Positions 1-33,352 of a DNA stretch of 33,352 bases are shown in pieces. The notes below the pieces were generated by a model. That model searched no databases, had not been told where the DNA came from, and was given only the letters and a program-made list of their open reading frames with translations. The stretch is taken from positions 64,001 to 97,352 of the forward strand of contig CANDMY010000006.1 in the NCBI GenBank assembly GCA_947385945.1, in the 5' to 3' direction. Numbering within the stretch: the stretch's first letter is position 1; each line of letters starts with the position of its first letter. The translations under genes were made by a program, and so were the position numbers. The DNA comes from an uncultured Clostridia bacterium (GTDB lineage Bacteria > Bacillota > Clostridia > Lachnospirales > Lachnospiraceae).

Positions 1-313
1 AACTAGAATTTCCATAAACCACGACCTTTTCCGGCGTTGTCCCCATAATATCCGCCATCAGCCTTTTCGCCTCTAAAATTCCGTCCATCGCACCATAATT
101 TCTGCTGTCAAACCCTTCCTCCGTCTGATAATCCGACTGACTGTCCAAAACATCCATCATCCCCATAATACTATTAAGCTGTGATATTCCAGGCTTCCCC
201 CTAGACATATCCAACTGAAATCCCATCTTCTTTACCTCTTTATACCGCTGCTCCAACTCAGCCTGCAGTTCCAACAACTCTTCTCTCGCTCTATCCTGAT
301 ACGCCTTTTTCAT
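1..313 (-). CDS. PLP-dependent aminotransferase (class I/II fold), N-terminal ~104 codons only; gene runs off the left edge
   Basis: Minus-strand translation from ATG (complement of 311-313) reads MKKAYQDRAREELLELQAELEQRYKEVKKMGFQLDMSRGKPGISQLNSIM.... GGAGAGG Shine-Dalgarno ~8 nt upstream. Open to the window edge, so it is absent from the ORF track. Confidence 0.55.
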   Translation of the reverse strand, partial: MKKAYQDRAREELLELQAELEQRYKEVKKMGFQLDMSRGKPGISQLNSIMGMMDVLDSQSDYQTEEGFDSRNYGAMDGILEAKRLMADIMGTTPEKVVVYGNSS

Positions 314-479
314 TCCATTCCTCTCCTTATACAATACTCCCTTTTTTTGCAAGTCCAAATCTAAAAACTTTCATTTTCTTAAAAAACTTCTTTATATTCT
401 AGATGATTATGGAAGAATTGTCAAGATTAAACTGCAAACCATTCCGCAAATCCAACCTACCGACAGAAAAAAACAGCCG

Positions 480-718
480 GAGCGGGGGAGTGATTCCGTT
501 CTGCTGTGACTTCGGAGGAAAGTTAGAAGCCCTTAGACTTCTGTCGATCCACTAGGATTTTTTGCCATTCCCGAATGGCAAAAAAAGGGGTGTGTTTAGC
601 CCGCTGTACAGGCGAATTGCACCCCGATCCGTCCGGCTGGATACACCGAAATTCAGAAGTCTTAGAGCTTCTTACTTTCCAGAGAGCGGAACAGCAGAAT
701 GGAATCACTCCCCCACTC
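480..718 (+). repeat. Copy 1 of a ~235-nt long imperfect-palindrome element: ~185-nt conserved core (about 507-693) inside a private outer stem; candidate structured ncRNA or hairpin-resident non-autonomous mobile element
   Basis: 5' arm gagcgggggagtgattccgttctgctg pairs with 3' arm cagcagaatggaatcactcccccactc. The core is ~90% identical to 21590-21770 and, in inverted orientation, to 18650-18850. An internal hairpin gccattcccgaatggc lies at 564-579. Confidence 0.7.
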
Positions 719-751
719 CAGCGTCCCCTTCTATTTTTTACTCCAAGCAAA

Positions 752-1684
752 TCATGAAAACACCCCCGGATAAAGCATCCGAGCAATCTGCTCAACCGCA
801 TCCGCATTTCGATCACACTGCCGATTCAGCAAATTTTCATCTATCATATAAACCCTCCCTTCCTTCACCGCCCGAAGCCCTACATAAGGCTCCGTCTCAA
901 CAAATCCCTCATAATCCGCCTCCGAAACAAGGATCACATCCGGATCCGCTTCCAACAGCTTTTCCAAAGAATAACTCCACCCACTCACTTCTTCCGCCAC
1001 ATTCCGTCCACCCGCTGCAGTCAAAATTTCATGAATAAACGTATCTCCCCCCGCCGTATAATCCCCGCCATCTCCATATCCAACCACATAATAAACCGAA
1101 ATCGGCTCCACTTCTGCTACCTTTTCTTCCACAGCAGCAATCCGCTTCTGCATATCCTCCACAATTTCCAAAGCACGTCCCTTTTGATTAAAAACCGCCC
1201 CCAGCGTATCAATCAAACGATAGACCCCTTCTAACTCATTCTCCTCATGCAAAACCAGCACCGAAATCCCGACCGCTTCCAACTTCTCCTTTGTCTCATC
1301 CAAAAAATGAGTTGAAGCAATCACCAAATCCGGCTCCAAACTAATGATCTTCTCTACATCTGGTGTATAAAGCGTGCCAATTGTATCCACGGAAAGAACC
1401 TCTTTCGGATAATCACAATAATCCGTCCGCCCCACCAACTTCTCCTGCACTCCAAGCGAATAAAGCAATTCCGTTATATTAGGTCCTACCGAAACCACCC
1501 GCAAAGGTTCCGCCTCCAAAACAAGCTCTTCTCCCCCTGCTCCCTGTACCGTAACAGGATACCCCTCTTCTATTCTCTCTGTCGAATCCACCCCTCCTTT
1601 ATTTGCTTTCTCTAACTCCTTTCCGCATCCAGCCAGCCCCAAAATCAAAAGCCCGCAGAAAATTCCTAACCATATCCTTTTCAT
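752..1684 (-). CDS. ABC transporter substrate-binding lipoprotein, iron-siderophore/cobalamin (FecB/BtuF/TroA-like) class
   Basis: Signal peptide with lipobox (LILGLAGCGKE). The segment VVSVGPNITELLYSLGVQEKLVGRTDYCDYPKE is typical of class III periplasmic binding proteins. SD GAGGG upstream of the ATG. Confidence 0.75.
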   Translation of the reverse strand: MKRIWLGIFCGLLILGLAGCGKELEKANKGGVDSTERIEEGYPVTVQGAGGEELVLEAEPLRVVSVGPNITELLYSLGVQEKLVGRTDYCDYPKEVLSVDTIGTLYTPDVEKIISLEPDLVIASTHFLDETKEKLEAVGISVLVLHEENELEGVYRLIDTLGAVFNQKGRALEIVEDMQKRIAAVEEKVAEVEPISVYYVVGYGDGGDYTAGGDTFIHEILTAAGGRNVAEEVSGWSYSLEKLLEADPDVILVSEADYEGFVETEPYVGLRAVKEGRVYMIDENLLNRQCDRNADAVEQIARMLYPGVFS

Positions 1685-1760
1685 CTTCTTAACCCTCTTC
1701 TCTCTATTTGCCTCTTTATTCCTTTTTCACTACAGTACAATACTATCATAACCCATTCCG

Positions 1761-4004
1761 CTATATCCGCAGCTTCGTTCCTTTTTCATCCCGCTTTGCC
1801 TCTTTTACTCTTGCCACTGCTATCCCCTTACTTCGAAAATCAAAAAACTCCTGTCCGCCTTTTAACAGCGACACCCACTCCAAATAATCCTTTTCTGCCA
1901 TCTTCATCCCATGTACTCCCAATGCACTTTTTCTCTTTTCCGGCACCTCTTCCAAAGCAAACCGCAAAAAATACCCTCCATGAGAATAAAGCAGCACTTC
2001 TCTATCCTCCTCTAAAACCGGGCAAACACAAACTACACTGTCCTGCTCTTCTAATTTCGTTGCCAAAATAGTCTTTCGATTTACATCAAATTCAGAAGCG
2101 TTTACCAACTTTACCATTCCGCTTTTCGTAGCAAAAAAAAGTTTCCTCTCTCGAATAGAAGAAAATGTAAAAATTCCAACAATTGCCTCTCCTGCACTAG
2201 AATAATTTCCCAAATTATCAATCGGCTGTCCCTTATCTCTTAATTTTCCAAAAGGAATATCTAACATCTTAATCTGATGCATACTGCCCGTATCGGTAAA
2301 AATACAAATCTTATCGGTATTCATACAGCGAAAGACATACTTATTCTCATGTTCCACCGTCTCTGCATTTCTCTCATAAGTCGAAAGATCCATGGTTTTC
2401 GCATAACCAAACCGATCCATCGTAAAGACAATCTCCTGTTCGGCAATCGGTGCTTCCTCGTAAACCGCTGCCTGTGCATTTAAAATGGCTGTCTTTCGTT
2501 CCAATGAAAACTCTTTTCGAATCACTTCCAAATCTTTTCGAATTACTCTCAGCATAGAAGTATGATTCTCCAAAATATCCGTATACTGTGCAATATTTTT
2601 TACAATCTCTTTATACTCTTTCTCCAGTGCCTGAATCTCCAATCCCACCAGTTTTTGCAGCCGGAGTTCTAAAATAGCAGAAGCCTGTGCTTCCGTAAAA
2701 TTTAATTTTGCAGCCGCCTTTTCAGAAGCCTGTTTTTTAAACTGAATTTTACTGGTATCTCCATACACCAAGCATTTTCTAACCTCTTTTACCGAACGGC
2801 TTCCCCGTATAATCTCAATCAGCAAATCTAAAATATCATAGGCACGTATCAGCCCCTCTTTTATCTCCTTTTTTTCCAGCTCTTTTTTTAATAAATACTG
2901 ATATTTTCTGGAAGCCAATTCAATCTGAAAATCCAAATGATGGCGAAGAATTTCACGCAGCCCCAATTTTTCCGGCTTTCCATTTACAATTGTCAGCATA
3001 TTTACTCCAAACGTATCCTCTAATTTTGTCTTTTTATAGAGCAGGTTCGAAAGTTTTTCTATATCGGTATTCTTTTTTAATTCCAATACAATCCGAATTC
3101 CCTCTTTGGAACTCTGATTTAAAATATCCACAATATCTGTTGTCTTTTTCGCTTCTACCAATCCCGCAATATCGGCAAGAAGTTTTCCTAAATTACTTCC
3201 AATTAAAGTATAAGGAATCTCTGTAATTACTAATTTATCCCGTTCATTTTTCTTTTTTGCCGGCTCAAACTCCAATTTCCCGCGAACTTTAATCTTTCCG
3301 CTGCCAGTCTCATAGATTTCTGCTAACTCCTTTTGATTAATTACAATCCCTCCGGTCGGAAAATCCGGTCCTTTTATATACTCCATCAATTCTTCTGTAC
3401 TAATTTCGTCATTTTCTATAAATGCCTCTACTGCAGAAATCACTTCTCCTAAATTATGAGGCGGAATCGAAGTCACCATTCCAACTGCAATTCCGTCCGC
3501 TCCGTTTATCAAGATATTGGGGACCCGAACTGGAAGCACTTCTGGTTCCTTTTCCGTTTCATCAAAATTGGGCAGAAAATCAATTACATTTTTATCTAAA
3601 TCCTTAAGATAGACCTCCTGCGTAAATTTTTTTAATCGTGCCTCGGTATAACGCATAGCGGCTGCAGAATCTCCCTCAATCGATCCAAAATTTCCATGCC
3701 CGTCCACCAAAGCCATTCCCTTTTTAAAGTCCTGCTCCATTACAACCAGTGCCTCATAAATCGAGCTGTCCCCATGGGGATGATATTTTCCCATGGTATC
3801 ACCAACAATTCTTGCCGATTTTCGATGCGGCTTATCAAAGTTTAATCCCAACTCATGCATTGCATATAAAACCCGGCGCTGCACCGGCTTTAACCCGTCC
3901 CGCACATCCGGCACGGCACGAGCTGTAATTACACTCATTGCATAATCTACAAAACTTTTCTGCATTACATCTGCAAACTCTGTGCTAATAATTTGTTCTG
4001 CCAT
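1761..4004 (-). CDS. parC: Type IIA topoisomerase subunit A (GyrA/ParC family); short at ~747 aa, so most likely topoisomerase IV ParC
   Basis: N-terminus MAEQIISTEFADVMQKSFVDYAMSVITARAVPDVRDGLKPVQRRVLYAMHELGL is the canonical GyrA/ParC start. The start is moved to the internal ATG (aa 7 of the track ORF), which has a strong GGAGAGGGAA SD. It lies downstream of the B subunit, as in parE-parC operons. Assignment to ParC rather than GyrA is an inference from length and operon order. Confidence 0.8.
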   Translation of the reverse strand: MAEQIISTEFADVMQKSFVDYAMSVITARAVPDVRDGLKPVQRRVLYAMHELGLNFDKPHRKSARIVGDTMGKYHPHGDSSIYEALVVMEQDFKKGMALVDGHGNFGSIEGDSAAAMRYTEARLKKFTQEVYLKDLDKNVIDFLPNFDETEKEPEVLPVRVPNILINGADGIAVGMVTSIPPHNLGEVISAVEAFIENDEISTEELMEYIKGPDFPTGGIVINQKELAEIYETGSGKIKVRGKLEFEPAKKKNERDKLVITEIPYTLIGSNLGKLLADIAGLVEAKKTTDIVDILNQSSKEGIRIVLELKKNTDIEKLSNLLYKKTKLEDTFGVNMLTIVNGKPEKLGLREILRHHLDFQIELASRKYQYLLKKELEKKEIKEGLIRAYDILDLLIEIIRGSRSVKEVRKCLVYGDTSKIQFKKQASEKAAAKLNFTEAQASAILELRLQKLVGLEIQALEKEYKEIVKNIAQYTDILENHTSMLRVIRKDLEVIRKEFSLERKTAILNAQAAVYEEAPIAEQEIVFTMDRFGYAKTMDLSTYERNAETVEHENKYVFRCMNTDKICIFTDTGSMHQIKMLDIPFGKLRDKGQPIDNLGNYSSAGEAIVGIFTFSSIRERKLFFATKSGMVKLVNASEFDVNRKTILATKLEEQDSVVCVCPVLEEDREVLLYSHGGYFLRFALEEVPEKRKSALGVHGMKMAEKDYLEWVSLLKGGQEFFDFRSKGIAVARVKEAKRDEKGTKLRI

Positions 4005-4069
4005 CACACATTCCCTCTCCATTTTGTTTCTATCTTATCAATCCTTTTATCCTCGGATTTCGCCCTTTT

Positions 4070-5989
4070 TTATGCATCGATTTCCGCTTCTTTAGCATGT
4101 CTGTAGATAAATTCTCTTCGAAGCGGCACATCACTTCCCATTAAAATAGAAGTTACATCCGATGCCATCTTTCCATCTTCAATCTCTACCCGCCGTAACA
4201 TTCGAGTCTCTGGATTTAAAGTAGTCTCCCAAAGCTGTGCCGCATCCATCTCTCCTAACCCTTTATATCGCTGCAAAATAAAATTTTTATGACTCTTTCG
4301 ATACTTCTCCAATGCCTTATCATCATAGAGATACTCTTCCGGTCCCCTTTGAGGTACTGCTTTATAAAGCGGCGGCATAGCAAGATAGACATGTCCCTCA
4401 TAGATTAACTCCGGCATAAACCGATAAAACAGGGTTAAAAGCAATGTACTGATATGTGCCCCATCCACATCGGCATCTGCCATAATAATAATCTTATGAT
4501 AACGCAGTTTCGAAATATCAAAATCATTTCCATACCCCTCAGAAAACCCACAGCCAAATGCCAATATCATGGTTTGAATCTCTGCATTGGCAAGTACTTT
4601 ATCCATCGTTGCTTTTTCCACATTCAATATCTTTCCCCGAATCGGCAGAATTGCCTGATAAAGCCGATTTCTAGCCATCTTTGCCGAACCGCCTGCCGAA
4701 TCCCCTTCCACAATAAAAATCTCACACTTGGAAGCATCCCGGCTTTCACAATTTGCCAATTTCCCATTGGAATCAAATGAAAACTTCGGTTTTACCAACA
4801 TATTGGTCTTTGCCTTCTCTTCCGCTTTTCGAATCTTTGCCGATTTCTCGGCACATCCAATTACATTTTTTAAAATTTCTAGATTTTTATCAAAAAATAA
4901 CTGCAATTCTTCACTGGTAATCTGCGAAGCTGCCTTTGTTGCATCTGGATTATCCAACTTGGTCTTGGTCTGCCCTTCAAACCGTGGATCGGGATGTTTA
5001 ATAGAGACCACTGCTGTCATACCGTTCCGAACATCTGCCCCGGTAAAATTTGCATCTCTCTCCTTTAAAATTCCCAGTTCCCGTGCATAATTATTAATTA
5101 CCGTTGTAAAGCTGGTCTTAAACCCGGTTAGATGCGTTCCCCCTTCTTGTGTATAAATATTATTACAGAATCCCAAAATATTTTCCTGAAAATCATTGAT
5201 ATATTGAAATGCTGCATCCACCACAATCTGTTCCGACTCCCCATGAAAAGCAATCACATCATGTATCGTCTCTTTCCCGTCATTTAAGGCACGCACAAAC
5301 CCCCGAATTCCCTCCTTTTCATGAAACACCGCCTTTTCTTCCTCTCCAGGACGTCTGTTTTCAAAATAAATCGTCAATTCTGGATTCAAATAAGCAGTTT
5401 CATGCAGCCTGCTTTTCACTGCATCCGCTTTAAAATAAATCTTATCAAAAATCTCCTCATCCGGCAAAAAATTAACCACTGTTCCCGTCTGTCTGGTCTT
5501 TCCGATAATCGGTAGCAGCCCGTCCACTAATTCTACAACTGGAACTCCTCTTTCATAGCGGTCATGGTGAATTCCGCCATCCTTAAAAACCTGTACATCC
5601 AGATAAGCCGACAGAGCATTTACCACAGAAGACCCCACTCCATGCAGTCCTCCGCTGGTCTTATAAGCCCCGTCTCCAAATTTTCCCCCTGCATGAAGTG
5701 TCGTATAGACAATTCGTGCCGCTGGAAGCCCTTTCGGATGCATATCTACAGGAACCCCACGTCCATTGTCCTTAATTGTAGCAGAACCGTCTTTCTCCAA
5801 TGTCACCCAGATCGAATCACAATATCCGTTCAAATGTTCATCCACTGCATTATCTACAATCTCATAAATCAGATGATTTAATCCCTTTACCGATACACTC
5901 CCAATATACATTCCCGGTCGTTTTCTTACCGCTTCTAACCCTTCCAACACGGTTATATTCTGTGCATTGTAAGTATCCTTCGCTCCCAC
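4070..5989 (-). CDS. parE: Type IIA topoisomerase subunit B (GyrB/ParE family); likely ParE
   Basis: N-terminus ...YNAQNITVLEGLEAVRKRPGMYIGS (GHKL ATPase), then TOPRIM and C-terminal domain. GTG start with AGGAAG SD. Immediately upstream of the A subunit. Confidence 0.8.
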   Translation of the reverse strand: MGAKDTYNAQNITVLEGLEAVRKRPGMYIGSVSVKGLNHLIYEIVDNAVDEHLNGYCDSIWVTLEKDGSATIKDNGRGVPVDMHPKGLPAARIVYTTLHAGGKFGDGAYKTSGGLHGVGSSVVNALSAYLDVQVFKDGGIHHDRYERGVPVVELVDGLLPIIGKTRQTGTVVNFLPDEEIFDKIYFKADAVKSRLHETAYLNPELTIYFENRRPGEEEKAVFHEKEGIRGFVRALNDGKETIHDVIAFHGESEQIVVDAAFQYINDFQENILGFCNNIYTQEGGTHLTGFKTSFTTVINNYARELGILKERDANFTGADVRNGMTAVVSIKHPDPRFEGQTKTKLDNPDATKAASQITSEELQLFFDKNLEILKNVIGCAEKSAKIRKAEEKAKTNMLVKPKFSFDSNGKLANCESRDASKCEIFIVEGDSAGGSAKMARNRLYQAILPIRGKILNVEKATMDKVLANAEIQTMILAFGCGFSEGYGNDFDISKLRYHKIIIMADADVDGAHISTLLLTLFYRFMPELIYEGHVYLAMPPLYKAVPQRGPEEYLYDDKALEKYRKSHKNFILQRYKGLGEMDAAQLWETTLNPETRMLRRVEIEDGKMASDVTSILMGSDVPLRREFIYRHAKEAEIDA

Positions 5990-6252
5990 GTTTCCATCTT
6001 CCTTTCTTTTTTCTGATTCCTCTCTATTATCCGAAAGCCATTTCTAACTTACTCTACCACAACCTTTTCTTTTTTTCCAGTGAATTTACGATATTTTAAT
6101 AATTTTTTCGACCATTTGTTCGAATTGTGATTTTCTTCTCCCTTTTTCTACAGAAAAATACAGGTTCTCTTTAAAATCCCCATAAAAATATCCCCCATTT
6201 TTCCCGCTTATAAAATCCCTTTCATAAACCTAACCTTAAACTAAACTCTATG

Positions 6253-6372
6253 TCAAATCGGATATTCGCAATCCGCTTCGCTGCTTGCTCATAACCTCAT
6301 CAAGGAAGTCCCAACCCACCGCTTTCGCCTTGGCGGCTTAGAAGCGGGGGACTTCCTCGATGAGGTTAAACC
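6253..6372 (+). repeat. Copy A of a modular intergenic repeat (BOX/REP-like): 5' module tcaaatcggatattcgcaatccgcttcgct(g/a)cttgctcataacctcat, then a 3' hairpin module
   Basis: Shares the 5' module with 8381-8426, 16513-16629 and 21263-21425. Shares the 3' module (caaggaagtccc ... cgccttggcggcttagaagcgggggacttcc ... gatgaggttaaa) with 16513-16629 and 21263-21425. The terminal stem aacctcatcaaggaagtccc / gggacttcctcgatgaggtt is self-complementary. Confidence 0.75.
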
Positions 6373-6394
6373 AAGATCGAATTCAACCAAAATA

Positions 6395-6432
6395 AAAAGT
6401 TCTGAAAATAAATTACTTTCAGAACCTTTTGT
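6395..6432 (-). terminator. Rho-independent terminator downstream of the HD-GYP gene (hairpin gttctgaaa...tttcagaac with flanking T runs; could work in both directions)
   Basis: Perfect inverted repeat gttctgaaaataaattactttcagaac, followed by T-rich runs on both strands. Confidence 0.5.
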
Positions 6433-6464
6433 TTATCTCTTTTTATTTTTCCTCTTTCCCTCTT

Positions 6465-7178
6465 TTACTTCCACCAAGCACAATTTCCTCCTTGGAAAGC
6501 TGTCTTAAACGCCGAACTGACATAAGGATCATATCGAGTCGAACGCACAATATAATAAAGTGAATCCTGCACACTGCTCTTTGTATGATAAGGACGACTG
6601 GAAGTCAATGCATCAAACGTATCACAAACTGCTAATATACGAGCACACAACGGAATCTGCTCCCCATTATAATTCAGCGGATATCCCCCGCCGCAGAACC
6701 GTTCATGATGCATCAACACACCAAATAAAATATCGGAGTCCTTCTCAACCTCAGAAAGAAGTCGGTATGCATAGATTGGATGCTTACGAATCTGAATCAT
6801 CTCTTTTTCGGAAACGCCACATGGTTTTCTTAAAATATCAGTTCCTACCATCACTTTTCCAATATCATGGAGTACACCAGCTATTACAATTTTCTCAAAC
6901 TCAGTATCACTCAAATCCATAATCTTCGCTGTAACCCCAGCAAGTAACCCCACACCGATTAAATGATAAAAAGTCTCCCCGTCAAATTCCCTTACCGTTT
7001 CAATCAGATAAGCATATTTCCCATACTTTTCATCTTCCTTTTCTGCCCCTAAAATCTTACGAAGCAGAGCCGTTACCGGTTCTAGCAATTCTGGATCAAA
7101 ATCAATTTCATATTCAGAAACCACTATACTCAGAGCACGAAGTCTGCTGTCTTTTGGTGTAATTTTCATTTGTTCCAT
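6465..7178 (-). CDS. HD-GYP domain protein (putative c-di-GMP phosphodiesterase)
   Basis: Motifs GVLHDIGK and HHERFCGGGYP (HD ... GYP signature). AAAGGAGAAG SD before the ATG. Confidence 0.8.
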   Translation of the reverse strand: MEQMKITPKDSRLRALSIVVSEYEIDFDPELLEPVTALLRKILGAEKEDEKYGKYAYLIETVREFDGETFYHLIGVGLLAGVTAKIMDLSDTEFEKIVIAGVLHDIGKVMVGTDILRKPCGVSEKEMIQIRKHPIYAYRLLSEVEKDSDILFGVLMHHERFCGGGYPLNYNGEQIPLCARILAVCDTFDALTSSRPYHTKSSVQDSLYYIVRSTRYDPYVSSAFKTAFQGGNCAWWK

Positions 7179-7604
7179 AATTCTTCTCCTTTCTTACGCA
7201 TATCCTAAAACAATCTCAAAATCCTCCCATAGAGTTATTGTATCACAATTTTCTAAAGAAGGAAATATTTATTACAATTTTATTTTAAATCCCTTAAAAA
7301 ATAATTGAATCATCCCCTTTCCCTAATCTTTCCAATCAATTTTTCATATAAAACTATTTCTAATAAAAAAATATTATATTTTTTATTAATATATCCTTTT
7401 TTACTATATAGCCTTAAAAAAATTATCATTTTTATTGTAACCTATCCTATTCTTTTTCTTTGTCCTGCCTACTGTCTTTGCTCATAAATCTATTCCTTTA
7501 CATAAAAATAGAACATATAGACTCGTTTTCTATATGCTCTCATACGGTGTTATTATTCCATTATGATTATGACAATATTGGTTTAAATAAACTGACATTA
7601 GATA

Positions 7605-8222
7605 CTATTTGTTATATCCAAGTTCAGTAGGCAGATTATCCCAAAGTACTGTTCTCGTCTTACTTTCTCTTAATTTTTCTAATATCTTTATATCAGGATT
7701 AGGATATACTATAAAACTATCCGATTCTCCCATTTGAGAACGAATGGGAAATGCAAGCTGTTCCTTTTCTATTGAAAACTGTGCATTTACACCGATTTTA
7801 TTTCCTCTCGCATCAAGCCTTATCCATTTTTTACAGTCTTTTATATATACGCCGTTTAATCCATGATAAATTAAGACAGGAGCTTTTTCATCATCTAAAA
7901 TTAATTTTTGATAACAAAAACCTGCCGGAACAGATTTACATCGTAATAATGCTGCCAATAAGTGAGATTTAGCAAAGCAAATTCCATGACCGGCTTTTAG
8001 CACTTCCGAAGCAGCACATGTAATGACATCTTCATTTATATCTGCTGAATGTAAAATATTATCTCTGACAAATTCATAAGTTATTTTAATGAAATCAATT
8101 TCATTACTTGCTTTCCTAAATAATTTATCAGCCAATTCTATAATATCTTCATTATCATAATCAACCACATTATCCTGTTTTAAATATTCGTCAACTTTAT
8201 TTGAATATAAAACTACATTCAT
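7605..8222 (-). CDS. Transglutaminase-like (papain-fold Cys-His-Asp) domain protein
   Basis: GHGICFAKSHLLAALLRCKSVPAGF matches the transglutaminase-like core (C nucleophile). Downstream YHGLNGVYI supplies the His and WIRLDARG the Asp. The start is moved to the internal ATG (MNVVLYS...), preceded by a GGAGGA SD. The longer track ORF begins at a GTG with no SD. Confidence 0.65.
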   Translation of the reverse strand: MNVVLYSNKVDEYLKQDNVVDYDNEDIIELADKLFRKASNEIDFIKITYEFVRDNILHSADINEDVITCAASEVLKAGHGICFAKSHLLAALLRCKSVPAGFCYQKLILDDEKAPVLIYHGLNGVYIKDCKKWIRLDARGNKIGVNAQFSIEKEQLAFPIRSQMGESDSFIVYPNPDIKILEKLRESKTRTVLWDNLPTELGYNK

Positions 8223-8380
8223 TTTTTCCTCCATAGAAGCCATTGCGAGAATAATCTTTATTTTTCTCTGGTAATGGTTCACCTTTTGCCAATCTTTAAA
8301 TAATATCTTCTATCCATTTTGTATCATACTACCTCTTTTTTTAGTATATCAAAAAAGAAGACATTCACAATTTATCAAAA

Positions 8381-8426
8381 TCAAATCGGATATTCGCAAT
8401 CCGCTTTGCTACTTGCTCATAACCTA
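8381..8426 (+). repeat. Copy B (5' module only) of the modular intergenic repeat
   Basis: tcaaatcggatattcgcaatccgctttgctacttgctcataacct matches the 5' module of the other copies. The 3' module is absent. Confidence 0.65.
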
Positions 8427-8448
8427 TACTTGTTTTTCCATTTCTATT

Positions 8449-8907
8449 CTACTTTTGTTCAGAATGACATAAAATATACATTTTTCCATTCTTATCTACT
8501 AACCTTAAATTTCTAACAAAACTCTCATCATCTGGAATTTTTATATTAAGTTTATGCCATTTCATATCAACTTCATAAATTAAATGATCAAACATAGTAG
8601 CACTCATAATAAACTGGTACGGTGTTATTCCCAAATTATTACTTACAATGATTGACATATGATTAAATATCAAATCACCAACTGACAATGTTACAGAATA
8701 TAAATCCCCCCATAATTTCCCACCAAACCCTGAAAATGAAACCTTACGATTTTGTGACTCTCCACCAAATTCTTCTTCTAACAATTCCTTTCCGCCTGTC
8801 CATATTGGAATAAAAGCACCTGTATCAAGTAAAGCAGTTAATCCCGATTGTAATAATACCATTGGTCTTTGCTGTTTTTTATCTAAATTTAATGTTATCT
8901 GTTTCAT
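8449..8907 (-). CDS. Retropepsin-like (clan AA) aspartic protease domain protein, paralog 1
   Basis: LLDTGAFIPIW contains the hydrophobic-hydrophobic-D-T-G-A active-site signature. The downstream Gly-rich segment FSGFGGKLWG resembles a retropepsin flap. About 45% identical to the 9439-9912 product. The start is set at the internal MKQITLNL, which aligns with the MKQFTLHL start of the paralog. Confidence 0.6.
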   Translation of the reverse strand: MKQITLNLDKKQQRPMVLLQSGLTALLDTGAFIPIWTGGKELLEEEFGGESQNRKVSFSGFGGKLWGDLYSVTLSVGDLIFNHMSIIVSNNLGITPYQFIMSATMFDHLIYEVDMKWHKLNIKIPDDESFVRNLRLVDKNGKMYILCHSEQK

Positions 8908-9438
8908 GATAACATCTCTATCATTCCTAATGAAAATGCATGATCGGATACGCAGCAGGTATGCTATCTTATATTTGGATAGTATGGGTATGTTTCTATG
9001 CAATATGGTAAGGCTATATACCTATGCTAGTAAACTGAAATATCTTTTTCAGGCTATATCGGTCTGCGAGTTTAACCATAACTACTTATACCATAAAATT
9101 CTTTGAATTTCTATTTCGGAGTAAATTTCCTACTTTCTATACTTCTGTTTTCATTCACTTGTAACATTACAAAAACATCATAAAATAATTCTCACTATAT
9201 CCTCAATATCATACTGTAACTCGAACTCAACGTGTCCTTTGTTTCTATTAACTATATTTGTTTAAATTTTATACAAATACACACCATTTTTTACTTCCAT
9301 TACATCATTTATTCTAGCTTGCTAATTCTGTTCTTGTAAAATATTTTTTTATCGATTCACAAATTTTATTTTTGTCTTAATCACCCCTCTTCCTCTTTTC
9401 ACACTCTCTAAAAAAGAAATGAAATCTTCATATTTCCT

Positions 9439-9912
9439 TTATTCTACCACAGTAAACTCTGAACTACACAAAACTTGCAATTGCCCACTTTTATTTCTAA
9501 TTTGTAAATTTCTAATATTACTTTCCTCATCTGGAATATCAACATTAAATTTCCAGTTCTTAGCATCTACTTCATATATTAAATGAGTAAACATAGTAGC
9601 ACTCAATATCATTTGGAAAGGTGAATTTTTTAAATCATTACAAGCAATGATATCTAACCTTGAAAAAATTAACCCTCCAATCATGATATTTTTTAACTCA
9701 TATAAATTTCCACTTGTTTTACCACCAAACCCTCCAAACGAAACACCCTTCTCTTTCAATGTTGCACCAAATCGAATCAGAATCCTTTCATCTGCTGTCC
9801 AAATAGGATAGATTGCCCCTGTATCCAACAATGCATAAATATTATTCCAATTTTTTAGCTCTACAATAGGTCTTGACTTTTCTTTAACTAAATGTAATGT
9901 AAACTGTTTCAT
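9439..9912 (-). CDS. Retropepsin-like (clan AA) aspartic protease domain protein, paralog 2
   Basis: ALLDTGAIYPIW (DTGA) plus the flap-like VSFGGFGGKTSG. A monomer of ~155 aa is consistent with a dimeric single-DTGA retropepsin. The ATG overlaps the stop of the upstream 87-aa ORF (TAATG). Confidence 0.65.
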   Translation of the reverse strand: MKQFTLHLVKEKSRPIVELKNWNNIYALLDTGAIYPIWTADERILIRFGATLKEKGVSFGGFGGKTSGNLYELKNIMIGGLIFSRLDIIACNDLKNSPFQMILSATMFTHLIYEVDAKNWKFNVDIPDEESNIRNLQIRNKSGQLQVLCSSEFTVVE

Positions 9913-10175
9913 TAAAAACCCCCCAGTACTCCTAACTGAAATACATTATCAGGTGTTGTATAAATGCCTATCAATGCACCAGAAGTTTCAAACTGCATCC
10001 AAGTTAATTCATCTTTCGATTTATTTGTATATTTCACAATAGCAGTTTTAATTGTTGCATCATTATCTTCTTCATACTCAACTTCTGTTAAACCAACCCA
10101 CTGGTTCGGGTACTTTTCTACTATTTGTTTCCAATCCAATCGCTCTTCCATTATATAAGTCCCCTTTCTTATCAA
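9912..10175 (-). CDS. Small hypothetical protein (87 aa) ending ...LGVLGGF, translationally coupled to the aspartic protease gene
   Basis: AAGGGG SD 9 nt before the ATG. The TAA stop overlaps the protease ATG. No recognisable family. A C-terminal Gly-Gly followed by one extra residue is noted. Confidence 0.5.
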   Translation of the reverse strand: MIRKGTYIMEERLDWKQIVEKYPNQWVGLTEVEYEEDNDATIKTAIVKYTNKSKDELTWMQFETSGALIGIYTTPDNVFQLGVLGGF

Positions 10176-10588
10176 ATTTTTTTCAATGATTCTTAAATTT
10201 ATCTTCTCAAAACTTATTTCTCTTTAGATTAAAATATTTGCAATATGTTCCTCCGCATTTCCATATACCGAAATTGTAATAAATATCTCCCAGTATAAGA
10301 CAAGTAACGTTTCACTTTCCTATATCCATTTATCTCATGAAACATAAACCTTCATATTTTATATACACATTACTATCTTTATAATCGTAGCGTCTACAAC
10401 AAAAAACAACAAAATCTTATATGAAAACAAATACTTTTTATATATCCTTTTAGAAACTAAATAACTCTACGATTTTGATATAATTATAGCAAAAAATAAC
10501 CCAAAATGCAATTTATTCTGATCGTCTAAACTAAAAAAGGCTTGATCATTTCTTCAAGCCTCTTTTTCTCTCTTACTTTACAGCAATC

Positions 10589-11770
10589 TTAACAGTAATA
10601 GCCCTCCAATATTGCAGTATGAACATACTGAGGGCTTAACGAATATCCACATTGACAGAAACTTTTATTCGCTATGATGTCAACAGACTCTCTTAAACCA
10701 TTCACCATACAACCTTTTACTGAATAAATATAATCTACTGCTTTTTCATTTCGGATCTGATAAGCAAGCCACCACTGTTCCTCTGATACAATTGACTCCC
10801 AATTTCCTTTCACTAAGTTACACTGTTCTACCAAATTTCCTTCTTTGTCATAAACATCCTCCCTGATTGGTTTAATTTTGGTTGCAATCTTCTTTTTTGT
10901 CATGGTATCTTCTATTTTAAACTTTCCATATAACAGATACCCCATATATTTTTCATTTCTAAGAACTCGGTTTACCTTAGATGCACTCCAACCCAAATCT
11001 CCTTTTGCTGTCAGCATCTTATGTTCAATCAAATAATTTGCAATTTTTTGAGTTCCCATACGCTTTGTTAAATCAGGATCGGTATATAAATCAAAAATTG
11101 TCTTAACAGTCAATCCATCAACTGGATCAATCCGAAAAGTATTATTCTTCCTATCCACAGCTTTTACATAAATATAACCAAATAACCCTGATACCACTAA
11201 TTGCCCTTTCTTTCTATAAGAAAGAACACCATTATTAACCCTTTTCGCCGTCCTCATTGACTCGCTCTGAGCCAATCCTCCATCAACTGACAAACGAATA
11301 ATATCTGTTTCGTCCATATTAAATGTCCAATACTTTCCATCCAGTATTAAAACTCCAATATCATATTCTTTTAACTCTTCAATTGTATTTAATAATTCAC
11401 GTAAATTCCTAGCAAATCTGCAAATATCTTGAACAATAATTAAATCGAACTCCCTTCGTCTGGCTGCTTCCAACATAAGCTGAAATGCTGTTCGATCTTC
11501 TATACTTCTTCCTGAGATACCCCTTTCTGTATATCGATGCCTTTCTTCAATTGTAAAATAAATATGCTCTTTGATCAAAGAATCTAAACGTTCCGCTTGA
11601 TTATGTAACGCCTGCAACTGATCTGGATGATTTGTAGATTCTCCGGCATATCTGGCAACTCTTAAAAGCCTATTTGTATTCAAGATATCATCAAATCTAC
11701 ACTCAAAAAAGAACTTTCTCATACTTAAAGACTCTTGTCTTTCCTTTGTATTTCTACTAAATATACTCAT
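10589..11770 (-). CDS. Serine recombinase (resolvase/invertase catalytic domain plus recombinase domain), atypical and probably degenerate
   Basis: Resolvase-like blocks LLRVARYAGESTNHPDQLQAL, YTERGISGRSIEDRTAFQLML and DLIIVQDICRFARN. The active-site box reads YAGEST instead of YARVST, so the conserved Arg is replaced. The protein is 393 aa with only a single CxC at the C-terminus and no full zinc ribbon. The ATG overlaps the stop of the upstream small ORF (TAATG). Confidence 0.6.
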   Translation of the reverse strand: MSIFSRNTKERQESLSMRKFFFECRFDDILNTNRLLRVARYAGESTNHPDQLQALHNQAERLDSLIKEHIYFTIEERHRYTERGISGRSIEDRTAFQLMLEAARRREFDLIIVQDICRFARNLRELLNTIEELKEYDIGVLILDGKYWTFNMDETDIIRLSVDGGLAQSESMRTAKRVNNGVLSYRKKGQLVVSGLFGYIYVKAVDRKNNTFRIDPVDGLTVKTIFDLYTDPDLTKRMGTQKIANYLIEHKMLTAKGDLGWSASKVNRVLRNEKYMGYLLYGKFKIEDTMTKKKIATKIKPIREDVYDKEGNLVEQCNLVKGNWESIVSEEQWWLAYQIRNEKAVDYIYSVKGCMVNGLRESVDIIANKSFCQCGYSLSPQYVHTAILEGYYC

Positions 11771-11904
11771 TATTCTTTACACTCCTTTACTAAATTTAAA
11801 GCCTGAATATAAGTATCATTATCTAAATATTTTTCCTCATACAACTTCTTCAAGAAAGCCAATATCTTAACCTTTTTTGTAACGATAGATTTTTTCTGTT
11901 CCAT
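11770..11904 (-). CDS. Small basic helical protein (44 aa), translationally coupled to the serine recombinase
   Basis: Internal ATG (MEQKKSIVTKK...) with a strong AGGAGG SD 8 nt upstream. The stop overlaps the recombinase ATG. The longer track ORF has no SD. Confidence 0.4.
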   Translation of the reverse strand: MEQKKSIVTKKVKILAFLKKLYEEKYLDNDTYIQALNLVKECKE

Positions 11905-12163
11905 ATAGTTTCCTCCTGAAAATAAGAAATGATAAGATACATTTATAAACTCAGGAAGTAACTCTATCCAAAATATCATCTAAGTTAATCTTTATATCTG
12001 ATAAAACTTACTGAACTTTAATAAACATCACTTCTATCAAATGATTTCACTTTATATATTTCATAATAATTTCATATATAAAAAGATCTCTTAAGCAGAA
12101 TGTTTCATATCATCACTCTCACTTTAGAGATCTTACATATAACTTTATATAATGTAGATACCC

Positions 12164-12490
12164 CTAACTATCTTTTGACGGATCAAAAAATGCACACTTT
12201 CCATTGACCACATCTGGAGAAAATAATCCTTCTCCACTATATTCTTTCTTTTTTATACAGGTCACTTCTCCTGCCTTACATAAAATCATTCGCTCACTCC
12301 CATAAAATGTAATTTCAGAAGTACCAACATTCTTAATTTTCAGACCTTGCAGTCCATCACTCCAATGATAAGGTTTGATCCCAAACAGCTTATCAAAATA
12401 GCGAAAATCAACTTCTCTCTTTTTCCAGTCTGTCACAAGATAAGAATCTTGAAATGTTCCCACATGAATATCAATAGGAATCTGATGCAC
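12164..12490 (-). CDS. Hypothetical protein (108 aa, GTG start)
   Basis: Open frame with GAGG 5 nt upstream of the GTG. No family recognised. Lies in AT-rich accessory DNA. Confidence 0.35.
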   Translation of the reverse strand: MHQIPIDIHVGTFQDSYLVTDWKKREVDFRYFDKLFGIKPYHWSDGLQGLKIKNVGTSEITFYGSERMILCKAGEVTCIKKKEYSGEGLFSPDVVNGKCAFFDPSKDS

Positions 12491-12966
12491 CTGACCTCGA
12501 CTATTTTTTAATCTTCCGTATTCCAGTCATTATGTGTTGATTGACTCATAATAAAATCTCCTTTGTTTTATAACTTTATCATATCATGTATACAAAGTAA
12601 TATCTATCCCATTTTATAAAAAATCTACTTAGAATCTATCTCTAAGTAGACTTTTCCAAACGGAATTTATTTCTGCTCCCTACCACTGCATACCCCTGAT
12701 AAACATGTTACAACGATATCAAACTTCTGATTGATCTATTGACTTTCTCTGTCTATGCAACATCTATATAAAAATCTTCAAAATATTCACGATATTTTTC
12801 CACTACTTTTCTTATTTCTTCATCTTTTGGCATCTCAATCTATCTCTCTTCCTTCCGATTGGGGATATATTACCTTTTATTTTACTATTTGAAAAAATAA
12901 GGCACGACAACTAGCGATAGACATATTTTAAGGCGATCAAACTAAGTATAAACCCCAAAAAAGCAA

Positions 12967-13003
12967 AAAACGACTTATTTTTTATCTAAAATAAGCCGTT
13001 TTT
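12967..13003 (-). terminator. Rho-independent terminator after prfA (bidirectional hairpin aaaacgacttatttt / aaaataagccgtttt)
   Basis: 15-bp inverted repeat with a single mismatch, flanked by A/T runs on both strands, ~70 nt past the prfA stop. Confidence 0.55.
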
Positions 13004-13074
13004 CCTGTACACCTATACATTTATACATCTATACTTTTTGCCAAACTAACAAGAATTCAGCAACAATCCGCCTT

Positions 13075-14151
13075 TTAAGCCTCTTCATTTAACTTGCTTA
13101 AGCGGATTGCCTGATCCGCTGCAATACAAGCATCTATAATCTCCTGAATCTCCCCATCTAAAATTTTATCCAATTTATAAAGCGTCAAATTAATCCGATG
13201 ATCCGTCACTCGTCCCTGAGGAAAATTATAAGTCCGAATCTTCTCCGAGCGATCCCCTGTCCCAATCTGACTGCGCCGCAGTTCTGCCTCAGCATCATGC
13301 ATCTTCTGCTGTTCTATATCATACAATTTTGCCCGCAGCAGAGCAAATGCCTTCGCCTTATTCTGAAGCTGCGATTTCTCTGTCTGACTATATACCACAA
13401 TTCCAGTCGGATAATGCGTCAGCCGCACTGCAGAATCGGTCGTATTGACACACTGTCCTCCATTCCCGGAAGCCCTCATTACATCAATCCGAATATCCTT
13501 TTCTTCAATCACTACATCTACATCCTCTACCTCCGGCATCACTGCGACCGTTACAGTAGAAGTATGAATCCGTCCCCCAGACTCTGTTTCCGGCACCCGC
13601 TGCACCCGATGTACACCGCTTTCATACTTTAACTTAGAATACGCCCCCTGTCCGGTAATCATAAAATTGACTTCTTTCATTCCGCCAATCCCGGTCTCGT
13701 CCACTCCAACCAATTCCACCTTCCAGCGATGACTCTCCGCATAATGCACATACATCCTATAAATCTCGGCTGCAAACAACGCTGCTTCCTCTCCTCCGGC
13801 ACCCGCACGAATCTCCACAATTACATTTTTATCATCATTTGGATCCTTTGGAAGCAGCAGCACCTTTAATTTCTGTTCCAACTCTTCCATCGTTTTTTTC
13901 GCTTCGGAGAATTCTTCCTTTAACAACGCCCGCATTTCCTCGTCTTTCTCCTCCTCCAGCATAGCCACACTGTCTTCCATCGTCTCCTGTGCCTTTTTAT
14001 ACTTTGTATACGTCTCAACTAAAGGAGTCAAATCACTCTGTTCCTTCATCAACTTCCGAAAGTGATTCTGATCATTGGCAACATCAGGGCGATTCAGTTC
14101 CTCCATTATCTCGTGATAACGCAAAACCAACATTTCCAGCTTATCAAACAT
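13075..14151 (-). CDS. prfA: Peptide chain release factor 1
   Basis: Start moved to MFDKLEM (canonical RF1 N-terminus; GGGAG SD 9 nt upstream), giving 358 aa. GGQ motif in [28 protein letters not shown]. Overlaps the prmC stop (ATGTTTGA). Confidence 0.9.
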
Positions 14152-15082
14152 GTTCTGCACTCCCTTTCTTCTCTTCTCTTTCCTTCCATATTCCAAAGCA
14201 GACCCGATCCAGTCCTGCCAAATCCTTTTTTACCTGCACTTCAAAAAACCCAGCATTCTCTAAAAGAGCCGCTACTGCTTCTCCCTGATCATATCCAATC
14301 TCTAAAAATAACATTCCGCCCGGATTCAAATAATTTCCTGCTTCTTCTGCCAATATCCGATAAAAAAAAAGTCCGTCCTCCCGTCCGTCTAAAGCCAGAA
14401 CCGGCTCATACTCTTTTACTTCTTCTGTCAATGTCTCAATCACCGCAGAAGCAATATAAGGCGGATTTGATACAATGCAGTCAAAATTTCCCCGAATCTG
14501 CTCAAACATATCTGTACCGATCCACTCGATTGTTTCTGTCTGTTCCGTTAAATCGGACTGTACAACATCCTGTCTTCCTCCCCTCTTTAAAAATCCTTTC
14601 TGATATAATCTATTTTCATTCTCTCTTGCCACCTCTAAAGCCTCTTTTGACAAATCTGCTCCAACCGCATACCTAGGTGCACAAAAATACACTAAACTCA
14701 ATAAAATACATCCCGACCCGGTACACATATCCAATACCCTCTTCCCCGGCTTTAGATACTTTCTTACTTCCTCCACCAAAACTTCCGTATCCTGCCTAGG
14801 AATCAATACAGAAGCATTTACCCAAAAAGGAAGCCCCATAAACACCTGCTCCCCTGTCAGATACTGCAGCGGAACATGAGCCGCCCGTCTTCCAATCAAT
14901 TCCTGATACCGCTTTACCTGCATCCCCCCACAAAGCCGCTCTCTGTCACAGAAATACTCGGTACGGCTTATTCCCGTCACATACTCAAAAAGACACCATG
15001 CATCCCAGTCTGCATCTTCTATTCCTGCTTCTTTTAACTCTATCACTCCCTGTTTCAGCAAACTACTGAGCGTCATCCTCAT
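14144..15082 (-). CDS. prmC: Release-factor glutamine N5-methyltransferase PrmC/HemK
   Basis: NPPY motif (IVSNPPYI) and the SAM-binding [11 protein letters not shown]. Start set at MRMTLSSLL, with a GAGGAAGGA SD. Overlaps the 3' end of the DUF1385 gene. Confidence 0.85.
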
Positions 15083-16061
15083 AAAATTCAAATCCTTCCT
15101 CAGCACGCATCCTATCCGCCTCTTCCTGTGAAAGATGTCCCTGTTCTACCTGCCAGCTCTTCCAATCAAACACGGCATCTACCGCCCGAATTGCCACTTC
15201 AATCATCTGATCATCTGGTTCTTTTGTGGTCAGTCTCTGCATCCACATCCCCGGTTTACTTAACAGTTCCACCAAAAGAGAATCATGATTTCCCGCAAAC
15301 CGAATAAATTCATAGGACACTCCAGCAATCACCGGTATGAGAAGCAAACGAATTACCACCCGCAAAACCGGGTTGCTGGTATGAATAAAAAAGAAAAATA
15401 CCATACTGATTACCATAACAATCAGCAAAAAACTGGTTCCGCACCGCTTATGCTGTTTCGAACTGATCCGAACATTCTCCACCGTAAGCGGAAGCCCCGA
15501 TTCAATACAATTAATACATTTATGCTCCGCCCCATGATACATAAAAGTTCTTCGAATATCCTTCATACAAGAAATCAATAAAATATATCCAATAAAAATA
15601 GCAATTCGAATCAATCCCTCTATCACTGCCATCAATTTTGTAGAAATAATATAAGGCTCCAATAAATTTGAAATAAAATACGGCAAAATCATAAATAAAG
15701 CTACTGCCGCCACCACAGAAAAACATACCGTAGCCCCCATCACCACATCTTCCGCCTTATCCTTAAATAACTGATTTAATGCTTTGTCCGCCTTTGATGG
15801 CTTGCTGTTCTCTTCCTCCTCATAAAAAGAAGCTGAAAACGTCAATGTCTTCATCCCAAGCATTAAAGAATCAATAAAACTTAACACCCCTCTTACAATC
15901 GGCAGATTTTTTACCGCTTTATTCTTTACAATCCCCTGATAGTTCTGTACCTCTACCACAATCTCCTGATCCGGCTTGCGAACCGCTACAGCATACTGCT
16001 CCTGATTTTTCATCATAATCCCTTCTATCACAGCCTGCCCGCCAATCCCCGATGATTTCAT
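15063..16061 (-). CDS. DUF1385-family protein (commonly found next to prmC/prfA in Firmicutes)
   Basis: IGGQAVIEGIMMK and YHGAEHKCINC motifs. The track ORF begins at a TTG. The real start is the internal ATG (MKSSGIGGQ), preceded by a GGAAAGGA SD. Confidence 0.7.
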   Translation of the reverse strand: MKSSGIGGQAVIEGIMMKNQEQYAVAVRKPDQEIVVEVQNYQGIVKNKAVKNLPIVRGVLSFIDSLMLGMKTLTFSASFYEEEENSKPSKADKALNQLFKDKAEDVVMGATVCFSVVAAVALFMILPYFISNLLEPYIISTKLMAVIEGLIRIAIFIGYILLISCMKDIRRTFMYHGAEHKCINCIESGLPLTVENVRISSKQHKRCGTSFLLIVMVISMVFFFFIHTSNPVLRVVIRLLLIPVIAGVSYEFIRFAGNHDSLLVELLSKPGMWMQRLTTKEPDDQMIEVAIRAVDAVFDWKSWQVEQGHLSQEEADRMRAEEGFEFYEDDAQ

Positions 16062-16132
16062 TCTATCTGTCCTTTCCAAATAAAAAATTAGGTTGAGATT
16101 CGAAAACCTCAACCCATGTCCTCATTCATTAC

Positions 16133-16342
16133 TTAGTTATTGCTTGAAAAGCCATACTTTCTGTTGAACTTATCCACACGTCCACGAGCGATATTTGCCT
16201 TCTGCTGACCTGTATAGAAAGAATGACATTTGGAACAGATTTCTACATGAATATCCTTCTTAGTCGATCCTGTTACAAACTCATTACCACAGTTGCAAAC
16301 CACTTTTGCCTGATAATATGCTGGATGGATTCCTTCTCTCAT
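16133..16342 (-). CDS. rpmE: 50S ribosomal protein L31 (zinc-ribbon, C+ type)
   Basis: [48 protein letters not shown]...[11 protein letters not shown] is the canonical L31 sequence, with CxC...CxxC. Confidence 0.9.
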
Positions 16343-16417
16343 GTTTCTTCACCTCACAAAAATATTTTGCAGCTCTCACTGCATTTTAAATTGGTATCCC
16401 AATCTTTTTCTTCATAA

Positions 16418-16446
16418 ACAGCTTTTTTACTATACCATAAATATAC
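16418..16446 (-). promoter_or_regulatory. Putative sigma-A promoter for rpmE (-35 TTGCAT, 17-nt spacer, -10 TATAGT)
   Basis: Read on the minus strand: cTTGCATttttgtatatttatggTATAGTaaaa, ~75 nt upstream of the rpmE ATG. A small hairpin (tgcagtgagagctgca) sits in the leader. Confidence 0.45.
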
Positions 16447-16512
16447 AAAAAATGCAAGTACGAATTTTGCTTTTTTAAGGGTTTTCCTTAAAAAACAAAA
16501 AAATTGCAAGAG

Positions 16513-16629
16513 TCAAATCGGATATTTGCAATCCGCTTTGCTACTTGCTCATAACCTCATAGCTGCTATCGCAGCTTCACTTTCGCCTTGGCAGCTTAGA
16601 AGCGGGGGACTTCCTTGATGAGGTTAAAC
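16513..16629 (+). repeat. Copy C of the modular intergenic repeat (5' module + gctgctatcgcagc mini-hairpin + 3' module)
   Basis: tcaaatcggatatttgcaatccgctttgctacttgctcataacctcat agctgctatcgcagct ... cgccttggcagcttagaagcgggggacttccttgatgaggttaaac. Confidence 0.75.
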
Positions 16630-16833
16630 AAAAATAAAAGAAAAATTATAAAAAAGTATTTTCTATTTATAAAAAAGTACTTTCTATTTTTGAAAATATG
16701 TTGTATAATCAATTTTATTAGAGAAGCCAGATATTGACAATGATAATTCTAAATATATCTATCAATATAAAATATGAAGTCCAAATAATCCCGTTGTACA
16801 ATTTTATAATACATGACATGGAAAGGTGAGATT

Positions 16834-18597
16834 ATGAATTACGAAGAGATGTCTTTAGTTGAATTGAGAGCAGCAGCAAAAAAAATGGGGCTGAAAGGAA
16901 CAACTGCCATGAGAAAATCAGAACTGCTCGCATTACTAATACGTGAAAAAGAAAAAATACAAGAAGAAACTATCCTATCAGAACAAAAAGCAATTTCTAA
17001 ACCAACCATCGTACCAGAACAAAATAATTCAATAGAAAATAAAACAATAATGGAACAAAAACCTATAACCGAACAAACGATAGGAATCAAACAAAAAGAA
17101 ATTTCAGAAGAAAAATCCCCTATAAAAAAAGTTTTCGTTTTGCCTAGAGAAAATGAAGGACGTACTTATTCCAACAATTACAACAGAGAAAGCAACAATT
17201 ACAATAGAGAAAACAATAACTACAAGGAAAACAGCTACAATAAAGAAAATATCACAAACAGAGAAAACGGAAACCGAGAAATAAAAGAAAATCGAGAAAA
17301 CGGCGACAGACAGCCTCGGCAATTTCAAAACGGGAATACTCAGCGGAGGATGCAAGATACCAGTAAACGCCCGAATTTTTCAGTGGAAAATCGGGACGGA
17401 TTAGTAAATGCAGGAAGAACCGAAGACGGCACTGTTATCCAGGTAAAATCACAAGAAGAATTGGCACAGTTAGACAGCGGAATTGTAGCTAGCGGAGTTC
17501 TTGAAGTTATGACAGACGGATTTGGATTTATCCGCAGTAATAACTATATGCCAGGAGATAATGATGTCTATGTATCACCGGCACAAATTCGAAAATTAAA
17601 TTTAAAAACCGGAGATATTGTGGTAGGAAATCTTCGGGTAAGAAATCAAAATGAAAAATTCGCCGCACTGCTTTATGTAAAAAGCATCAACGGCATGAAT
17701 CCAGAAGATGCAACAAAAAGACCAAATTTTGAAGAATTAACCCCTATTTTCCCAGATGAGCGGCTGCATATGGCAACGGACACCAAAAATGTTTCTATGC
17801 GGATTGTAGATATGATGTCTCCGGTCGGAAAGGGACAGCGCGGAATGATTGTAGCTCCTCCAAAAGCAGGTAAAACTACTCTCTTAAAAGAAATTGCCAA
17901 ATCAATTACTAAAAATCATCGAGATGTCTATTTAATTATTCTCTTAATTGATGAACGTCCAGAAGAAGTAACCGATATTAAAGAATCTATTGAAGGTCCA
18001 AATGTTGAAGTCGTATATTCCACATTTGACGAACTGCCGGAACATCATAAACGAGTTTCAGAGATGGTTTTAGAACGGGCAAAGCGATTAGTGGAATATA
18101 AACAAGATGTTGTAATTTTATTAGACAGCATCACTCGTCTGGCAAGGGCTTATAATTTAGTTGTTCCGCCAAGCGGAAGAACTCTTTCCGGCGGTTTAGA
18201 TCCGGCAGCACTCCATATGCCAAAGCGGTTTTTCGGTGCAGCACGAAATATGAGAGAAGGCGGCAGTCTTACGGTGTTGGCTACGGCTTTGATCGAAACG
18301 GGAAGTAAAATGGATGATGTTATTTATGAAGAATTTAAAGGAACCGGAAATATGGAATTGACACTAAATCGAAAACTGCAAGAAAAGCGGATCTTTCCGG
18401 CTATTGATATTTTAAAGTCCAGTACTAGAAGAGATGATCTGTTATTAACAGCAAAGGAGCAGGAAGCAATGGAAGTGATTCGAAAAGCGACCAGCGGGAT
18501 GCGTGCAGATGAAGCGGTAGAACAGATTATTGATATGTTCGCTAGAACTAAGGACAATGTGGAGTTTGTACAGCAGGTAAAGCGGATGCGGCTGTAA
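16834..18597 (+). CDS. rho: Transcription termination factor Rho with a long N/Y/E-rich low-complexity (prion-like) N-terminal insertion
   Basis: N-terminal [35 protein letters not shown] (Rho N-terminal helix bundle). Walker [21 protein letters not shown] loops and the C-terminal RecA-like domain are present. The insertion at residues ~100-190 contains [26 protein letters not shown]. Start moved to the ATG with a GGAAAGGTGAG SD. Confidence 0.9.
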
Positions 18598-18620
18598 ATA
18601 CGGATTTGATGGGGGAGGAC

Positions 18621-18876
18621 GCCGGGGCGGGGAAGCCATCCCTTGCCGCTGTTCCGCTCTACGGAAAGTAAGAAAGTCTAATGCCTCTGAATTTCAGTTC
18701 ATCCAACCGGACGGACCGGCACGCAATTCGCCTCTGCAGGAGGCTAAACACGTGCCTTTTTTTGTCATCAGTGATGACAAAAAATCCTGGGGAATCGACA
18801 GAGGCATAAGACTTTCTAACTTCCCTCCGAAGTCACAGCGGCAAGGGATGGCTTCCCCGCCCTGGCTGTCTCATCC
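18621..18876 (-). repeat. Copy 3 (inverted orientation) of the long imperfect-palindrome element, in its own perfect outer stem ggggaagccatcccttgccgctgt / acagcggcaagggatggcttcccc
   Basis: The core aligns to the reverse complement of copies 1 and 2, with compensatory changes. gtcatcagtgatgac at 18764-18778 replaces gccattcccgaatggc. ggcacg...cgtgcc replaces ggggtg...cacccc. The conserved single-stranded blocks caattcgcc, gctaaacac, tgaatttc and ccggacgga are retained. Confidence 0.7.
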
Positions 18877-18949
18877 TGCCTGTAGATTTATTTATTTCCT
18901 ATTTTTTTATAAAATTCAATATAAATATTTTCTTAAAGAATATGTTCTA

Positions 18950-19110
18950 TTCATTTTCTTTCATTTATGTTATTTATTTCCTTTCATTTATGTTATTTAT
19001 TTTCTTTCATTTACGTTATTTATTTTCTTTTATTTATGTTATTTATTTTCTTTCATTCATATTATCTATTTCCTCTTATTTATGTTATCTATTCTCTTTT
19101 ATTTATTTCG
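18950..19110 (+). repeat. Tandem array of ~7 direct repeats of a 23-bp T-rich unit (tttcatttatgttatttattttc), each with an ~11.5-bp sub-period
   Basis: Units read directly: tttcatttatgttatttatttcc / tttcatttatgttatttattttc / tttcatttacgttatttattttc / ttttatttatgttatttattttc / tttcattcatattatctatttcc / tcttatttatgttatctattctc / ttttatttatttcg. There are no unique spacers, so this is not a CRISPR array. Confidence 0.8.
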
Positions 19111-19240
19111 TTTATTTTTTATAAGATTCAAAAAAATTTTTTTTAAAGTTTTTCTTATTTCTTATTATAGGGTTTCTTATTATAGGGGCAAAAATACCAG
19201 CATATTTATACAATCTTTGTATAAAATTCCCACCTTGACA

Positions 19241-19292
19241 ATTAGTACAGTTATGGACTATACGATAGATAGTACAGAACTGTACTAATATA
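19241..19292 (+). promoter_or_regulatory. Candidate MarR operator: palindrome AGTACAGaaCTGTACT plus a third AGTACAG half-site, overlapping a TTGACA -35-like hexamer just upstream of marR
   Basis: ttgacaattAGTACAGttatggactatacgatagatAGTACAGaaCTGTACTaat lies ~20-70 nt upstream of the marR ATG. MarR-family dimers bind such pseudo-palindromes and commonly autoregulate. Confidence 0.4.
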
Positions 19293-19308
19293 TTTAAAGA
19301 GGTAAATT

Positions 19309-19776
19309 ATGAGAAACAACACCATTTTTATGGAACAACTAAATAAATATTACGCTATATGGCAGGAGTATAACTATGTATATGAAGAATGGGCAAAAGC
19401 ACATGGACTGTCAGTCAACAGCCTTTTCGTACTGTGTGCCATTCACGATGGTGGAGATGATTGTACACAGAAAAAAATCAGTCAAAGATGGCTAATACCA
19501 AAGCAGACAATCAATATGGTTTTAAAAGATTTTGAACGCCGAGGATTTACAGAACTGTTTCCTATGCCGGAAGATAAAAGAAATAAAATAATACGATTTA
19601 CAAAAACAGGAAAAGAATATGCCGATACTATTATTTCCGAATTGCGAAAAGTAGAACTATTTGCAGTAGAGAAAATAGGCATAGAACGGATGCAGCAGTT
19701 AAACGAAAATATGGCTTTATTTGTAGACCTTTTCAGCAAAGCAGGAGGTAAAAAAGACCATGAAACAAACTTATGA
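19309..19776 (+). CDS. MarR-family winged-helix transcriptional regulator
   Basis: 155 aa. Central wHTH segment ...TQKKISQRWLIPKQTINMVLKDFERRGFTELFPMPEDKRNKIIRFTKTGKEYAD. AGAGGTAAATT SD. The 3' end overlaps the MATE gene start. Confidence 0.75.
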   Translation: MRNNTIFMEQLNKYYAIWQEYNYVYEEWAKAHGLSVNSLFVLCAIHDGGDDCTQKKISQRWLIPKQTINMVLKDFERRGFTELFPMPEDKRNKIIRFTKTGKEYADTIISELRKVELFAVEKIGIERMQQLNENMALFVDLFSKAGGKKDHETNL

Positions 19777-21099
19777 TATAAAAACTTTCCTTCAATTCGT
19801 TATCCCATCTGTGCTGTCTTTTGCTTTATCAGGGGTTTATACGATTGTAGACGGTTTTTTTATAGGAAACAGCATAGGCGATTTAGGACTCTCAGCCGTC
19901 AATATCGCTTATCCCATTGTAGCAGTAATTCAAGCACTTGGGACAGGAATCGGAATGGGTGGTGCAATTTATTATTCCATTTGCAAAGCCGAAAAAAAAG
20001 AGGAACAGGCAAGAGAATTTACAGCCGGTGCTTTATGGATACTGATTATTTCAAGCATCCTTTTAACCATTTCTGTTTTTCTTTTAAACAGCACTCTTTT
20101 AAAATTATTAGGGGCAAGCAGCGAACTGCTTTTATTGGGAGAAGAATATATTGCCGTTATCGCCTTAGGAGCTGCCCTGCAAGTAATTGGTACAGGATTC
20201 ATTCCTTTTATCCGTAATTATGGCGGTTCCTTTTCTGCAATGGTTTCTATGATTGCAGGTTTTGTTACCAATATCATTTTTGACTACCTATTTGTATGGA
20301 TATTAGGGCGAGGCGTTGCAGGTGCAGCATGGGCTACAGTAATCGGGCAAGGTATTACCCTGCTGACTGCACTTATCTATTTATTACACAAAAAACAACT
20401 TACATTAAACATTCCTCTTTCAAAGTTTGGAAAGGTATCTGCATCCATACTTAAAATCGGAATTGCTCCATTTGGACTTACCATGTCCCCTAATCTCTCT
20501 CTTATAATTATAAACCGTTTCTCCATGTCCTATGGAGGAGAATCGGCAATTGCTGTCTATGCTTGTATTTCCTATGTCATTTGCATTGTCTATTTAATAC
20601 TGCAGGGAGTAGGTGATGGAAGTCAACCGTTACTCAGTCAGCACTACGGTGAAAAAAATTTTGATAAACTAAAAAACACAAGAAATTTCGCTTATCGATT
20701 TGCCATGTTCCTCTCCTTTATTGGCTGCATCATTATGTATTTAACAAGAAAAGAGCTCGGCGTATTATTCGGAGCATCAAATGAAGTAAATAAAGAAATT
20801 GCAAAAATAATGCCCATCTTTTTGTTTTCCGTACCCTTTGTTGCAATTCTCCGTATCACAACAGCGAGTTTTTATGCCACAGAAAAAATACCTTTTCCTA
20901 TATTTTGACTTTTATTGAACCATTGCTTATGTTAATACTTATGCTTATACTACCGCCTCTATTTGGCGGGCAGATAATGATCTGGTGGAGTACCGTTTTA
21001 GCAAGGATTTTCTCGGCATTATTAGCTATTATCCTAAAAACCCATACAGACAAAAAGCCCTTATCAAATAATACAATATTAGAATACAAAAATGAATAA
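19760..21099 (+). pseudogene. MATE-family multidrug efflux transporter with an apparent frameshift near 20880-20910 (or an uncorrected sequencing error)
   Basis: The 382-aa ORF (19760-20908) has polytopic MATE-like helices but stops after ~10 TMs. A 64-aa ORF in another frame (20905-21099, MTFIEPLLMLILMLILPPLFGGQIMIWWSTVLARIF...) looks like the missing hydrophobic C-terminus. An A7 homopolymer sits at ~20882-20890, just before the frame change. Confidence 0.55.
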
Positions 21100-21107
21100 A
21101 AATATCA

Positions 21108-21425
21108 AAGAAAATTCGGCATCCGCTCCACTACTTCCTTATAATCCTATGCTGCTATCGCAACTTGTCAGATAGGGCTTGCACCCCACCTGACACAAGG
21201 AACTCCCCCAACCCACCACCTTCGCCTTCACGGCTTAGAAGCAGCAAACTTCCTTGATAGGGTCAAATCGGATATTCGCAATCCGCTTCGCTACTTGCTC
21301 ATAACCTCATAACTGCTATCGCAGCCTTTCAGTGGGAGTCTGCACTCCCACTGAAACAAGGAAGTCCCAGCCCGCCGCTTTCGCCTTGGCGGCTTAGAAG
21401 CGGGGACTTCCTTGATGAGGTTAAA
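21108..21425 (+). repeat. Copies D and E of the modular intergenic repeat, in tandem; D is a divergent variant, E is full-length with an extra inserted hairpin (cagtgggagtctgcactcccactg)
   Basis: D: ...atccgctccactacttccttataatcctatgctgctatcgcaac...cgccttcacggcttagaagcagcaaacttccttgatagggtc. E: tcaaatcggatattcgcaatccgcttcgctacttgctcataacctcataactgctatcgcagc...cgccttggcggcttagaagcggggacttccttgatgaggttaaaa. Confidence 0.75.
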
Positions 21426-21561
21426 AAACCAGTAAAAATTTCCACAAACCAAAAATAAATCAAAACCTAACAAAAACTCCAAAAACCTAAAGAAAAACAA
21501 AAAAACAACTCTCAAAATCCCAAAAGGAAAGCCATCATTAAGTAAATTAAGCGAAAAAGCA

Positions 21562-21795
21562 GCCAGAGTGCGGTATGGCGGCGATGTGACTTCGGAAGAA
21601 AGTTAGAAGCTCTTAAACTTCTGTCGATCCACTAGGATTTTTTGCCATTCTCGAATGGCAAAAAAAGGGGTGTGTTTAGCCCGCTGTACGGGCGAATTGC
21701 ACCCCGTTCCGTCCGGTTGGATGCATCTATATTCAGAAGTTTTAGAGCTTCTTACTTTCTGTAGAGCGGAACATCGCTGCCATACCACACTCTGG
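21562..21795 (+). repeat. Copy 2 of the long imperfect-palindrome element, with private outer stem gccagagtgcggtatggcggcgatg / catcgctgccataccacactctggc
   Basis: The core (about 21587-21770) is ~90% identical to copy 1. The outer 25-bp arms are unrelated in sequence to those of copies 1 and 3, yet mutually complementary (one mismatch, one G:U). Confidence 0.7.
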
Positions 21796-21852
21796 CGTCC
21801 TCCCCCAAAAATTATCTATCCCCCTTAAAATAAAGAATATTCGCAAAACCTA

Positions 21853-21882
21853 TTGATCTCCATTCTTCCTCTATGCTAAAAT
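21853..21882 (+). promoter_or_regulatory. Putative sigma-A promoter for the malic enzyme gene (-35 TTGATC, 18-nt spacer, -10 TAAAAT)
   Basis: tatTGATCtccattcttcctctatgcTAAAATaaaa, ~60 nt upstream of the ATG at 21940. Confidence 0.35.
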
Positions 21883-21939
21883 AAAAACCAATGCGATCAA
21901 CCCGCATCAATATTTTAGAACAAAGATAGGAGACATAGA

Positions 21940-23091
21940 ATGACAACAAGTGAAAAAGCTCTAACACTGCACAAAAAATGGAACGGCAAAATCGAAACCA
22001 TCTCGAAATGCCCTATCCAATCCAGAGAAGATCTCGCCCTGGCATACACTCCAGGCGTGGCAGAACCCTGCAAAGTAATAGCCAAAGACAAAAAAGCAGC
22101 CTATCAATACACCTTAAAAGCCAACACCGTAGCGGTTATTACAGACGGAAGTGCCGTCCTAGGTTTAGGAAATATCGGACCTTACGCCGCAATGCCGGTA
22201 ATGGAAGGAAAAGCCGCACTATTTAAAGAATTCGGCGGCATCAATGCCTTTCCAATCTGCTTAGACACCCAGGACACCGAAGAAATCATTAAAACCATTG
22301 TCCATATCGCCCCTGCATTTGGAGGCATTAACCTAGAAGATATTTCTGCCCCACGTTGCTTCGAAATCGAAGAACGTTTAAAATCCCTTCTAGATATCCC
22401 GGTCTTTCATGACGATCAGCACGGAACCGCTATTGTCGTCCTAGCTGGTATTATCAATGCACTAAAAGTAGTAAAAAAGCAAAAAGAAGACTGCAAAGTA
22501 GTTGTAAACGGTGCCGGCTCCGCAGGAATTGCTATTACCAAACTCCTGCTGACCTATGGTTTTCTATCCGTTACTCTATGTGACAAATCTGGTATCCTTT
22601 CTAAAACCACCAAAGATCTCAACTGGATGCAGAAGCAAATGGTTGACCGCACTAACTTAGAAGGAAAAACAGGGTCTCTATCGGATGCCCTAAAAGGTGC
22701 CGATATTTTTATTGGCGTATCCGCACCGAATATTGTAACACCGGAAATGGTAGCATCTATGAACTCAGATGCCATCTTATTTGCTATGGCAAATCCTGTA
22801 CCTGAAATTATGCCGGATTTAGCAAAGGCAGCCGGTGCAAGAGTGATTGGTACCGGGCGATCTGACTTTCCTAATCAAGTCAACAATGTAGTAGCATTTC
22901 CGGGTATTTTTAAAGGTGCATTGGAAGGACACGCCACACAGATTACAGAGGAAATGAAATTGGCTGCTGCAAAAGCCATCGCCAGTTTAGTACCAGATTC
23001 GGAATTAAGCGATAACAATATTATGCCGCAGGCTTTTGATCCTCGTGTTGCAGAAATTGTAAGCAATGCAGTAAAAAGCCATATCCATTAA
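21940..23091 (+). CDS. NAD(P)-dependent malic enzyme (malate dehydrogenase, oxaloacetate-decarboxylating), short ~380-aa form
   Basis: MTTSEKALTLHKKWNGKIETISKCPIQSREDLALAYTPGVAEPC... is the typical bacterial malic-enzyme N-terminus. Rossmann GAGSAGIAI. GGAGAC SD. Confidence 0.85.
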   Translation: MTTSEKALTLHKKWNGKIETISKCPIQSREDLALAYTPGVAEPCKVIAKDKKAAYQYTLKANTVAVITDGSAVLGLGNIGPYAAMPVMEGKAALFKEFGGINAFPICLDTQDTEEIIKTIVHIAPAFGGINLEDISAPRCFEIEERLKSLLDIPVFHDDQHGTAIVVLAGIINALKVVKKQKEDCKVVVNGAGSAGIAITKLLLTYGFLSVTLCDKSGILSKTTKDLNWMQKQMVDRTNLEGKTGSLSDALKGADIFIGVSAPNIVTPEMVASMNSDAILFAMANPVPEIMPDLAKAAGARVIGTGRSDFPNQVNNVVAFPGIFKGALEGHATQITEEMKLAAAKAIASLVPDSELSDNNIMPQAFDPRVAEIVSNAVKSHIH

Positions 23092-23092
23092 A

Positions 23093-24019
23093 ATGGACTG
23101 GAACGGAAAGCCTTACTATTCACTGGATTTTTATCTAAAGCAGACCTTTGGCGAAAAAATCTATCGTGTTGCTTTAGACGGAGGCATGAGCTGCCCCAAT
23201 CGGGACGGAACGATTGGAACAGGAGGATGTATCTTCTGCAGTGCCGGAGGTTCCGGCGATTTTGCCGCTTCCCGTCTGCTCTCTATTACAGAACAGATTG
23301 AACAGGAAAAACAGAAAATCCAGCAGAAACGACATTGTAACCGTTTTATCGCTTATTTTCAAGCCTATACCAATACCTATGCACCAATAGAAACCCTGCA
23401 CCGTCTCTTTACAGAAGCGATCTCTCATCCAGATATTGCGGTTCTTTCTATTGCTACACGTCCAGACTGTTTAGACGAATCTGTTCTGGCACTATTAGAA
23501 GAACTCAATCAAAAAAAGCCTGTCTGGATTGAGTTAGGACTCCAGACCATGCACGATAACACGGCTGATTTCATTCATCGGGGCTATCCGCTGTCTGTCT
23601 ATCAAGATACGGTAATCCGCTTAAAAAGAAGAAATCTGCCTATTATTACACATATTATTTTGGGACTTCCATACGAATCCGAAGCCGATATACTTGCAAC
23701 GATTGCCTATCTAAATCAAATTGGCTGTGACGGCATTAAACTGCAGCTGCTGCATATTCTGCGTGGCACACAACTTGCTAAGCTATATCAAAAAGAACCA
23801 TTTCCCATTTTTACACAGGAGGAATATCTCTCGGTTCTAATTCATTGTCTAGAACACCTCTCTCCTCATACGGTTATTCACCGTGTTACAGGAGACGGTC
23901 CAAAGGATTTATTACTGGCTCCTCTATGGAGTCAAAATAAACGAGGAGTCTTAAATTCTCTCCACCGAGAGATGAAACTGCGTGGCACCTATCAGGGAAG
24001 GAGGTTTTCATGCCAGTAG
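23093..24019 (+). CDS. Radical SAM protein, TIGR01212 (YhcC-like) family
   Basis: DGGMSCPNRDGTIGTGGCIFCS is the characteristic extended Cys box of this family. ~308 aa. The ATG follows 1 nt after the malic-enzyme stop. Confidence 0.75.
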   Translation: MDWNGKPYYSLDFYLKQTFGEKIYRVALDGGMSCPNRDGTIGTGGCIFCSAGGSGDFAASRLLSITEQIEQEKQKIQQKRHCNRFIAYFQAYTNTYAPIETLHRLFTEAISHPDIAVLSIATRPDCLDESVLALLEELNQKKPVWIELGLQTMHDNTADFIHRGYPLSVYQDTVIRLKRRNLPIITHIILGLPYESEADILATIAYLNQIGCDGIKLQLLHILRGTQLAKLYQKEPFPIFTQEEYLSVLIHCLEHLSPHTVIHRVTGDGPKDLLLAPLWSQNKRGVLNSLHREMKLRGTYQGRRFSCQ

Positions 24020-24543
24020 AAGTACTTACACTCTATAAACTCATGATTTTATATATGCTGAACAAAGTAAATTTTCCCCTTACCAATGCTCAGATTTCCA
24101 ATTTTATCTTAGGAAAAGAATATACCAACTATTTTACCCTGCAGAAAGTATTGTCTGAACTTTTGGATATTGCTTTAATCAGCACAAAAACGATTCGTCA
24201 TACTACCTATTACCAGATTACTTCCCAAGGAGAAGAAACCCTGCATTTTTTTGAAAATAAAATCTCCGATCTGATTAAAGACGAAATTGTTGCCTATCTA
24301 ATGGAAAATAAATATGAACTCCGCAACGAAGTGGGAACCATTGCCGATTACTATAAATCTTTGAATAAAGATTATATTGTTCACTGTCAGGTAAAAGAAG
24401 GCTCTTCCACTTTAATTGAACTTAATATCTCTGTACCAACAGAAGAATATGCCGAGCGAATGTGCAGCAACTGGCGAAAAGGCAGCCAGGATATCTACGC
24501 CTATATTATGAATGTATTAAATAACAGACCCAAAATCGAGTAG
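24010..24543 (+). CDS. Hypothetical protein (177 aa), possibly the DUF4364-type partner often found after TIGR01212 radical SAM genes
   Basis: Overlaps the radical SAM stop by 10 nt (coupled). No motif verified from sequence. The DUF assignment is from memory of gene neighbourhoods only. Confidence 0.4.
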   Translation: MPVEVLTLYKLMILYMLNKVNFPLTNAQISNFILGKEYTNYFTLQKVLSELLDIALISTKTIRHTTYYQITSQGEETLHFFENKISDLIKDEIVAYLMENKYELRNEVGTIADYYKSLNKDYIVHCQVKEGSSTLIELNISVPTEEYAERMCSNWRKGSQDIYAYIMNVLNNRPKIE

Positions 24544-24618
24544 GAAAGGTTACTTCTCCTATTCGCTGCACTGGGCGTCTGTCAGCTTACTGACCCCTTT
24601 GGACGCCTGTATACATAA

Positions 24619-24650
24619 AAGGAGCTGCTGTAAAATTTTACAGCAGCCCC
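24619..24650 (-). terminator. Rho-independent terminator between convergent genes (hairpin ggagctgctgtaaaattttacagcagcccc), strongest for dpaB on the minus strand
   Basis: 12-bp perfect stem gctgctgtaaaa / ttttacagcagc. On the minus strand it is followed by TTTTATGTAT. A second nested hairpin (ggcgtc tgtcagcttactgac ...gacgcc) lies at ~24572-24606. Confidence 0.6.
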
Positions 24651-24667
24651 TTAACATTTATAAAAAA

Positions 24668-25273
24668 TCAGCGTCCAAAACACTGGTGAATCGGACTTAG
24701 AATCACCGGCTGTATCTGTTTTCCTTCCAATGCTTCTTCTAAAGTAGCACAGATTAAATCAGTATGTGCAATCATCGAATTAGGCTTTCCTATACAGCTG
24801 TCCTGTCCAAATGGAACAAAATATACATTTTTTGTATTCATCAATACTCCAATATTTTTTAAATTCATACTAAGAGAATCGTTGCTTGACAGGGAAATAA
24901 CCAGCGGACGATTGTTTCTTAAATGTGACTTTGCTGCCATTAATACCGGAGAATCCGTAATCCCGTTTGCAAACTTTGCCAGTGTATTTCCGGTACAAGG
25001 TGCAATCAATATAATATCCAGTAAATTTTTCGGACCGATTGGTTCTGCTTCTGGTATCGTAAGGATCGGTTTATTTCCGGTAATCTCTTCTGCTCTCTTT
25101 AGAAAATCCGCTGCCTTTCCAAAACGGGAATCAATACTTTTTGCCTGATTCGAAAAGATCGGCGTTACCTTTGCCCCTTCCTCTACCAAATGTTTCATTT
25201 CCATATAGATTTTTTCATACATACAAAAGGAACCTGTCAAAGCCATTCCTATTCTTTTATCATATAACCTCAT
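24668..25273 (-). CDS. dpaB: Dipicolinate synthase subunit B (SpoVFB), flavoprotein-like
   Basis: MRLYDKRIGMALTGSFCMYEKIY...VTPIFSNQAKSIDSRFGKAADFLKRAEEITGNKPILTIPEAEPIGPKNLLDIILIAPCTGNTLAKFANGITDSPVLMAAKSHLRNNRPLVISLSSNDSLSMN closely parallels B. subtilis SpoVFB along its whole length. Confidence 0.85.
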   Translation of the reverse strand: MRLYDKRIGMALTGSFCMYEKIYMEMKHLVEEGAKVTPIFSNQAKSIDSRFGKAADFLKRAEEITGNKPILTIPEAEPIGPKNLLDIILIAPCTGNTLAKFANGITDSPVLMAAKSHLRNNRPLVISLSSNDSLSMNLKNIGVLMNTKNVYFVPFGQDSCIGKPNSMIAHTDLICATLEEALEGKQIQPVILSPIHQCFGR

Positions 25274-25331
25274 AAGGAATCCCTCTTTTCTTAATCTGTC
25301 ACAGGACTCCTTCCGCCTTTTCTATGGCAGA

Positions 25332-26060
25332 TTATTCCTCCTGTGCCAGTAAAATTTCACATAATTTTTTTGCGGAGGATTTTGCAGCAAAACGCCCCGG
25401 AATTTTTAGGATCTGAACGGCATTTAATTGACGTTCCTCTGCTGCACAGTAATCCACACCGCCCTCGTTGGATGCAATATCAATTAAAACCACATCCTTC
25501 CTTAGTTTCTCTAAAACAGCATCCGTAAACAGCACCGCCGGCACCGTATTAAAAAAATATTGAAACTCTCCTGCTTTTTCTGCAAGCTCCTCTGTCCGTA
25601 TCACCTGAAAGCCGTCCTGAAATGCCTTCTTCGCTGTCTCTTCCCGCCGAACCGCTACTGTGGTCTGTGCACCTAATGCCCTGCATTTTTCCGCCAATAC
25701 ACGCCCGCAAGTCCCATATCCTGTAACACATACCGTACTTCCCTCTATATTCCAAGGACTCATGATAACCGCATGTGCAATGGCTCCCTCTGCCGTAGCG
25801 ATTGCATTAAAACTTTTACATCTTTTATCTGTCAGCATATGAAAAAAAACTGCCCCTTTCTCGCTCAGAGCAGTTTCTATTTCCTGCGGTATCCTTCCAA
25901 CAACACAAACGGTCTTTTTCCCTCGTTCAATCGGATAACGTTCCCATATCTCTTTCTCTGGTTCTTTTGAGATATGCATCACCTGTTTTCCCTTTTGCTT
26001 TAACATTTTATAAAGTTCTTCTAATCGTTTATCCTGACCAATTAAAAGATAAGCTGCCAT
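25332..26060 (-). CDS. dpaA: Dipicolinate synthase subunit A (SpoVFA), NAD(P)-binding
   Basis: Lies immediately upstream of dpaB on the same strand. Rossmann-type VTGYGTCGRVLAEKCRALGAQTTVAVRREE. ~242 aa. Confidence 0.75.
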   Translation of the reverse strand: MAAYLLIGQDKRLEELYKMLKQKGKQVMHISKEPEKEIWERYPIERGKKTVCVVGRIPQEIETALSEKGAVFFHMLTDKRCKSFNAIATAEGAIAHAVIMSPWNIEGSTVCVTGYGTCGRVLAEKCRALGAQTTVAVRREETAKKAFQDGFQVIRTEELAEKAGEFQYFFNTVPAVLFTDAVLEKLRKDVVLIDIASNEGGVDYCAAEERQLNAVQILKIPGRFAAKSSAKKLCEILLAQEE

Positions 26061-26136
26061 AAAATTTTCCTTTCAGAACATTGCGGTTCTTACACTATAT
26101 CATATGTAAGAAAGAAAGCAGATGTTCCTTTCCCGT

Positions 26137-26970
26137 TTATAATACCCCCTTATTTTTCCGATATTGATGAGGGGAAATCCCTCTTGCCTTTTTAAATACA
26201 TCTCCAAAATAATTGCTGTCATTAAAGCCACACTGCAGTGCAATCTCCGTAATACTATCCTTTGTCTGAAGCAGCCGCTTTTCCGCCTCTTTAATCCGAA
26301 TATTGCCAAGATATTCTTTAAATCCAAATCCTGTCACACGTTTAAACTTTCTGGAAAAATAAGTAGGACTCATACTTGCCCTTTTTGCCGCATCCTCCAA
26401 ATTAATGCTGCTGAAATAATTCTCACTGATATAGCGAGCTACACTCTGGATCACTTCATCCATTTCATCTAACTCCTCCATTCCGTTTTCCTGTATCTTT
26501 TGATAACGCAGAAAAAACACCAGCAATTCCCTCAAATACCCTCTAAGCAGCAAATCCGAATACTCGTCCATATTTTTATACTCTGCTTCCATCCGCTCCA
26601 ATAAATTAAAAATATACTCTCTCCGATGCATAGGAATCTTAATATGCGGCTGCTGAAAACACTTTAAAAAAAACTCTTTTCCATAGTCCTGCTGAAAAGC
26701 CAGCAAATATTCCTCCGTAAAACGAATCACATACCGCTCATGAGGCAGTGCATTATCCTGTGCATAAGTAGAGCGATGAATATTTCCCTTTTCAATCAGC
26801 AGAACATCACCTTTATCCAATGTATACAAGGTATGCTCCATAAAAAAACGCCTCTTTCCCGTCAGCAGAAAATAAATTTCATAATCCTCTCTATGTGTAT
26901 GCGGATTCTTCATAGAAAAATAAGCTTCTCTTTTTATCTTTGTAATACTAAATCCTTCTCTGTTTCTCAT
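26137..26970 (-). CDS. AraC-family transcriptional regulator with N-terminal cupin sensor domain
   Basis: C-terminal twin HTH (...YISENYFSSINLEDAAKRASMSPTYFSRKFKRVTGFGFKEYLGNIRIKEAEKRLLQTKDSITEIALQCGFNDSNYFGDVFKKARGISPHQYRKN). The N-terminal half is cupin-like. Confidence 0.8.
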   Translation of the reverse strand: MRNREGFSITKIKREAYFSMKNPHTHREDYEIYFLLTGKRRFFMEHTLYTLDKGDVLLIEKGNIHRSTYAQDNALPHERYVIRFTEEYLLAFQQDYGKEFFLKCFQQPHIKIPMHRREYIFNLLERMEAEYKNMDEYSDLLLRGYLRELLVFFLRYQKIQENGMEELDEMDEVIQSVARYISENYFSSINLEDAAKRASMSPTYFSRKFKRVTGFGFKEYLGNIRIKEAEKRLLQTKDSITEIALQCGFNDSNYFGDVFKKARGISPHQYRKNKGVL

Positions 26971-27505
26971 AATCTTTTCTCAACTTCCCTCTATCATTCT
27001 CGTTTCTCTTAGTGTATCATATTTCTCTCTATTATTCATTTCCTATTATAAAATTTACATTTTTTTCATATTCTATTTGACTTTTATTTTTGGAATAAAA
27101 CTTATTTATTTTTATATAAAAGCCTATCCCCCTATTTCCTATTCACTGTCCCTATAATTCTACAAAAAAGTCAAAAAATCTGTAATTCATTGTCGTTTAA
27201 GCAAATTTTTCGTAGATTATTTCTCATTTTTATTATATTATAAATATGCTTTGATAACAACGGAAACGTTGAAACAAAGTAAAACGAAATGTGCTTTTAT
27301 CGAATTTTCGTTTAAGACCATTTCCCCATTGTTTTGATTTTTCAAAACAATATTGGTCTGGTCAAGTTTTTGACCATATATCCCCTAAAAGCCCGCAGAT
27401 GGTTCCCCCTGTCTGCGGGCTTTCCCGTTATCTTAAAATCAAAAAAAGCAAACTTACACCCCCATCCACATACCCTTCTTTACAAATCTTTTATATACAA
27501 AAAAA

Positions 27506-27535
27506 ATCCTGTAAACATAAATGTTTACGGTTAGA
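27506..27535 (-). terminator. Rho-independent terminator (hairpin ccgtaaacatttatgtttacagg + T7) after the recombinase-fragment ORF
   Basis: On the minus strand: ctaaCCGTAAACATttATGTTTACAGGatttttttgtatat. Confidence 0.5.
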
Positions 27536-27570
27536 GGGAAGTAATTTCAGATTAGGCGGTATAGCCCCAA

Positions 27571-28347
27571 TTACAAGAGCTGTACCGTCTTTTCGAGTTC
27601 CTCTGCACCCTGTCGCTTCGGTTGACTGGCAGAAAGGAAATTGATTTCACCTACAAAGTTGAAAACAATATCTACTTTCTGTACCCGTTTCCCGTCCACC
27701 TTTTCCGGCGCATGGACTATGATTTTCTTGATAAATTCATTGACGATTGCGGGGGTGAGTTCCTTTATCCCCACATACTTGCGGATAATCGCGGCGAAGC
27801 TGTCAAAATCGCTCTTATTCTGTTCGTAGGTATCGACTTCCTGCTGGTCTGCCTTGACCTTTTCTTCCAGTTCCCGCTGTTCCGCTTCATACTCTGCGGA
27901 CAGCTTCAAAAACCTGTCGTGACTGATTGCCCCGCTTATGTCGTCCTCATAAATCCGCTTGAAGATACGGTCAAGTTCCGCTATCCGCTTCCTCGCCTGT
28001 CCGACCTCACGCTTCCTGCGTTTCATTTCCTTTTCCGTTTCAGCGGAGCGTTGCTGATACATCATTTCATGGAAAGCCATGATGTCATCAAAGAAAAGGG
28101 CGGTCACATCAAATATCCTGCTCCATACGATTTGCTTCAACACTTCTTCGCGGATAAAGTGAGCCGTACAGCTTCCTGTATTGCTCTTGTACTTTGCACA
28201 GCGGTAATGGTCTTGTGAGCCGTTAAAACTTTTACAGGTAACAAAGTGTAATTTACTCCCACAGTCTGCACAGTATACCAAGCCGGAGAACAGGGCTTGC
28301 CGTTCTGCTTTTGTGGGGCGGCGTTTGTTCGCCCTAAGTTCCTGCAC
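27571..28347 (-). pseudogene. 3' fragment of a large serine recombinase gene (zinc-ribbon/coiled-coil/C-terminal DUF4368-like region only; catalytic N-terminus missing)
   Basis: ...LFSGLVYCADCGSKLHFVTCKSFNGSQDHYRCAKYKSNTGSCTAHFIREEVL... (CxxC ... C...C zinc ribbon), then a coiled coil and the ...IVHAPEKVDGKRVQKVDIVFNFVG tail typical of Tn-borne large serine recombinases (TndX/TnpX-like). No resolvase domain lies upstream; that space holds an unrelated gene fragment in another frame. Confidence 0.6.
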
Positions 28348-28553
28348 ACGTTCAAATATTTAAGATAAATCAAATCCACAACTCTATCCGCAATCAATAT
28401 CAAAGAACCCTCAACAACATCCTGATACTGAAGGTCTGATCCAACTCCAAATCTTCCTATTTTTATATAGCATCTCGTAAATAACCGCTGTGGATTTCTG
28501 TAAAACAATAACACTGCAGCTCTTTTTAATTTCCCATCCACTATAAGCCCCAA
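28137..28553 (-). pseudogene. Fragment of an AlbA_2 (Schlafen-like divergent AAA) domain gene
   Basis: ...GLIVDGKLKRAAVLLFYRNPQRLFTRCYIKIGRFGVGSDLQYQDVVEGSL... parallels the AlbA_2 segment at the N-terminus of the 29099-30016 product (VLMFAENPEKLIPGAYIELIRFHSEE). It overlaps the recombinase fragment out of frame, and its 3' part is not homologous. Confidence 0.45.
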
Positions 28554-28723
28554 CTTCTCAAGTAACTCCTCTTCCCGAAGGTTTTATCAGCAACTTTCAA
28601 ATACTGATATTTCCTACATTTCGGGTACATCTATTTCGCCAAATATTACTCTTAATGTGCTTCCTTCTTTAGAATCCATTAAGGAATTACAGACCGAATA
28701 CACCAACATGCTGGCAGCTATTA

Positions 28724-29020
28724 TTGACCTGCTGGATGGTGCAAAATATCTATGGGAAGGAGACCATCATAAATAACAATCTTACTTTTCAGTTTGGTAT
28801 ATACGAACCTACAACCGATTCCATCATTGTGAACACTGGTGAAAATTCCATTCTTGTTATCCGTTGTAAAGAATGTAATTCCTCTGTTATCTTCGATGAT
28901 CCCAGTGATGCAGTCTATCTGTGCCATTTAGCAGAAGAAACACCGCTTTTATACGCGAAGCTTGCATTGAAAACAAATGACTTGCAGGATTATGTAGATA
29001 TCATGAATGAATTTAATTAA
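28724..29020 (+). CDS. Hypothetical small protein (TTG start in the track; alternative ATG at MVQNIYGKE)
   Basis: Open frame with no convincing SD. Contains CxxC (IRCKECNSSV) and a later Cys/His. Lies in mobile-element debris. Confidence 0.25.
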   Translation: MTCWMVQNIYGKETIINNNLTFQFGIYEPTTDSIIVNTGENSILVIRCKECNSSVIFDDPSDAVYLCHLAEETPLLYAKLALKTNDLQDYVDIMNEFN

Positions 29021-29098
29021 CAGCCTGTTTCCTATCTCCATCATTGTTCTTATGATGGAGATAGGCTTCTTAATCCATTCTTATGACATTCATTTGCA

Positions 29099-30016
29099 TT
29101 ATTCCCTAAAATATACCTTATTTTTTGTTTTTCCAGCACCTTTAAGAATATTCAGCTTTTCAGCCTTCAACAACAAACGACTTGCGGTCTTTATTTCAAC
29201 TTCCAGCAATTTTGCCGCAACAGCACTATTTATTTCTTTATTTGTTTCCAGATAAATCAAAATAATCTGCATTCTTGCTCTTTCCAATTCGGACATTGAT
29301 TCGGACATTGATTCGGACATTTTCTCTTTTCTTTCAAAACCGTCTCTTATGCGAATAATCACATTCAAATAAGTTCTTTCCTCATCCATATCAAACTCAG
29401 GCTCTGGTGAACCATTTTGTTTCAGTTCTCTTAATATTTTAGGAATACCTGTTCCCTTTTTTTCAGATAAGTCAATCTCCTTAAATAATTCTCCAATTCT
29501 TCTGTTACGATATTTCCTTCCTTTTACTTTACCGGATACAAAACGTTCAAGATTAATCCATTTCGCAAGTCCGGGATAATTGAGTATCTGAATGCTATCC
29601 ACATATATACGGATTTCCACTGGCTCCGGCTCGCGATACGACTTGTGAAATACTGCATTTACCAATGTTTCTTCCAATGCATTATATGGATAGTTAAAAT
29701 ATCGTTCTGCTTCTGCCTGACCCTGAACCTTTACAACTTTTTGCTCAATCACAGTTGTCTTTATATAATTCAAAGCATCCTGAACTTGTCTCCATATTGG
29801 TCCTGTAAATATTTTTTCCGTAAAATCATCTGATGCCTCGGCTTCTTCGGAATGAAATCTAATCAGCTCAATATATGCACCCGGAATCAGCTTCTCTGGA
29901 TTTTCCGCAAACATCAATACACCGATATTTCTGATATCTAATTCCGTATCTGTCTCATTTGCAACTTCCTGTGCAAGCAGCAGTTCCTCTAATGAACTGC
30001 TATTCAGTTCCATCAC
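29099..30016 (-). pseudogene. 5'-truncated gene for an AlbA_2 + HATPase_c_4 ('RecG-like C-terminal' ATP-binding putative regulator) protein
   Basis: FNYPYNALEETLVNAVFHKSYREPEPVEIRIYVDSIQILNYPGL...KKGTGIPKIL is the HATPase_c_4 core. The ORF begins in the middle of the AlbA_2 domain, so ~100+ residues are missing. It contains an in-frame 12-nt tandem (tcggacattgat x ~2.5) encoding MSESMSESMSE at 29286-29320. Confidence 0.55.
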
Positions 30017-30252
30017 CAGACTACTGTTGCTCTTCCTAATAAAATCTACAAGCCAATGCCCAATCCTGAAGTTCTTTCACATCCCTCAGGGTTATTCCAT
30101 ATACAGATTCTACCTTCGATATTGACATCAGTATCTTTGGTGCTACTTCTATATATTCCAGCTCCATTTTATTTTTATATAATGCCGAATTGAAAACAGA
30201 CAAATTCATTAGATTACCGCAATCCTTAATACCCTATTTTTCAAGAGAGATA

Positions 30253-30283
30253 AAATGTACAAAAACCTGTAAACAATCATGTC
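30253..30283 (-). terminator. Hairpin terminator (aacctgtagaca / tgtttacaggtt + T-run) immediately 3' of the tRNA-Asn fragment
   Basis: On the minus strand: AACCTGTAGACAtgattgTTTACAGGTTtttgtacatttt, ~25 nt after the tRNA 3' end. Confidence 0.5.
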
Positions 30284-30310
30284 TACAGGTTTTGTTAAAT
30301 TGCTTCTTAC

Positions 30311-30368
30311 CTCCCCGAGTAGGGCTCGAACCTACAACCCCACGGTTAACAGCCGTGTGCTCTACCAT
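30311..30368 (-). tRNA. 3' portion (~58 nt: D-loop remnant, anticodon arm with GTT, variable loop, T-arm, 3' acceptor strand) of a tRNA-Asn(GTT) gene; no 5' acceptor or D stem, so not a functional tRNA
   Basis: Minus strand reads ...tcaatggtagagcaCACGGCTGTTAACCGTGgggttGTAGGTTCGAGCCCTACTCGGGGAg. It has an anticodon stem CACGG/CCGTG with loop CTGTTAA, a T-arm GTAGG-TTCGAGC-CCTAC and a 3' acceptor strand. The expected 5' partner TCCCCGAGT...GCTC is absent; an unrelated hairpin (tacggtatgtaaccgta) lies there instead. Confidence 0.7.
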
Positions 30369-30629
30369 TGATACGGTTACATACCGTAAATCTCTTTGAT
30401 AGAGTGTCATGCTCCAAATTACAATCGAGGGTATCTTATCATTTCTCGTGGCTACTAGCGAACTGATAACCTAACGAAGATTATGTTATCATATCTTTTT
30501 TCATTTGGCAAGAGGTAAATTATCGTTTTTTAAACTTTTTTTATATCATTTCCTCTTATACGACTATACGTATAAGTTAAATACCGGCTTATGTCTTAAT
30601 TGGTAAAGCCCTCGGTCAGCCACCCTTTA

Positions 30630-32244
30630 TCAGATGGCCTCCGTGACCAAAACGCTGCCGTCGCCCCATTCGGAGCAGAACTGCTGGTATGACATGTTGA
30701 GCTCAACAGAGATTTTGTAATCCCTCCCAATCTCGATACGCTTGAACAAGTGGCAGGCGATCATTTTCTTCTGCTCCAGGGTGGTCGTGTCGAATTCCTC
30801 CGCCCAGGACTTGAACTGGTTGTAGGTCGGGGTGATCAAATCAATCCCCTGTTTCTTCCTGGCTTCTTCCTCCCGGAGCTCCGTGAGCTTTGTCTCCGCC
30901 TCGGTGATCCGTGACTTGATGGTCTGGATTGCCTGGGACAGATCCTCCGGGGAATAAATGCTGTCGCCTGTCAGCGTCTTTGCGATTTCAAGCTGCAGCT
31001 TCGTGAGCTGTTCCTTATTCTTGGTGAGCTCCAAGTCCAGCTTCTTCTGCGTGACCCTGTTCCCGGCCATCTGCCGCTTGAACATTGCCTGCAGCTTTTC
31101 TTCCTCCGGCACCCCGTCCATGCAGCTAAATATCTTTCGGATAATCTGCCGGATGGTCTCGTCCATTCTGTCCGCCTGATAGGTTGTCTGCCCGTCACAC
31201 TTGCAGAGCTTGCGGCTCTTGTGATAACAGGAATACTTAATCTGATCCACGGAATACTCCGTGCCGTCAGCCCTTGTATAGCTGTCACGGTACCGGATGG
31301 TCGTCAGCCTCCCGCCACAGTGGGCACAGAACACATTCCCGGAAAGCATCGCCTGCCCTTTGGTCTGCAAAGCGATATGGCGCTTTTCCTCATTTTTATT
31401 CTGCCTCTGCTCCAGGATGTAAAGAATCTGGTCGTATGTATCATCACTGCGAAGCCGCAGCACCTCCAACTGGGGAGAAGTCGAACCGTCCTCCAGCCTC
31501 CCGCAATAGAAGGAATCCCGAAGGATACGGATCACTTTAATTCTTGTGAACTTTCCCCCGCCGCTGGGCTTATATCCCTTTTTATTAAGGAAGTCCGCCA
31601 TCCTGTAAGAGCCGTACCCCTTATGGATCGTCATATCGTCGATCATGTGGAGCACTTCGCTGTCCGCCGGGTCGATCTCATACTTCTTAATCTTTGCACC
31701 TTTCCGGTTCACAAGGTCGCTGTCCACCAGACGGTACCCGAACTTGACCGGGTCGCCGGTATATAACCCGTCAAGGGTCATCTGCTGCATCTTGCTCTTG
31801 ATCCGGATGGAGGTCTTTTCACTCTCGCCGGATGCCTGCCAGAACCGGAGATAATTCATCAGCTTGTCCACATGGTTGTTGAAGCACTGCTGCCCCCTCC
31901 TGGGTGCTCCATACCTCAACGCCGTGCTTGGCGAACCACTCCACCACAAAAGGCGTCTCGTCGTCAATCCTCTCGATCCTGTCGAACATGAATACCAGGA
32001 GGATGTCAAACTCGTCGTTCAGGGCAGCTTCTTTCAGTTCCTGGATGGCGTCCCTGTCATCCGCCGATACCTTATAGCCGGAAATCCCTTTTTCGGAAAA
32101 CTCCTTCAGGATCGTCCAGTCCTGTTGGCTGCTGGCAAAATCCCGGCACGCTGTTTTCTGCATAGGGATGTCATTTTCATTCTTATCGTTCTTGTCTACC
32201 TGCTTTTTGGTGGATACTCTATAAAGACAATAAACCCGTTTCAT
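30630..32244 (-). pseudogene. Large serine recombinase (integrase/transposase type), disrupted by a frameshift near 31880-31930
   Basis: The N-terminal resolvase domain ORF (MKRVYCLYRVSTKKQ...GISGYKVSADDRDAIQEL...FDILLVFMFDRIERI...; strong GGAGGT SD; ends 31819) overlaps a second-frame ORF carrying the rest (...FNNHVDKLMNYLRFWQASGESEKTSIRIKSKMQQMTLDGLYTGDPVKFGYRLV..., a CxxC...C...C zinc ribbon at CAHCGGRL...CYHKSRKLCKC, and a coiled coil). A G5/C5 run sits at ~31889-31896 in the overlap. Confidence 0.7.
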
Positions 32245-32342
32245 TACGCTACCTCCGTACATAATCTTGTACGGGATTGTGCTACAATTCCGATATTCGC
32301 TTGTCAATGTGCAGCCGGGGCAATACCTCTCCCGGTACTTCT

Positions 32343-32371
32343 ATTATACCGTGGAATGCCCTTAACGGCAA
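32343..32371 (-). promoter_or_regulatory. Putative sigma-A promoter for the large serine recombinase (-35 TTGCCG, 17-nt spacer, -10 TATAAT)
   Basis: On the minus strand: gTTGCCGttaagggcattccacggTATAATagaag, ~100 nt upstream of the recombinase ATG at 32244. Confidence 0.4.
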
Positions 32372-32408
32372 CGCATCTTTTCAGAAAAAGCACCGCAATC
32401 CTCTCATT

Positions 32409-32591
32409 TCATAGTGCCTGGTCGCATGGGATGAACTCTTTCTGGAAGTGTTCCTCATATGCCTCCGTAAGTATGTCCCTGACCTTATTTTTTACATCCA
32501 TGCCCTCGCTCCCGCTGAACATAATCGTGACCGCCGAGCTGTTGATATGCAACCGCATGACAGGATTCCTGTCTGTCCTCATATTCTCCAA
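32409..32591 (-). CDS. Small acidic protein (60 aa) with a very strong RBS, directly upstream of the recombinase promoter; function unknown
   Basis: GGAAGGAGG 8 nt upstream of the ATG. Sequence MENMRTDRNPVMRLHINSSAVTIMFSGSEGMDVKNKVRDILTEAYEEHFQKEFIPCDQAL. No family recognised. Confidence 0.5.
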   Translation of the reverse strand: MENMRTDRNPVMRLHINSSAVTIMFSGSEGMDVKNKVRDILTEAYEEHFQKEFIPCDQAL

Positions 32592-33039
32592 AGAAAAACC
32601 TCCTTCCCGTTCCCAATCTCTTTATCAAGGTCACATGAATAAGTCGGGCCTGCACTCTTACAGTCACAGACCCGGCCCATTGTATCTGATCTCGATTCTG
32701 TCCGCCGTATTTGCCACGCACCCCGGCAGGTCCCATACACATTTATATAGGAAGGGATTGCTACGGGCTGCGGATGGCTCCACCGCATCATAGCCCCGCC
32801 TGTGCCGCCGCTTTGCCAGAGCCAGCGTACACCGCAGGAACTCCCCTTCCAGTCTGTGAGGGGTCGTGAGAAAGTACCATTATGATCTGCACCGTTGTCG
32901 CGCCCGACCTGCCACAGCCGGATTGGTGGGAGCGTGGACCGCTCGGACAGCCTTTATGCATCACCTCCCCAGGCTGTCTGTCTTTACGCCGCCCCATCCT
33001 CCGCTCGGAACACAGAATGAAGTACCCATAGCAATGTGT

Positions 33040-33352
33040 ATGAATGGATAGGTTACAATAAACTGGACAGATTTTTTAAGGTCATATAGTATAAAACCAA
33101 TAAGCAAAGGAGCAATCAGTATGACCGAAACAAAACAGAAAAGAAAACCACGTAAGTACACAGATGAATTTAAGCAACAGTTAGTAGATTTATACCGTTC
33201 TGGCAAACGCAGATGTGATATCTGCAGGGAATACGATATTTCCCATTCCTTGTTTGACAAATGGGTAAAACAAGCCGAAAACTCCGATTCATTCCACGAA
33301 AAGGACAACCGAACCCCAGAGCAGGAAGAACTGCTGAAACTCCGTAAGGAAA
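33040..33352 (+). mobile_element. Left end of an IS3-family insertion sequence (terminal repeat probably begins near TGAATGGATAGG at ~33041); element continues off the window
   Basis: IS3 OrfA starts ~80 nt inside, and IS3-family elements usually begin with TG. The boundary cannot be fixed without the right end. Confidence 0.35.
33120..33352 (+). CDS. IS3-family transposase OrfA (HTH), 5' part; continues beyond the right edge
   Basis: MTETKQKRKPRKYTDEFKQQLVDLYRSGKRRCDICREYDISHSLFDKWVKQAE... is the characteristic IS3/IS911-type OrfA N-terminus. AAAGGAG SD. No stop in the window, so it is absent from the ORF track. Confidence 0.7.

Follow-up and report, generated by a model that had tools for sequence, protein, structure and literature searches.

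The three palindromic loci found in the stretch of DNA analysed here (33,352 nt, in the following called the window) are probably copies of a dispersed, non-coding and self-folding element of Lachnospiraceae that represents a variant of the TwoAYGGAY RNA family (Rfam RF01731), a judgement which includes the mode of spread and the function proposed for this element below. An earlier note on the same DNA, made from the letters alone, had offered two models for these loci: a structured RNA family with a covarying closing helix, or a mobile core inserting into pre-existing hairpins. The observation behind that note is real and was in part mis-described; the structured-RNA model holds, the hairpin-insertion model does not.

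Three copies in the window

The window is a chromosomal stretch from a member of the Lachnospiraceae which carries housekeeping genes (topoisomerase subunits, RF1, PrmC, Rho, MarR, MatE, malic enzyme) as well as dipicolinate synthase-like genes, and the nearest homologues of its Rho protein are labelled Lachnospiraceae. Three copies of the palindrome were confirmed in it, namely copy A (476–722, + strand), copy B (18621–18866, − strand) and copy C (21562–21796, + strand). A pattern of 26 core positions matched the window exactly three times, with 0.00 matches expected from shuffled sequences, and a three-way alignment of A, B and C delimited a conserved core of 184–185 nt that is bounded by TGACTTCGGA and GAGCGGAA. 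A near-perfect inverted repeat, the stem P1, encloses the core in every copy. Both the positions of the three ~185-nt cores and the closing repeat at every copy had been correctly described before. The core itself consists of GA-rich internal loops, a helix P2, a junction and two hairpins. Together with its arms, copy A folds into one single long hairpin of −137 kcal/mol (z = −12 relative to shuffles). The parts of the three copies are as follows:

461–475, + strand: leader of copy A, A-rich and conserved (cgacagaaaaaaaca); on the opposite strand a T-run (T7) right after the hairpin
476–506, + strand: 5′ arm of P1 of copy A, 31 nt, long class; ungapped pairing with 692–722
507–691, + strand: core of copy A; match to RF01731 at 510–687, covariation
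692–722, + strand: 3′ arm of P1 of copy A; 28 Watson-Crick pairs, one G-U and two A-C at 31 positions
723–735, + strand: 3′ tail of copy A, conserved GUCC and C/U-rich stretch; downstream consensus GGCGTCCcCccc
18621–18651, − strand: 3′ arm of P1 of copy B, 31 nt, long class; GUCC tail at 18617–18620
18652–18835, − strand: core of copy B; match to RF01731 at 18656–18831
18836–18866, − strand: 5′ arm of P1 of copy B; Watson-Crick pairs with 18651–18621 at 30 of 31 positions
21562–21586, + strand: 5′ arm of P1 of copy C, 25 nt, short class, from pairing and P1 length class
21587–21771, + strand: core of copy C; match to RF01731 at 21591–21766
21772–21796, + strand: 3′ arm of P1 of copy C, from pairing; followed by the tail GUCCUCCCCC at 21797–21806

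Gene callers place spurious open reading frames over the copies.

Assignment to the TwoAYGGAY family

All three copies match the covariance model RF01731 over its full length (1–168) and on one strand each, with scores of 61.4 bits for copy A (E = 5.9e-10), 71.6 bits for copy B (E = 2.6e-12; − strand only) and 69.6 bits for copy C (E = 6.7e-11), the curated gathering cut-off of the family being 43 bits. The family had not been recognised in the earlier note, which had proposed an Rfam scan as a check. For annotation it is relevant that a standard Rfam run misses all three copies: they became visible under permissive filters, while a scan of the whole window in gathering mode lost them to its speed filters and returned a weak tRNA-like match alone.

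TwoAYGGAY RNAs were described in 2010 from Clostridia and gut bacteria, and the frequently very large size of their closing stem P1 was already noted then (Weinberg et al., 2010, PMC2864571). As late as 2025 the family was still referred to as a "relatively unexplored motif", with its function then unknown. Its members and the copies analysed here have in common a very long, near-perfect P1, internal loops and two adjacent hairpins; where about 24 bp with few mismatches around the two hairpins characterise the large P1 of the family, P1 comprises 25 or 31 bp here. The carriers fit the Clostridia and gut occurrence of the family as well, as they are metagenome-assembled genomes (MAGs) of Lachnospiraceae and contigs from the human gut.

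The feature that gave the family its name is, however, missing: in the alignment to the model, AYGGAY is absent from both terminal loops in A, B and C. Instead of the C-AYGGAY-G loops of the model, hairpin 1 reads CCAUU-CYCG-AAUGG, with a longer stem and a YCYCGA-type loop, and hairpin 2 reads GCCCG-CUGUA-CGGGC or GCCUC-CUGCA-GAGGC, with a CUGYA-type loop. Blocks containing GGAU (CUAGGAU, YUGGAU) are located in the junction strands of the copies. Because of the missing AYGGAY loops, the copies are treated here as a variant of TwoAYGGAY and not as typical members. A second difference concerns abundance, as the copy number per genome lies far above anything noted in 2010, when the motif was described without being flagged as repetitive; the genome of Psychromonas ingrahamii, one of the seed genomes of the family, also carries several TwoAYGGAY copies. 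While the family and its large P1 were already known, what appears to be new is the variant lacking the loops, its extreme amplification, the two oriented classes of P1 and the head-to-head doublets. To our knowledge, two P1 length classes with distinct placement and head-to-head pairing have not been described before.

Fold and folding strand

An alignment of 51 complete copies yielded an RNAalifold consensus of 72 pairs, and 40 of these 72 pairs exhibit compensatory changes on both sides, although such counts do not represent independent events since all aligned copies come from closely related genomes. Among the cells of these pairs 98.5% are paired, and 465 cells are changed on both sides. 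None of 500 shuffles reached the observed values, and controls with slid partners were paired at 39–46%, which is a large contrast. Compensatory changes are present in every helix, including the internal ones. These covariation-supported pairs are a further property shared with TwoAYGGAY and, along with scores above the Rfam cut-off, they bear out the first model of the earlier note, in which the closing helix belongs to a structured RNA family.

The substitutions are also strongly asymmetric between the strands. In the 51 copies, 225 cells contain G-U but only 33 contain A-C; three G-U pairs are invariant, the pairs 75:238 and 76:237 show 21 G-U and no A-C, and the bias is found in both classes of P1. 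The excess of G-U over A-C implies single-strand folding of the strand to which the Rfam model matches. This folding strand is the + strand for copies A and C and the − strand for copy B, and it is here that the fold is under selection. The bias would fit a folded RNA, and folding of the same strand as single-stranded DNA would fit equally well.

The closing stem P1 and its conserved surroundings

P1 was surveyed in 49 copies with the arms anchored at the core. It forms an ungapped helix of 31 bp in 27 copies (long class) and of 25 bp in 16 copies (short class), together 43 of 49. Its cells comprise 1352 Watson-Crick pairs, 39 G-U, 18 A-C and 6 others, so that 1391 of 1415 (98.3%) are paired. 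In the same 49 copies the arms have an identity of 0.65–0.68 and the inner variable segment of 0.47–0.56, compared to 0.84–0.85 for the core. The drift of P1, which is two to three times faster than that of the core, follows from a constraint on pairing alone and not on sequence, and as it proceeds by compensatory change the stems look private to each locus at first sight. This explains how the arms could be described as having "no sequence similarity between loci", a statement that does not agree with the alignment: the arms of A and B (27 nt) are identical at 19 of 27 positions (~70%), and all three copies have common termini, (A)CAGCCRGRG at the 5′ end and CYCYGGCGUCC at the 3′ end. In addition, the leader of the long class is conserved for ~55 nt upstream (consensus ...TaccggcaGgAAaAaACAGCC) and that of the short class for ~25 nt, and a conserved GUCCYC tail follows right after P1 in both classes. 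Conserved leaders and tails that are specific to each class indicate a unit reaching beyond P1. One copy (L116) is chimeric, with the 5′ arm of one subfamily and the 3′ arm of another, and such recombinant arms indicate that the arms travel with the element. According to these alignments, P1 is a homologous and intrinsic part of the element. The arms have no match of 11 nt or more elsewhere in the window except for one 11-mer at chance level. A guide-like role for the variable segment of P1 was considered and dropped on the grounds that the arms match nothing else in the window beyond chance.

The second model of the earlier note can be judged by comparing related genomes, which were reached through homologues of the Rho protein encoded beside copy B. 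In one of them (locus L133), the spacer between rho and L31 is 144 nt long and does not contain a hairpin. In another (locus L131), two copies in head-to-head orientation occupy the same spacer, where they are inserted downstream of the rho stop codon and ahead of the conserved L31 promoter. Related genomes differ in whether a given intergenic site carries the element. Contigs encoding an identical Rho protein belong to the same strain as the window, and no empty site was found among them. At L131, a 10-nt direct repeat (AGAAAACGAA) is located 22–27 nt outside the ends of the element and not at them, as seen in this single between-species comparison.

According to the second model, a 185-nt core would insert into perfect hairpins which are specific to each locus and exist beforehand, such as terminators or REP-like palindromes, in the style of IS200/IS605 elements or class C group II introns. 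The strong divergence of the stems next to a conserved core and the location of the copies at places where terminators are expected are in line with this idea. Nevertheless, it is hardly credible given that the stems are homologous, come in two fixed lengths, possess conserved termini and are accompanied by class-specific leaders and tails, and given the chimeric copy L116, in which the arms move with the element. The hairpin-free empty site at L133 contradicts an insertion into pre-existing hairpins directly, as the spacer does not hold the uninterrupted hairpin which the model calls for.

Copy number and turnover

A scan of species-representative genomes with the core pattern revealed at least 97 copies in the recovered loci. 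The description of the palindrome as a three-copy sequence is consequently right for the window and wrong beyond it, with at least 97 further copies in other assemblies. Among the matches listed, dozens of contigs belong to the Lachnospiraceae MAG MGBC128194, which accounts for nearly all copies, and several to a second MAG. Of the at least 97 copies, 35 lie within 300 nt of the end of a locus, and public contigs of the strain to which the window belongs tend to end directly behind rho, at the place of copy B. True copies are also present in contigs from the human gut and from other metagenomes in ENA; a scan of metagenomes returned mainly chance matches from soils and seven true copies. No copy was found in collections of phages, plasmids and viruses. 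The element is a dispersed repeat that reaches very high copy numbers within a genome, about a hundred or more in a single one, which is enough to break metagenome assemblies. TwoAYGGAY, an orphan motif since 2010, is massively amplified here and acts as an intergenic repeat in Firmicutes that are abundant in the gut. The doubt expressed earlier that a multi-copy RNA would be a housekeeping RNA was reasonable, as the element behaves as a dispersed repeat.

Copies resemble the other copies of their own genome more closely than the copy at the same locus of a related genome. The three copies at L131, for example, share an insertion of ~70 nt in hairpin 2 and a longer hairpin 1, both of which are absent from the copies in the window. 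Such resemblance within genomes is a signature of turnover or homogenisation within genomes. Several copies are irregular, among them one with a truncated 5′ end (L164), two with tandemly repeated 3′ ends (L080, L115) and one whose palindrome extends into the leader (L167). The reading of the element as mobile rests on the copy number, on one between-species comparison of an empty and a filled site and on the homogeneity within genomes.

Placement relative to genes

The two classes of P1 occupy different positions. Copies of the long class, to which A and B belong, face the stop codon of a convergent gene with their 3′ end (23 of 33 copies, median distance 56 nt), and copies of the short class, to which C belongs, lie upstream of a co-directional gene (12 of 14 copies, median distance 254 nt). 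In the window, the tail of copy A ends ~17 nt from the stop codon of the convergent gene 752–1684, the GUCC tail of copy B lies ~20 nt from the stop codon of rho (18597), and a promoter-like site (21853–21882) of the malic-enzyme gene (21940–23091) is found 55 nt beyond the GUCCUCCCCC tail of copy C. Adjacent copies less than 1 kb apart are arranged head-to-head in 13 of 13 pairs, which usually consist of one long and one short copy; with random orientation, this would occur with a chance of ~0.25^13. Gene order breaks at the copies. Copies of the long class are antisense to both of their neighbouring genes, which has to be counted against the explanation preferred here.

The proximity of long-class copies to gene ends raises the alternative that the element is a cis-acting element of the host which, much like REP, BOX, ERIC and Correia sequences, would serve the upstream gene as an intrinsic terminator or as a 3′ stabiliser of its mRNA, with spreading being secondary. 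For the long class, it would act on the strand that Rfam does not match. The short distance past the convergent stop codon at which these copies begin agrees with such a role, and so does the T-rich tract which, in most long-class copies, comes right behind the hairpin when the upstream gene's strand is read (7.2 T on average in 12 nt, median run of 4). Copy A, moreover, lies exactly between the end of a gene and the promoter-like site (424–396) of the next gene. Yet on that strand the three invariant G-U pairs turn into A-C mismatches, and P1 of the long class counts 28 G-U against 15 A-C on the Rfam strand. With ~250 nt the conserved unit is also far larger than a terminator needs. The features of an intrinsic terminator are themselves uneven, since the hairpin of copy A is followed by T7 and that of copy B by no T-run, and the stem is about ten times as long as that of a usual terminator. 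Taken together, a primary function as a host cis-element seems quite unlikely.

Neighbouring genes and promoters

No protein gene is linked to the element: the 84 ORFs adjoining copies contain 122 Pfam families, none of which occurs in more than three ORFs or is enriched. TnpA, TnpB, IscB, RAYT and Y1 transposases are all missing among these 84 neighbouring ORFs, and in the 540 kb surrounding the recovered copies no autonomous relative was detected that shares the ends of the element and codes for a transposase. Widely spaced pairs of copies were considered as an autonomous version with cargo and rejected, as they enclose ordinary genes (a hydrolase in L043, MarR-MatE in the window); a scan for split copies was too noisy for use. 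A consistent sigma-70-type promoter was found neither upstream of the copies nor in the spacers of paired copies, which likewise counts against the explanation preferred here. An extended −10-like motif, TGnGACAAT, is located just before P1 in 8 of 21 copies of the short class and in none of the long class.

These results also bear on the idea that the copies are genes of a trans-acting sRNA family. C-rich sRNAs of Firmicutes pair with ribosome-binding sites, and the C/U-rich, single-stranded 3′ tail of the element (GUCCUCCCCC), which resembles an anti-Shine-Dalgarno sequence, would do the same. The conservation of the GUCCYC tail behind P1 in both classes and the average of 6.8 C among the first 12 nt behind P1 in long-class copies speak for this idea. 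However, a promoter or terminator that would delimit the transcript did not turn up, the tails of the two classes are different, and about a hundred near-identical sRNA genes would be unprecedented. An sRNA family of this kind is accordingly regarded as very improbable.

Possible modes of spread

We propose that the element is non-autonomous and that its spread or turnover would depend on a factor acting in trans. This factor may recognise the conserved unpaired blocks of the core on the folded single strand, most likely RNA, with P1 serving as a clamp. As a perfect duplex of 25–31 bp, P1 would at the same time be a probable processing site for a double-strand-specific enzyme of the RNase III type. 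Wherever it lands, the element would put a hairpin of very high stability, flanked by a T/U-rich stretch, between two transcription units, and at a gene boundary such a hairpin could be tolerated or might even be of use as a terminator or insulator. In culturable Lachnospiraceae it can be tested from which strand the element is expressed, what binds its conserved core, by which route the copies spread and whether they insulate transcription units.

A different route would be transposition at the level of DNA. In that case the element would be a MITE or foldback element, the arms of P1 would be the terminal inverted repeats for a transposase encoded elsewhere, the head-to-head pair would be the mobile unit, template switching from arm to arm would keep the symmetry, and the RNA fold would be incidental. 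Much of what was observed is compatible with this: terminal inverted repeats with conserved termini, a unit of ~250 nt, at least 97 dispersed copies at which assemblies break, and the uniform head-to-head orientation of all 13 adjacent pairs. At L131 the two copies of the pair are inserted as one block behind the stop codon of rho and ahead of the promoter of L31, a site that is empty at L133. Copying from arm to arm would be expected to produce a palindrome that reaches into the leader (L167), and the chimeric copy L116 is compatible with a DNA-level element as well. On the other hand, incidental folding does not account for the strand-asymmetric excess of G-U over A-C with its three invariant G-U pairs, nor for compensatory changes in internal helices, which are not terminal repeats. 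The fold is, furthermore, common to an RNA family that is present in other phyla. With no convincing target-site duplication in the one between-species comparison and no transposase near the copies, we consider spread as a DNA-level MITE unlikely.

Recognition at the level of RNA, as assumed for the preferred non-autonomous TwoAYGGAY variant, could also mean that a reverse transcriptase encoded at another place uses the copies as its template or substrate RNA, be it as a retron-like source of cDNA or as a SINE-like element. A selected RNA fold in a high-copy element fits this possibility, and the 5′-truncated copy L164 does so as well. In addition, by its term counts the "Minerva" preprint on bioRxiv from September 2026 (10.64898/2026.09.22.753630) names TwoAYGGAY 52 times, using expressions such as "TwoAYGGAY element", "TwoAYGGAY loci" and copies, and contains "reverse transcriptase" 14 times and "cDNA" 24 times; as the latter two terms may concern another subject, the preprint is taken as a lead only. 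By the same counts "msDNA" and "non-autonomous" do not occur, and "retroelement" occurs once. Against a reverse transcriptase stands that neither the window nor the 540 kb surrounding the 97 recovered copies yielded one, either by motif search or among the Pfam families of the neighbours, the motif search of the ORFs in these 540 kb having returned unrelated enzymes alone. An A-rich 3′ tail is likewise missing. A role as a reverse-transcriptase substrate is thus judged to be decidedly improbable.

A further reading would regard the element as a bacterial counterpart of SINEs, in which a folded single strand, be it RNA or cDNA, is recognised and copied to new sites at gene boundaries by an enzyme encoded elsewhere, possibly a reverse transcriptase. 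This is rather improbable as well. If it were true, the perfect yet quickly drifting P1 would be regenerated in each round by copying from arm to arm, and the head-to-head doublets, the repeated 3′ ends of L080 and L115 and the over-extended palindrome of L167 would be by-products of this process.

Comparison with known repeats and structured RNAs

In size and location, the presumed TwoAYGGAY variant is reminiscent of known intergenic repeats. Correia elements of Neisseria, ERIC, BOX and RUP are sequences of 100–300 nt with inverted-repeat ends which lie between genes, at their boundaries, and number about a hundred copies or more. Their transcripts form long hairpins which RNase III can cleave and which alter terminators, promoters and mRNA stability. 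These repeats have target-site duplications or a known link to a transposase and decay after insertion. For the element described here, unlike for these repeats, no duplication came to light, and covariation in the internal helices together with the conservation of G-U pairs implies selection on a single-strand fold. REP sequences and REPINs are palindromes at gene ends as well, often as inverted doublets that form the replicating unit, with hundreds of copies that are mobilised in trans by a single-copy gene (the RAYT transposase). REP units, however, measure 20–40 nt, compared to ~250 nt with a complex core in the present case.

The dependence on a folded single strand and the lack of classical transposon features are shared with IS200/IS605 elements and their miniature derivatives. 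These elements, though, have separate small subterminal hairpins, lack complementary termini and insert 3′ of a fixed tetra- or pentanucleotide, whereas the element analysed here is one element-wide hairpin with complementary, conserved termini. The ncRNA of a retron is encoded beside its reverse transcriptase, which differs from the situation around the 97 recovered copies and in the window. A last parallel is offered by the processing stalks of rRNA precursors, substrates of RNase III in which the sequences flanking a conserved RNA form a long duplex whose pairing is conserved while its sequence drifts faster than the mature RNA. Unlike the element, rRNA operons are not dispersed in about a hundred copies, and the likeness consists in a closing duplex that drifts faster than the core it encloses.

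Detection of the element

At the standard gathering threshold, an Rfam scan of the whole 33-kb window reported none of the three copies of the TwoAYGGAY-type hairpin element. When the region was searched with laxer filters, each of them scored 18-29 bits over the TwoAYGGAY cut-off of 43 bits.

476-722 (+): copy A
18621-18866 (-): copy B
21562-21796 (+): copy C

Gene order around rho

Window positions 16100-21940 were compared with loci of related genomes (L131, L132 and L133). In this comparison, rho is inverted relative to L31-DUF1385-PrmC-RF1, and the breaks in gene order fall at copies of the element, with copies B (-) and C (+) flanking MarR-MatE in the window. This coincidence of breaks and element copies suggests recombination between inverted copies.

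Chimeric and otherwise altered copies in other loci

L116:1109-1386: chimeric copy, 5′ arm of the GCATTAGGGG subfamily, 3′ arm of a different subfamily
L131:4330-4680, 6941-7275 and 7340-7670: the three copies of this related genome
L080:1920-2090 (-): three tandem units of 3′ arm plus tail, 67-nt period, downstream of a complete copy
L167:1340-1630: copy whose palindrome runs past the closing helix P1 into the leader

In the L116 copy P1 is unpaired, because its two arms stem from different subfamilies, and this copy is probably a recombinant of two copies. Of the two adjacent hairpins of the core, hairpin 1 is longer in all three L131 copies, and hairpin 2 has gained an insertion of about 70 nt. 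The first L131 copy is adjoined by a solo 3′-end remnant, CCGCCTCTGGTGTCCGG, which is left from a lost partner copy. Repetition of the 3′ end also affects L115, L005, L064 and L078, and loci other than L080 show the CTNGCGTCCCC terminus iterated in shorter form. As the L167 palindrome reaches beyond P1, its 3′ flank repeats the 5′ leader in reverse-complement form, in place of GGCGTCC. The copy in L164 is 5′-truncated and begins in hairpin 2.

Other repeats and genes in the window

Another intergenic repeat family, unrelated to the TwoAYGGAY-type element, is about 125-160 nt long with internal hairpins, contains the sequence ...AATCGGATATTCGCAATCCGCT...GGCTTAGAAGCGGGGACTTCCTTGATGAGGTTAAA and has no match in Rfam. 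It also adjoins TwoAYGGAY-type copies in L005 and L092.

~16505-16630: second-family repeat, between L31 and rho
~21100-21250 and ~21250-21425: two second-family repeats in tandem, just upstream of copy C
18948-19118: 23-nt tandem repeat, 7.4 copies, upstream of copy B

The 23-nt repeat and copy B together form a low-complexity ORF of 178 aa (18752-19288), which is annotated as a gene in public assemblies, had no match in a Pfam search and is most likely a spurious gene call.

Serine recombinases are represented in the window by three genes or gene fragments, whose domains are resolvase, recombinase, zinc-ribbon and DUF4368. There is also a partial tRNA-like Rfam match (29.7 bits), at which ARAGORN called no tRNA. 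Taken as a group, the recombinase genes and this match may be what is left of integrated elements.

10589-11770, 27571-28347 and 30630-32009: serine-recombinase genes or fragments
30319-30373: tRNA-like match

What the first reader, a model, noticed from the sequence alone, without database searches (positions are those of the whole stretch)
8449..10175. Operon of a GG-ending 87-aa protein coupled to a retropepsin-like aspartic protease, plus a second protease paralog
Two paralogous ~155-aa proteins carry the retroviral-type signature hydrophobic-hydrophobic-Asp-Thr-Gly-Ala (ALLDTGA at 9439-9912; ALLDTGAF at 8449-8907). Each also has a Gly-rich flap-like GFGGK segment, as in dimeric clan AA retropepsins. 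The upstream 87-aa ORF shares its stop with the protease ATG (TAATG) and ends ...QLGVLGGF. A C-terminal Gly-Gly followed by one extra residue resembles precursors of ubiquitin-like modifiers that are trimmed to expose GG. A UBL joined to a retropepsin-like protease is the eukaryotic Ddi1 arrangement, but a split bacterial version is not something I know as a described system. The cluster sits in an AT-rich islet beside a transglutaminase-like (papain-fold) protein and a serine recombinase, the sort of place where defence or competition modules accumulate. The small protein could instead be an inhibitor, immunity partner or chaperone of the protease.
Basis: partly seen in the sequence, partly recalled or inferred. 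Interest (0 to 1): 0.65.

Follow-up and report, generated by a model that had tools for sequence, protein, structure and literature searches.

The report
Retropepsin protease with small neutralising partner
A mouse-gut Lachnospiraceae genome carries a mobile two-gene cassette, a small novel-fold protein coupled to a retrovirus-type aspartic protease, whose evolution looks like a toxin–antitoxin pair rather than a ubiquitin-like system, and which is a divergent branch of an uncharacterised candidate phage-defence module.

Summary

The ubiquitin-like reading fails. The terminal GG is not conserved, the predicted fold is β-α-β-β-α-β with no PDB neighbour, and no conjugation genes are nearby.

S-P is an autonomous, translationally coupled cassette. 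About 103 of 119 pairs have a 4-nt overlap. It sits in unrelated contexts: downstream of prfA, inside an ICE, between housekeeping genes and next to other TA pairs.

Decay is one-sided. All 67 intact P genes with readable upstream DNA have an intact S. Of 84 intact S genes, 32 have a deleted or absent P, with at least 17 distinct lesion patterns.

I infer that P is a harmful effector and S its neutraliser, probably through S's conserved disordered tail (YTTPDNVFQLG). This is not tested.

Distant relatives link the pair to PADLOC's unpublished candidate PDC-M08.

In this strain P-B has lost its own partner; only 13 codons of it remain.

The parts
10152..10561 (-). Leader and probable promoter region of the S-P cassette. 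It runs from the terminator hairpin after the recombinase gene to the S start.
   Evidence: A terminator-like hairpin lies at 10538-10561. The RBS AAAGGGG sits 9 nt before ATG 10151. The leader is duplicated at 86-89% identity in front of the second cassette in a sister strain. It is conserved only within and near this species.
9912..10151 (-). S: a small partner protein of 79 aa from ATG 10151. The mechanical ORF runs from TTG 10175 and gives 87 aa. It has a folded β-α-β-β-α-β domain and a conserved disordered tail, YTTPDNVFQLGVLGGF.
   Evidence: Of 44 family members, 43 hit PADLOC PDC-M08A. The family has 532 clusters at 50% identity.
9439..9912 (-). P-A: a 157-aa cytoplasmic retropepsin-like aspartic protease. 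It has D30-T-G-A, the flap G61-F-G-G, and ILSATMF at 101-108. Its ATG overlaps the S stop (TAATG).
8946..9438 (-). Non-coding spacer between P-A and the remnant of the second cassette. It is absent from sister strain L017.
   Evidence: no L017 counterpart. No S or P HMM hit falls here (L001-L004).
8904..8945 (-). Remnant of a second small gene, S2. The last 13 codons plus stop (DHAFSLGMIEMLS*) overlap the P-B start (ATGA).
   Evidence: Searches give the translations for comparison with the intact S2 of L017, which ends ...DHAFSLGMIEVLS. One search gives the alignment.
8449..8907 (-). P-B: a 152-aa paralogous retropepsin-like protease, 50% identical to P-A. All family-invariant residues are kept, but its cognate S2 is deleted in this strain.
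8381..8425 (-). Terminator-like hairpin after P-B. It lies inside one copy of a repeated intergenic element.
10589..11770 (-). Serine recombinase of 393 aa, directly upstream. It is part of a 1.9-kb segment (10614-12511, including orf69 and orf108) that the sister strain lacks. It may mobilise the cassette but is not a core component.
   Evidence: (phrog_95 integrase, E 3e-59). Homologous recombinases lie near S-P in L019, L029, L059, L075 and L091.

Best explanation
S-P is a self-contained, mobile, two-gene module of the toxin-antitoxin / abortive-infection type.

P is a cytoplasmic retropepsin-like aspartic protease. It has one DTG per chain, so it is presumably active only as a homodimer. 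When unrestrained it is harmful to the cell.

S is made first and is translationally coupled to P. It binds and neutralises P. S has the usual layout of a type II antitoxin: a small folded domain followed by a conserved, intrinsically disordered C-terminal tail (YTTPDNVFQLGxxG). I propose that this tail lies in the substrate cleft or under the flaps as a pseudo-substrate, or alternatively blocks dimerisation. Loss or sequestration of S, for example after loss of the element or during phage infection, would free P to cleave cellular or phage proteins.

Shown:
- the protease fold and catalytic motif
- strict S-to-P gene coupling
- mobility among unrelated contexts
- one-sided decay
- kinship with PADLOC candidate PDC-M08

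Inferred:
- toxicity of P
- physical neutralisation by S
- the role of the tail
- any anti-phage role

In this window the ancestral tandem S1-P1-S2-P2 has lost S2. That leaves P-B as an orphan that has also lost its leader and its translational coupling.
For: (1) Protease identity.
- The AlphaFold model has pLDDT 88.8.
- Of 46 family members, 41 hit PF13650 (best E 1.2e-6) and 27 hit PF13975.
- D[TS]G is kept in 115 of 119 intact copies.

(2) Coupling.
- In 119 intact pairs, 103 have a 4-nt stop/start overlap.
- In a search seeded with the protease, 67 of 67 intact P genes with enough upstream DNA have a full-length S immediately upstream.

(3) One-sided decay.
- In a search seeded with S across species-representative genomes, 84 full-length S genes were found.
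- 52 have an intact P, 20 have an internally deleted or truncated P with at least 17 different lesion patterns, and 12 have none.
- Fisher test of 32/84 against 0/67 gives p = 3e-10. Under length-proportional neutral decay, P(0 of 67) is about 6e-7.
- Orphan S genes keep the tail motif in 29 of 32 cases.

(4) TA-like distribution. The pair is found:
- wedged between DctM and amylomaltase, near HicAB and MNT-HEPN pairs, in Selenomonadaceae
- after the relaxase of an ICE, next to Fic and AbiH
- next to nucleotidyltransferase genes
- between argR and rlmH in a distant GC-rich lineage
- in tandem arrays

(5) Link to a candidate defence system.
- 43 of 44 S relatives hit PDC-M08A (best E 4e-7), and 7 of 46 P relatives hit PDC-M08B.
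- A distant pair, L178, hits both at 3e-11 and 5e-10, and its protease is a confident Pfam Asp_protease_2.

(6) S architecture. Residues 1-65 are folded and residues 66-79 are coil or low pLDDT, yet the tail is among the best-conserved segments.
Against: - No experiment or structural model of the S:P complex exists. Toxicity and neutralisation are inferred from gene-decay asymmetry only.
- The two sides of that asymmetry come from different collections (species genomes versus metagenome contigs) and from motif-seeded searches. That could bias against finding damaged genes.
- The window itself contains an apparently intact P-B without its own S. This is awkward for a strict TA model unless S1 cross-protects or P-B is silent.
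- S has no recognisable DNA-binding domain, unlike most type II antitoxins.
- About 30 of 78 genome loci lie directly after prfA. That could mean vertical inheritance or a functional link rather than mobility.
- The modules were not found on PLSDB plasmids, phages or IMG/VR contigs.
- A covariation scan between S and P did not single out the tail or the active site (Neff 48, inconclusive).
Confidence: 0.55

Rival explanations
1. Precursor/substrate model. S is a ubiquitin-like or other pro-protein whose C-terminal tail is trimmed by P to expose a reactive or functional end, as in a split bacterial Ddi1 or UBL system.
For: The tail is conserved and ends in small residues (FQLGxxG). Translational coupling is tight. 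The sequence around F-Q-L-G loosely resembles hydrophobic P1/P1' retropepsin sites; this comparison is from my own knowledge and was not tested.
Against: - GG is not conserved, and some relatives end right at ...LG.
- No E1, E2 or JAB genes appear in any of the contexts.
- S persists full-length with an intact tail in 32 loci where P is destroyed or absent. That is unexpected if S is only useful after processing.
Confidence: 0.1
2. Obligate cofactor or housekeeping model. S is a chaperone, activator or adaptor needed for a non-toxic protease with a cellular role, possibly linked to the rho-prmC-prfA locus. The gene pair is mostly inherited vertically in Lachnospiraceae.
For: Intact P always has S. 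About 30 of 78 genome loci lie immediately downstream of prfA in species whose prfA is only 73-93% identical.
Against: - At least four different S subfamilies, sometimes two in tandem, occupy the prfA site. That looks like an insertion hotspot rather than a conserved operon.
- The same pair sits in ICEs and between unrelated genes in Negativicutes and in a GC-rich lineage.
- P is repeatedly and independently deleted while S survives.
- Two strains of this very species differ in which P is intact.
Confidence: 0.15
3. Reverse polarity. S is the harmful or regulated component and P is the protease that keeps it in check, an antitoxin that degrades the toxin.
For: Proteases that control small partners exist in other systems (general knowledge). 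S is the more conserved of the two across the superfamily: the A3 profile still finds L178 S, but the A4 profile does not find L178 P.
Against: S is found intact without a functional P in 32 of 84 cases, and as P-less tandem S-S proteins in TA islands. That would be lethal or strongly counter-selected if S were the toxin.
Confidence: 0.05

Closest known systems
PADLOC 'phage defence candidate' PDC-M08 (two genes, PDC-M08A and PDC-M08B; unpublished candidate in PADLOC-DB v2)
   Same: The architecture matches: a small protein of about 80-86 aa followed by a retropepsin-like protein of about 127-150 aa. Of 44 S relatives, 43 hit PDC-M08A, and 7 of 46 P relatives hit PDC-M08B. A distant S-P pair, L178, hits both confidently at 3e-11 and 5e-10.
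   Different: The window's own S hits only at E 1e-4 over its N-terminal half, and its two proteases do not hit PDC-M08B at all, so PADLOC would not call this locus. The Lachnospiraceae proteases are longer (150-160 aa, with extra C-terminal β-strands) and barely reach Pfam PF13650. PDC-M08 has no published description, mechanism or validation; PDC-x systems are called 'unpublished candidate systems' in PMC11811056, and 'PDC-M08' is not found in the paper library.
Bacterial retropepsin-like proteases: ApRick (Rickettsia RC1339, PDB 5c9b) and Pfam PF13650 Asp_protease_2
   Different: Sequence identity to 5c9b is only 12%. From my own knowledge, ApRick is membrane-anchored and has no small partner gene. 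The window proteins are soluble, about 155 aa, and always paired with S. A PDB sequence search finds no relative.
Eukaryotic Ddi1 (UBL + retroviral-protease-like domain)
   Different: The partner is not ubiquitin-like and is a separate polypeptide. No ubiquitin-system genes are present.
Type II toxin-antitoxin modules (for example HicAB and MNT-HEPN, which sit beside some S-P copies)
   Same: The layout matches: a small upstream neutraliser gene overlapping a downstream effector gene by 4 nt. So do the patchy, mobile distribution and presence in ICEs, tandem arrays and TA islands. Orphan 'antitoxins' and decayed 'toxins' are seen, and the antitoxin-like protein has a folded domain plus a disordered C-terminal tail.
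   Different: As far as I know, and as far as the paper library shows, no characterised TA toxin is an aspartic retropepsin-type protease. S has no recognisable DNA-binding fold. Toxicity is untested.
   Same: It is an aspartic protease with a retropepsin-like catalytic domain (general knowledge).
   Different: Pfam and NCBIfam give no SpoIIGA hit. There is no membrane domain and no sigE synteny in any locus. The refutation condition is not met.

Membership tests
Clan AA retropepsin-like aspartic proteases (Pfam PF13650/PF13975) | Catalytic hydrophobic-hydrophobic-Asp-Thr/Ser-Gly-Ala motif | tested here: met
   P-A has ALLDTGA and P-B has ALLDTGAF. D[TS]G is kept in 115 of 119 intact homologues.
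Clan AA retropepsin-like aspartic proteases (Pfam PF13650/PF13975) | Profile match above the Pfam gathering score | tested here: not met
   P-A scores 12.8 bits (E 0.2) against a cut-off of 24.3, and P-B has no hit. At family level, 41 of 46 members hit PF13650 at E ≤ 1, best 1.2e-6. The family is therefore a divergent outlier of the Pfam model.
Clan AA retropepsin-like aspartic proteases (Pfam PF13650/PF13975) | Retropepsin / pepsin-lobe β-barrel fold with a flap hairpin | tested here: met
Clan AA retropepsin-like aspartic proteases (Pfam PF13650/PF13975) | Homodimerisation to form a two-Asp active site; proteolytic activity | not testable with these tools
   There is one DTG per chain. No multimer prediction or assay was available.
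Ubiquitin-like modifiers (β-grasp with C-terminal Gly-Gly) | β-grasp fold | tested here: not met
Ubiquitin-like modifiers (β-grasp with C-terminal Gly-Gly) | Conserved C-terminal Gly-Gly, with or without a short trimmed extension | tested here: not met
   In 44 homologues and 84 genome copies the ends vary (VGYFG, LGVLR, VEVHG, ILG). Only FQLGxxG is conserved.
Ubiquitin-like modifiers (β-grasp with C-terminal Gly-Gly) | Linked E1, E2 or JAB-type conjugation and deconjugation genes | tested here: not met
   None appears in any gene neighbourhood read. One weak JAB hit on S itself (E 0.022) is noise.
Type II toxin-antitoxin modules | Two small co-directional genes, neutraliser first, with overlapping or abutting reading frames | tested here: met
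   The window has a TAATG overlap. Of 119 pairs, 103 have a 4-nt overlap.
Type II toxin-antitoxin modules | Patchy, mobile distribution as an autonomous cassette | tested here: met
   Contexts differ across. Two strains of the species differ. Tandem arrays are seen.
Type II toxin-antitoxin modules | The toxin gene is never kept without the antitoxin, while the antitoxin often survives toxin decay | tested here: met
   None of 67 intact P lacks S, whereas 32 of 84 intact S lack an intact P; p = 3e-10. The one exception is the window's P-B, whose S2 is reduced to 13 codons.
Type II toxin-antitoxin modules | Growth inhibition by the toxin, relieved by direct binding of the antitoxin | not testable with these tools
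   This needs expression and binding experiments or a complex model.
Type II toxin-antitoxin modules | Antitoxin with a DNA-binding domain that autoregulates the operon | tested here: inconclusive
   No HTH, RHH or AbrB family was detected in S, and its fold has no PDB neighbour. The absence of a known domain does not exclude DNA binding.
PADLOC candidate system PDC-M08 | Both component HMMs (PDC-M08A and PDC-M08B) match adjacent genes | tested here: inconclusive
   The window's S hits M08A at E 1.1e-4 over residues 7-44 only, and the window's P-A and P-B do not hit. At family level, 43 of 44 S and 7 of 46 P members match. The distant pair L178 matches both at 3e-11 and 5e-10. The relationship is real, but this locus is outside the models' reach.
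SpoIIGA-type sporulation protease | Peptidase U4/A36 profile, membrane domain, synteny with sigE | tested here: not met
   No such Pfam or NCBIfam hit was found. The proteins are soluble and about 155 aa, and no sigma-factor gene is adjacent in any locus.

The most novel reading that the evidence does not exclude
Retropepsin-type aspartic proteases are the toxic effectors of a widespread, previously uncharacterised class of toxin-antitoxin / abortive-infection modules. The S family alone has 532 clusters at 50% identity and spans Bacillota, Negativicutes and GC-rich lineages. The proteases are neutralised by a small protein of novel fold, whose conserved disordered tail acts as a built-in pseudo-substrate inhibitor. 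This would be the first aspartic-protease TA toxin, and a prokaryotic cellular niche for the enzyme family best known from retroviruses.
Probability: 0.4. Interest if true: 0.7.

Novelty: new variant of a known kind. Interest (0 to 1): 0.55.

Why it matters
Bacterial retropepsin-like proteases are common in genomes but almost none has a known function.

This analysis gives one large group of them a testable role: a restrained toxic effector paired with a dedicated small neutraliser. It also supplies comparative evidence, the one-sided gene decay, that the database entry PDC-M08 lacks.

If confirmed, three things would follow:
- Aspartic proteases would join the repertoire of TA and abortive-infection effectors.
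- The partner would be a natural proteinaceous retropepsin inhibitor with a new fold.
- There would be a cellular context relevant to the origin of retroviral proteases.

The finding also shows that the appealing split-Ddi1/ubiquitin-like idea is wrong for this locus.

Tried and rejected
- Ubiquitin-like/β-grasp reading of S: rejected.
- Known family for S: none in Pfam, NCBIfam or PHROGs. I recalled that DUF5678 has a similar YxxxWVxL motif. The only trace is a 12-residue, E 0.019 hit in one distant member, which is too weak to use.
- PDB sequence relatives of S or P: none.
- Literature on retropepsin with TA or anti-phage function, on DUF5678, on PDC-M08 and on Asp_protease_2: nothing relevant. 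The one related item is a small retropepsin-domain protein next to Sulfolobales type III CRISPR loci (PMC3973734).
- Phage or plasmid carriage: none in IMG/VR, INPHARED or PLSDB.
- Natural S-P fusions as a Rosetta stone: none found. S instead occurs as tandem S-S proteins and fused to unknown domains. Two apparent S-P read-throughs, P0111 and P0134, are partial or deletion products.
- S-P covariation (MI-APC, Neff 48): the top pairs do not focus on the tail or the active site, so the result is inconclusive.
- Conserved leader element upstream of S: conserved only within the species.
- Promoter scan: no better than shuffled sequence in this AT-rich DNA.
- The AFDB Foldseek library was unavailable.
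- Transglutaminase-like neighbour as part of the system: it co-occurs only in the same species, so I treat it as unrelated.
Full report
**What is in the window**

Three ORFs lie on the minus strand.
- A small ORF, here called S, runs 9912..10175. It is 87 aa from TTG.
- P-A runs 9439..9912 and is 157 aa.
- A third ORF runs 8449..9003. Its homology-supported start, MKQITL at 8907, gives a 152-aa protein, P-B.

Homologues of S start at the Met encoded by ATG 10151, 9 nt downstream of AAAGGGG, so S is probably 79 aa. The S stop and the P-A start overlap as TAATG. P-A and P-B are 50% identical.

The cluster lies in an islet of about 30% GC (roughly 7000-13000), with flanks at 40-45% GC. On one side are a transglutaminase-core protein and an HD-domain gene. 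On the other are a serine recombinase, two small unknown ORFs and prfA. A sister-strain contig with 98-100% identical flanks names the organism as an uncultured mouse-gut Lachnospiraceae (L017).

**The proteases**

On its own, P-A barely touches Pfam Asp_protease_2 (E 0.2), and P-B does not hit it at all. The family signal is clear, however.
- Of 46 aligned relatives, 41 hit PF13650 (best E 1.2e-6) and 27 hit PF13975.
- The AlphaFold model has pLDDT 88.8.
- The D-T-G, the GFGG flap tip and an I-x-S-A-x-x-F segment are invariant or nearly so.
- D[TS]G is present in 115 of 119 intact copies collected from genomes and metagenomes.

There is no signal peptide, no membrane segment, no SpoIIGA-type match and no sigE synteny. 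Each chain has a single DTG, so by what is established for retropepsins the active enzyme should be a homodimer. That was not tested here.

**The small protein is not ubiquitin-like**

- In 44 homologues the conserved C-terminal segment is YTTPDNVFQLGxxG. The terminal residues vary (…VGYFG, …LGVLR, …VEVHG, …ILG), and the Gly-Gly of the window sequence is not conserved.
- The AlphaFold model (pLDDT 81.5) has the order β-α-β-β-α-β for residues 1-65, followed by a low-confidence coil.
- Pfam, NCBIfam and PHROGs have no family for it, and the PDB has no sequence relative.
- No E1, E2 or JAB genes occur in any neighbourhood.

The split-Ddi1 interpretation is therefore not supported.

**S and P form an autonomous cassette**

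Every homologue context read shows S immediately upstream of P. The surroundings are unrelated.
- Directly after prfA, without any recombinase, in a Eubacterium sp..
- Next to nucleotidyltransferase genes.
- After the relaxase of an integrative conjugative element, followed by Fic and AbiH genes.
- Between a TRAP transporter gene and amylomaltase in Selenomonadaceae, in a region that also holds HicAB and MNT-HEPN pairs.

Among 119 intact pairs, 103 have a 4-nt stop/start overlap. Neither gene was found in viral contigs, phage genomes or PLSDB plasmids.

About 30 of 78 species-representative genome loci lie just downstream of rho-DUF1385-prmC-prfA. At least four S subfamilies occupy that site, sometimes two cassettes in tandem. 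I read this as an insertion hotspot rather than an operon with prfA.

Homologous serine recombinases lie next to the cassette in five other loci. In the window the recombinase belongs to a 1.9-kb segment (10614-12511) that the sister strain lacks.

**One-sided decay**

A search of one genome per species, seeded with S, returned 78 loci containing 84 full-length S genes.
- 52 are followed by an intact P.
- 20 are followed by a P with internal deletions, truncations or frameshifts, showing at least 17 different lesion patterns.
- 12 have no P at all.

S genes without a working P still carry the tail motif in 29 of 32 cases.

A search of metagenome contigs, seeded with P, returned 67 intact P genes with enough upstream sequence. 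All 67 have a full-length S directly upstream.

The contrast of 32/84 against 0/67 gives Fisher p = 3e-10. If decay were neutral and proportional to gene length, about 19% of intact P genes should lack S, and the chance of seeing none in 67 is about 6e-7.

There are caveats. The two searches used different collections and were seeded by conserved motifs.

This pattern is expected when P is harmful without S. It is the main reason I rank a toxin-antitoxin-like mechanism first. It argues against S being a toxin, and against S being merely a processed substrate or a dedicated helper of a harmless enzyme.

**The state of this particular locus**

Comparison with the sister strain L017 shows an ancestral tandem arrangement, leader-S1-P1 followed by leader-S2-P2.
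- In L017, P1 is truncated after about 70 codons, and S2-P2 is intact.
- In the window, S1-P1 is intact, but S2 is reduced to its last 13 codons (DHAFSLGMIEMLS*, 8904-8945), still overlapping the P-B start.

P-B is thus the only intact P without its own S among all the loci examined. It has lost its leader and its translational coupling. It may be silent, or it may be covered by S1. I could not test either possibility, and I count this as evidence against a strict model. A third genome (L018) carries an S1/S2 chimera followed by a P remnant. This indicates recombination between tandem cassettes.

**Relation to what is known**

In the PADLOC library, 43 of 44 S relatives match PDC-M08A (best E 4e-7; the window's S at 1.1e-4). 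Seven of 46 P relatives match PDC-M08B.

An exhaustive HMM search shows that S belongs to a large family. It has 532 clusters at 50% identity, including many tandem S-S proteins.

Distant GC-rich members are again followed, with a 4-nt overlap, by proteins that Pfam confidently calls Asp_protease_2/gag-asp_proteas (L178, L181). The L178 pair hits PDC-M08A at 3e-11 and PDC-M08B at 5e-10.

So the window's pair is a divergent Lachnospiraceae branch of a two-gene architecture that PADLOC lists as a phage-defence candidate. PDC-x systems are described as unpublished candidates (PMC11811056). I found no paper naming PDC-M08, and none linking retropepsins to toxin-antitoxin or anti-phage function. 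The nearest item is a small retropepsin-domain protein associated with Sulfolobales type III CRISPR loci (PMC3973734).

Some S-family members occur without a protease.
- A tandem S-S protein sits in an island of Fic and MNT-HEPN genes.
- One distant S lies next to a PDC-M42B-like protein.

**Proposed mechanism**

S is translated first and P is coupled to it. S binds P and keeps it inactive. The folded domain of S provides affinity. The conserved disordered tail occupies the substrate cleft as a pseudo-substrate, or alternatively interferes with dimerisation. This layout parallels type II antitoxins, whose disordered C-termini wrap their toxins. When S is depleted or displaced, dimeric P cleaves essential host or phage proteins.

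Only the anatomy, the coupling, the mobility and the decay asymmetry are shown. Toxicity, binding, the role of the tail and any defence function are inferences.

**Verdict**

The kind of module is already catalogued as an uncharacterised candidate, so this is a new variant rather than a new category. The comparative evidence assembled here gives it a concrete, testable mechanism, which makes the finding of moderate interest.

Noticed in passing
window 6252-6377, 8381-8425, 16513-16635, 21177-21428: A repeated intergenic element occurs four times in the window. Its core of about 45 bp is nearly identical in all copies (TCAAATCGGATATTCGCAATCCGCTTYGCTRCTTGCTCATAACCT). Three copies extend to about 125-250 bp with a second conserved block (…CGCTTTCGCCTTGGCGGCTTAGAAGCGGGGGACTTCCTTGATGAGGTTAAA). 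It looks like a REP/MITE-like element and has no Rfam match.
   Followed up: partly
window 10614-12511: A 1.9-kb segment holding orf108, orf69 and the 393-aa serine recombinase is replaced by about 600 bp of unrelated sequence in a sister strain (L017) whose flanks are 98-99% identical. This is a strain-level indel right beside the cassette.
   Followed up: partly
window 12164-12490 (orf108); L057 5549-5845, L060 2079-2363, L066 5539-5829, L075 464-739: The unknown 108-aa ORF has homologues (39-43% identity) lying about 150 bp upstream of S-P in three other genomes that have no recombinase in between, and an 88%-identical copy in L075 more than 5 kb upstream of the nearest S, with a recombinase homologue in between. 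It is a possible accessory gene or fellow cargo. It has no Pfam, NCBIfam or PADLOC hit.
   Followed up: partly
L020, L021, L024, L027, L028, L033, L035, L042, L043, L048, L052-L054, L077, L079, L081-L084, L086, L092, L093 and others: The intergenic site just downstream of prfA (rho-DUF1385-prmC-prfA) is occupied by S-P cassettes of at least four subfamilies in about 30 species, sometimes two in tandem. It looks like an insertion hotspot in Lachnospiraceae.
   Followed up: partly
L018 6004-6406: The S gene is a chimera of S1 (N-terminal part) and S2 (tail …HVFSLGMIELLS), followed only by the last 36 codons or so of a protease. This is evidence for recombination between tandem cassettes.
   Followed up: no
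P0094-P0100, P0155 and others; L175-L177: Many S-family proteins are tandem S-S duplications in one chain. One of them, P0094, lies without any protease in an island of Fic, DUF4869 and two MNT-HEPN pairs.
   Followed up: partly
L179 971-1666: A distant S-family member that lacks the conserved tail is followed by a 139-aa non-protease protein matching PADLOC PDC-M42B (E 3.9e-10). The S domain may therefore partner with other effectors.
   Followed up: no
window 30319-30373 (-): A partial tRNA-like Rfam match sits just above the gathering score (29.7 against 29 bits, model positions 8-63). It is possibly a tRNA fragment and was not examined.
   Followed up: no
window 10589-11770: The serine recombinase is short, at 393 aa. 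It ends soon after the Recombinase domain and matches only positions 83-394 of a 651-position phage integrase profile. It may be truncated or a compact variant.
   Followed up: no

Follow-up and report, generated by a model that had tools for sequence, protein, structure and literature searches.

Structured, non-coding repeats of the TwoAYGGAY family dispersed on a Lachnospiraceae chromosome

Three related repeats recur in the 33,352-nt stretch of DNA that was analysed here (the window, at its full length), and the locus raises the question of what they are: genes for short peptides, palindromes that are read as DNA, or elements that specify a folded single strand. The initial annotation, made from the letters of the window and its open reading frames, had marked the third repeat at 18621-18876 and had argued from substitutions on both arms of its hairpins that selection acts on base pairing rather than on a peptide. 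The window is chromosomal and Lachnospiraceae-like, and contains genes for gyrase or topo IV subunits, RF1, PrmC, Rho, MarR, MatE, malic enzyme and dipicolinate synthase. Our overall reading, held with moderate confidence, is that the three repeats represent a member of the TwoAYGGAY RNA family (Rfam RF01731) that is dispersed on a Lachnospiraceae chromosome: a structured, non-coding element of which the folded strand is a putative RNA and which in part resembles a mobile element.

Family assignment and departures from the described motif

Repeat finding showed that copies 1 and 2 are direct repeats (92% identical over 189 nt) and that copy 3 is their inverted counterpart (73-82% identity), the mutual orientation that the initial annotation had given; every copy is a long imperfect palindrome of about 250 nt. 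The three repeats belong to TwoAYGGAY, a family that is catalogued in Rfam, and their recovery is therefore the rediscovery of a known family in a variant form. Membership was defined as a score at or above the RF01731 gathering score of 43 bits over the full length of the model. The matches exceed that score by 18-29 bits and all span model positions 1-168 of 168: 61.4 bits for copy 1 (510-687, plus strand), 69.6 bits for copy 2 (21591-21766, plus strand) and 71.6 bits (E 2.6e-12) for copy 3 (18831..18656, minus strand), the last obtained with a sensitive Rfam scan of 18560-18930. The default whole-window scan at gathering thresholds returned a partial tRNA only and missed all three copies, because the speed filters lose TwoAYGGAY in long inputs; a whole-window scan by E-value recovered copy 2 only, and short-range scans were needed for the others. 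The lesson for annotation is that a default Rfam scan can overlook copies that score well above the threshold.

The Rfam model covers the inner 176 nt only; the outer closing duplex, P0, and the termini ACAGCC (5') and GGCGUCC (3') fall outside it. With these included, the full elements are copy 1 at 473..726 (plus strand, subtype A), copy 2 at 21559..21800 (plus strand, subtype B, with a shorter P0) and copy 3 at 18617..18869 (minus strand, subtype A), which runs from ACAGCC at 18869 to GGCGTCC at 18617 and folds at -168 kcal/mol (z -16). An element does lie where 18621-18876 had been marked, and it was the limits that needed correction, the true ones, given as slightly wider, being 18617-18869. 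Within copy 3, all on the minus strand, the 5' arm of P0 (18835..18866) pairs with the 3' arm (18621..18652) as a 32-nt inverted repeat that is 97% complementary, and the core (18656..18831) contains the invariant internal loops GUGACUUCGGAGG, UCCGUCCGG and GCGGAAC. The two hairpins of the junction are located at 18758..18784 (hairpin 1, UUUUUUGUCAU-CACUGA-UGACAAAAAA, without GGA, at the site of the first AYGGAY loop in canonical members) and at 18718..18756 (hairpin 2, GGCACGUGUUUAGCCUCCUGCAGAGGCGAAUUGCGUGCC, with two conserved G-U pairs and no AYGGAY loop). The element is preceded by a conserved A-type 5' leader (18870..18900, AAAUAAAUCUACAGGCAGGAUGAG), which on the plus strand is the U-rich stretch that follows the hairpin downstream of rho. 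The corresponding leader of copy 1 lies at 415..472 on the plus strand.

The TwoAYGGAY motif RF01731 was described by Weinberg et al. in 2010 (PMC2864571). The window copies share with it full-length model matches above the gathering score on the same strand, the two-hairpin junction, the occurrence in gut Clostridia, the large closing stem (termed 'often very large' in the 2010 supplement) and the presence of multiple copies in one genome, which the 2010 alignment shows for Psychromonas. They differ from it in that both AYGGAY terminal loops are gone, with CAUUCUCGAAUG and GCCCGCUGUACGGGC in their place, and in that P0 with its ACAGCC/GGCGUCC ends is added beyond the Rfam model. In the window type, CAUUCUCGAAUG or CAUCACUGAUG forms the end of hairpin 1 and GCCCGCUGUACGGGC that of hairpin 2; in the window copies one loop reads UCCCGA, UCUCGA or CACUGA and the other CUGUACA or CCUGCAG. 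AUGGAU occurs twice in the Psychromonas copies of the 2010 alignment, and a canonical relative, L103 (RF01731 score 107 bits), has the loops ACGGAU, at the hairpin 1 position, and AUGGAG, and also the ACAGCC and GGCGUCC termini. Because both AYGGAY loops are missing, the window copies constitute a divergent TwoAYGGAY subfamily. In the copies of another relative, L130, the tip of hairpin 1 (e.g. 5421-5463) reads CUGCUUCCAUGCAG, with a GGA-type motif, CAUGGAAG, on the opposite strand, so that the tip looks as if inverted, and hairpin 2 has an insertion of ~70 nt.

The lost loops are those from which a function has been proposed: a small RNA that titrates CsrA by way of its AYGGAY loops. That proposal was made from the GGA loops for TwoAYGGAY itself (Gardner and Eldai 2015; PMC4333381), which is the point of likeness to the CsrB/RsmZ-type protein-sponge RNAs, and the ACGGAU and AUGGAG loops of L103 speak in its favour. 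In the window subfamily, however, the motivating loop motifs are missing: all window-type copies have other sequences in place of both loops, one of the three invariant GGA motifs is unpaired, and the copies contain 4-10 GGA against 4-9 UCC. With few invariant GGA, only one of these unpaired, and no enrichment over UCC, the sponge idea therefore gains little support for this subfamily, and we consider it highly improbable. No csrA gene was found within the window. The Csr/Rsm clan is presumably Rfam clan CL00106.

Pairing, coding potential and the strand that folds

The initial annotation had suggested that each copy be folded. Folds of 271 nt around each copy gave one long rod on either strand, at -131 to -168 kcal/mol, where dinucleotide shuffles reached about -70 to -92 kcal/mol (z -14 to -16 for the copies). 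The architecture consists of P0 (25-32 bp), two further helices that are broken by the invariant internal loops, and a junction with two hairpins; the large closing stem round this junction was present in the MFE and in the consensus folds. The hairpin strings on which the idea of compensation had been founded were recovered at their places, gccattcccgaatggc at 564-579 in copy 1, gccattctcgaatggc at 21644-21659 in copy 2 and gtcatcagtgatgac at 18764-18778 in copy 3, and the same holds for the changes on both arms, ggggtg/cacccc versus ggcacg/cgtgcc and ctaagacttctg/cagaagtcttag versus ctaatgcctctg/cagaggcataag. On their common structures, 19 pairs are changed on both sides and still paired between copies 1 and 3 (5 with pairing lost in one copy), 22 between copies 2 and 3 (2 lost) and 11 between copies 1 and 2 (5 lost).

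The comparison was then widened to an alignment (A2) of 17 full-length copies and 272 columns, with the 3 window copies and 14 others that came mostly from one mouse-gut Lachnospiraceae MAG. RNAalifold returned 94 pairs, of which 43 have at least one sequence that is changed on both sides with pairing kept. Standard pairs make up 97.5% of the 1541 cells (17 copies, 94 pairs), as against 85.7% in shuffles, and 189 cells are doubly changed, as against 51; not one of 500 shuffles reached any of the five measures. In a control in which the partner was slid by 1-3 columns, pairing came to 41-50% and doubly changed pairs to 13-21. The paired positions thus do not vary independently when more copies are taken into account, in keeping with what had been proposed from three. 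Double changes occur in 25 of the 35 pairs of P0 (helices 1-2) and in 7 of the 15 pairs of junction hairpin 2 (helix 8). The sequence in the middle of P0 is almost free, and complementary in every copy; P0 sequences form graded series (e.g. copy 3, L053 and L016a), which fits ordinary mutation plus compensation. The unpaired stretches GUGACUUCGGAGG, UAGAA, UCCGUCCGG and GCGGAAC are invariant and stay so in an alignment of 23 sequences that includes the more distant L130 copies. At the level of these alignments, the stems are shown to be held for their pairing and the loops for their sequence.

Short protein-coding genes that run through the repeats would be the simplest competitor, since every window copy has ORFs of 60-180 codons running across it, with similar peptides as their translations. 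The ORFs at 523-816 (minus strand, through copy 1 in antisense) and at 18752-19288 (plus strand, starting inside copy 3 and running into an AT-rich 23-nt tandem repeat) exist as had been listed. Their frames, however, are not kept: the one giving KVRSSKTSEF..QPDG..AKHTPFF has internal stops in most of the 17 copies and is shifted by one-base indels in A-runs (FFAIREWQK becoming FLPSEDGKNP), and the frame homologous to 523-816, a spurious ORF, is likewise broken in most copies. Neither a conserved start codon, whose lack had been pointed out from the window copies, nor a conserved open frame was found across the 17 copies; the peptide frame runs on the strand opposite to the RNA sense, and the substitutions track pairing partners. 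The ORF at 18752-19288 has no Pfam match and is probably no gene, its counterpart being called as a domain-less gene in L001 and L002. A coding function is hardly credible on these grounds, and the claim of selection on structure rather than on a peptide holds. The tandem repeat mentioned occupies 18925-19141, between copy 3 and the MarR gene (~23-nt units, TTTCATTTATGTTATTTATTTTC, ~9 of them); an A copy in another locus, L135, also adjoins a tandem repeat, of ~24 nt and of different sequence.

The rod can be drawn on either strand, and the question of which one folds was approached through the mismatches. The RNA sense, i.e. that of the Rfam model, is minus for copy 3 and plus for copies 1 and 2. 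On that strand the core has 105 G-U pairs versus 7 A-C mismatches, with six G-U pairs invariant, and P0 has 17 versus 5, an excess that in the A copies rests largely on two copies. Because G-U pairs far outnumber A-C mismatches there, a single-stranded molecule of the Rfam sense is favoured; a blind homogenisation of the arms at the DNA level is disfavoured, because it would erase the G-T positions, the bulges and the asymmetric loops. G-T is tolerated in DNA hairpins too and is the mildest of the DNA mismatches. The best reading, short of proof, is that the folded strand is RNA, with single-stranded DNA of that sense as the less likely alternative.

Placement, paired units and their presence or absence in relatives

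Copies outside the window were found in the mouse-gut Lachnospiraceae MAG MGBC128194 (16 copies in 11 contigs), in L130/L131, a relative with 79% identity in Rho (three copies), and, with a strict-pattern scan, in four metagenome contigs; scans of viral contigs, plasmids and phages gave no copies. The pattern used on the genome collection, GACTTCGGA-N(95-125)-TCCGTCCGG, was too loose, as ~100 of 120 loci were chance matches in unrelated phyla, and L007, L015, L023, L037, L071, L105 and L116 were checked and discarded as coding-like noise. The copies fall into two subtypes. In subtype A (259-268 nt; copies 1 and 3) P0 measures about 32 bp and the conserved 5' leader reads ..CUCUAYGGA..AUGAAUCAACCAUAAAUCUACAGGCAGGAAAAGACAGCC; in subtype B (244-248 nt; copy 2) P0 measures about 25 bp and the leader is AAACGUARAUURUGRRACAAUACAGCC. 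An extended -10 element in the B leader (TGnGACAAT) was considered and dropped, since these bases seem to be engaged in pairing with the 3' tail.

The subtypes commonly occur together. In L016, L122, L108, L089, L028, L130 and L134/L136 an A and a B copy stand head-to-head, their 5' ends facing and 53-480 nt apart; copy 3 (A) and copy 2 (B) of the window have the same mutual orientation at a distance of 2.7 kb, with MarR and MatE between them, and in L135 a gene for a HAD-type hydrolase separates the A and the B copy. A copies end 3-100 nt past the stop codon of a convergent gene (19 nt for copy 3, and 25 nt for copy 1, from the stop of a periplasmic-binding-protein gene at 752-1684, minus strand). 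B copies precede a gene of their own strand by 120-190 nt: from copy 2 to the malic-enzyme gene downstream the distance is 140 nt, and copy 2 is also upstream of that gene's promoter-like site (21853-21882), and the L130 B copy before L31 is likewise upstream of the L31 promoter-like site and outside the leader. The resulting order is polar: stop of gene 1, A in antisense, B in sense, promoter of gene 2. Subtypes, head-to-head units and polar placement are absent from the accessible papers on the family.

A copies are antisense to the genes that they abut, and if they act at all in those mRNAs, they would do so with the other strand. Neither a consistent sigma-70 promoter upstream of the RNA-sense strand nor a terminator after it was found, and the strand opposite the A leader has no consistently placed promoter across the copies. 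Opposite the leader of copy 1 lies a strong promoter-like site, TTGACA-17-TAGAAT (424..396), which overlaps it and faces a divergent gene that starts near 313. A fixed orientation with respect to replication was rejected, as copies 1 and 3 are opposite within a stretch where the GC-skew offset has the same sign. Plus-strand GC skew is very strong (-0.3 to -0.45) across the minus-strand genes and close to zero across the plus-strand ones (1-16000 versus 16000-24000), which indicates a large coding-strand bias together with a replication offset of the same sign throughout.

The comparison of orthologous spacers shows that the units come and go as blocks. Between the Rho stop and the L31 promoter, L130/L131 have a spacer of 791 nt that contains an A/B pair, whereas in L132, whose Rho is 83% identical to that of the window, the spacer is 18 nt and both flanks are conserved. 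The spacer between the malic-enzyme gene and rho is 574 nt in L130, where it holds a B copy and the stump of an internally deleted A copy, versus 59 nt in L132. L127 and L129 had no copies. A/B units without coding capacity are thus present or absent between the same genes in related species, and copies that are numerous, dispersed and variably present at orthologous sites are of the kind by which MITEs are recognised; with few species compared, insertion and deletion cannot be told apart on the sequences. The Rho-L31 unit lies between the copies of a 10-nt direct repeat, AGAAAACGAA, and the other four of the five units tested did no better than shuffles; we claim no target duplication, because the direct repeat is found in one of the five only. 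No recurrent protein gene stands beside the copies (only ABC ATPases kilobases away and spurious ORFs inside the repeat), no mobilising enzyme or transposase was found near them, and Pfam scans of ORFs gave no reverse transcriptase in the window, near L103 or next to any copy.

Two copies have unusual ends. In the L135 copy at 1352-1608, GGCGTCC is missing and the 3' end is the exact complement of its own 5' leader; because its termini are perfectly palindromic in this way, copying between arms at the DNA level does occur. The L133 copy at 840-1087 is a chimera of an A-type 5' half and a B-type 3' half, the stems of which no longer pair, and as coverage of L133 is only 2.4x, it may be an assembly artefact.

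Various other features of the neighbourhood were recorded. A second family of intergenic repeats (6244-6377, 8372-8443, 16504-16635 and 21152-21433; no Rfam match) comprises, at 21152-21433, two tandem ~161-nt units, both of which contain a hairpin (e.g. TGTCAG..CTGACA), and lies directly upstream of TwoAYGGAY copies in the MAG contigs L024, L057 and L028. In L130 and L132 the genes that come after rho, in its own orientation, are L31, DUF1385, PrmC and RF1, and rho is divergent from the malic-enzyme operon; in the window (13075-24543) rho is inverted relative to the arrangement of both neighbours, and MarR-MatE lies between rho and the malic-enzyme gene. Because repeat elements are located at the junctions, recombination between inverted copies could, judging from gene order, explain the change. 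Genes or fragments of serine recombinases are found at 10589-11770 (Resolvase and Recombinase domains), 27571-28347 (Zn_ribbon and DUF4368) and 30630-32009 (Recombinase and Zn_ribbon), a truncated tRNA match at 30319-30373 (29.7 bits, model positions 8-63), and a low-GC block (about 30% GC) at 7-13 kb; as a set they resemble the remains of integrated elements. The paralogous minus-strand ORFs at 8449-9003 and 9439-9912 (184 and 157 aa; DNA repeats D5 and D8, 76-78% identical) have no Pfam match.

Competing explanations and meaning for the family

The position of the A copies, 3-100 nt past a stop codon and followed on the gene strand by a U-rich tract (GGCUGUUUUUUUCU in copy 1, a good one; UGUCUUUUCCU in most A copies, moderate), invites the explanation that the repeats are merely intrinsic terminators or 3'-UTR stabilisers of the upstream genes, active on the strand opposite to the Rfam model; the terminator scan cannot score stems as long as these. 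The U-tract of copy 3 is poor, however, B copies lie upstream of promoters and not behind genes, the G-U pairs turn into A-C mismatches on the gene strand, and a rod of 250 nt whose loops are invariant and whose junction bears two hairpins far exceeds what a terminator needs, which makes the explanation very unlikely as a full account. That the antisense A arm with its U-rich tract also serves as the terminator of the adjoining gene is plausible but secondary. The wider habit of the copies brings to mind the REP/REPIN, Correia, BOX and RUP repeats, which are MITE-like: short, non-coding and palindromic, with many intergenic copies, often after stop codons, gained and lost between relatives and able to terminate transcription. 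A DNA-level palindrome of this sort, with a cruciform or single-stranded DNA read by a transposase or HUH enzyme and arms that are kept complementary by templated correction, would account for a non-coding, intergenic, multi-copy element with inverted A and B arms, for whole units being present or absent, for the conserved ACAGCC/GGCGTCC at the base of the stem and for the symmetrised termini of L135, and the strand bias is compatible with single-stranded DNA in so far as G-T is a mild mismatch. Against it stand the six invariant G-U pairs, the bulges and the asymmetric internal loops, which correction between arms would remove, the lack of a consistent target duplication and of a transposase close by, and the curated covariation support in Rfam for an RNA; the element is also much larger and more ornate than the named repeats, its invariant asymmetric loops and G-U pairs point to a fold at the RNA level, and neither their terminal-repeat/target-duplication signature nor a cognate transposase was found for it. 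We therefore regard a purely DNA-level palindrome as rather unlikely.

The constraint on an RNA sense and the dispersal would be explained together if the copies were templates for a reverse transcriptase encoded elsewhere in the genome, in the manner of retrons or SINEs. The msr-msd RNA of retrons is a structured template whose ends are closed by a long inverted repeat and whose stems vary with compensation; the window element shares the closing repeat and the compensated stems, and P0 recalls the a1/a2 repeats of retron RNAs. It differs in forming one continuous, long rod instead of side-by-side msr and msd hairpins, in its many orphan copies and in that a reverse transcriptase is found neither in the window nor beside any copy. 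A recent preprint ('Coevolutionary mining of prokaryotic non-coding elements with a genome language model', 24 Sep 2026, bioRxiv 10.64898/2026.09.22.753630) bears on this point: by word counts it contains TwoAYGGAY 52 times and 'reverse transcriptase' 14 times (both including the abstract), 'ssDNA' 5 times, 'TwoAYGGAY RNA' 8 times, 'TwoAYGGAY element' 4 times, cryo-EM 4 times and 'transposase' once. In the same counts 'recombinase', 'CsrA' and 'terminator' have no occurrence, and 'TwoAYGGAY RT' and 'TwoAYGGAY-associated' are absent, which leaves the link between the family and a reverse transcriptase unproven. The preprint may already give a function for TwoAYGGAY or cover part of the present findings. 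On the evidence assembled here, we consider the template explanation improbable.

We return to the reading with which we began, a dispersed structured element with a putative RNA as the folded strand. Each copy specifies a single-stranded rod of ~250 nt, probably of RNA, in which the long P0 duplex would keep the rod closed and the invariant loops would be contact sites for a protein or for tertiary structure. The A/B unit appears to behave, and would spread, as a non-autonomous mobile element, the fold conferring its competence to spread, and the antisense A arm with its U-rich tract probably doubles as a terminator for the upstream gene. A bolder version, which we put forward as a doubtful speculation, is that the hairpins are not free-standing sRNA genes but the two arms of a mobile unit, polar and non-autonomous (A arm, short centre, B arm), that inserts between genes, gives the upstream gene a terminator, can flank cargo (MarR-MatE in the window, the HAD hydrolase in L135) and spreads by way of a folded single-stranded, probably RNA, intermediate with help in trans, possibly from a reverse transcriptase, as a bacterial counterpart of SINEs.

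Since 2010, TwoAYGGAY has remained an orphan among the RNA classes of the mammalian gut microbiome. The subfamily described here, its A/B units and their polarity are modestly new and do not overturn current knowledge. It keeps the scaffold of the class and drops the loops that stand behind both its name and the sole functional hypothesis published for it, CsrA titration; with the name-giving loops dropped and the scaffold kept, the conserved function therefore more likely lies in the invariant internal loops. In their behaviour the copies resemble an intergenic insertion that is polar and comes in pairs, which reframes the question of what the sRNA regulates.

Follow-up and report, generated by a model that had tools for sequence, protein, structure and literature searches.

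Five copies of a repeat family in the window

Within the window (the whole stretch of 33,352 nucleotides that was analysed), five copies of a repeat sequence lie near an HD-domain gene, a MATE gene and the rpmE/rho pair and within an AT-rich block, the gene contexts that had been recognised in an initial annotation. Copy A is situated past the terminator of the HD-domain gene (6430-6394) and upstream of a gyrB-like gene, copy B in the AT-rich block, and copy C in the intergenic region between rpmE and rho; copies D and E run antisense to their neighbouring genes. The R1 covariance model, applied with filters off, gives exactly five significant matches in the window, all on one strand, and the next-best score is ~24 bits at most; the matches to A and C stop at 6370 and 16628. 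The strand that folds, into a four-way junction (P1-P4), is the complement of the window + strand, and all five copies are annotated accordingly:

Copy A, 6253-6372 (-): R1 118.2 bits; deletion form without P3 and P4
Copy B, 8381-8428 (-): R1 40.7 bits; tail-only form, the stem-3-like module alone
Copy C, 16513-16629 (-): R1 70.6 bits; internal deletion, with P3 and the 3' strand of P2 gone
Copy D, 21103-21262 (-): R1 85.5 bits; full-length, diverged
Copy E, 21263-21425 (-): R1 166.9 bits, model positions 1-163; canonical full form, 163 nt

These are the five copies that had been proposed. A scan with a 39-nt core (TCGGATATTCGCAATCCGCTTCGCTACTTGCTCATAACC) finds four of them with at most 2 mismatches each (scan tolerance 3), where 0.00 matches are expected from shuffled sequences (n=100); copy B is 1 position off the core consensus, and R1 recovers the divergent copy D. 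The place of the latter had been given correctly, but its limits (21108-21268) had to be revised. Copy D is an older copy than E and is arranged head-to-tail with it, the two having the hexamer GTCAAA (21262-21267) in common rather than simply abutting. Copy E is 95-96% identical to copies in five loci of public genomes (L026, L046, L029, L011 and L002).

The “long palindrome” that had been noted beside copy E is TwoAYGGAY RNA (RF01731), an independent known family with three copies in the window. The adjacency is real, and the two families also directly adjoin in locus L026, but the distance of 137 nt is not: the Rfam match starts at 21591, and the longer repeat unit has its start at ~21553, 128 nt past E. 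An obligatory link was considered and rejected, nor is the palindrome a general companion of the repeat, as the two co-occur in just 4 of the 120 loci listed. Both are multi-copy, strongly folded repeats of gut Clostridia with unexplained function, but their sequences and folds are unrelated.

Fold and covariation

The full form, as seen on the minus strand in copy E, consists of the four-way junction followed by a conserved tail of 40 nt. Its parts in copy E are:

Tail, 21270-21306 (-): RNA-sense GGUUAUGAGCAAGUAGCGAAGCGGAUUGCGAAUAUCC; module resembling stem 3 of Clostridiales-1
P1 arm aacctcat, 21303-21310 (-): partner atgaggtt at 21415-21422
P4 mini-hairpin ctgctatcgcag, 21313-21324 (-): 100% of cells paired, double changes at 2/4 pairs
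P3 variable hairpin, 21327-21356 (-): double changes at 10/13 pairs
P2 long hairpin caaggaagtccc ... ggggacttccttg plus an inner hairpin, 21357-21414 (-)

In the tail, helix a is followed by a GA/GA loop, then by helix b (GCAA/UUGC) and a GUA/GGA loop, with GC-GAA-GC as the cap. What had been described as a conserved 5' module is real, but by position it is this 3' tail of the folded, complementary strand. The optional mini-hairpin (gctgctatcgcagc) also exists, the 3' module does pair back onto the 5' module (aacctcat/atgaggtt), and the inserted hairpin is variable as had been claimed, with P3 of copy D having another sequence than that of E but the same fold.

That the copies fold had been predicted, and both free energies and covariation bear this out, on the complementary strand. 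On the minus strand, copy E has a minimum free energy of -82.1 kcal/mol (z = -7.8) and copy D one of -59.5 kcal/mol, compared to -31.9 kcal/mol for D on the plus strand; of 43 copies, 39 fold more stably on the minus strand (p = 7e-8). Double changes were found in 25 of the 58 pairs, whereas shuffles give 13.3±1.9 (none of 500 attains 25) and slid controls 6-9, which supports the fold of a four-way junction plus tail. Paired cells amount to 95.8% (86.1% in shuffles), and the folded strand has 57 G-U pairs versus 13 A-C pairs. The inner pairs of P1 covary between lineages (CTCAT, CGAAT, CAAAT, CGAGT), two of them with 10 and 7 double changes; the helices of P2 have 92-97% of their cells paired, with double changes at 8 pairs. 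Helix b of the tail shows one compensatory change within the family (GUAA/UUAC).

Ends, modularity and decay

Conservation ends at GTCAA(A)G on one side and at GGTTAAA on the other, beyond which the information content falls to background. The folded strand has fixed termini, 5'-TTTAAC ... TTGAC-3', and the hexamer TTTAAC is always present at its 5' side. No reading frame is open across lineages. A small, non-coding, multi-copy, intergenic sequence of this kind could be a MITE of the classical sort, mobilised by a DDE transposase, but there are no conserved terminal inverted repeats (the ends are similar at 7/11 positions in one lineage, and this is lost in others), and target-site duplications are missing from 62 flank pairs, all from filled sites, where the flanks are random. 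We disfavour this explanation as one with hardly any probability.

The modular build that had been proposed, with gain and loss of modules, is evident from the variety of forms: full elements, elements lacking P3 and P4, minimal elements of ~48 nt, tail-only elements, elements with extra inserted hairpins, and head-to-tail arrays. Both termini are kept in all members of the deletion series; helix a of the module is lacking in the minimal forms, and in tandem copies the hexamer GTYAAA is common to both partners. The shorter forms are internal-deletion derivatives in which hairpins have been lost between short direct repeats (e.g. GCAAGT ... GCAAGT), and such deletions result in the mosaic of “modules”.

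A likeness to pneumococcal BOX elements had been pointed out. These are built as boxA-boxB(n)-boxC, with conserved end modules that pair and optional internal modules; they are intergenic, form stable RNA folds and vary by repetition of boxB, and we know of no transposase associated with them. The family described here shares this modular principle, with paired end modules, intergenic position and stable folds. It differs in that variation arises mainly from the deletion of different hairpins, with the occasional addition of extra ones, and in having a conserved module outside the closing stem, which BOX is not known to have. No sequence relationship with BOX is known, and hosts and composition differ.

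Distribution in Lachnospiraceae

The core is present in at least 120 stretches of 8 kb from public genomes, nearly all of Lachnospiraceae, and R1 finds 165 copies (134 + 31) in the 120 genome loci listed and 4 viral contigs, so that an intergenic family of BOX/REP-like kind is indeed at hand. Part of the seeming invariance of the tail from genus to genus is due to ascertainment, since the genome scan used a pattern located there. Copies occur at unrelated intergenic sites and in large number per genome: Blautia, Fusicatenibacter, Lacrimispora and Roseburia are among the Lachnospiraceae in which the family is multi-copy, and among the matches listed there are single assemblies with at least 10 and at least 11 separate loci. 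In Eubacterium sp. MSJ-13, 7 contigs terminate within a copy. The family is essentially absent from plasmids, which gave no match, and rare in viral contigs, with 4 matches among 2.9 million; a search of phage gave nine weak matches, to unannotated faecal “phage” contigs.

Searches for tRNA and tmRNA were negative, no known Rfam family was found for the whole element, and the repeat is not tRNA-derived; no insertion sequence or transposase was seen attached to its copies. The core sequence appears in no paper of the literature searched, in which no REP or MITE of Lachnospiraceae is described either.

Absence from orthologous sites

Related genomes were compared for empty sites, and copies are missing from syntenic regions. 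Locus L057 is filled and the syntenic locus L083 empty, with GTGAGA instead of GTTAAA at the expected place (in a region that is only ~87% identical). For the window, three relatives (95%, 92% and 87% identity) were compared over a total of ~58 kb around the orthologous gyrB-like gene. No copy is present in the 22 kb of the 95% sister species that is syntenic to the region of A and C, and the other two have none in loci of 14 kb (92%) and 22 kb (87%) around the same gene, which argues that the window copies are lineage-specific insertions. Copy A has no counterpart in the 95% and 92% relatives even though they possess the same intergenic region between the HD-domain and gyrB-like genes, and no copy was found in the vicinity of rpmE in 80 relatives. 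The three TwoAYGGAY copies are likewise missing from the sister species. Because their flanks have diverged, none of the empty sites, including that of copy A in the sister species, aligns to the nucleotide, and the finding that there are no target duplications is therefore one about the flanks of filled sites only.

All strains of the species of the window have copy C, which sits at the junction of the rho inversion, and the same is true of D and E. Nothing thus points to continuing movement at these loci.

Relation to Clostridiales-1

The closest real relative of the repeat family is Clostridiales-1 (RF01699), and the link is the tail, which is one RNA module with stem 3 of that RNA. The resemblance to BOX or REP elements that had been suggested is one of kind but not one of family. 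The best RF01699 score is 22.5 bits (E = 0.005; threshold 48), obtained for the tail only at L035:5599-5761, and window copies D and E give no match at E <= 10. The stem-3 module is nevertheless parsed in exactly the same way in 9 Clostridiales-1 sequences and in 4 copies of the repeat family: helix a, GA/GA, a covarying 4-bp helix b, GUA/GGA and an apical hairpin. Across both families helix b varies as GAAA/UUUC, GGAA/UUCC, GGAU/AUCC, GCAU/AUGC, AGAA/UUCU and GCAA/UUGC, and the strings AUGAG.AAGUAGC ... GCGGAUU.CGAAU are held in common. Further likenesses are the length of ~165 nt, a four-stem architecture with covariation, hosts among Lachnospiraceae and gut bacteria, many copies per genome, and a function that is unexplained in both.

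The differences are as clear. The junction of Clostridiales-1, closed by P1 (UGAUACC/GGUAUCA), contains the module as an internal stem, whereas in the repeat family it stands at the 3' end, outside the junction, with its apical hairpin shrunk to GC-GAA-GC. The other three stems are not alignable and have no sequence similarity, and the flanks of Clostridiales-1 lack the terminal motifs TTTAAC/TTGAC. Both families occur as separate elements in the same genomes (L075, L116). NZ_ABOU02 contigs contribute over a dozen copies to the published alignment of Clostridiales-1, on which its discoverers' verdict was “probably RNA” (Weinberg et al. 2010, PMC2864571). The literature searched holds no functional work on it.

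Orientation and the possibility of a functional RNA

Between co-directional genes, copies are found 37 times in sense and 12 times in antisense (~3:1), and divergent and convergent intergenic regions contain 15 and 14 copies, respectively. In each of the five window copies it is the G-rich strand that folds (GC skew of the window + strand, -0.24). With a GC-skew regression intercept of 0.03, effects of replication and transcription on orientation are not separable. No consistent signal of an internal promoter or terminator was detected.

The strong covariation, the excess of G-U pairs on one strand, the 3:1 sense bias relative to flanking genes and the stability of copies across strains are features that a functional small or cis-acting RNA family would have. 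Such a family would be a sister of Clostridiales-1, the copies being selected paralogues and mobility incidental or absent, and the RNA might, for example, be bound by a protein through its tandem-GA / GUA-GGA module. Loops of the GA/GA and GUA/GGA type are a usual feature of motifs for tertiary interaction or protein binding in RNA, and it is these non-Watson-Crick loops that belong to the module common to Clostridiales-1. However, many copies are decayed (tail-only forms, the half-helix deletion of copy C, minimal forms without helix a), others stand in head-to-tail arrays, and the copy number is high enough to break assemblies. Copies are missing at orthologous sites in close relatives, yet five are present in 33 kb here. 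Neither the lack of a consistent promoter or terminator nor the equal occupation of divergent and convergent regions fits well with selected RNA genes, and copies D and E are antisense to their neighbours. We therefore consider a family of selected RNA genes unlikely.

Search for a mobilising system

A transposase associated with the repeat had also been considered. None (Y1, RAYT or other) was found in ~1 Mb of sequence flanking the copies, and none lies between inverted copies. Sequences of IS200 TnpA and E. coli RayT gave nothing credible by tblastn in loci totalling ~1.3 Mb, a search of these loci rather than of whole genomes, which might easily overlook a single-copy gene. Clustering of 2,280 ORFs from 120 loci revealed only housekeeping families (ABC, AraC, MatE, response regulators, etc.) as neighbours, and for ~170 copies no tnpA or tnpB adjoins.

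REP, BIME and REPIN sequences (Di Nocera 2013, PMC3733652; Quentin 2018, PMC6006769; Bertels & Rainey 2011, PMC3116915) are also high-copy extragenic hairpin repeats with G-T/G-U pairs and without terminal inverted repeats or target-site duplications, often near gene 3' ends, for which single-strand movement is supposed; they too have a GTAG-like motif by the stem. The present family is much larger, is multi-helix, is found in Firmicutes and, unlike REPs, is not depleted from divergent intergenic regions. The tail on its own could nonetheless be viewed as a GTAG-tagged REP moved by a RAYT, with the junction as an accessory BIME-like module. On the folded strand it reads GTAG-CG-AAGCGGAT-TGCGAAT-ATCCGCTT-GAC, with the tag 2 nt 5' of a stem that has 8 bp in the common type (AAGCGGAT ... 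ATCCGCTT) and a conserved trinucleotide beyond. This is the layout of GTAG-1/2 (Di Nocera 2013, PMC3733652), and tag distance and stem lie within the 0-2 nt and 7-20 bp (fully paired) of the REP rule for a GTAG or GTGG tag (Quentin 2018, PMC6006769); among 111 copies the tag is GTAG in 87 and GCAG in 22. The same rule allows a loop of 2-5 nt or a long hairpin with bulges (Quentin 2018, PMC6006769), however, and that of the tail (TGCGAAT) has 7 nt. GTAG is moreover internal, being preceded by at least 8 conserved nt and the junction, and the copies are single or head-to-tail rather than the inverted dimers typical of REP/BIME/REPIN (Di Nocera 2013, PMC3733652). In Clostridiales-1 the module carries a 20-nt hairpin between GUAGC and GCGGA, so that a REP-like stem is impossible there, which indicates that GUA is an internal-loop element and not a tag. 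The tblastn search found no RAYT in the ~1.3 Mb of loci, and RAYT subclasses are listed as sparsely distributed, with Clostridia not among their hosts (Quentin 2018, PMC6006769). We regard this explanation as very improbable.

A gene-less derivative of IS200/IS605 (PATE-type) carrying the scaffold of a TnpB omega RNA would account for other features. TTTAAC would then be the target/TAM, the tail the right end and the 3' flank the guide. The element shares with PATEs and omega RNAs the absence of terminal inverted repeats and target-site duplications, asymmetric ends with a sub-terminal hairpin near one and a fixed short sequence (the hexamer 5' of the element) on the other, and a structured RNA-like module that abuts a variable flank; in this comparison the mechanism follows Quentin 2018 (PMC6006769). 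The 3' end TTTGAC resembles the 5' hexamer, which would explain head-to-tail arrays sharing GTYAAA. Strand bias is a further likeness: in 5/5 window copies it is the G-rich (lagging-strand-template) strand that folds, and IS608 and ISDra2 have the same strand arrangement (Quentin 2018, PMC6006769). On the other hand, no parent IS was found, nor any tnpA or tnpB beside ~170 copies, no reading frame enters the element as the 3' end of tnpB would, the left end has no hairpin resembling that at the right end, and the Rfam families of IS605/omega type give no match. The empty site in L083 reads GTGAGA instead of GTTAAA (again in a region of only ~87% identity), and Clostridiales-1 copies carry the module but not the TTTAAC/TTGAC ends. 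On balance such a derivative seems improbable to us.

Interpretation

We think it probable that the copies belong to a new family of short, non-coding, non-autonomous, structure-dependent interspersed repeats of Lachnospiraceae, related to Clostridiales-1. Copies would spread by insertion of a folded single-stranded intermediate, and a trans-acting factor encoded elsewhere would recognise the stem-3-like module together with the fixed termini. The most coherent specific candidate for a mechanism, which we put forward only tentatively, is a single-strand transposition that depends on hairpins and is of the HUH/Y1 type found in IS200/IS605, their gene-less derivatives and REPs. Most inserted copies may perhaps be transcribed in sense by read-through along with their neighbours, in which case they would be folded RNA segments that might locally affect the ends or the stability of transcripts. 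Only one end of the repeat has an invariant hairpin, an observation that speaks against a single-strand model; IS200/IS605 elements usually have similar hairpins at both ends.

A more far-reaching idea, to which we attach little probability, is that the module common to this family and Clostridiales-1 is the handle of an unrecognised mobilisation system guided by nucleic acid or structure, and that both families are gene-less, guide-RNA-like scaffolds of PATE/omega-RNA-like kind. They would be moved and maintained in trans by a HUH transposase/TnpB-type pair or by another enzyme. If this were true, each of hundreds of copies would express a structured RNA ending in its locus-specific 3' flank.

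To our knowledge, Clostridiales-1 and TwoAYGGAY are among several abundant structured repeats of Lachnospiraceae genomes that have been without explanation since 2010. The interspersed repeat family described here adds a third, which is below threshold for every Rfam family and in no paper of the literature searched. It is found in Blautia, Fusicatenibacter and Roseburia, which are dominant human-gut commensals among Lachnospiraceae. Short-read assemblies come apart at the repeat, and spurious ORFs running across its copies will be called as genes. It behaves as inserted, decaying, lineage-specific DNA, and in the window both it and TwoAYGGAY stand at junctions of difference from the sister species (the rho inversion and a MarR-MATE insertion). 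The non-Watson-Crick module that the family has in common with Clostridiales-1 offers a tangible starting point in the search for the protein by which these sequences are bound or moved.

Copies of the repeat in the window

The covariance model R1, built from 15 public copies together with window copies D and E, detects without filters five significant copies in the window and no more, all in one orientation (folded strand: minus):

6253-6370, copy A, 118.2 bits
8381-8428, copy B, 40.7 bits
16513-16628, copy C, 70.6 bits
21103-21262, copy D, 85.5 bits
21263-21425, copy E, 166.9 bits

The initial annotation had read these places, from sequence alone, as a modular BOX/REP-like intergenic repeat family, and this reading is supported. 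A repeat finder picked up both halves of the family at the same positions (families D3, D4 and D7), a 39-nt core scanned with a tolerance of 3 mismatches matched the window four times with at most 2 (dinucleotide shuffles: 0), and all of the modules described are present.

Fold and anatomy

The repeat folds better on the complement of the window's forward strand. Copy D has a folding energy of -59.5 kcal/mol on the minus strand vs -31.9 kcal/mol on the plus strand, the minus strand is the stabler one in 39 of 43 non-identical public copies (p = 7e-8), and the structural alignment contains 57 G-U vs 13 A-C pairs. The canonical element is 163 nt long, and its folded strand opens with 5'-TTTAAC, followed by these parts:

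P1, closing stem AACCnnAU / AUnnGGUU, enclosing the three hairpins P2, P3 and P4
P2, long hairpin CAAGnAAGUCCCC ... GGGGACUUnCUUG, containing an inner hairpin
P3, hairpin of variable sequence
P4, mini-hairpin
tail, conserved module AUGAGCAAGUAGCGAAGCGGAUUGCGAAUAUCCGCUUGAC, at the 3' end of the folded strand after P1

Among 17 diverse copies, paired cells amount to 95.8% vs 86.1±0.6% in shuffles, and double (compensatory) changes occur at 25 of 58 pairs vs 13.3±1.9 (none of 500 shuffles reaches 25), while a control with partners slid by 1-3 columns leaves only 6-9 such pairs. Covariation is found at 10 of the 13 pairs of P3; within P1 it is confined to the inner pairs, and none is seen in the tail within this 17-copy alignment. 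No open reading frame in the repeat is kept across lineages.

A module in common with Clostridiales-1

The window copies have no Rfam family. In a permissive Rfam scan, a canonical Blautia-type copy scored 22.5 bits against Clostridiales-1 (RF01699; threshold 48), through its tail only. When the tail was compared with Clostridiales-1 members from the published alignment (Weinberg 2010, PMC2864571, Additional files), both were found to contain a module consisting of a 6-bp helix, a GA/GA loop, a 4-bp helix, a GUA/GGA internal loop and an apical hairpin, the last shrunk to GC-GAA-GC in the repeat. The 4-bp helix covaries (GAAA/UUUC, GGAA/UUCC, GGAU/AUCC, GCAU/AUGC, AGAA/UUCU; GCAA/UUGC in the repeat, with a compensatory GUAA/UUAC in one copy). 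In the repeat, outer P1 shares part of its 3' strand with the 5' strand (GGUUAU) of the module's first helix, and a simple GCGGAU/AUCCGC hairpin, a possible alternative fold, competes for the 3' strand.

The two are nevertheless separate elements in the same genomes: the module is an internal stem in Clostridiales-1 but a 3' appendage in the repeat, and all other stems, as well as the end motifs, differ. Clostridiales-1-like RNAs, recognised by a signature regular expression with no Rfam-model score, are present together with the repeat in two public loci (L075, about 4740-4925, plus strand; L116, about 3825-4020, minus strand), and therefore both families coexist in one genome. We found no functional work on Clostridiales-1 in the literature after Weinberg 2010. 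The homologous module also bears on whether the repeat is a GTAG-REP, a reading that fits in part the layouts in Di Nocera 2013 (PMC3733652) and Quentin 2018 (PMC6006769); it is weakened because the GUA is part of an internal loop in Clostridiales-1.

Distribution, termini and size classes

A 24-nt core pattern from the tail, scanned over 8-kb stretches of species-representative genomes, matched at least 120 stretches. The matches listed include Blautia (several species), 'Ruminococcus' spp., Fusicatenibacter, Jingyaoa, Lacrimispora, Hespellia, Faecalicatena, Mediterraneibacter, Anaerotaenia, Hominisplanchenecus, Eubacterium ramulus, Roseburia hominis and Hungatella, along with numerous gut MAGs from mice, humans and ruminants; a few bins carry non-Lachnospiraceae labels, and these are 'cleanbin' MAGs. 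Single assemblies account for 8-11 separate loci among these matches, and in Eubacterium sp. MSJ-13 seven contigs terminate within a copy. R1 recovered 134 copies in the first 100 of 120 listed loci and 31 further ones in the other 20 genome loci and 4 viral contigs. None was found among 72,556 plasmids, and the repeat is nearly absent from viral collections. The near-invariance of the tail across genera is partly ascertainment, because the scan pattern lay in it; copy D and several secondary matches have diverged tails.

Information content falls to background immediately beyond the ends GTCAA(A)G / GGTTAAA (window plus-strand sense), and no terminal inverted repeat holding across lineages was found. 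Two main size classes stand out, a full one of about 160 nt and a minimal one of 40-50 nt, besides intermediates and longer forms with extra hairpins. The minimal form is what a deletion between two GCAAGT repeats would leave; copy A lacks exactly P3 and P4, copy C lacks half of P2, and copy B is a tail only. The repeat decays by internal deletion. The mosaic previously described as gain and loss of modules is borne out as a mosaic, and the copy sequences suggest that it would have arisen mostly by loss, with hairpins deleted between short direct repeats. Head-to-tail arrays are formed by D and E and occur in three public loci (L109, L057 and L023), neighbouring units having one GTYAAA hexamer in common.

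Insertions and rearrangements in strains and relatives

Copies C, D and E are present in every strain of the window species that was compared (98-100% identity). For GCA_026338065.1, comparisons over 6.2 kb and 6.0 kb gave 100% identity, and its contig terminates within copy E. The sister species (gyrB-like protein 95% identical) is syntenic over 22 kb, bar an inversion of rho and several insertions, and this region has neither a repeat copy nor TwoAYGGAY, a known RNA motif. No copy was found in a 92% relative (14 kb flanking), in an 87% relative (22 kb) or within 1.5 kb of rpmE in 80 metagenomic relatives. A public locus with a minimal and a full copy in tandem (L057) has a related Lachnospiraceae locus that is empty at the site (L083). 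The expected empty sites exist, in fast-evolving intergenic DNA where base-level alignment failed, and the target duplications also looked for are absent from all 62 flank pairs of filled sites. At the end of the 92% relative's locus lies a TnpB-like gene (L219, 13743-14078; Cas12f1-like_TNB, weak).

Of the five, copy A alone has simply been inserted into an intergenic region that is otherwise conserved. Four further differences set the window lineage apart from the sister species (the rho inversion, two inserted blocks and an inserted TwoAYGGAY copy), and the remaining repeat copies lie in or at some of them. The features concerned are:

7286-13029 (approximate), inserted 5.7-kb AT-rich block (GC about 0.30), absent in the sister species, carrying copy B
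10589-11770, serine recombinase in this block, 393 aa, Resolvase and Recombinase domains
16477-21844, region in which, relative to the sister species (L215, 3225-5100), rho and its promoter are inverted in the window lineage
510-687, plus strand, TwoAYGGAY (RF01731), 61.4 bits
18656-18831, minus strand, TwoAYGGAY, 71.6 bits
21591-21766, plus strand, TwoAYGGAY, 69.6 bits

Copy C lies within a 191-nt novel inversion junction on the rpmE side. The other junction, between rho and the malic-enzyme gene, holds a 3.25-kb inserted block with ORF178, MarR, MATE and copies D and E; flanked by two TwoAYGGAY copies in opposite orientation, it resembles a composite unit. The third TwoAYGGAY copy is inserted downstream of a periplasmic-binding-protein gene. 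All three (threshold 43) were found by sub-window Rfam scans only, a whole-window run at the gathering threshold having missed them, and each sits in a repeat of about 270 nt (454-726, 18617-18888 and 21553-21807) that is closed by a long stem. The 'long palindrome' of the initial annotation is this RNA.

Several further observations were made in these regions. The 5.7-kb block contains paralogous segments (8566-8742 and 9565-9744), and a related 73-aa ORF is single-copy in the sister species. Directly upstream of rho are two tandem 21-nt repeats (16646-16687, TTATAAAAAAGTAYTTTCTAT), the first in novel junction sequence beside copy C and the second in sequence common to the sister species. The 178-aa ORF (18752-19288, no Pfam match) contains an AT-rich tandem array (18925-19141) of about 9 units with a 23-nt period (9 + 14 spacing); strains of the window species show 48-55 nt of gaps across 13.1-19.4 kb, which may stem from this array. 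The MATE gene (19760-21099) is split by a frameshift (19760-20908 and 20905-21099), as in two other strains, whereas strain L128 has it intact at 446 aa. Elsewhere, a marginal tRNA covariance-model match (30319-30373, minus strand; 29.7 bits, threshold 29, model positions 8-63; no ARAGORN confirmation) may be a tRNA fragment.

Genomic context and strand bias

The neighbours of the repeat are ordinary genes, and no transposase, which had been considered as a possible partner, recurs among them in the flanking loci examined. From crude gene calls (long ORFs only), 37 copies between co-directional genes have the folded strand in sense and 12 have it in antisense, with convergent (14) and divergent (15) regions used equally. 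In sense contexts the median distance is about 50 nt from the upstream stop codon vs about 110 nt to the next start codon. Copy A is located beyond the HD gene's own terminator, and no consistent promoter or terminator was found within the repeat. As the GC skew of the window's plus strand is -0.24, the G-rich strand is the one that folds in all five copies, even in D and E, whose orientation is antisense to MATE and the malic-enzyme gene. In a regression over 98 loci, a replication effect was not separable from a transcription effect. The tail of every copy has GAAGCGG on the G-rich strand (e.g. 21282-21288, minus), which is the heptamer reported as Chi for Staphylococcus aureus (AGCGG in Bacillus subtilis) and may be no more than a curiosity in Lachnospiraceae.

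Proposed mode of spread and significance

The repeat is a non-coding, folded, multi-copy and lineage-specific insert with fixed asymmetric termini. We infer that it would spread via a folded single-stranded intermediate, and that a factor encoded elsewhere may recognise it through the conserved module. Single-strand transposition of the HUH/Y1 type (summarised in Quentin 2018, PMC6006769) would best fit the combination of features, because terminal inverted repeats and target duplications are missing, a hairpin is sub-terminal, a fixed 5' hexamer resembles the 3' end and there is a strand bias; the hexamer would also explain the head-to-tail arrays. We consider this mechanism rather doubtful, since no mobilising enzyme was found in the flanking loci.

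Loops typical of RNA, together with the sense bias, suggest that copies once inserted are also present as RNA and perhaps function in that form; that every copy is a functional RNA gene is argued against by the decayed copies and the arrays. The repeat is a new family within a known kind, the structured interspersed repeats, and its one common module makes it a relative of the orphan Clostridiales-1 motif.

Follow-up and report, generated by a model that had tools for sequence, protein, structure and literature searches.

Tyrosine-integrase islands of the P4 type cross over in the anticodon loop, the T-loop or the 3′ end of a tRNA gene, and their attP holds a tRNA 3′ segment. The sublocations of these crossovers within tRNA genes were reportedly set out by Williams in 2002. 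Serine integrases, which are the main tools for inserting large DNA, are to our knowledge generally held not to target tRNA genes. In SCCmec, Ccr serine recombinases insert at the housekeeping gene rlmH/orfX, where elements stack serially and recombinase-less relatives keep both junctions.

The serine-integrase prophages of M. abscessus all disrupt open reading frames (PMC8092301), and a 2022 catalogue of thousands of large serine recombinases analysed protein-gene targets only (PMC10083194). Mageeney et al. in 2020 stated that no serine integrase had been reported to use a t(m)RNA gene; in the same study, TIGER placed 14 out of 297 islands with serine integrases at such genes, calls for which the authors described no architecture and wanted proof (PMC7192596). 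These 14 calls may include members of the recombinase clade described below. In the literature we searched, a large serine recombinase (LSR) that cuts the tRNA-Asn D-arm and also brings a spare tRNA-Asn was not found described.

The window, the whole 33,352-nt stretch of DNA that was analysed, comes from an uncultured Lachnospiraceae species. Very probably, its positions 30311~30371 are the attR of a degenerate integrative element, termed E1, whose LSR clade uses the tRNA-Asn D-arm as its attachment site. The tRNA piece and the DNA downstream of it comprise the following features.

27480~27520, minus strand: native tRNA-Asn terminator, second half; here the window becomes collinear with the empty-site strains again (junction comparison).
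27521~30310, minus strand: older resident DNA, termed E2, absent from the empty-site strains (empty-site comparison).
27571~28553, minus strand: fragments of a second serine recombinase of the DUF4368 type, with Zn_ribbon_recom and DUF4368 domains in the remnant at 27571~28347 (Pfam).
29099~30016, minus strand: truncated gene of the AlbA_2/HATPase_c_4 type in E2 (Pfam).
30253~30293, minus strand: hairpin terminator of 14 pairs, with the stem-loop at 30262~30293 and a T tail to 30253 (terminator scan).
30311~30371, minus strand: 3′ part of tRNA-Asn(GTT), nt 12~72 of the 72-nt gene (identity to the intact gene, and Rfam).

The tRNA-Asn piece, which an earlier note on this DNA had placed at 30311~30368 of the minus strand, is real, and those coordinates were right to within 3 nt. 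Read from 30371 to 30311, it is identical at 61/61 positions to nt 12~72 of the species' own intact tRNA-Asn(GTT), as present in L010 and L017, with the GTT anticodon at 30348~30350. It also gives a local match to Rfam RF00005 at 30319~30373 of the minus strand (29.7 bits, model positions 8~63). As the note had observed, the piece lacks both the acceptor strand of the 5′ side and the 5′ strand of the D-stem: nt 1~11 are absent, the cloverleaf is incomplete, and ARAGORN found no complete tRNA in the window. On the same grounds, a split or intron-bearing tRNA using a CCTCGAT heptamer ~55 nt upstream of the fragment was dropped. The target-derived portion is probably limited to ~nt 20~72 (30311~30363), and nt 12~19 also match the tRNA because the element arm happens to end in ..TCAATGGT.

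Empty sites and the far end of the island were taken from other assemblies of the same species. The empty-site alleles (L010, L017, L020, L023 and L026) carry rplT, an intact tRNA-Asn, the native terminator and an AraC gene, and in L010 and L017 the tRNA terminator is joined directly to window position 27520. The native terminator of these strains differs from the hairpin at 30253~30293, whereas L021 and L022 have E2 DNA, with the same hairpin sequence, directly after an intact tRNA-Asn. The comparison thus assigns the hairpin to the older resident element E2; the note had taken it for the terminator of the tRNA, and a hairpin with a T tract is indeed present, but it is not native to the locus. 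The right junction of E2 (27520) lies in the loop of the native terminator and not in a tRNA piece, next to the remnant of the DUF4368 recombinase, and E2 fits the simple model only if a further deletion or another element is assumed. DUF4368 is a hallmark of the TndX/TnpX-like clade of multi-targeting serine recombinases (Durrant et al. 2022, PMC10083194). The 305-aa HATPase_c_4 ORF had no match in an exact look-up, probably owing to a differing called start.

At the window locus, the empty site and attR are both present, whereas attL has been erased: the native promoter, the tRNA and an E1-type terminator remain. That E1 would have arrived here by LSR integration is a claim that rests on its relatives, because no left-arm sequence survives in the window lineage, and the whole block could also have come by homologous recombination between strains. 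In the proposed history, E1 would have landed in a tRNA-Asn copy already followed by E2, and the left junction would most simply have been lost by deletion between repeated tRNA 5′ parts. What is left of E1 in the window, together with the insertion sequence that cuts it, is as follows.

30362~30363, minus strand: predicted crossover dinucleotide AG, tRNA nt 20~21, at the start of the D-stem 3′ strand.
30364~30395, minus strand: right arm (P arm) of the attachment site (motif kept in LSR relatives).
30396~30629, minus strand: AT-rich non-coding element end, from the LSR stop to the P arm (homologous in L001~L008).
30630~32244, minus strand: LSR pseudogene with one extra G in the run 31893~31897, C5 on the plus strand (repaired-frame protein).
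32343~32371, minus strand: promoter-like site upstream of the LSR, TTGCCG, 17 nt, TATAAT (consensus scan, 10/12 matches).
32409~32591, minus strand: conserved 60-aa gene immediately upstream of the LSR (homologues in other loci).
32592~33044, no strand assigned: GC-rich non-coding element interior, cut off by the insertion sequence (homology to L001~L008 ends at 33044).
33045~33352, plus strand: left end of an IS3-family element, whose inverted repeat begins TGGATAGG, with orfA from 33121, running off the window.

The promoter, the 60-aa gene and the IS3 element near the recombinase had all been proposed from the letters of the window, and each has a counterpart in this list. The 60-aa protein has no known domain in Pfam; in 21 genome loci, homologues of it are encoded 150~350 bp upstream of the LSR, and one may speculate that it is a candidate accessory or directionality factor. 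Within the AT-rich element end, a further promoter-like site at 30483~30511 faces outward. The complete IS3, present in L009 (99.94% identical to the window) and also in the gene calls of L108, has HTH_Tnp_1 (orfA) and rve (orfB) genes and is bounded by TG..CA inverted repeats (TGGATAGG.. and TGGATTGT..), with no target duplication seen at its ends.

The DNA to the right of the fragment had been described as GC-rich up to the window end. The GC content is 0.38 over 1~27520 and 0.39 over 27521~30310, compared to 0.525 over the recombinase gene and 0.524 over 30590~33044, so the description holds for the latter stretch. By contrast, the 257 bp beside the tRNA break (30373~30629) are AT-rich, with a GC content of 0.35, and belong to the foreign element despite this composition because they are homologous in L001~L008, whereas the last 308 bp (33045~33352) are IS3 DNA with a GC content of 0.39.

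The right arm contains the palindrome ACGGTATGTAACCGT at 30373~30387, and most Lachnospiraceae-type junctions of the LSR relatives have a cggT[AG]TG.. motif ~19 nt before TGGTAG. In complete elements, the left arm contains an inverted copy of the right-arm motif. The crossover probably takes place at or next to the AG of tRNA nt 20~21, as judged from the overlap in tRNA identity between left and right junctions (TGGTAG in L033, ATGGTAGAGCA in L067) and from the symmetry centre of the two arm motifs.

Separately, the palindrome ACGGTATGTAACCGT was considered as a mimic of the anticodon arm ACGGCTGTTAACCGT, an idea that was set aside since, in hosts of the Ruminococcus type, its stems show no co-variation with the stem of the anticodon arm. 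The resemblance holds in Lachnospiraceae-type junctions, and ACGGTATGTAACCGT sits 5 nt further from the centre than ACGGCTGTTAACCGT, which would fit the known offset between attP and attB of serine integrases; it is kept as a lead only.

Relatives of the LSR were counted at 48~100% identity in Lachnospiraceae, Acetatifactor, Mediterraneibacter, Ruminococcus and others. A tRNA-Asn 3′ part follows the LSR stop by 75~390 bp on the same strand at 58 of 80 genome loci, or at 58 of 73 when the count is limited to loci whose downstream sequence is 400 nt or longer. The 15 loci among these 73 that lack a nearby fragment are mostly at or below 53% identity, and some of them have an inverted layout or a fragment 1~2 kb away. 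The tRNA match begins at (T)AGAGC in 60 non-redundant junctions, and the same pairing of LSR and tRNA-Asn 3′ part is found in Ruminococcus albus 7, on its complete replicon pRUMAL02. The relatives number at least 495 in all, and the cultured carriers include Ruminococcus albus 7 and AR67 and Mediterraneibacter agrestimuris DSM 111629. The piece itself varies in sequence among loci of different genera, and the comparison suggests that it tracks the host. In eight other contigs with an intact LSR (L001~L008), homology to the window spans from 33044 to exactly 30311, the tRNA 3′ end; their tRNA piece differs in one compensatory T-stem pair, their downstream flank is different, and a sigma-70 region-4 gene comes next after the point where homology stops at 33044. 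ARAGORN called a “complete” tRNA-Asn at the right junctions of L037, L045, L050, L051 and L059, and likewise at those of L073, L074, L076 and L106. These calls were rejected because their 5′ halves are element-arm sequence with only partial resemblance to tRNA, and the loci were treated as junctions.

It is distinctly unlikely that the LSR rides on elements mobilised by something else, or that the tRNA piece is an element-borne decoy or regulatory RNA. Although the fragment travels with the LSR in every context seen, and the LSR activity is predicted from sequence only, the fragment follows the host, being 100% identical to the native gene here and different elsewhere. Homology between elements ends at the tRNA 3′ end and empty sites exist; moreover, the left and right arms repeat one motif in inverted orientation around a short core common to both, like the attP of a serine integrase. 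L118 and L142, which have both junctions and no recombinase, would fit a passenger LSR, yet the simplest explanation for them is that they are non-autonomous copies with both junctions retained.

Complete relatives further argue for attachment-site use of the tRNA-Asn gene. The left end of L033, L067 and L086 consists of tRNA nt 1~21/25, the inverted right-arm motif and a full tRNA-Asn gene, and a metagenome scan added 18 more left junctions, with 10 distinct variants in all. Both attL and attR are seen in L033, L067, L118 and L142, as in site-specific elements. L033 is 8.2 kb long, and the LSR is the sole recombinase among its ORFs listed, with no tyrosine integrase among them. The orphan 3′ piece of L067 and the tRNA carried by its element differ by a compensatory T-stem pair and are thus two separate genes. 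Accretion is seen as serial tRNA 5′ pieces in L126, and as E1-type left ends after orphan fragments in L056, L055, L054 and L040. A free attP (right arm, core, left arm) or a circular form was found in none of the viral contigs, metagenome contigs and fetched loci.

We propose that, in intact relatives, the LSR gene reads towards a right arm with a CGGTATGTAACC-type motif, and that a crossover catalysed by the LSR at or next to AG (nt 20~21) would split the host tRNA-Asn, leaving a 5′ piece of nt 1~21 (approximate end) on the left and a 3′ piece of ~nt 20~72 on the right. The complete tRNA-Asn with its own terminator just inside the left junction would then replace the broken host gene, and elements would pile up in series because new ones can insert into this spare gene. 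On balance, we lean towards a widespread LSR clade of gut Clostridia (Lachnospiraceae, Ruminococcus and relatives) whose attB is the tRNA-Asn D-arm, with a complete spare tRNA-Asn beside attP compensating for the break.

The window LSR itself is not in an intact frame. Removing one G of the G5 run joins the ORFs 31819~32307 and 30630~32009 of the minus strand into a protein of 537 aa, which is 98% identical to the intact 537-aa protein P0001, whereas the +1 frameshift yields products of 141 aa and 386/459 aa. The repaired LSR has an N-terminal Resolvase catalytic domain with the serine nucleophile (PF00239, E=2e-18, residues 5~159), followed by Recombinase (PF07508, E=1e-7) and Zn_ribbon_recom (PF13408, E=4.9e-6) domains, both above the curated cut-offs, and its YRVSTKKQ motif is invariant across an alignment of 21 LSR sequences. 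Its best matches among named, annotated phages are 23~24% identical, and it is 38~40% identical to proteins of three unannotated “Bacteriophage sp.” records from human faeces. A megablast of 30200~33352 against plasmid and phage collections gave no match.

The split at the G5 run, as originally read from the window, is thus borne out. A sequencing or assembly error at the homopolymer, with the element still active, is very unlikely: one extra base in a G run is a typical error site and the close relative L148 (98.3% identical) has a G4 allele, but the same truncated 141-aa product recurs across several studies, on 17 contigs from at least 10 samples, all 14 further contigs checked that span the site have G5, and one contig has G6. 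The missing left att site and the IS3 that cuts the element are, in addition, independent of the frameshift. Judged from its recurrence on 17 contigs from at least 10 samples, the frameshift is real. The suggestion that the integrase is inactive and the element fixed in place gains strength accordingly from the island data, and E1 is immobile in the window lineage because its LSR is frameshifted, its left junction is erased and its interior has been filled or replaced.

The arrangement of the window is repeated in an independent 107-kb contig with 99.94% identity. L018 starts at rplT and an intact tRNA-Asn and overlaps this contig over 1149 bp at 100% identity. In these same-lineage assemblies, with the island-spanning join made of contigs from different samples (L018 and L144), the island appears as ~21 kb of DNA, and the rightward extension proposed in the note thus led to an intact tRNA-Asn next to rplT, ~21 kb beyond the right edge of the window. 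The interior holds two IS3 copies, a Gabija system and TIR/TPR genes, and the element is interrupted by IS3 and ~16 kb of other DNA. The two ends of the island are one element type, since in L030 the DUF3991 region known from the left end directly adjoins the 60-aa gene and LSR known from the right end. The tRNA 3′ part is found at both ends as a 61-nt direct repeat (L018 10503~10563 and window 30371~30311), which, judging from relatives, would be a secondary state.

Two readings had been offered for the fragment, and each survives in part. Taken as a duplicate of the att site at the distal end, with the intact tRNA-Asn lying past the right edge, it agrees with the gene found there but does not follow classical attP logic. 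As the remnant of a tRNA gene split by an element, it agrees with the relatives that have host 5′ and 3′ pieces, whereas in the window lineage the 5′ half is not orphaned, because the left att site has been erased there. A classical tRNA island, with a tyrosine-type integrase, a tRNA 3′ segment in attP and the LSR as mere cargo, is hardly tenable and already largely refuted: the seamless intact tRNA under its native promoter at the left end and the direct repeat of it at the right end give the textbook picture, but no Phage_integrase domain is annotated in the precomputed Pfam lists of L018, L108 and L144, three loci whose genes between them cover the island, the serine recombinase is the only recombinase among the ORFs listed for the complete L033, a split 5′ piece plus a separate full tRNA in complete relatives is not predicted, and the spacing and strand of LSR and fragment are kept down to ~50% protein identity.

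For the window alone, this amounts to a decayed, immobile island. If the attachment-site account of E1 is true, it would be the first serine-integrase/tRNA system on record and would keep the target gene functional in a new way, an alternative answer to insertion into an essential gene in which the whole spare gene is brought along. The spare tRNA may even be forced: the attP arms of a serine integrase have to be unlike those of attB, so the element cannot simply hold the tRNA 3′ end inside attP. The model explains the stacked elements and the defence genes gathering at the tRNA-Asn locus, and a clade with a conserved attB in tRNA-Asn would give ready landing sites in many hard-to-engineer gut Clostridia.

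Compared to the known systems, E1 shares with the tyrosine-integrase tRNA islands a conserved tRNA landing site, an orphan piece at the far end, an intact gene and tandem accretion. It differs from them in its serine recombinase, its probable crossover in the D-arm, and a complete element-borne tRNA copy instead of a 3′ segment in attP. The E1 LSR has the same order of Resolvase, Recombinase and zinc-ribbon domains as the integrases of the phiC31, Bxb1, A118 and TP901-1 type, and like the large serine integrases of phages and ICEs, its gene adjoins the attachment site, with a short attP/attB core and imperfect inverted-repeat attP arms. However, those integrases hit protein genes or intergenic sites, whereas E1 targets a tRNA gene and carries a whole spare copy of its target. 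Like E1, the 14 islands called by TIGER are a computational hint at serine integrases with t(m)RNA genes as their targets. Likeness to the TndX/TnpX-like clade is confined to the recombinase remnant of E2, whereas the main LSR of E1 lacks DUF4368 and appears site-specific. Similar to SCCmec-type elements, the E1 family combines a serine recombinase acting at one conserved housekeeping gene with stacking and with recombinase-less copies that keep both junctions; in contrast to them, its recombinase belongs to an unrelated clade in a different host phylum group, an RNA gene is truly split, and a spare is carried.

The sequence at 30371-30311 (minus strand) is identical at 61 of 61 positions to nucleotides 12-72 of a tRNA-Asn(GTT) from the same species and gives a local match of 29.7 bits to the Rfam tRNA model, while ARAGORN found no complete tRNA in the window, which bears out the tRNA-Asn 3' fragment described in an earlier note. 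The GC content increases from ~0.38 to 0.52 on moving right past the fragment; the GC-rich foreign DNA claimed there thus stands with two small corrections, namely that the 257 bp adjoining the tRNA break are AT-rich, yet already foreign, and that the final 308 bp of the window are low-GC IS3 DNA. The frameshifted serine recombinase and its neighbors are all present as that note had listed them:

30293-30253, minus strand: hairpin of 14 pairs with a T tail, 3' of the tRNA fragment
30630-32009 and 31819-32307, minus strand: two overlapping ORFs of the split recombinase, giving one 537-aa protein after repair
32343-32371: promoter-like site upstream of the recombinase
32409-32591: 60-aa ORF upstream of the recombinase
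from 33045: end of an IS3-family element

Altogether, its observation is confirmed, and its interpretation, either a partial tRNA duplicate at a distal attachment site or a tRNA gene split by insertion, holds in part only.

With one G less in the run at 31893-31897, both recombinase ORFs fuse into a 537-aa protein consisting of Resolvase, Recombinase and zinc-ribbon domains, which shares 98% identity with the intact database protein P0001. The frameshift at this G5 run is genuine, as judged by its recurrence: the truncated 141-aa product is encoded on 17 contigs, which represent at least 10 samples and several studies, and G5 was found in all 14 further contigs checked across the site. Intact alleles have G4. 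The run is polymorphic among samples (G4, G5 and G6; loci L145 and L148), with G6 in one contig 99.96% identical to the window and G4 in one contig 98.3% identical; this could be plain decay or slippage, and the alleles seen give no sign of regulated switching.

Eight contigs with intact P0001 (L001-L008) match the window at ~93.5% identity between the IS3 edge (33044) and the tRNA 3' end (30311), where the match stops exactly. Their tRNA-Asn is truncated in the same way, but carries a compensatory change in the T stem and is followed by another flank. An alignment of 21 relatives, used to scan a single genome of each species, yielded 80 loci of 48-100% identity. In 58 of them (58 of the 73 whose downstream sequence extends for 400 nt or more), the recombinase stop is followed at 75-390 bp, on the same strand, by a tRNA-Asn 3' part, compared to a chance adjacency that we roughly estimate at less than 1 in 1000 per locus. 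The tRNA sequence at the junctions differs among loci from different genera. The tRNA match starts at (T)AGAGC in all 60 non-redundant junctions, and an arm motif CGGT[AG]TG.. is conserved ~19 nt upstream of TGGTAG in most Lachnospiraceae-type junctions. The same arrangement of recombinase and tRNA-Asn is present in the complete replicon pRUMAL02 of Ruminococcus albus 7. In addition, ARAGORN calls a full-length tRNA-Asn at nine right junctions (L037, L045, L050, L051, L059, L073, L074, L076 and L106), because the element arm bears a partial resemblance to the tRNA 5' half, so that junctions of this kind could go unnoticed in automatic annotation.

Both ends are seen in L033, an 8.2-kb element whose sole recombinase among the listed ORFs is a relative of this large serine recombinase. 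At its left end, tRNA nt 1-21 are joined to a stretch that includes the inverted arm motif (..GGTCACATACCGG..), and a complete tRNA-Asn gene with terminator lies 83 nt further on, followed by an interior of two ABC-transporter genes, two small genes and the recombinase; at the right end, the right arm is joined to tRNA nt 16-72. L067 and L086 share this plan; L067 has two different tRNA genes, since its complete tRNA differs from its orphan piece by a compensatory T-stem pair. A metagenome scan for a tRNA 5' part, a short gap and the inverted motif gave 25 matches, 18 of which are left junctions, each with a full tRNA-Asn ~105 nt on; ten distinct left-junction variants are now known.

We propose that the D-arm of tRNA-Asn is the site at which the recombinase inserts the element in circular form, and that the element's own tRNA-Asn would take the place of the split host gene. 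The tRNA identity common to left and right junctions is TGGTAG in L033 and ATGGTAGAGCA in L067, and both arm motifs are symmetric about A|G of tRNA nt 20-21; from this overlap and symmetry we infer a crossover at this AG, corresponding to 30363-30362 in the window. No circular form was found in viral contigs, metagenome contigs or the loci compared here. A promoter-like site at 30483-30511 (minus strand; TTGCCA, 17 nt, TG-extended TAACAT), conserved in L001-L008, faces outward from the element across the attachment site, and in the circular form would point towards the spare tRNA gene.

The L20 protein of the window species, an uncultured Lachnospiraceae, is identical to that of a Lachnospiraceae MAG, with Eisenbergiella (88%) as the nearest named genus. 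An exact look-up of the AraC-family protein (gene at 26137-26970) led to contigs of three kinds in assemblies of the same species. The empty-site contigs L010 and L017 have infC-rpmI-rplT, an intact tRNA-Asn and the native terminator, followed by the window sequence from 27520 downwards at 99.2% identity, so that 27521 to the right edge is an insertion relative to these strains. L009 (extended as L108 and L144) is 107 kb long and derives from an independently assembled metagenome; it is 99.94% identical to the window, also has the split recombinase, and runs on beyond the IS3 into AT-rich DNA. The third kind consists of partial contigs that cover the chromosomal side only.

The opposite side of the site was reached by the L20 protein look-up: L018, L019 and L027 have an intact tRNA-Asn after rplT, and 3' of it a different terminator, an 87-aa gene, a DUF3991 gene, IS3, GajA and GajB, and further on more transposase and resolvase genes and a PDDEXK gene. 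L018 ends in the same 1149 bp with which L144 begins (100% identity), so that the island spans ~21 kb between the intact tRNA-Asn and the fragment in the window; the gene lists covering it contain no tyrosine integrase. Its interior has a Gabija system (GajA 774 bits, GajB 646 bits; L018 13133-17035; L108 1864-5416, beyond the right edge) adjoined by a TIR-domain gene and a 959-aa TPR gene, thus a defence cluster within a dead element. A third configuration of the locus is seen in L021 and L022, where an intact tRNA is directly followed by what in the window comes after the fragment, from 30310 downwards and including the hairpin; we therefore assign the hairpin to an older resident element, E2 (27521-30310), and not to the native locus.

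The terminator and flank that follow the intact tRNA in L018/L019 have homologues both behind the element-borne tRNA of L033 and 3' of the orphan fragments in L056, L055, L054 and L040. Together with L126, which has two tRNA 5' pieces in series, and L030, in which the DUF3991 region is joined directly to the 60-aa gene and recombinase, this shows that both island ends belong to one element type, and that the spare tRNA of one element serves later elements as an insertion site. No left arm is left in the window lineage: rplT through the tRNA equals the empty site, and a terminator of the element type follows. Deletion between the repeated tRNA 5' parts would be the simplest route of this loss. 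The loss, the frameshift, the IS3 and further insertions together fix the element in place, in agreement with the earlier reading of an inactive integrase. Taken by itself, the copy in the window is an ordinary island in decay.

The right junction of E2 (27520) sits in the native terminator loop, ~50 bp beyond the point where a DUF4368-type recombinase remnant ends. Fragments of this TndX/TnpX-like serine recombinase occupy 27571-28553, the 3' end abutting half of the native tRNA-Asn terminator, and ~70 nt of that end are inverted beside another tRNA-Asn terminator (L118, about 2850-2920); judging from these two sites, a second, TndX-like family may target tRNA-Asn terminator hairpins. E2 also encodes a truncated HATPase_c_4 protein (29099-30016, minus strand), like domains of pAgo-associated/SIR2-type defence proteins (PADLOC, E=2e-23), a full-length 488-aa relative of which is the main cargo of the recombinase-less L118 and L142, both with both tRNA-Asn junctions.

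Elsewhere in the window, a 393-aa serine recombinase with Resolvase and Recombinase domains (10589-11770, minus strand) lies in a low-GC block (within 7000-13000; GC 0.305). The block has gyrase/topoisomerase IV-like genes and an HD-domain gene as neighbors at one end and prfA/prmC at the other, and is probably a separate island. At its edge, 7397-7447 matches the IS3 terminal repeat region (33046-33096) in inverted orientation over 51 nt (82%), and may be a solo IS end. An AT-rich tandem array at 18925-19141 (9- and 14-nt units, combined period 23 nt, ~9 repeats) overlaps the ORF 18752-19288 downstream of rho. Short repeats of ~70-190 nt, with 70-93% identity and in both direct and inverted orientation, are interspersed in intergenic positions; they form two families and resemble small repeat elements:

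454-726, 18617-18888, 21582-21776; also 6244-6377, 8372-8443, 16504-16635, 21219-21433: interspersed repeats

Mageeney et al. 2020 (PMC7192596) found t(m)RNA use in 4.9% (14/297) of serine-integrase islands, and regarded it as previously unreported and in need of proof. Durrant et al. 2022 (PMC10083194) make no mention of tRNA and treat the targets they cluster as protein genes, and in open-access full text nothing relevant was found on serine recombinases or integrases with tRNA-Asn, D-loop or Lachnospiraceae. The window nevertheless leads to a variant of serine-integrase elements that is well supported and apparently undescribed. We suggest that a serine integrase could not carry the tRNA 3' end inside attP, because one of the attP arms would then equal an attB arm, and the two sites could no longer be told apart. 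Compared to tyrosine-integrase islands, which have the tRNA 3' end inside attP, the elements described here possess a whole spare tRNA-Asn.
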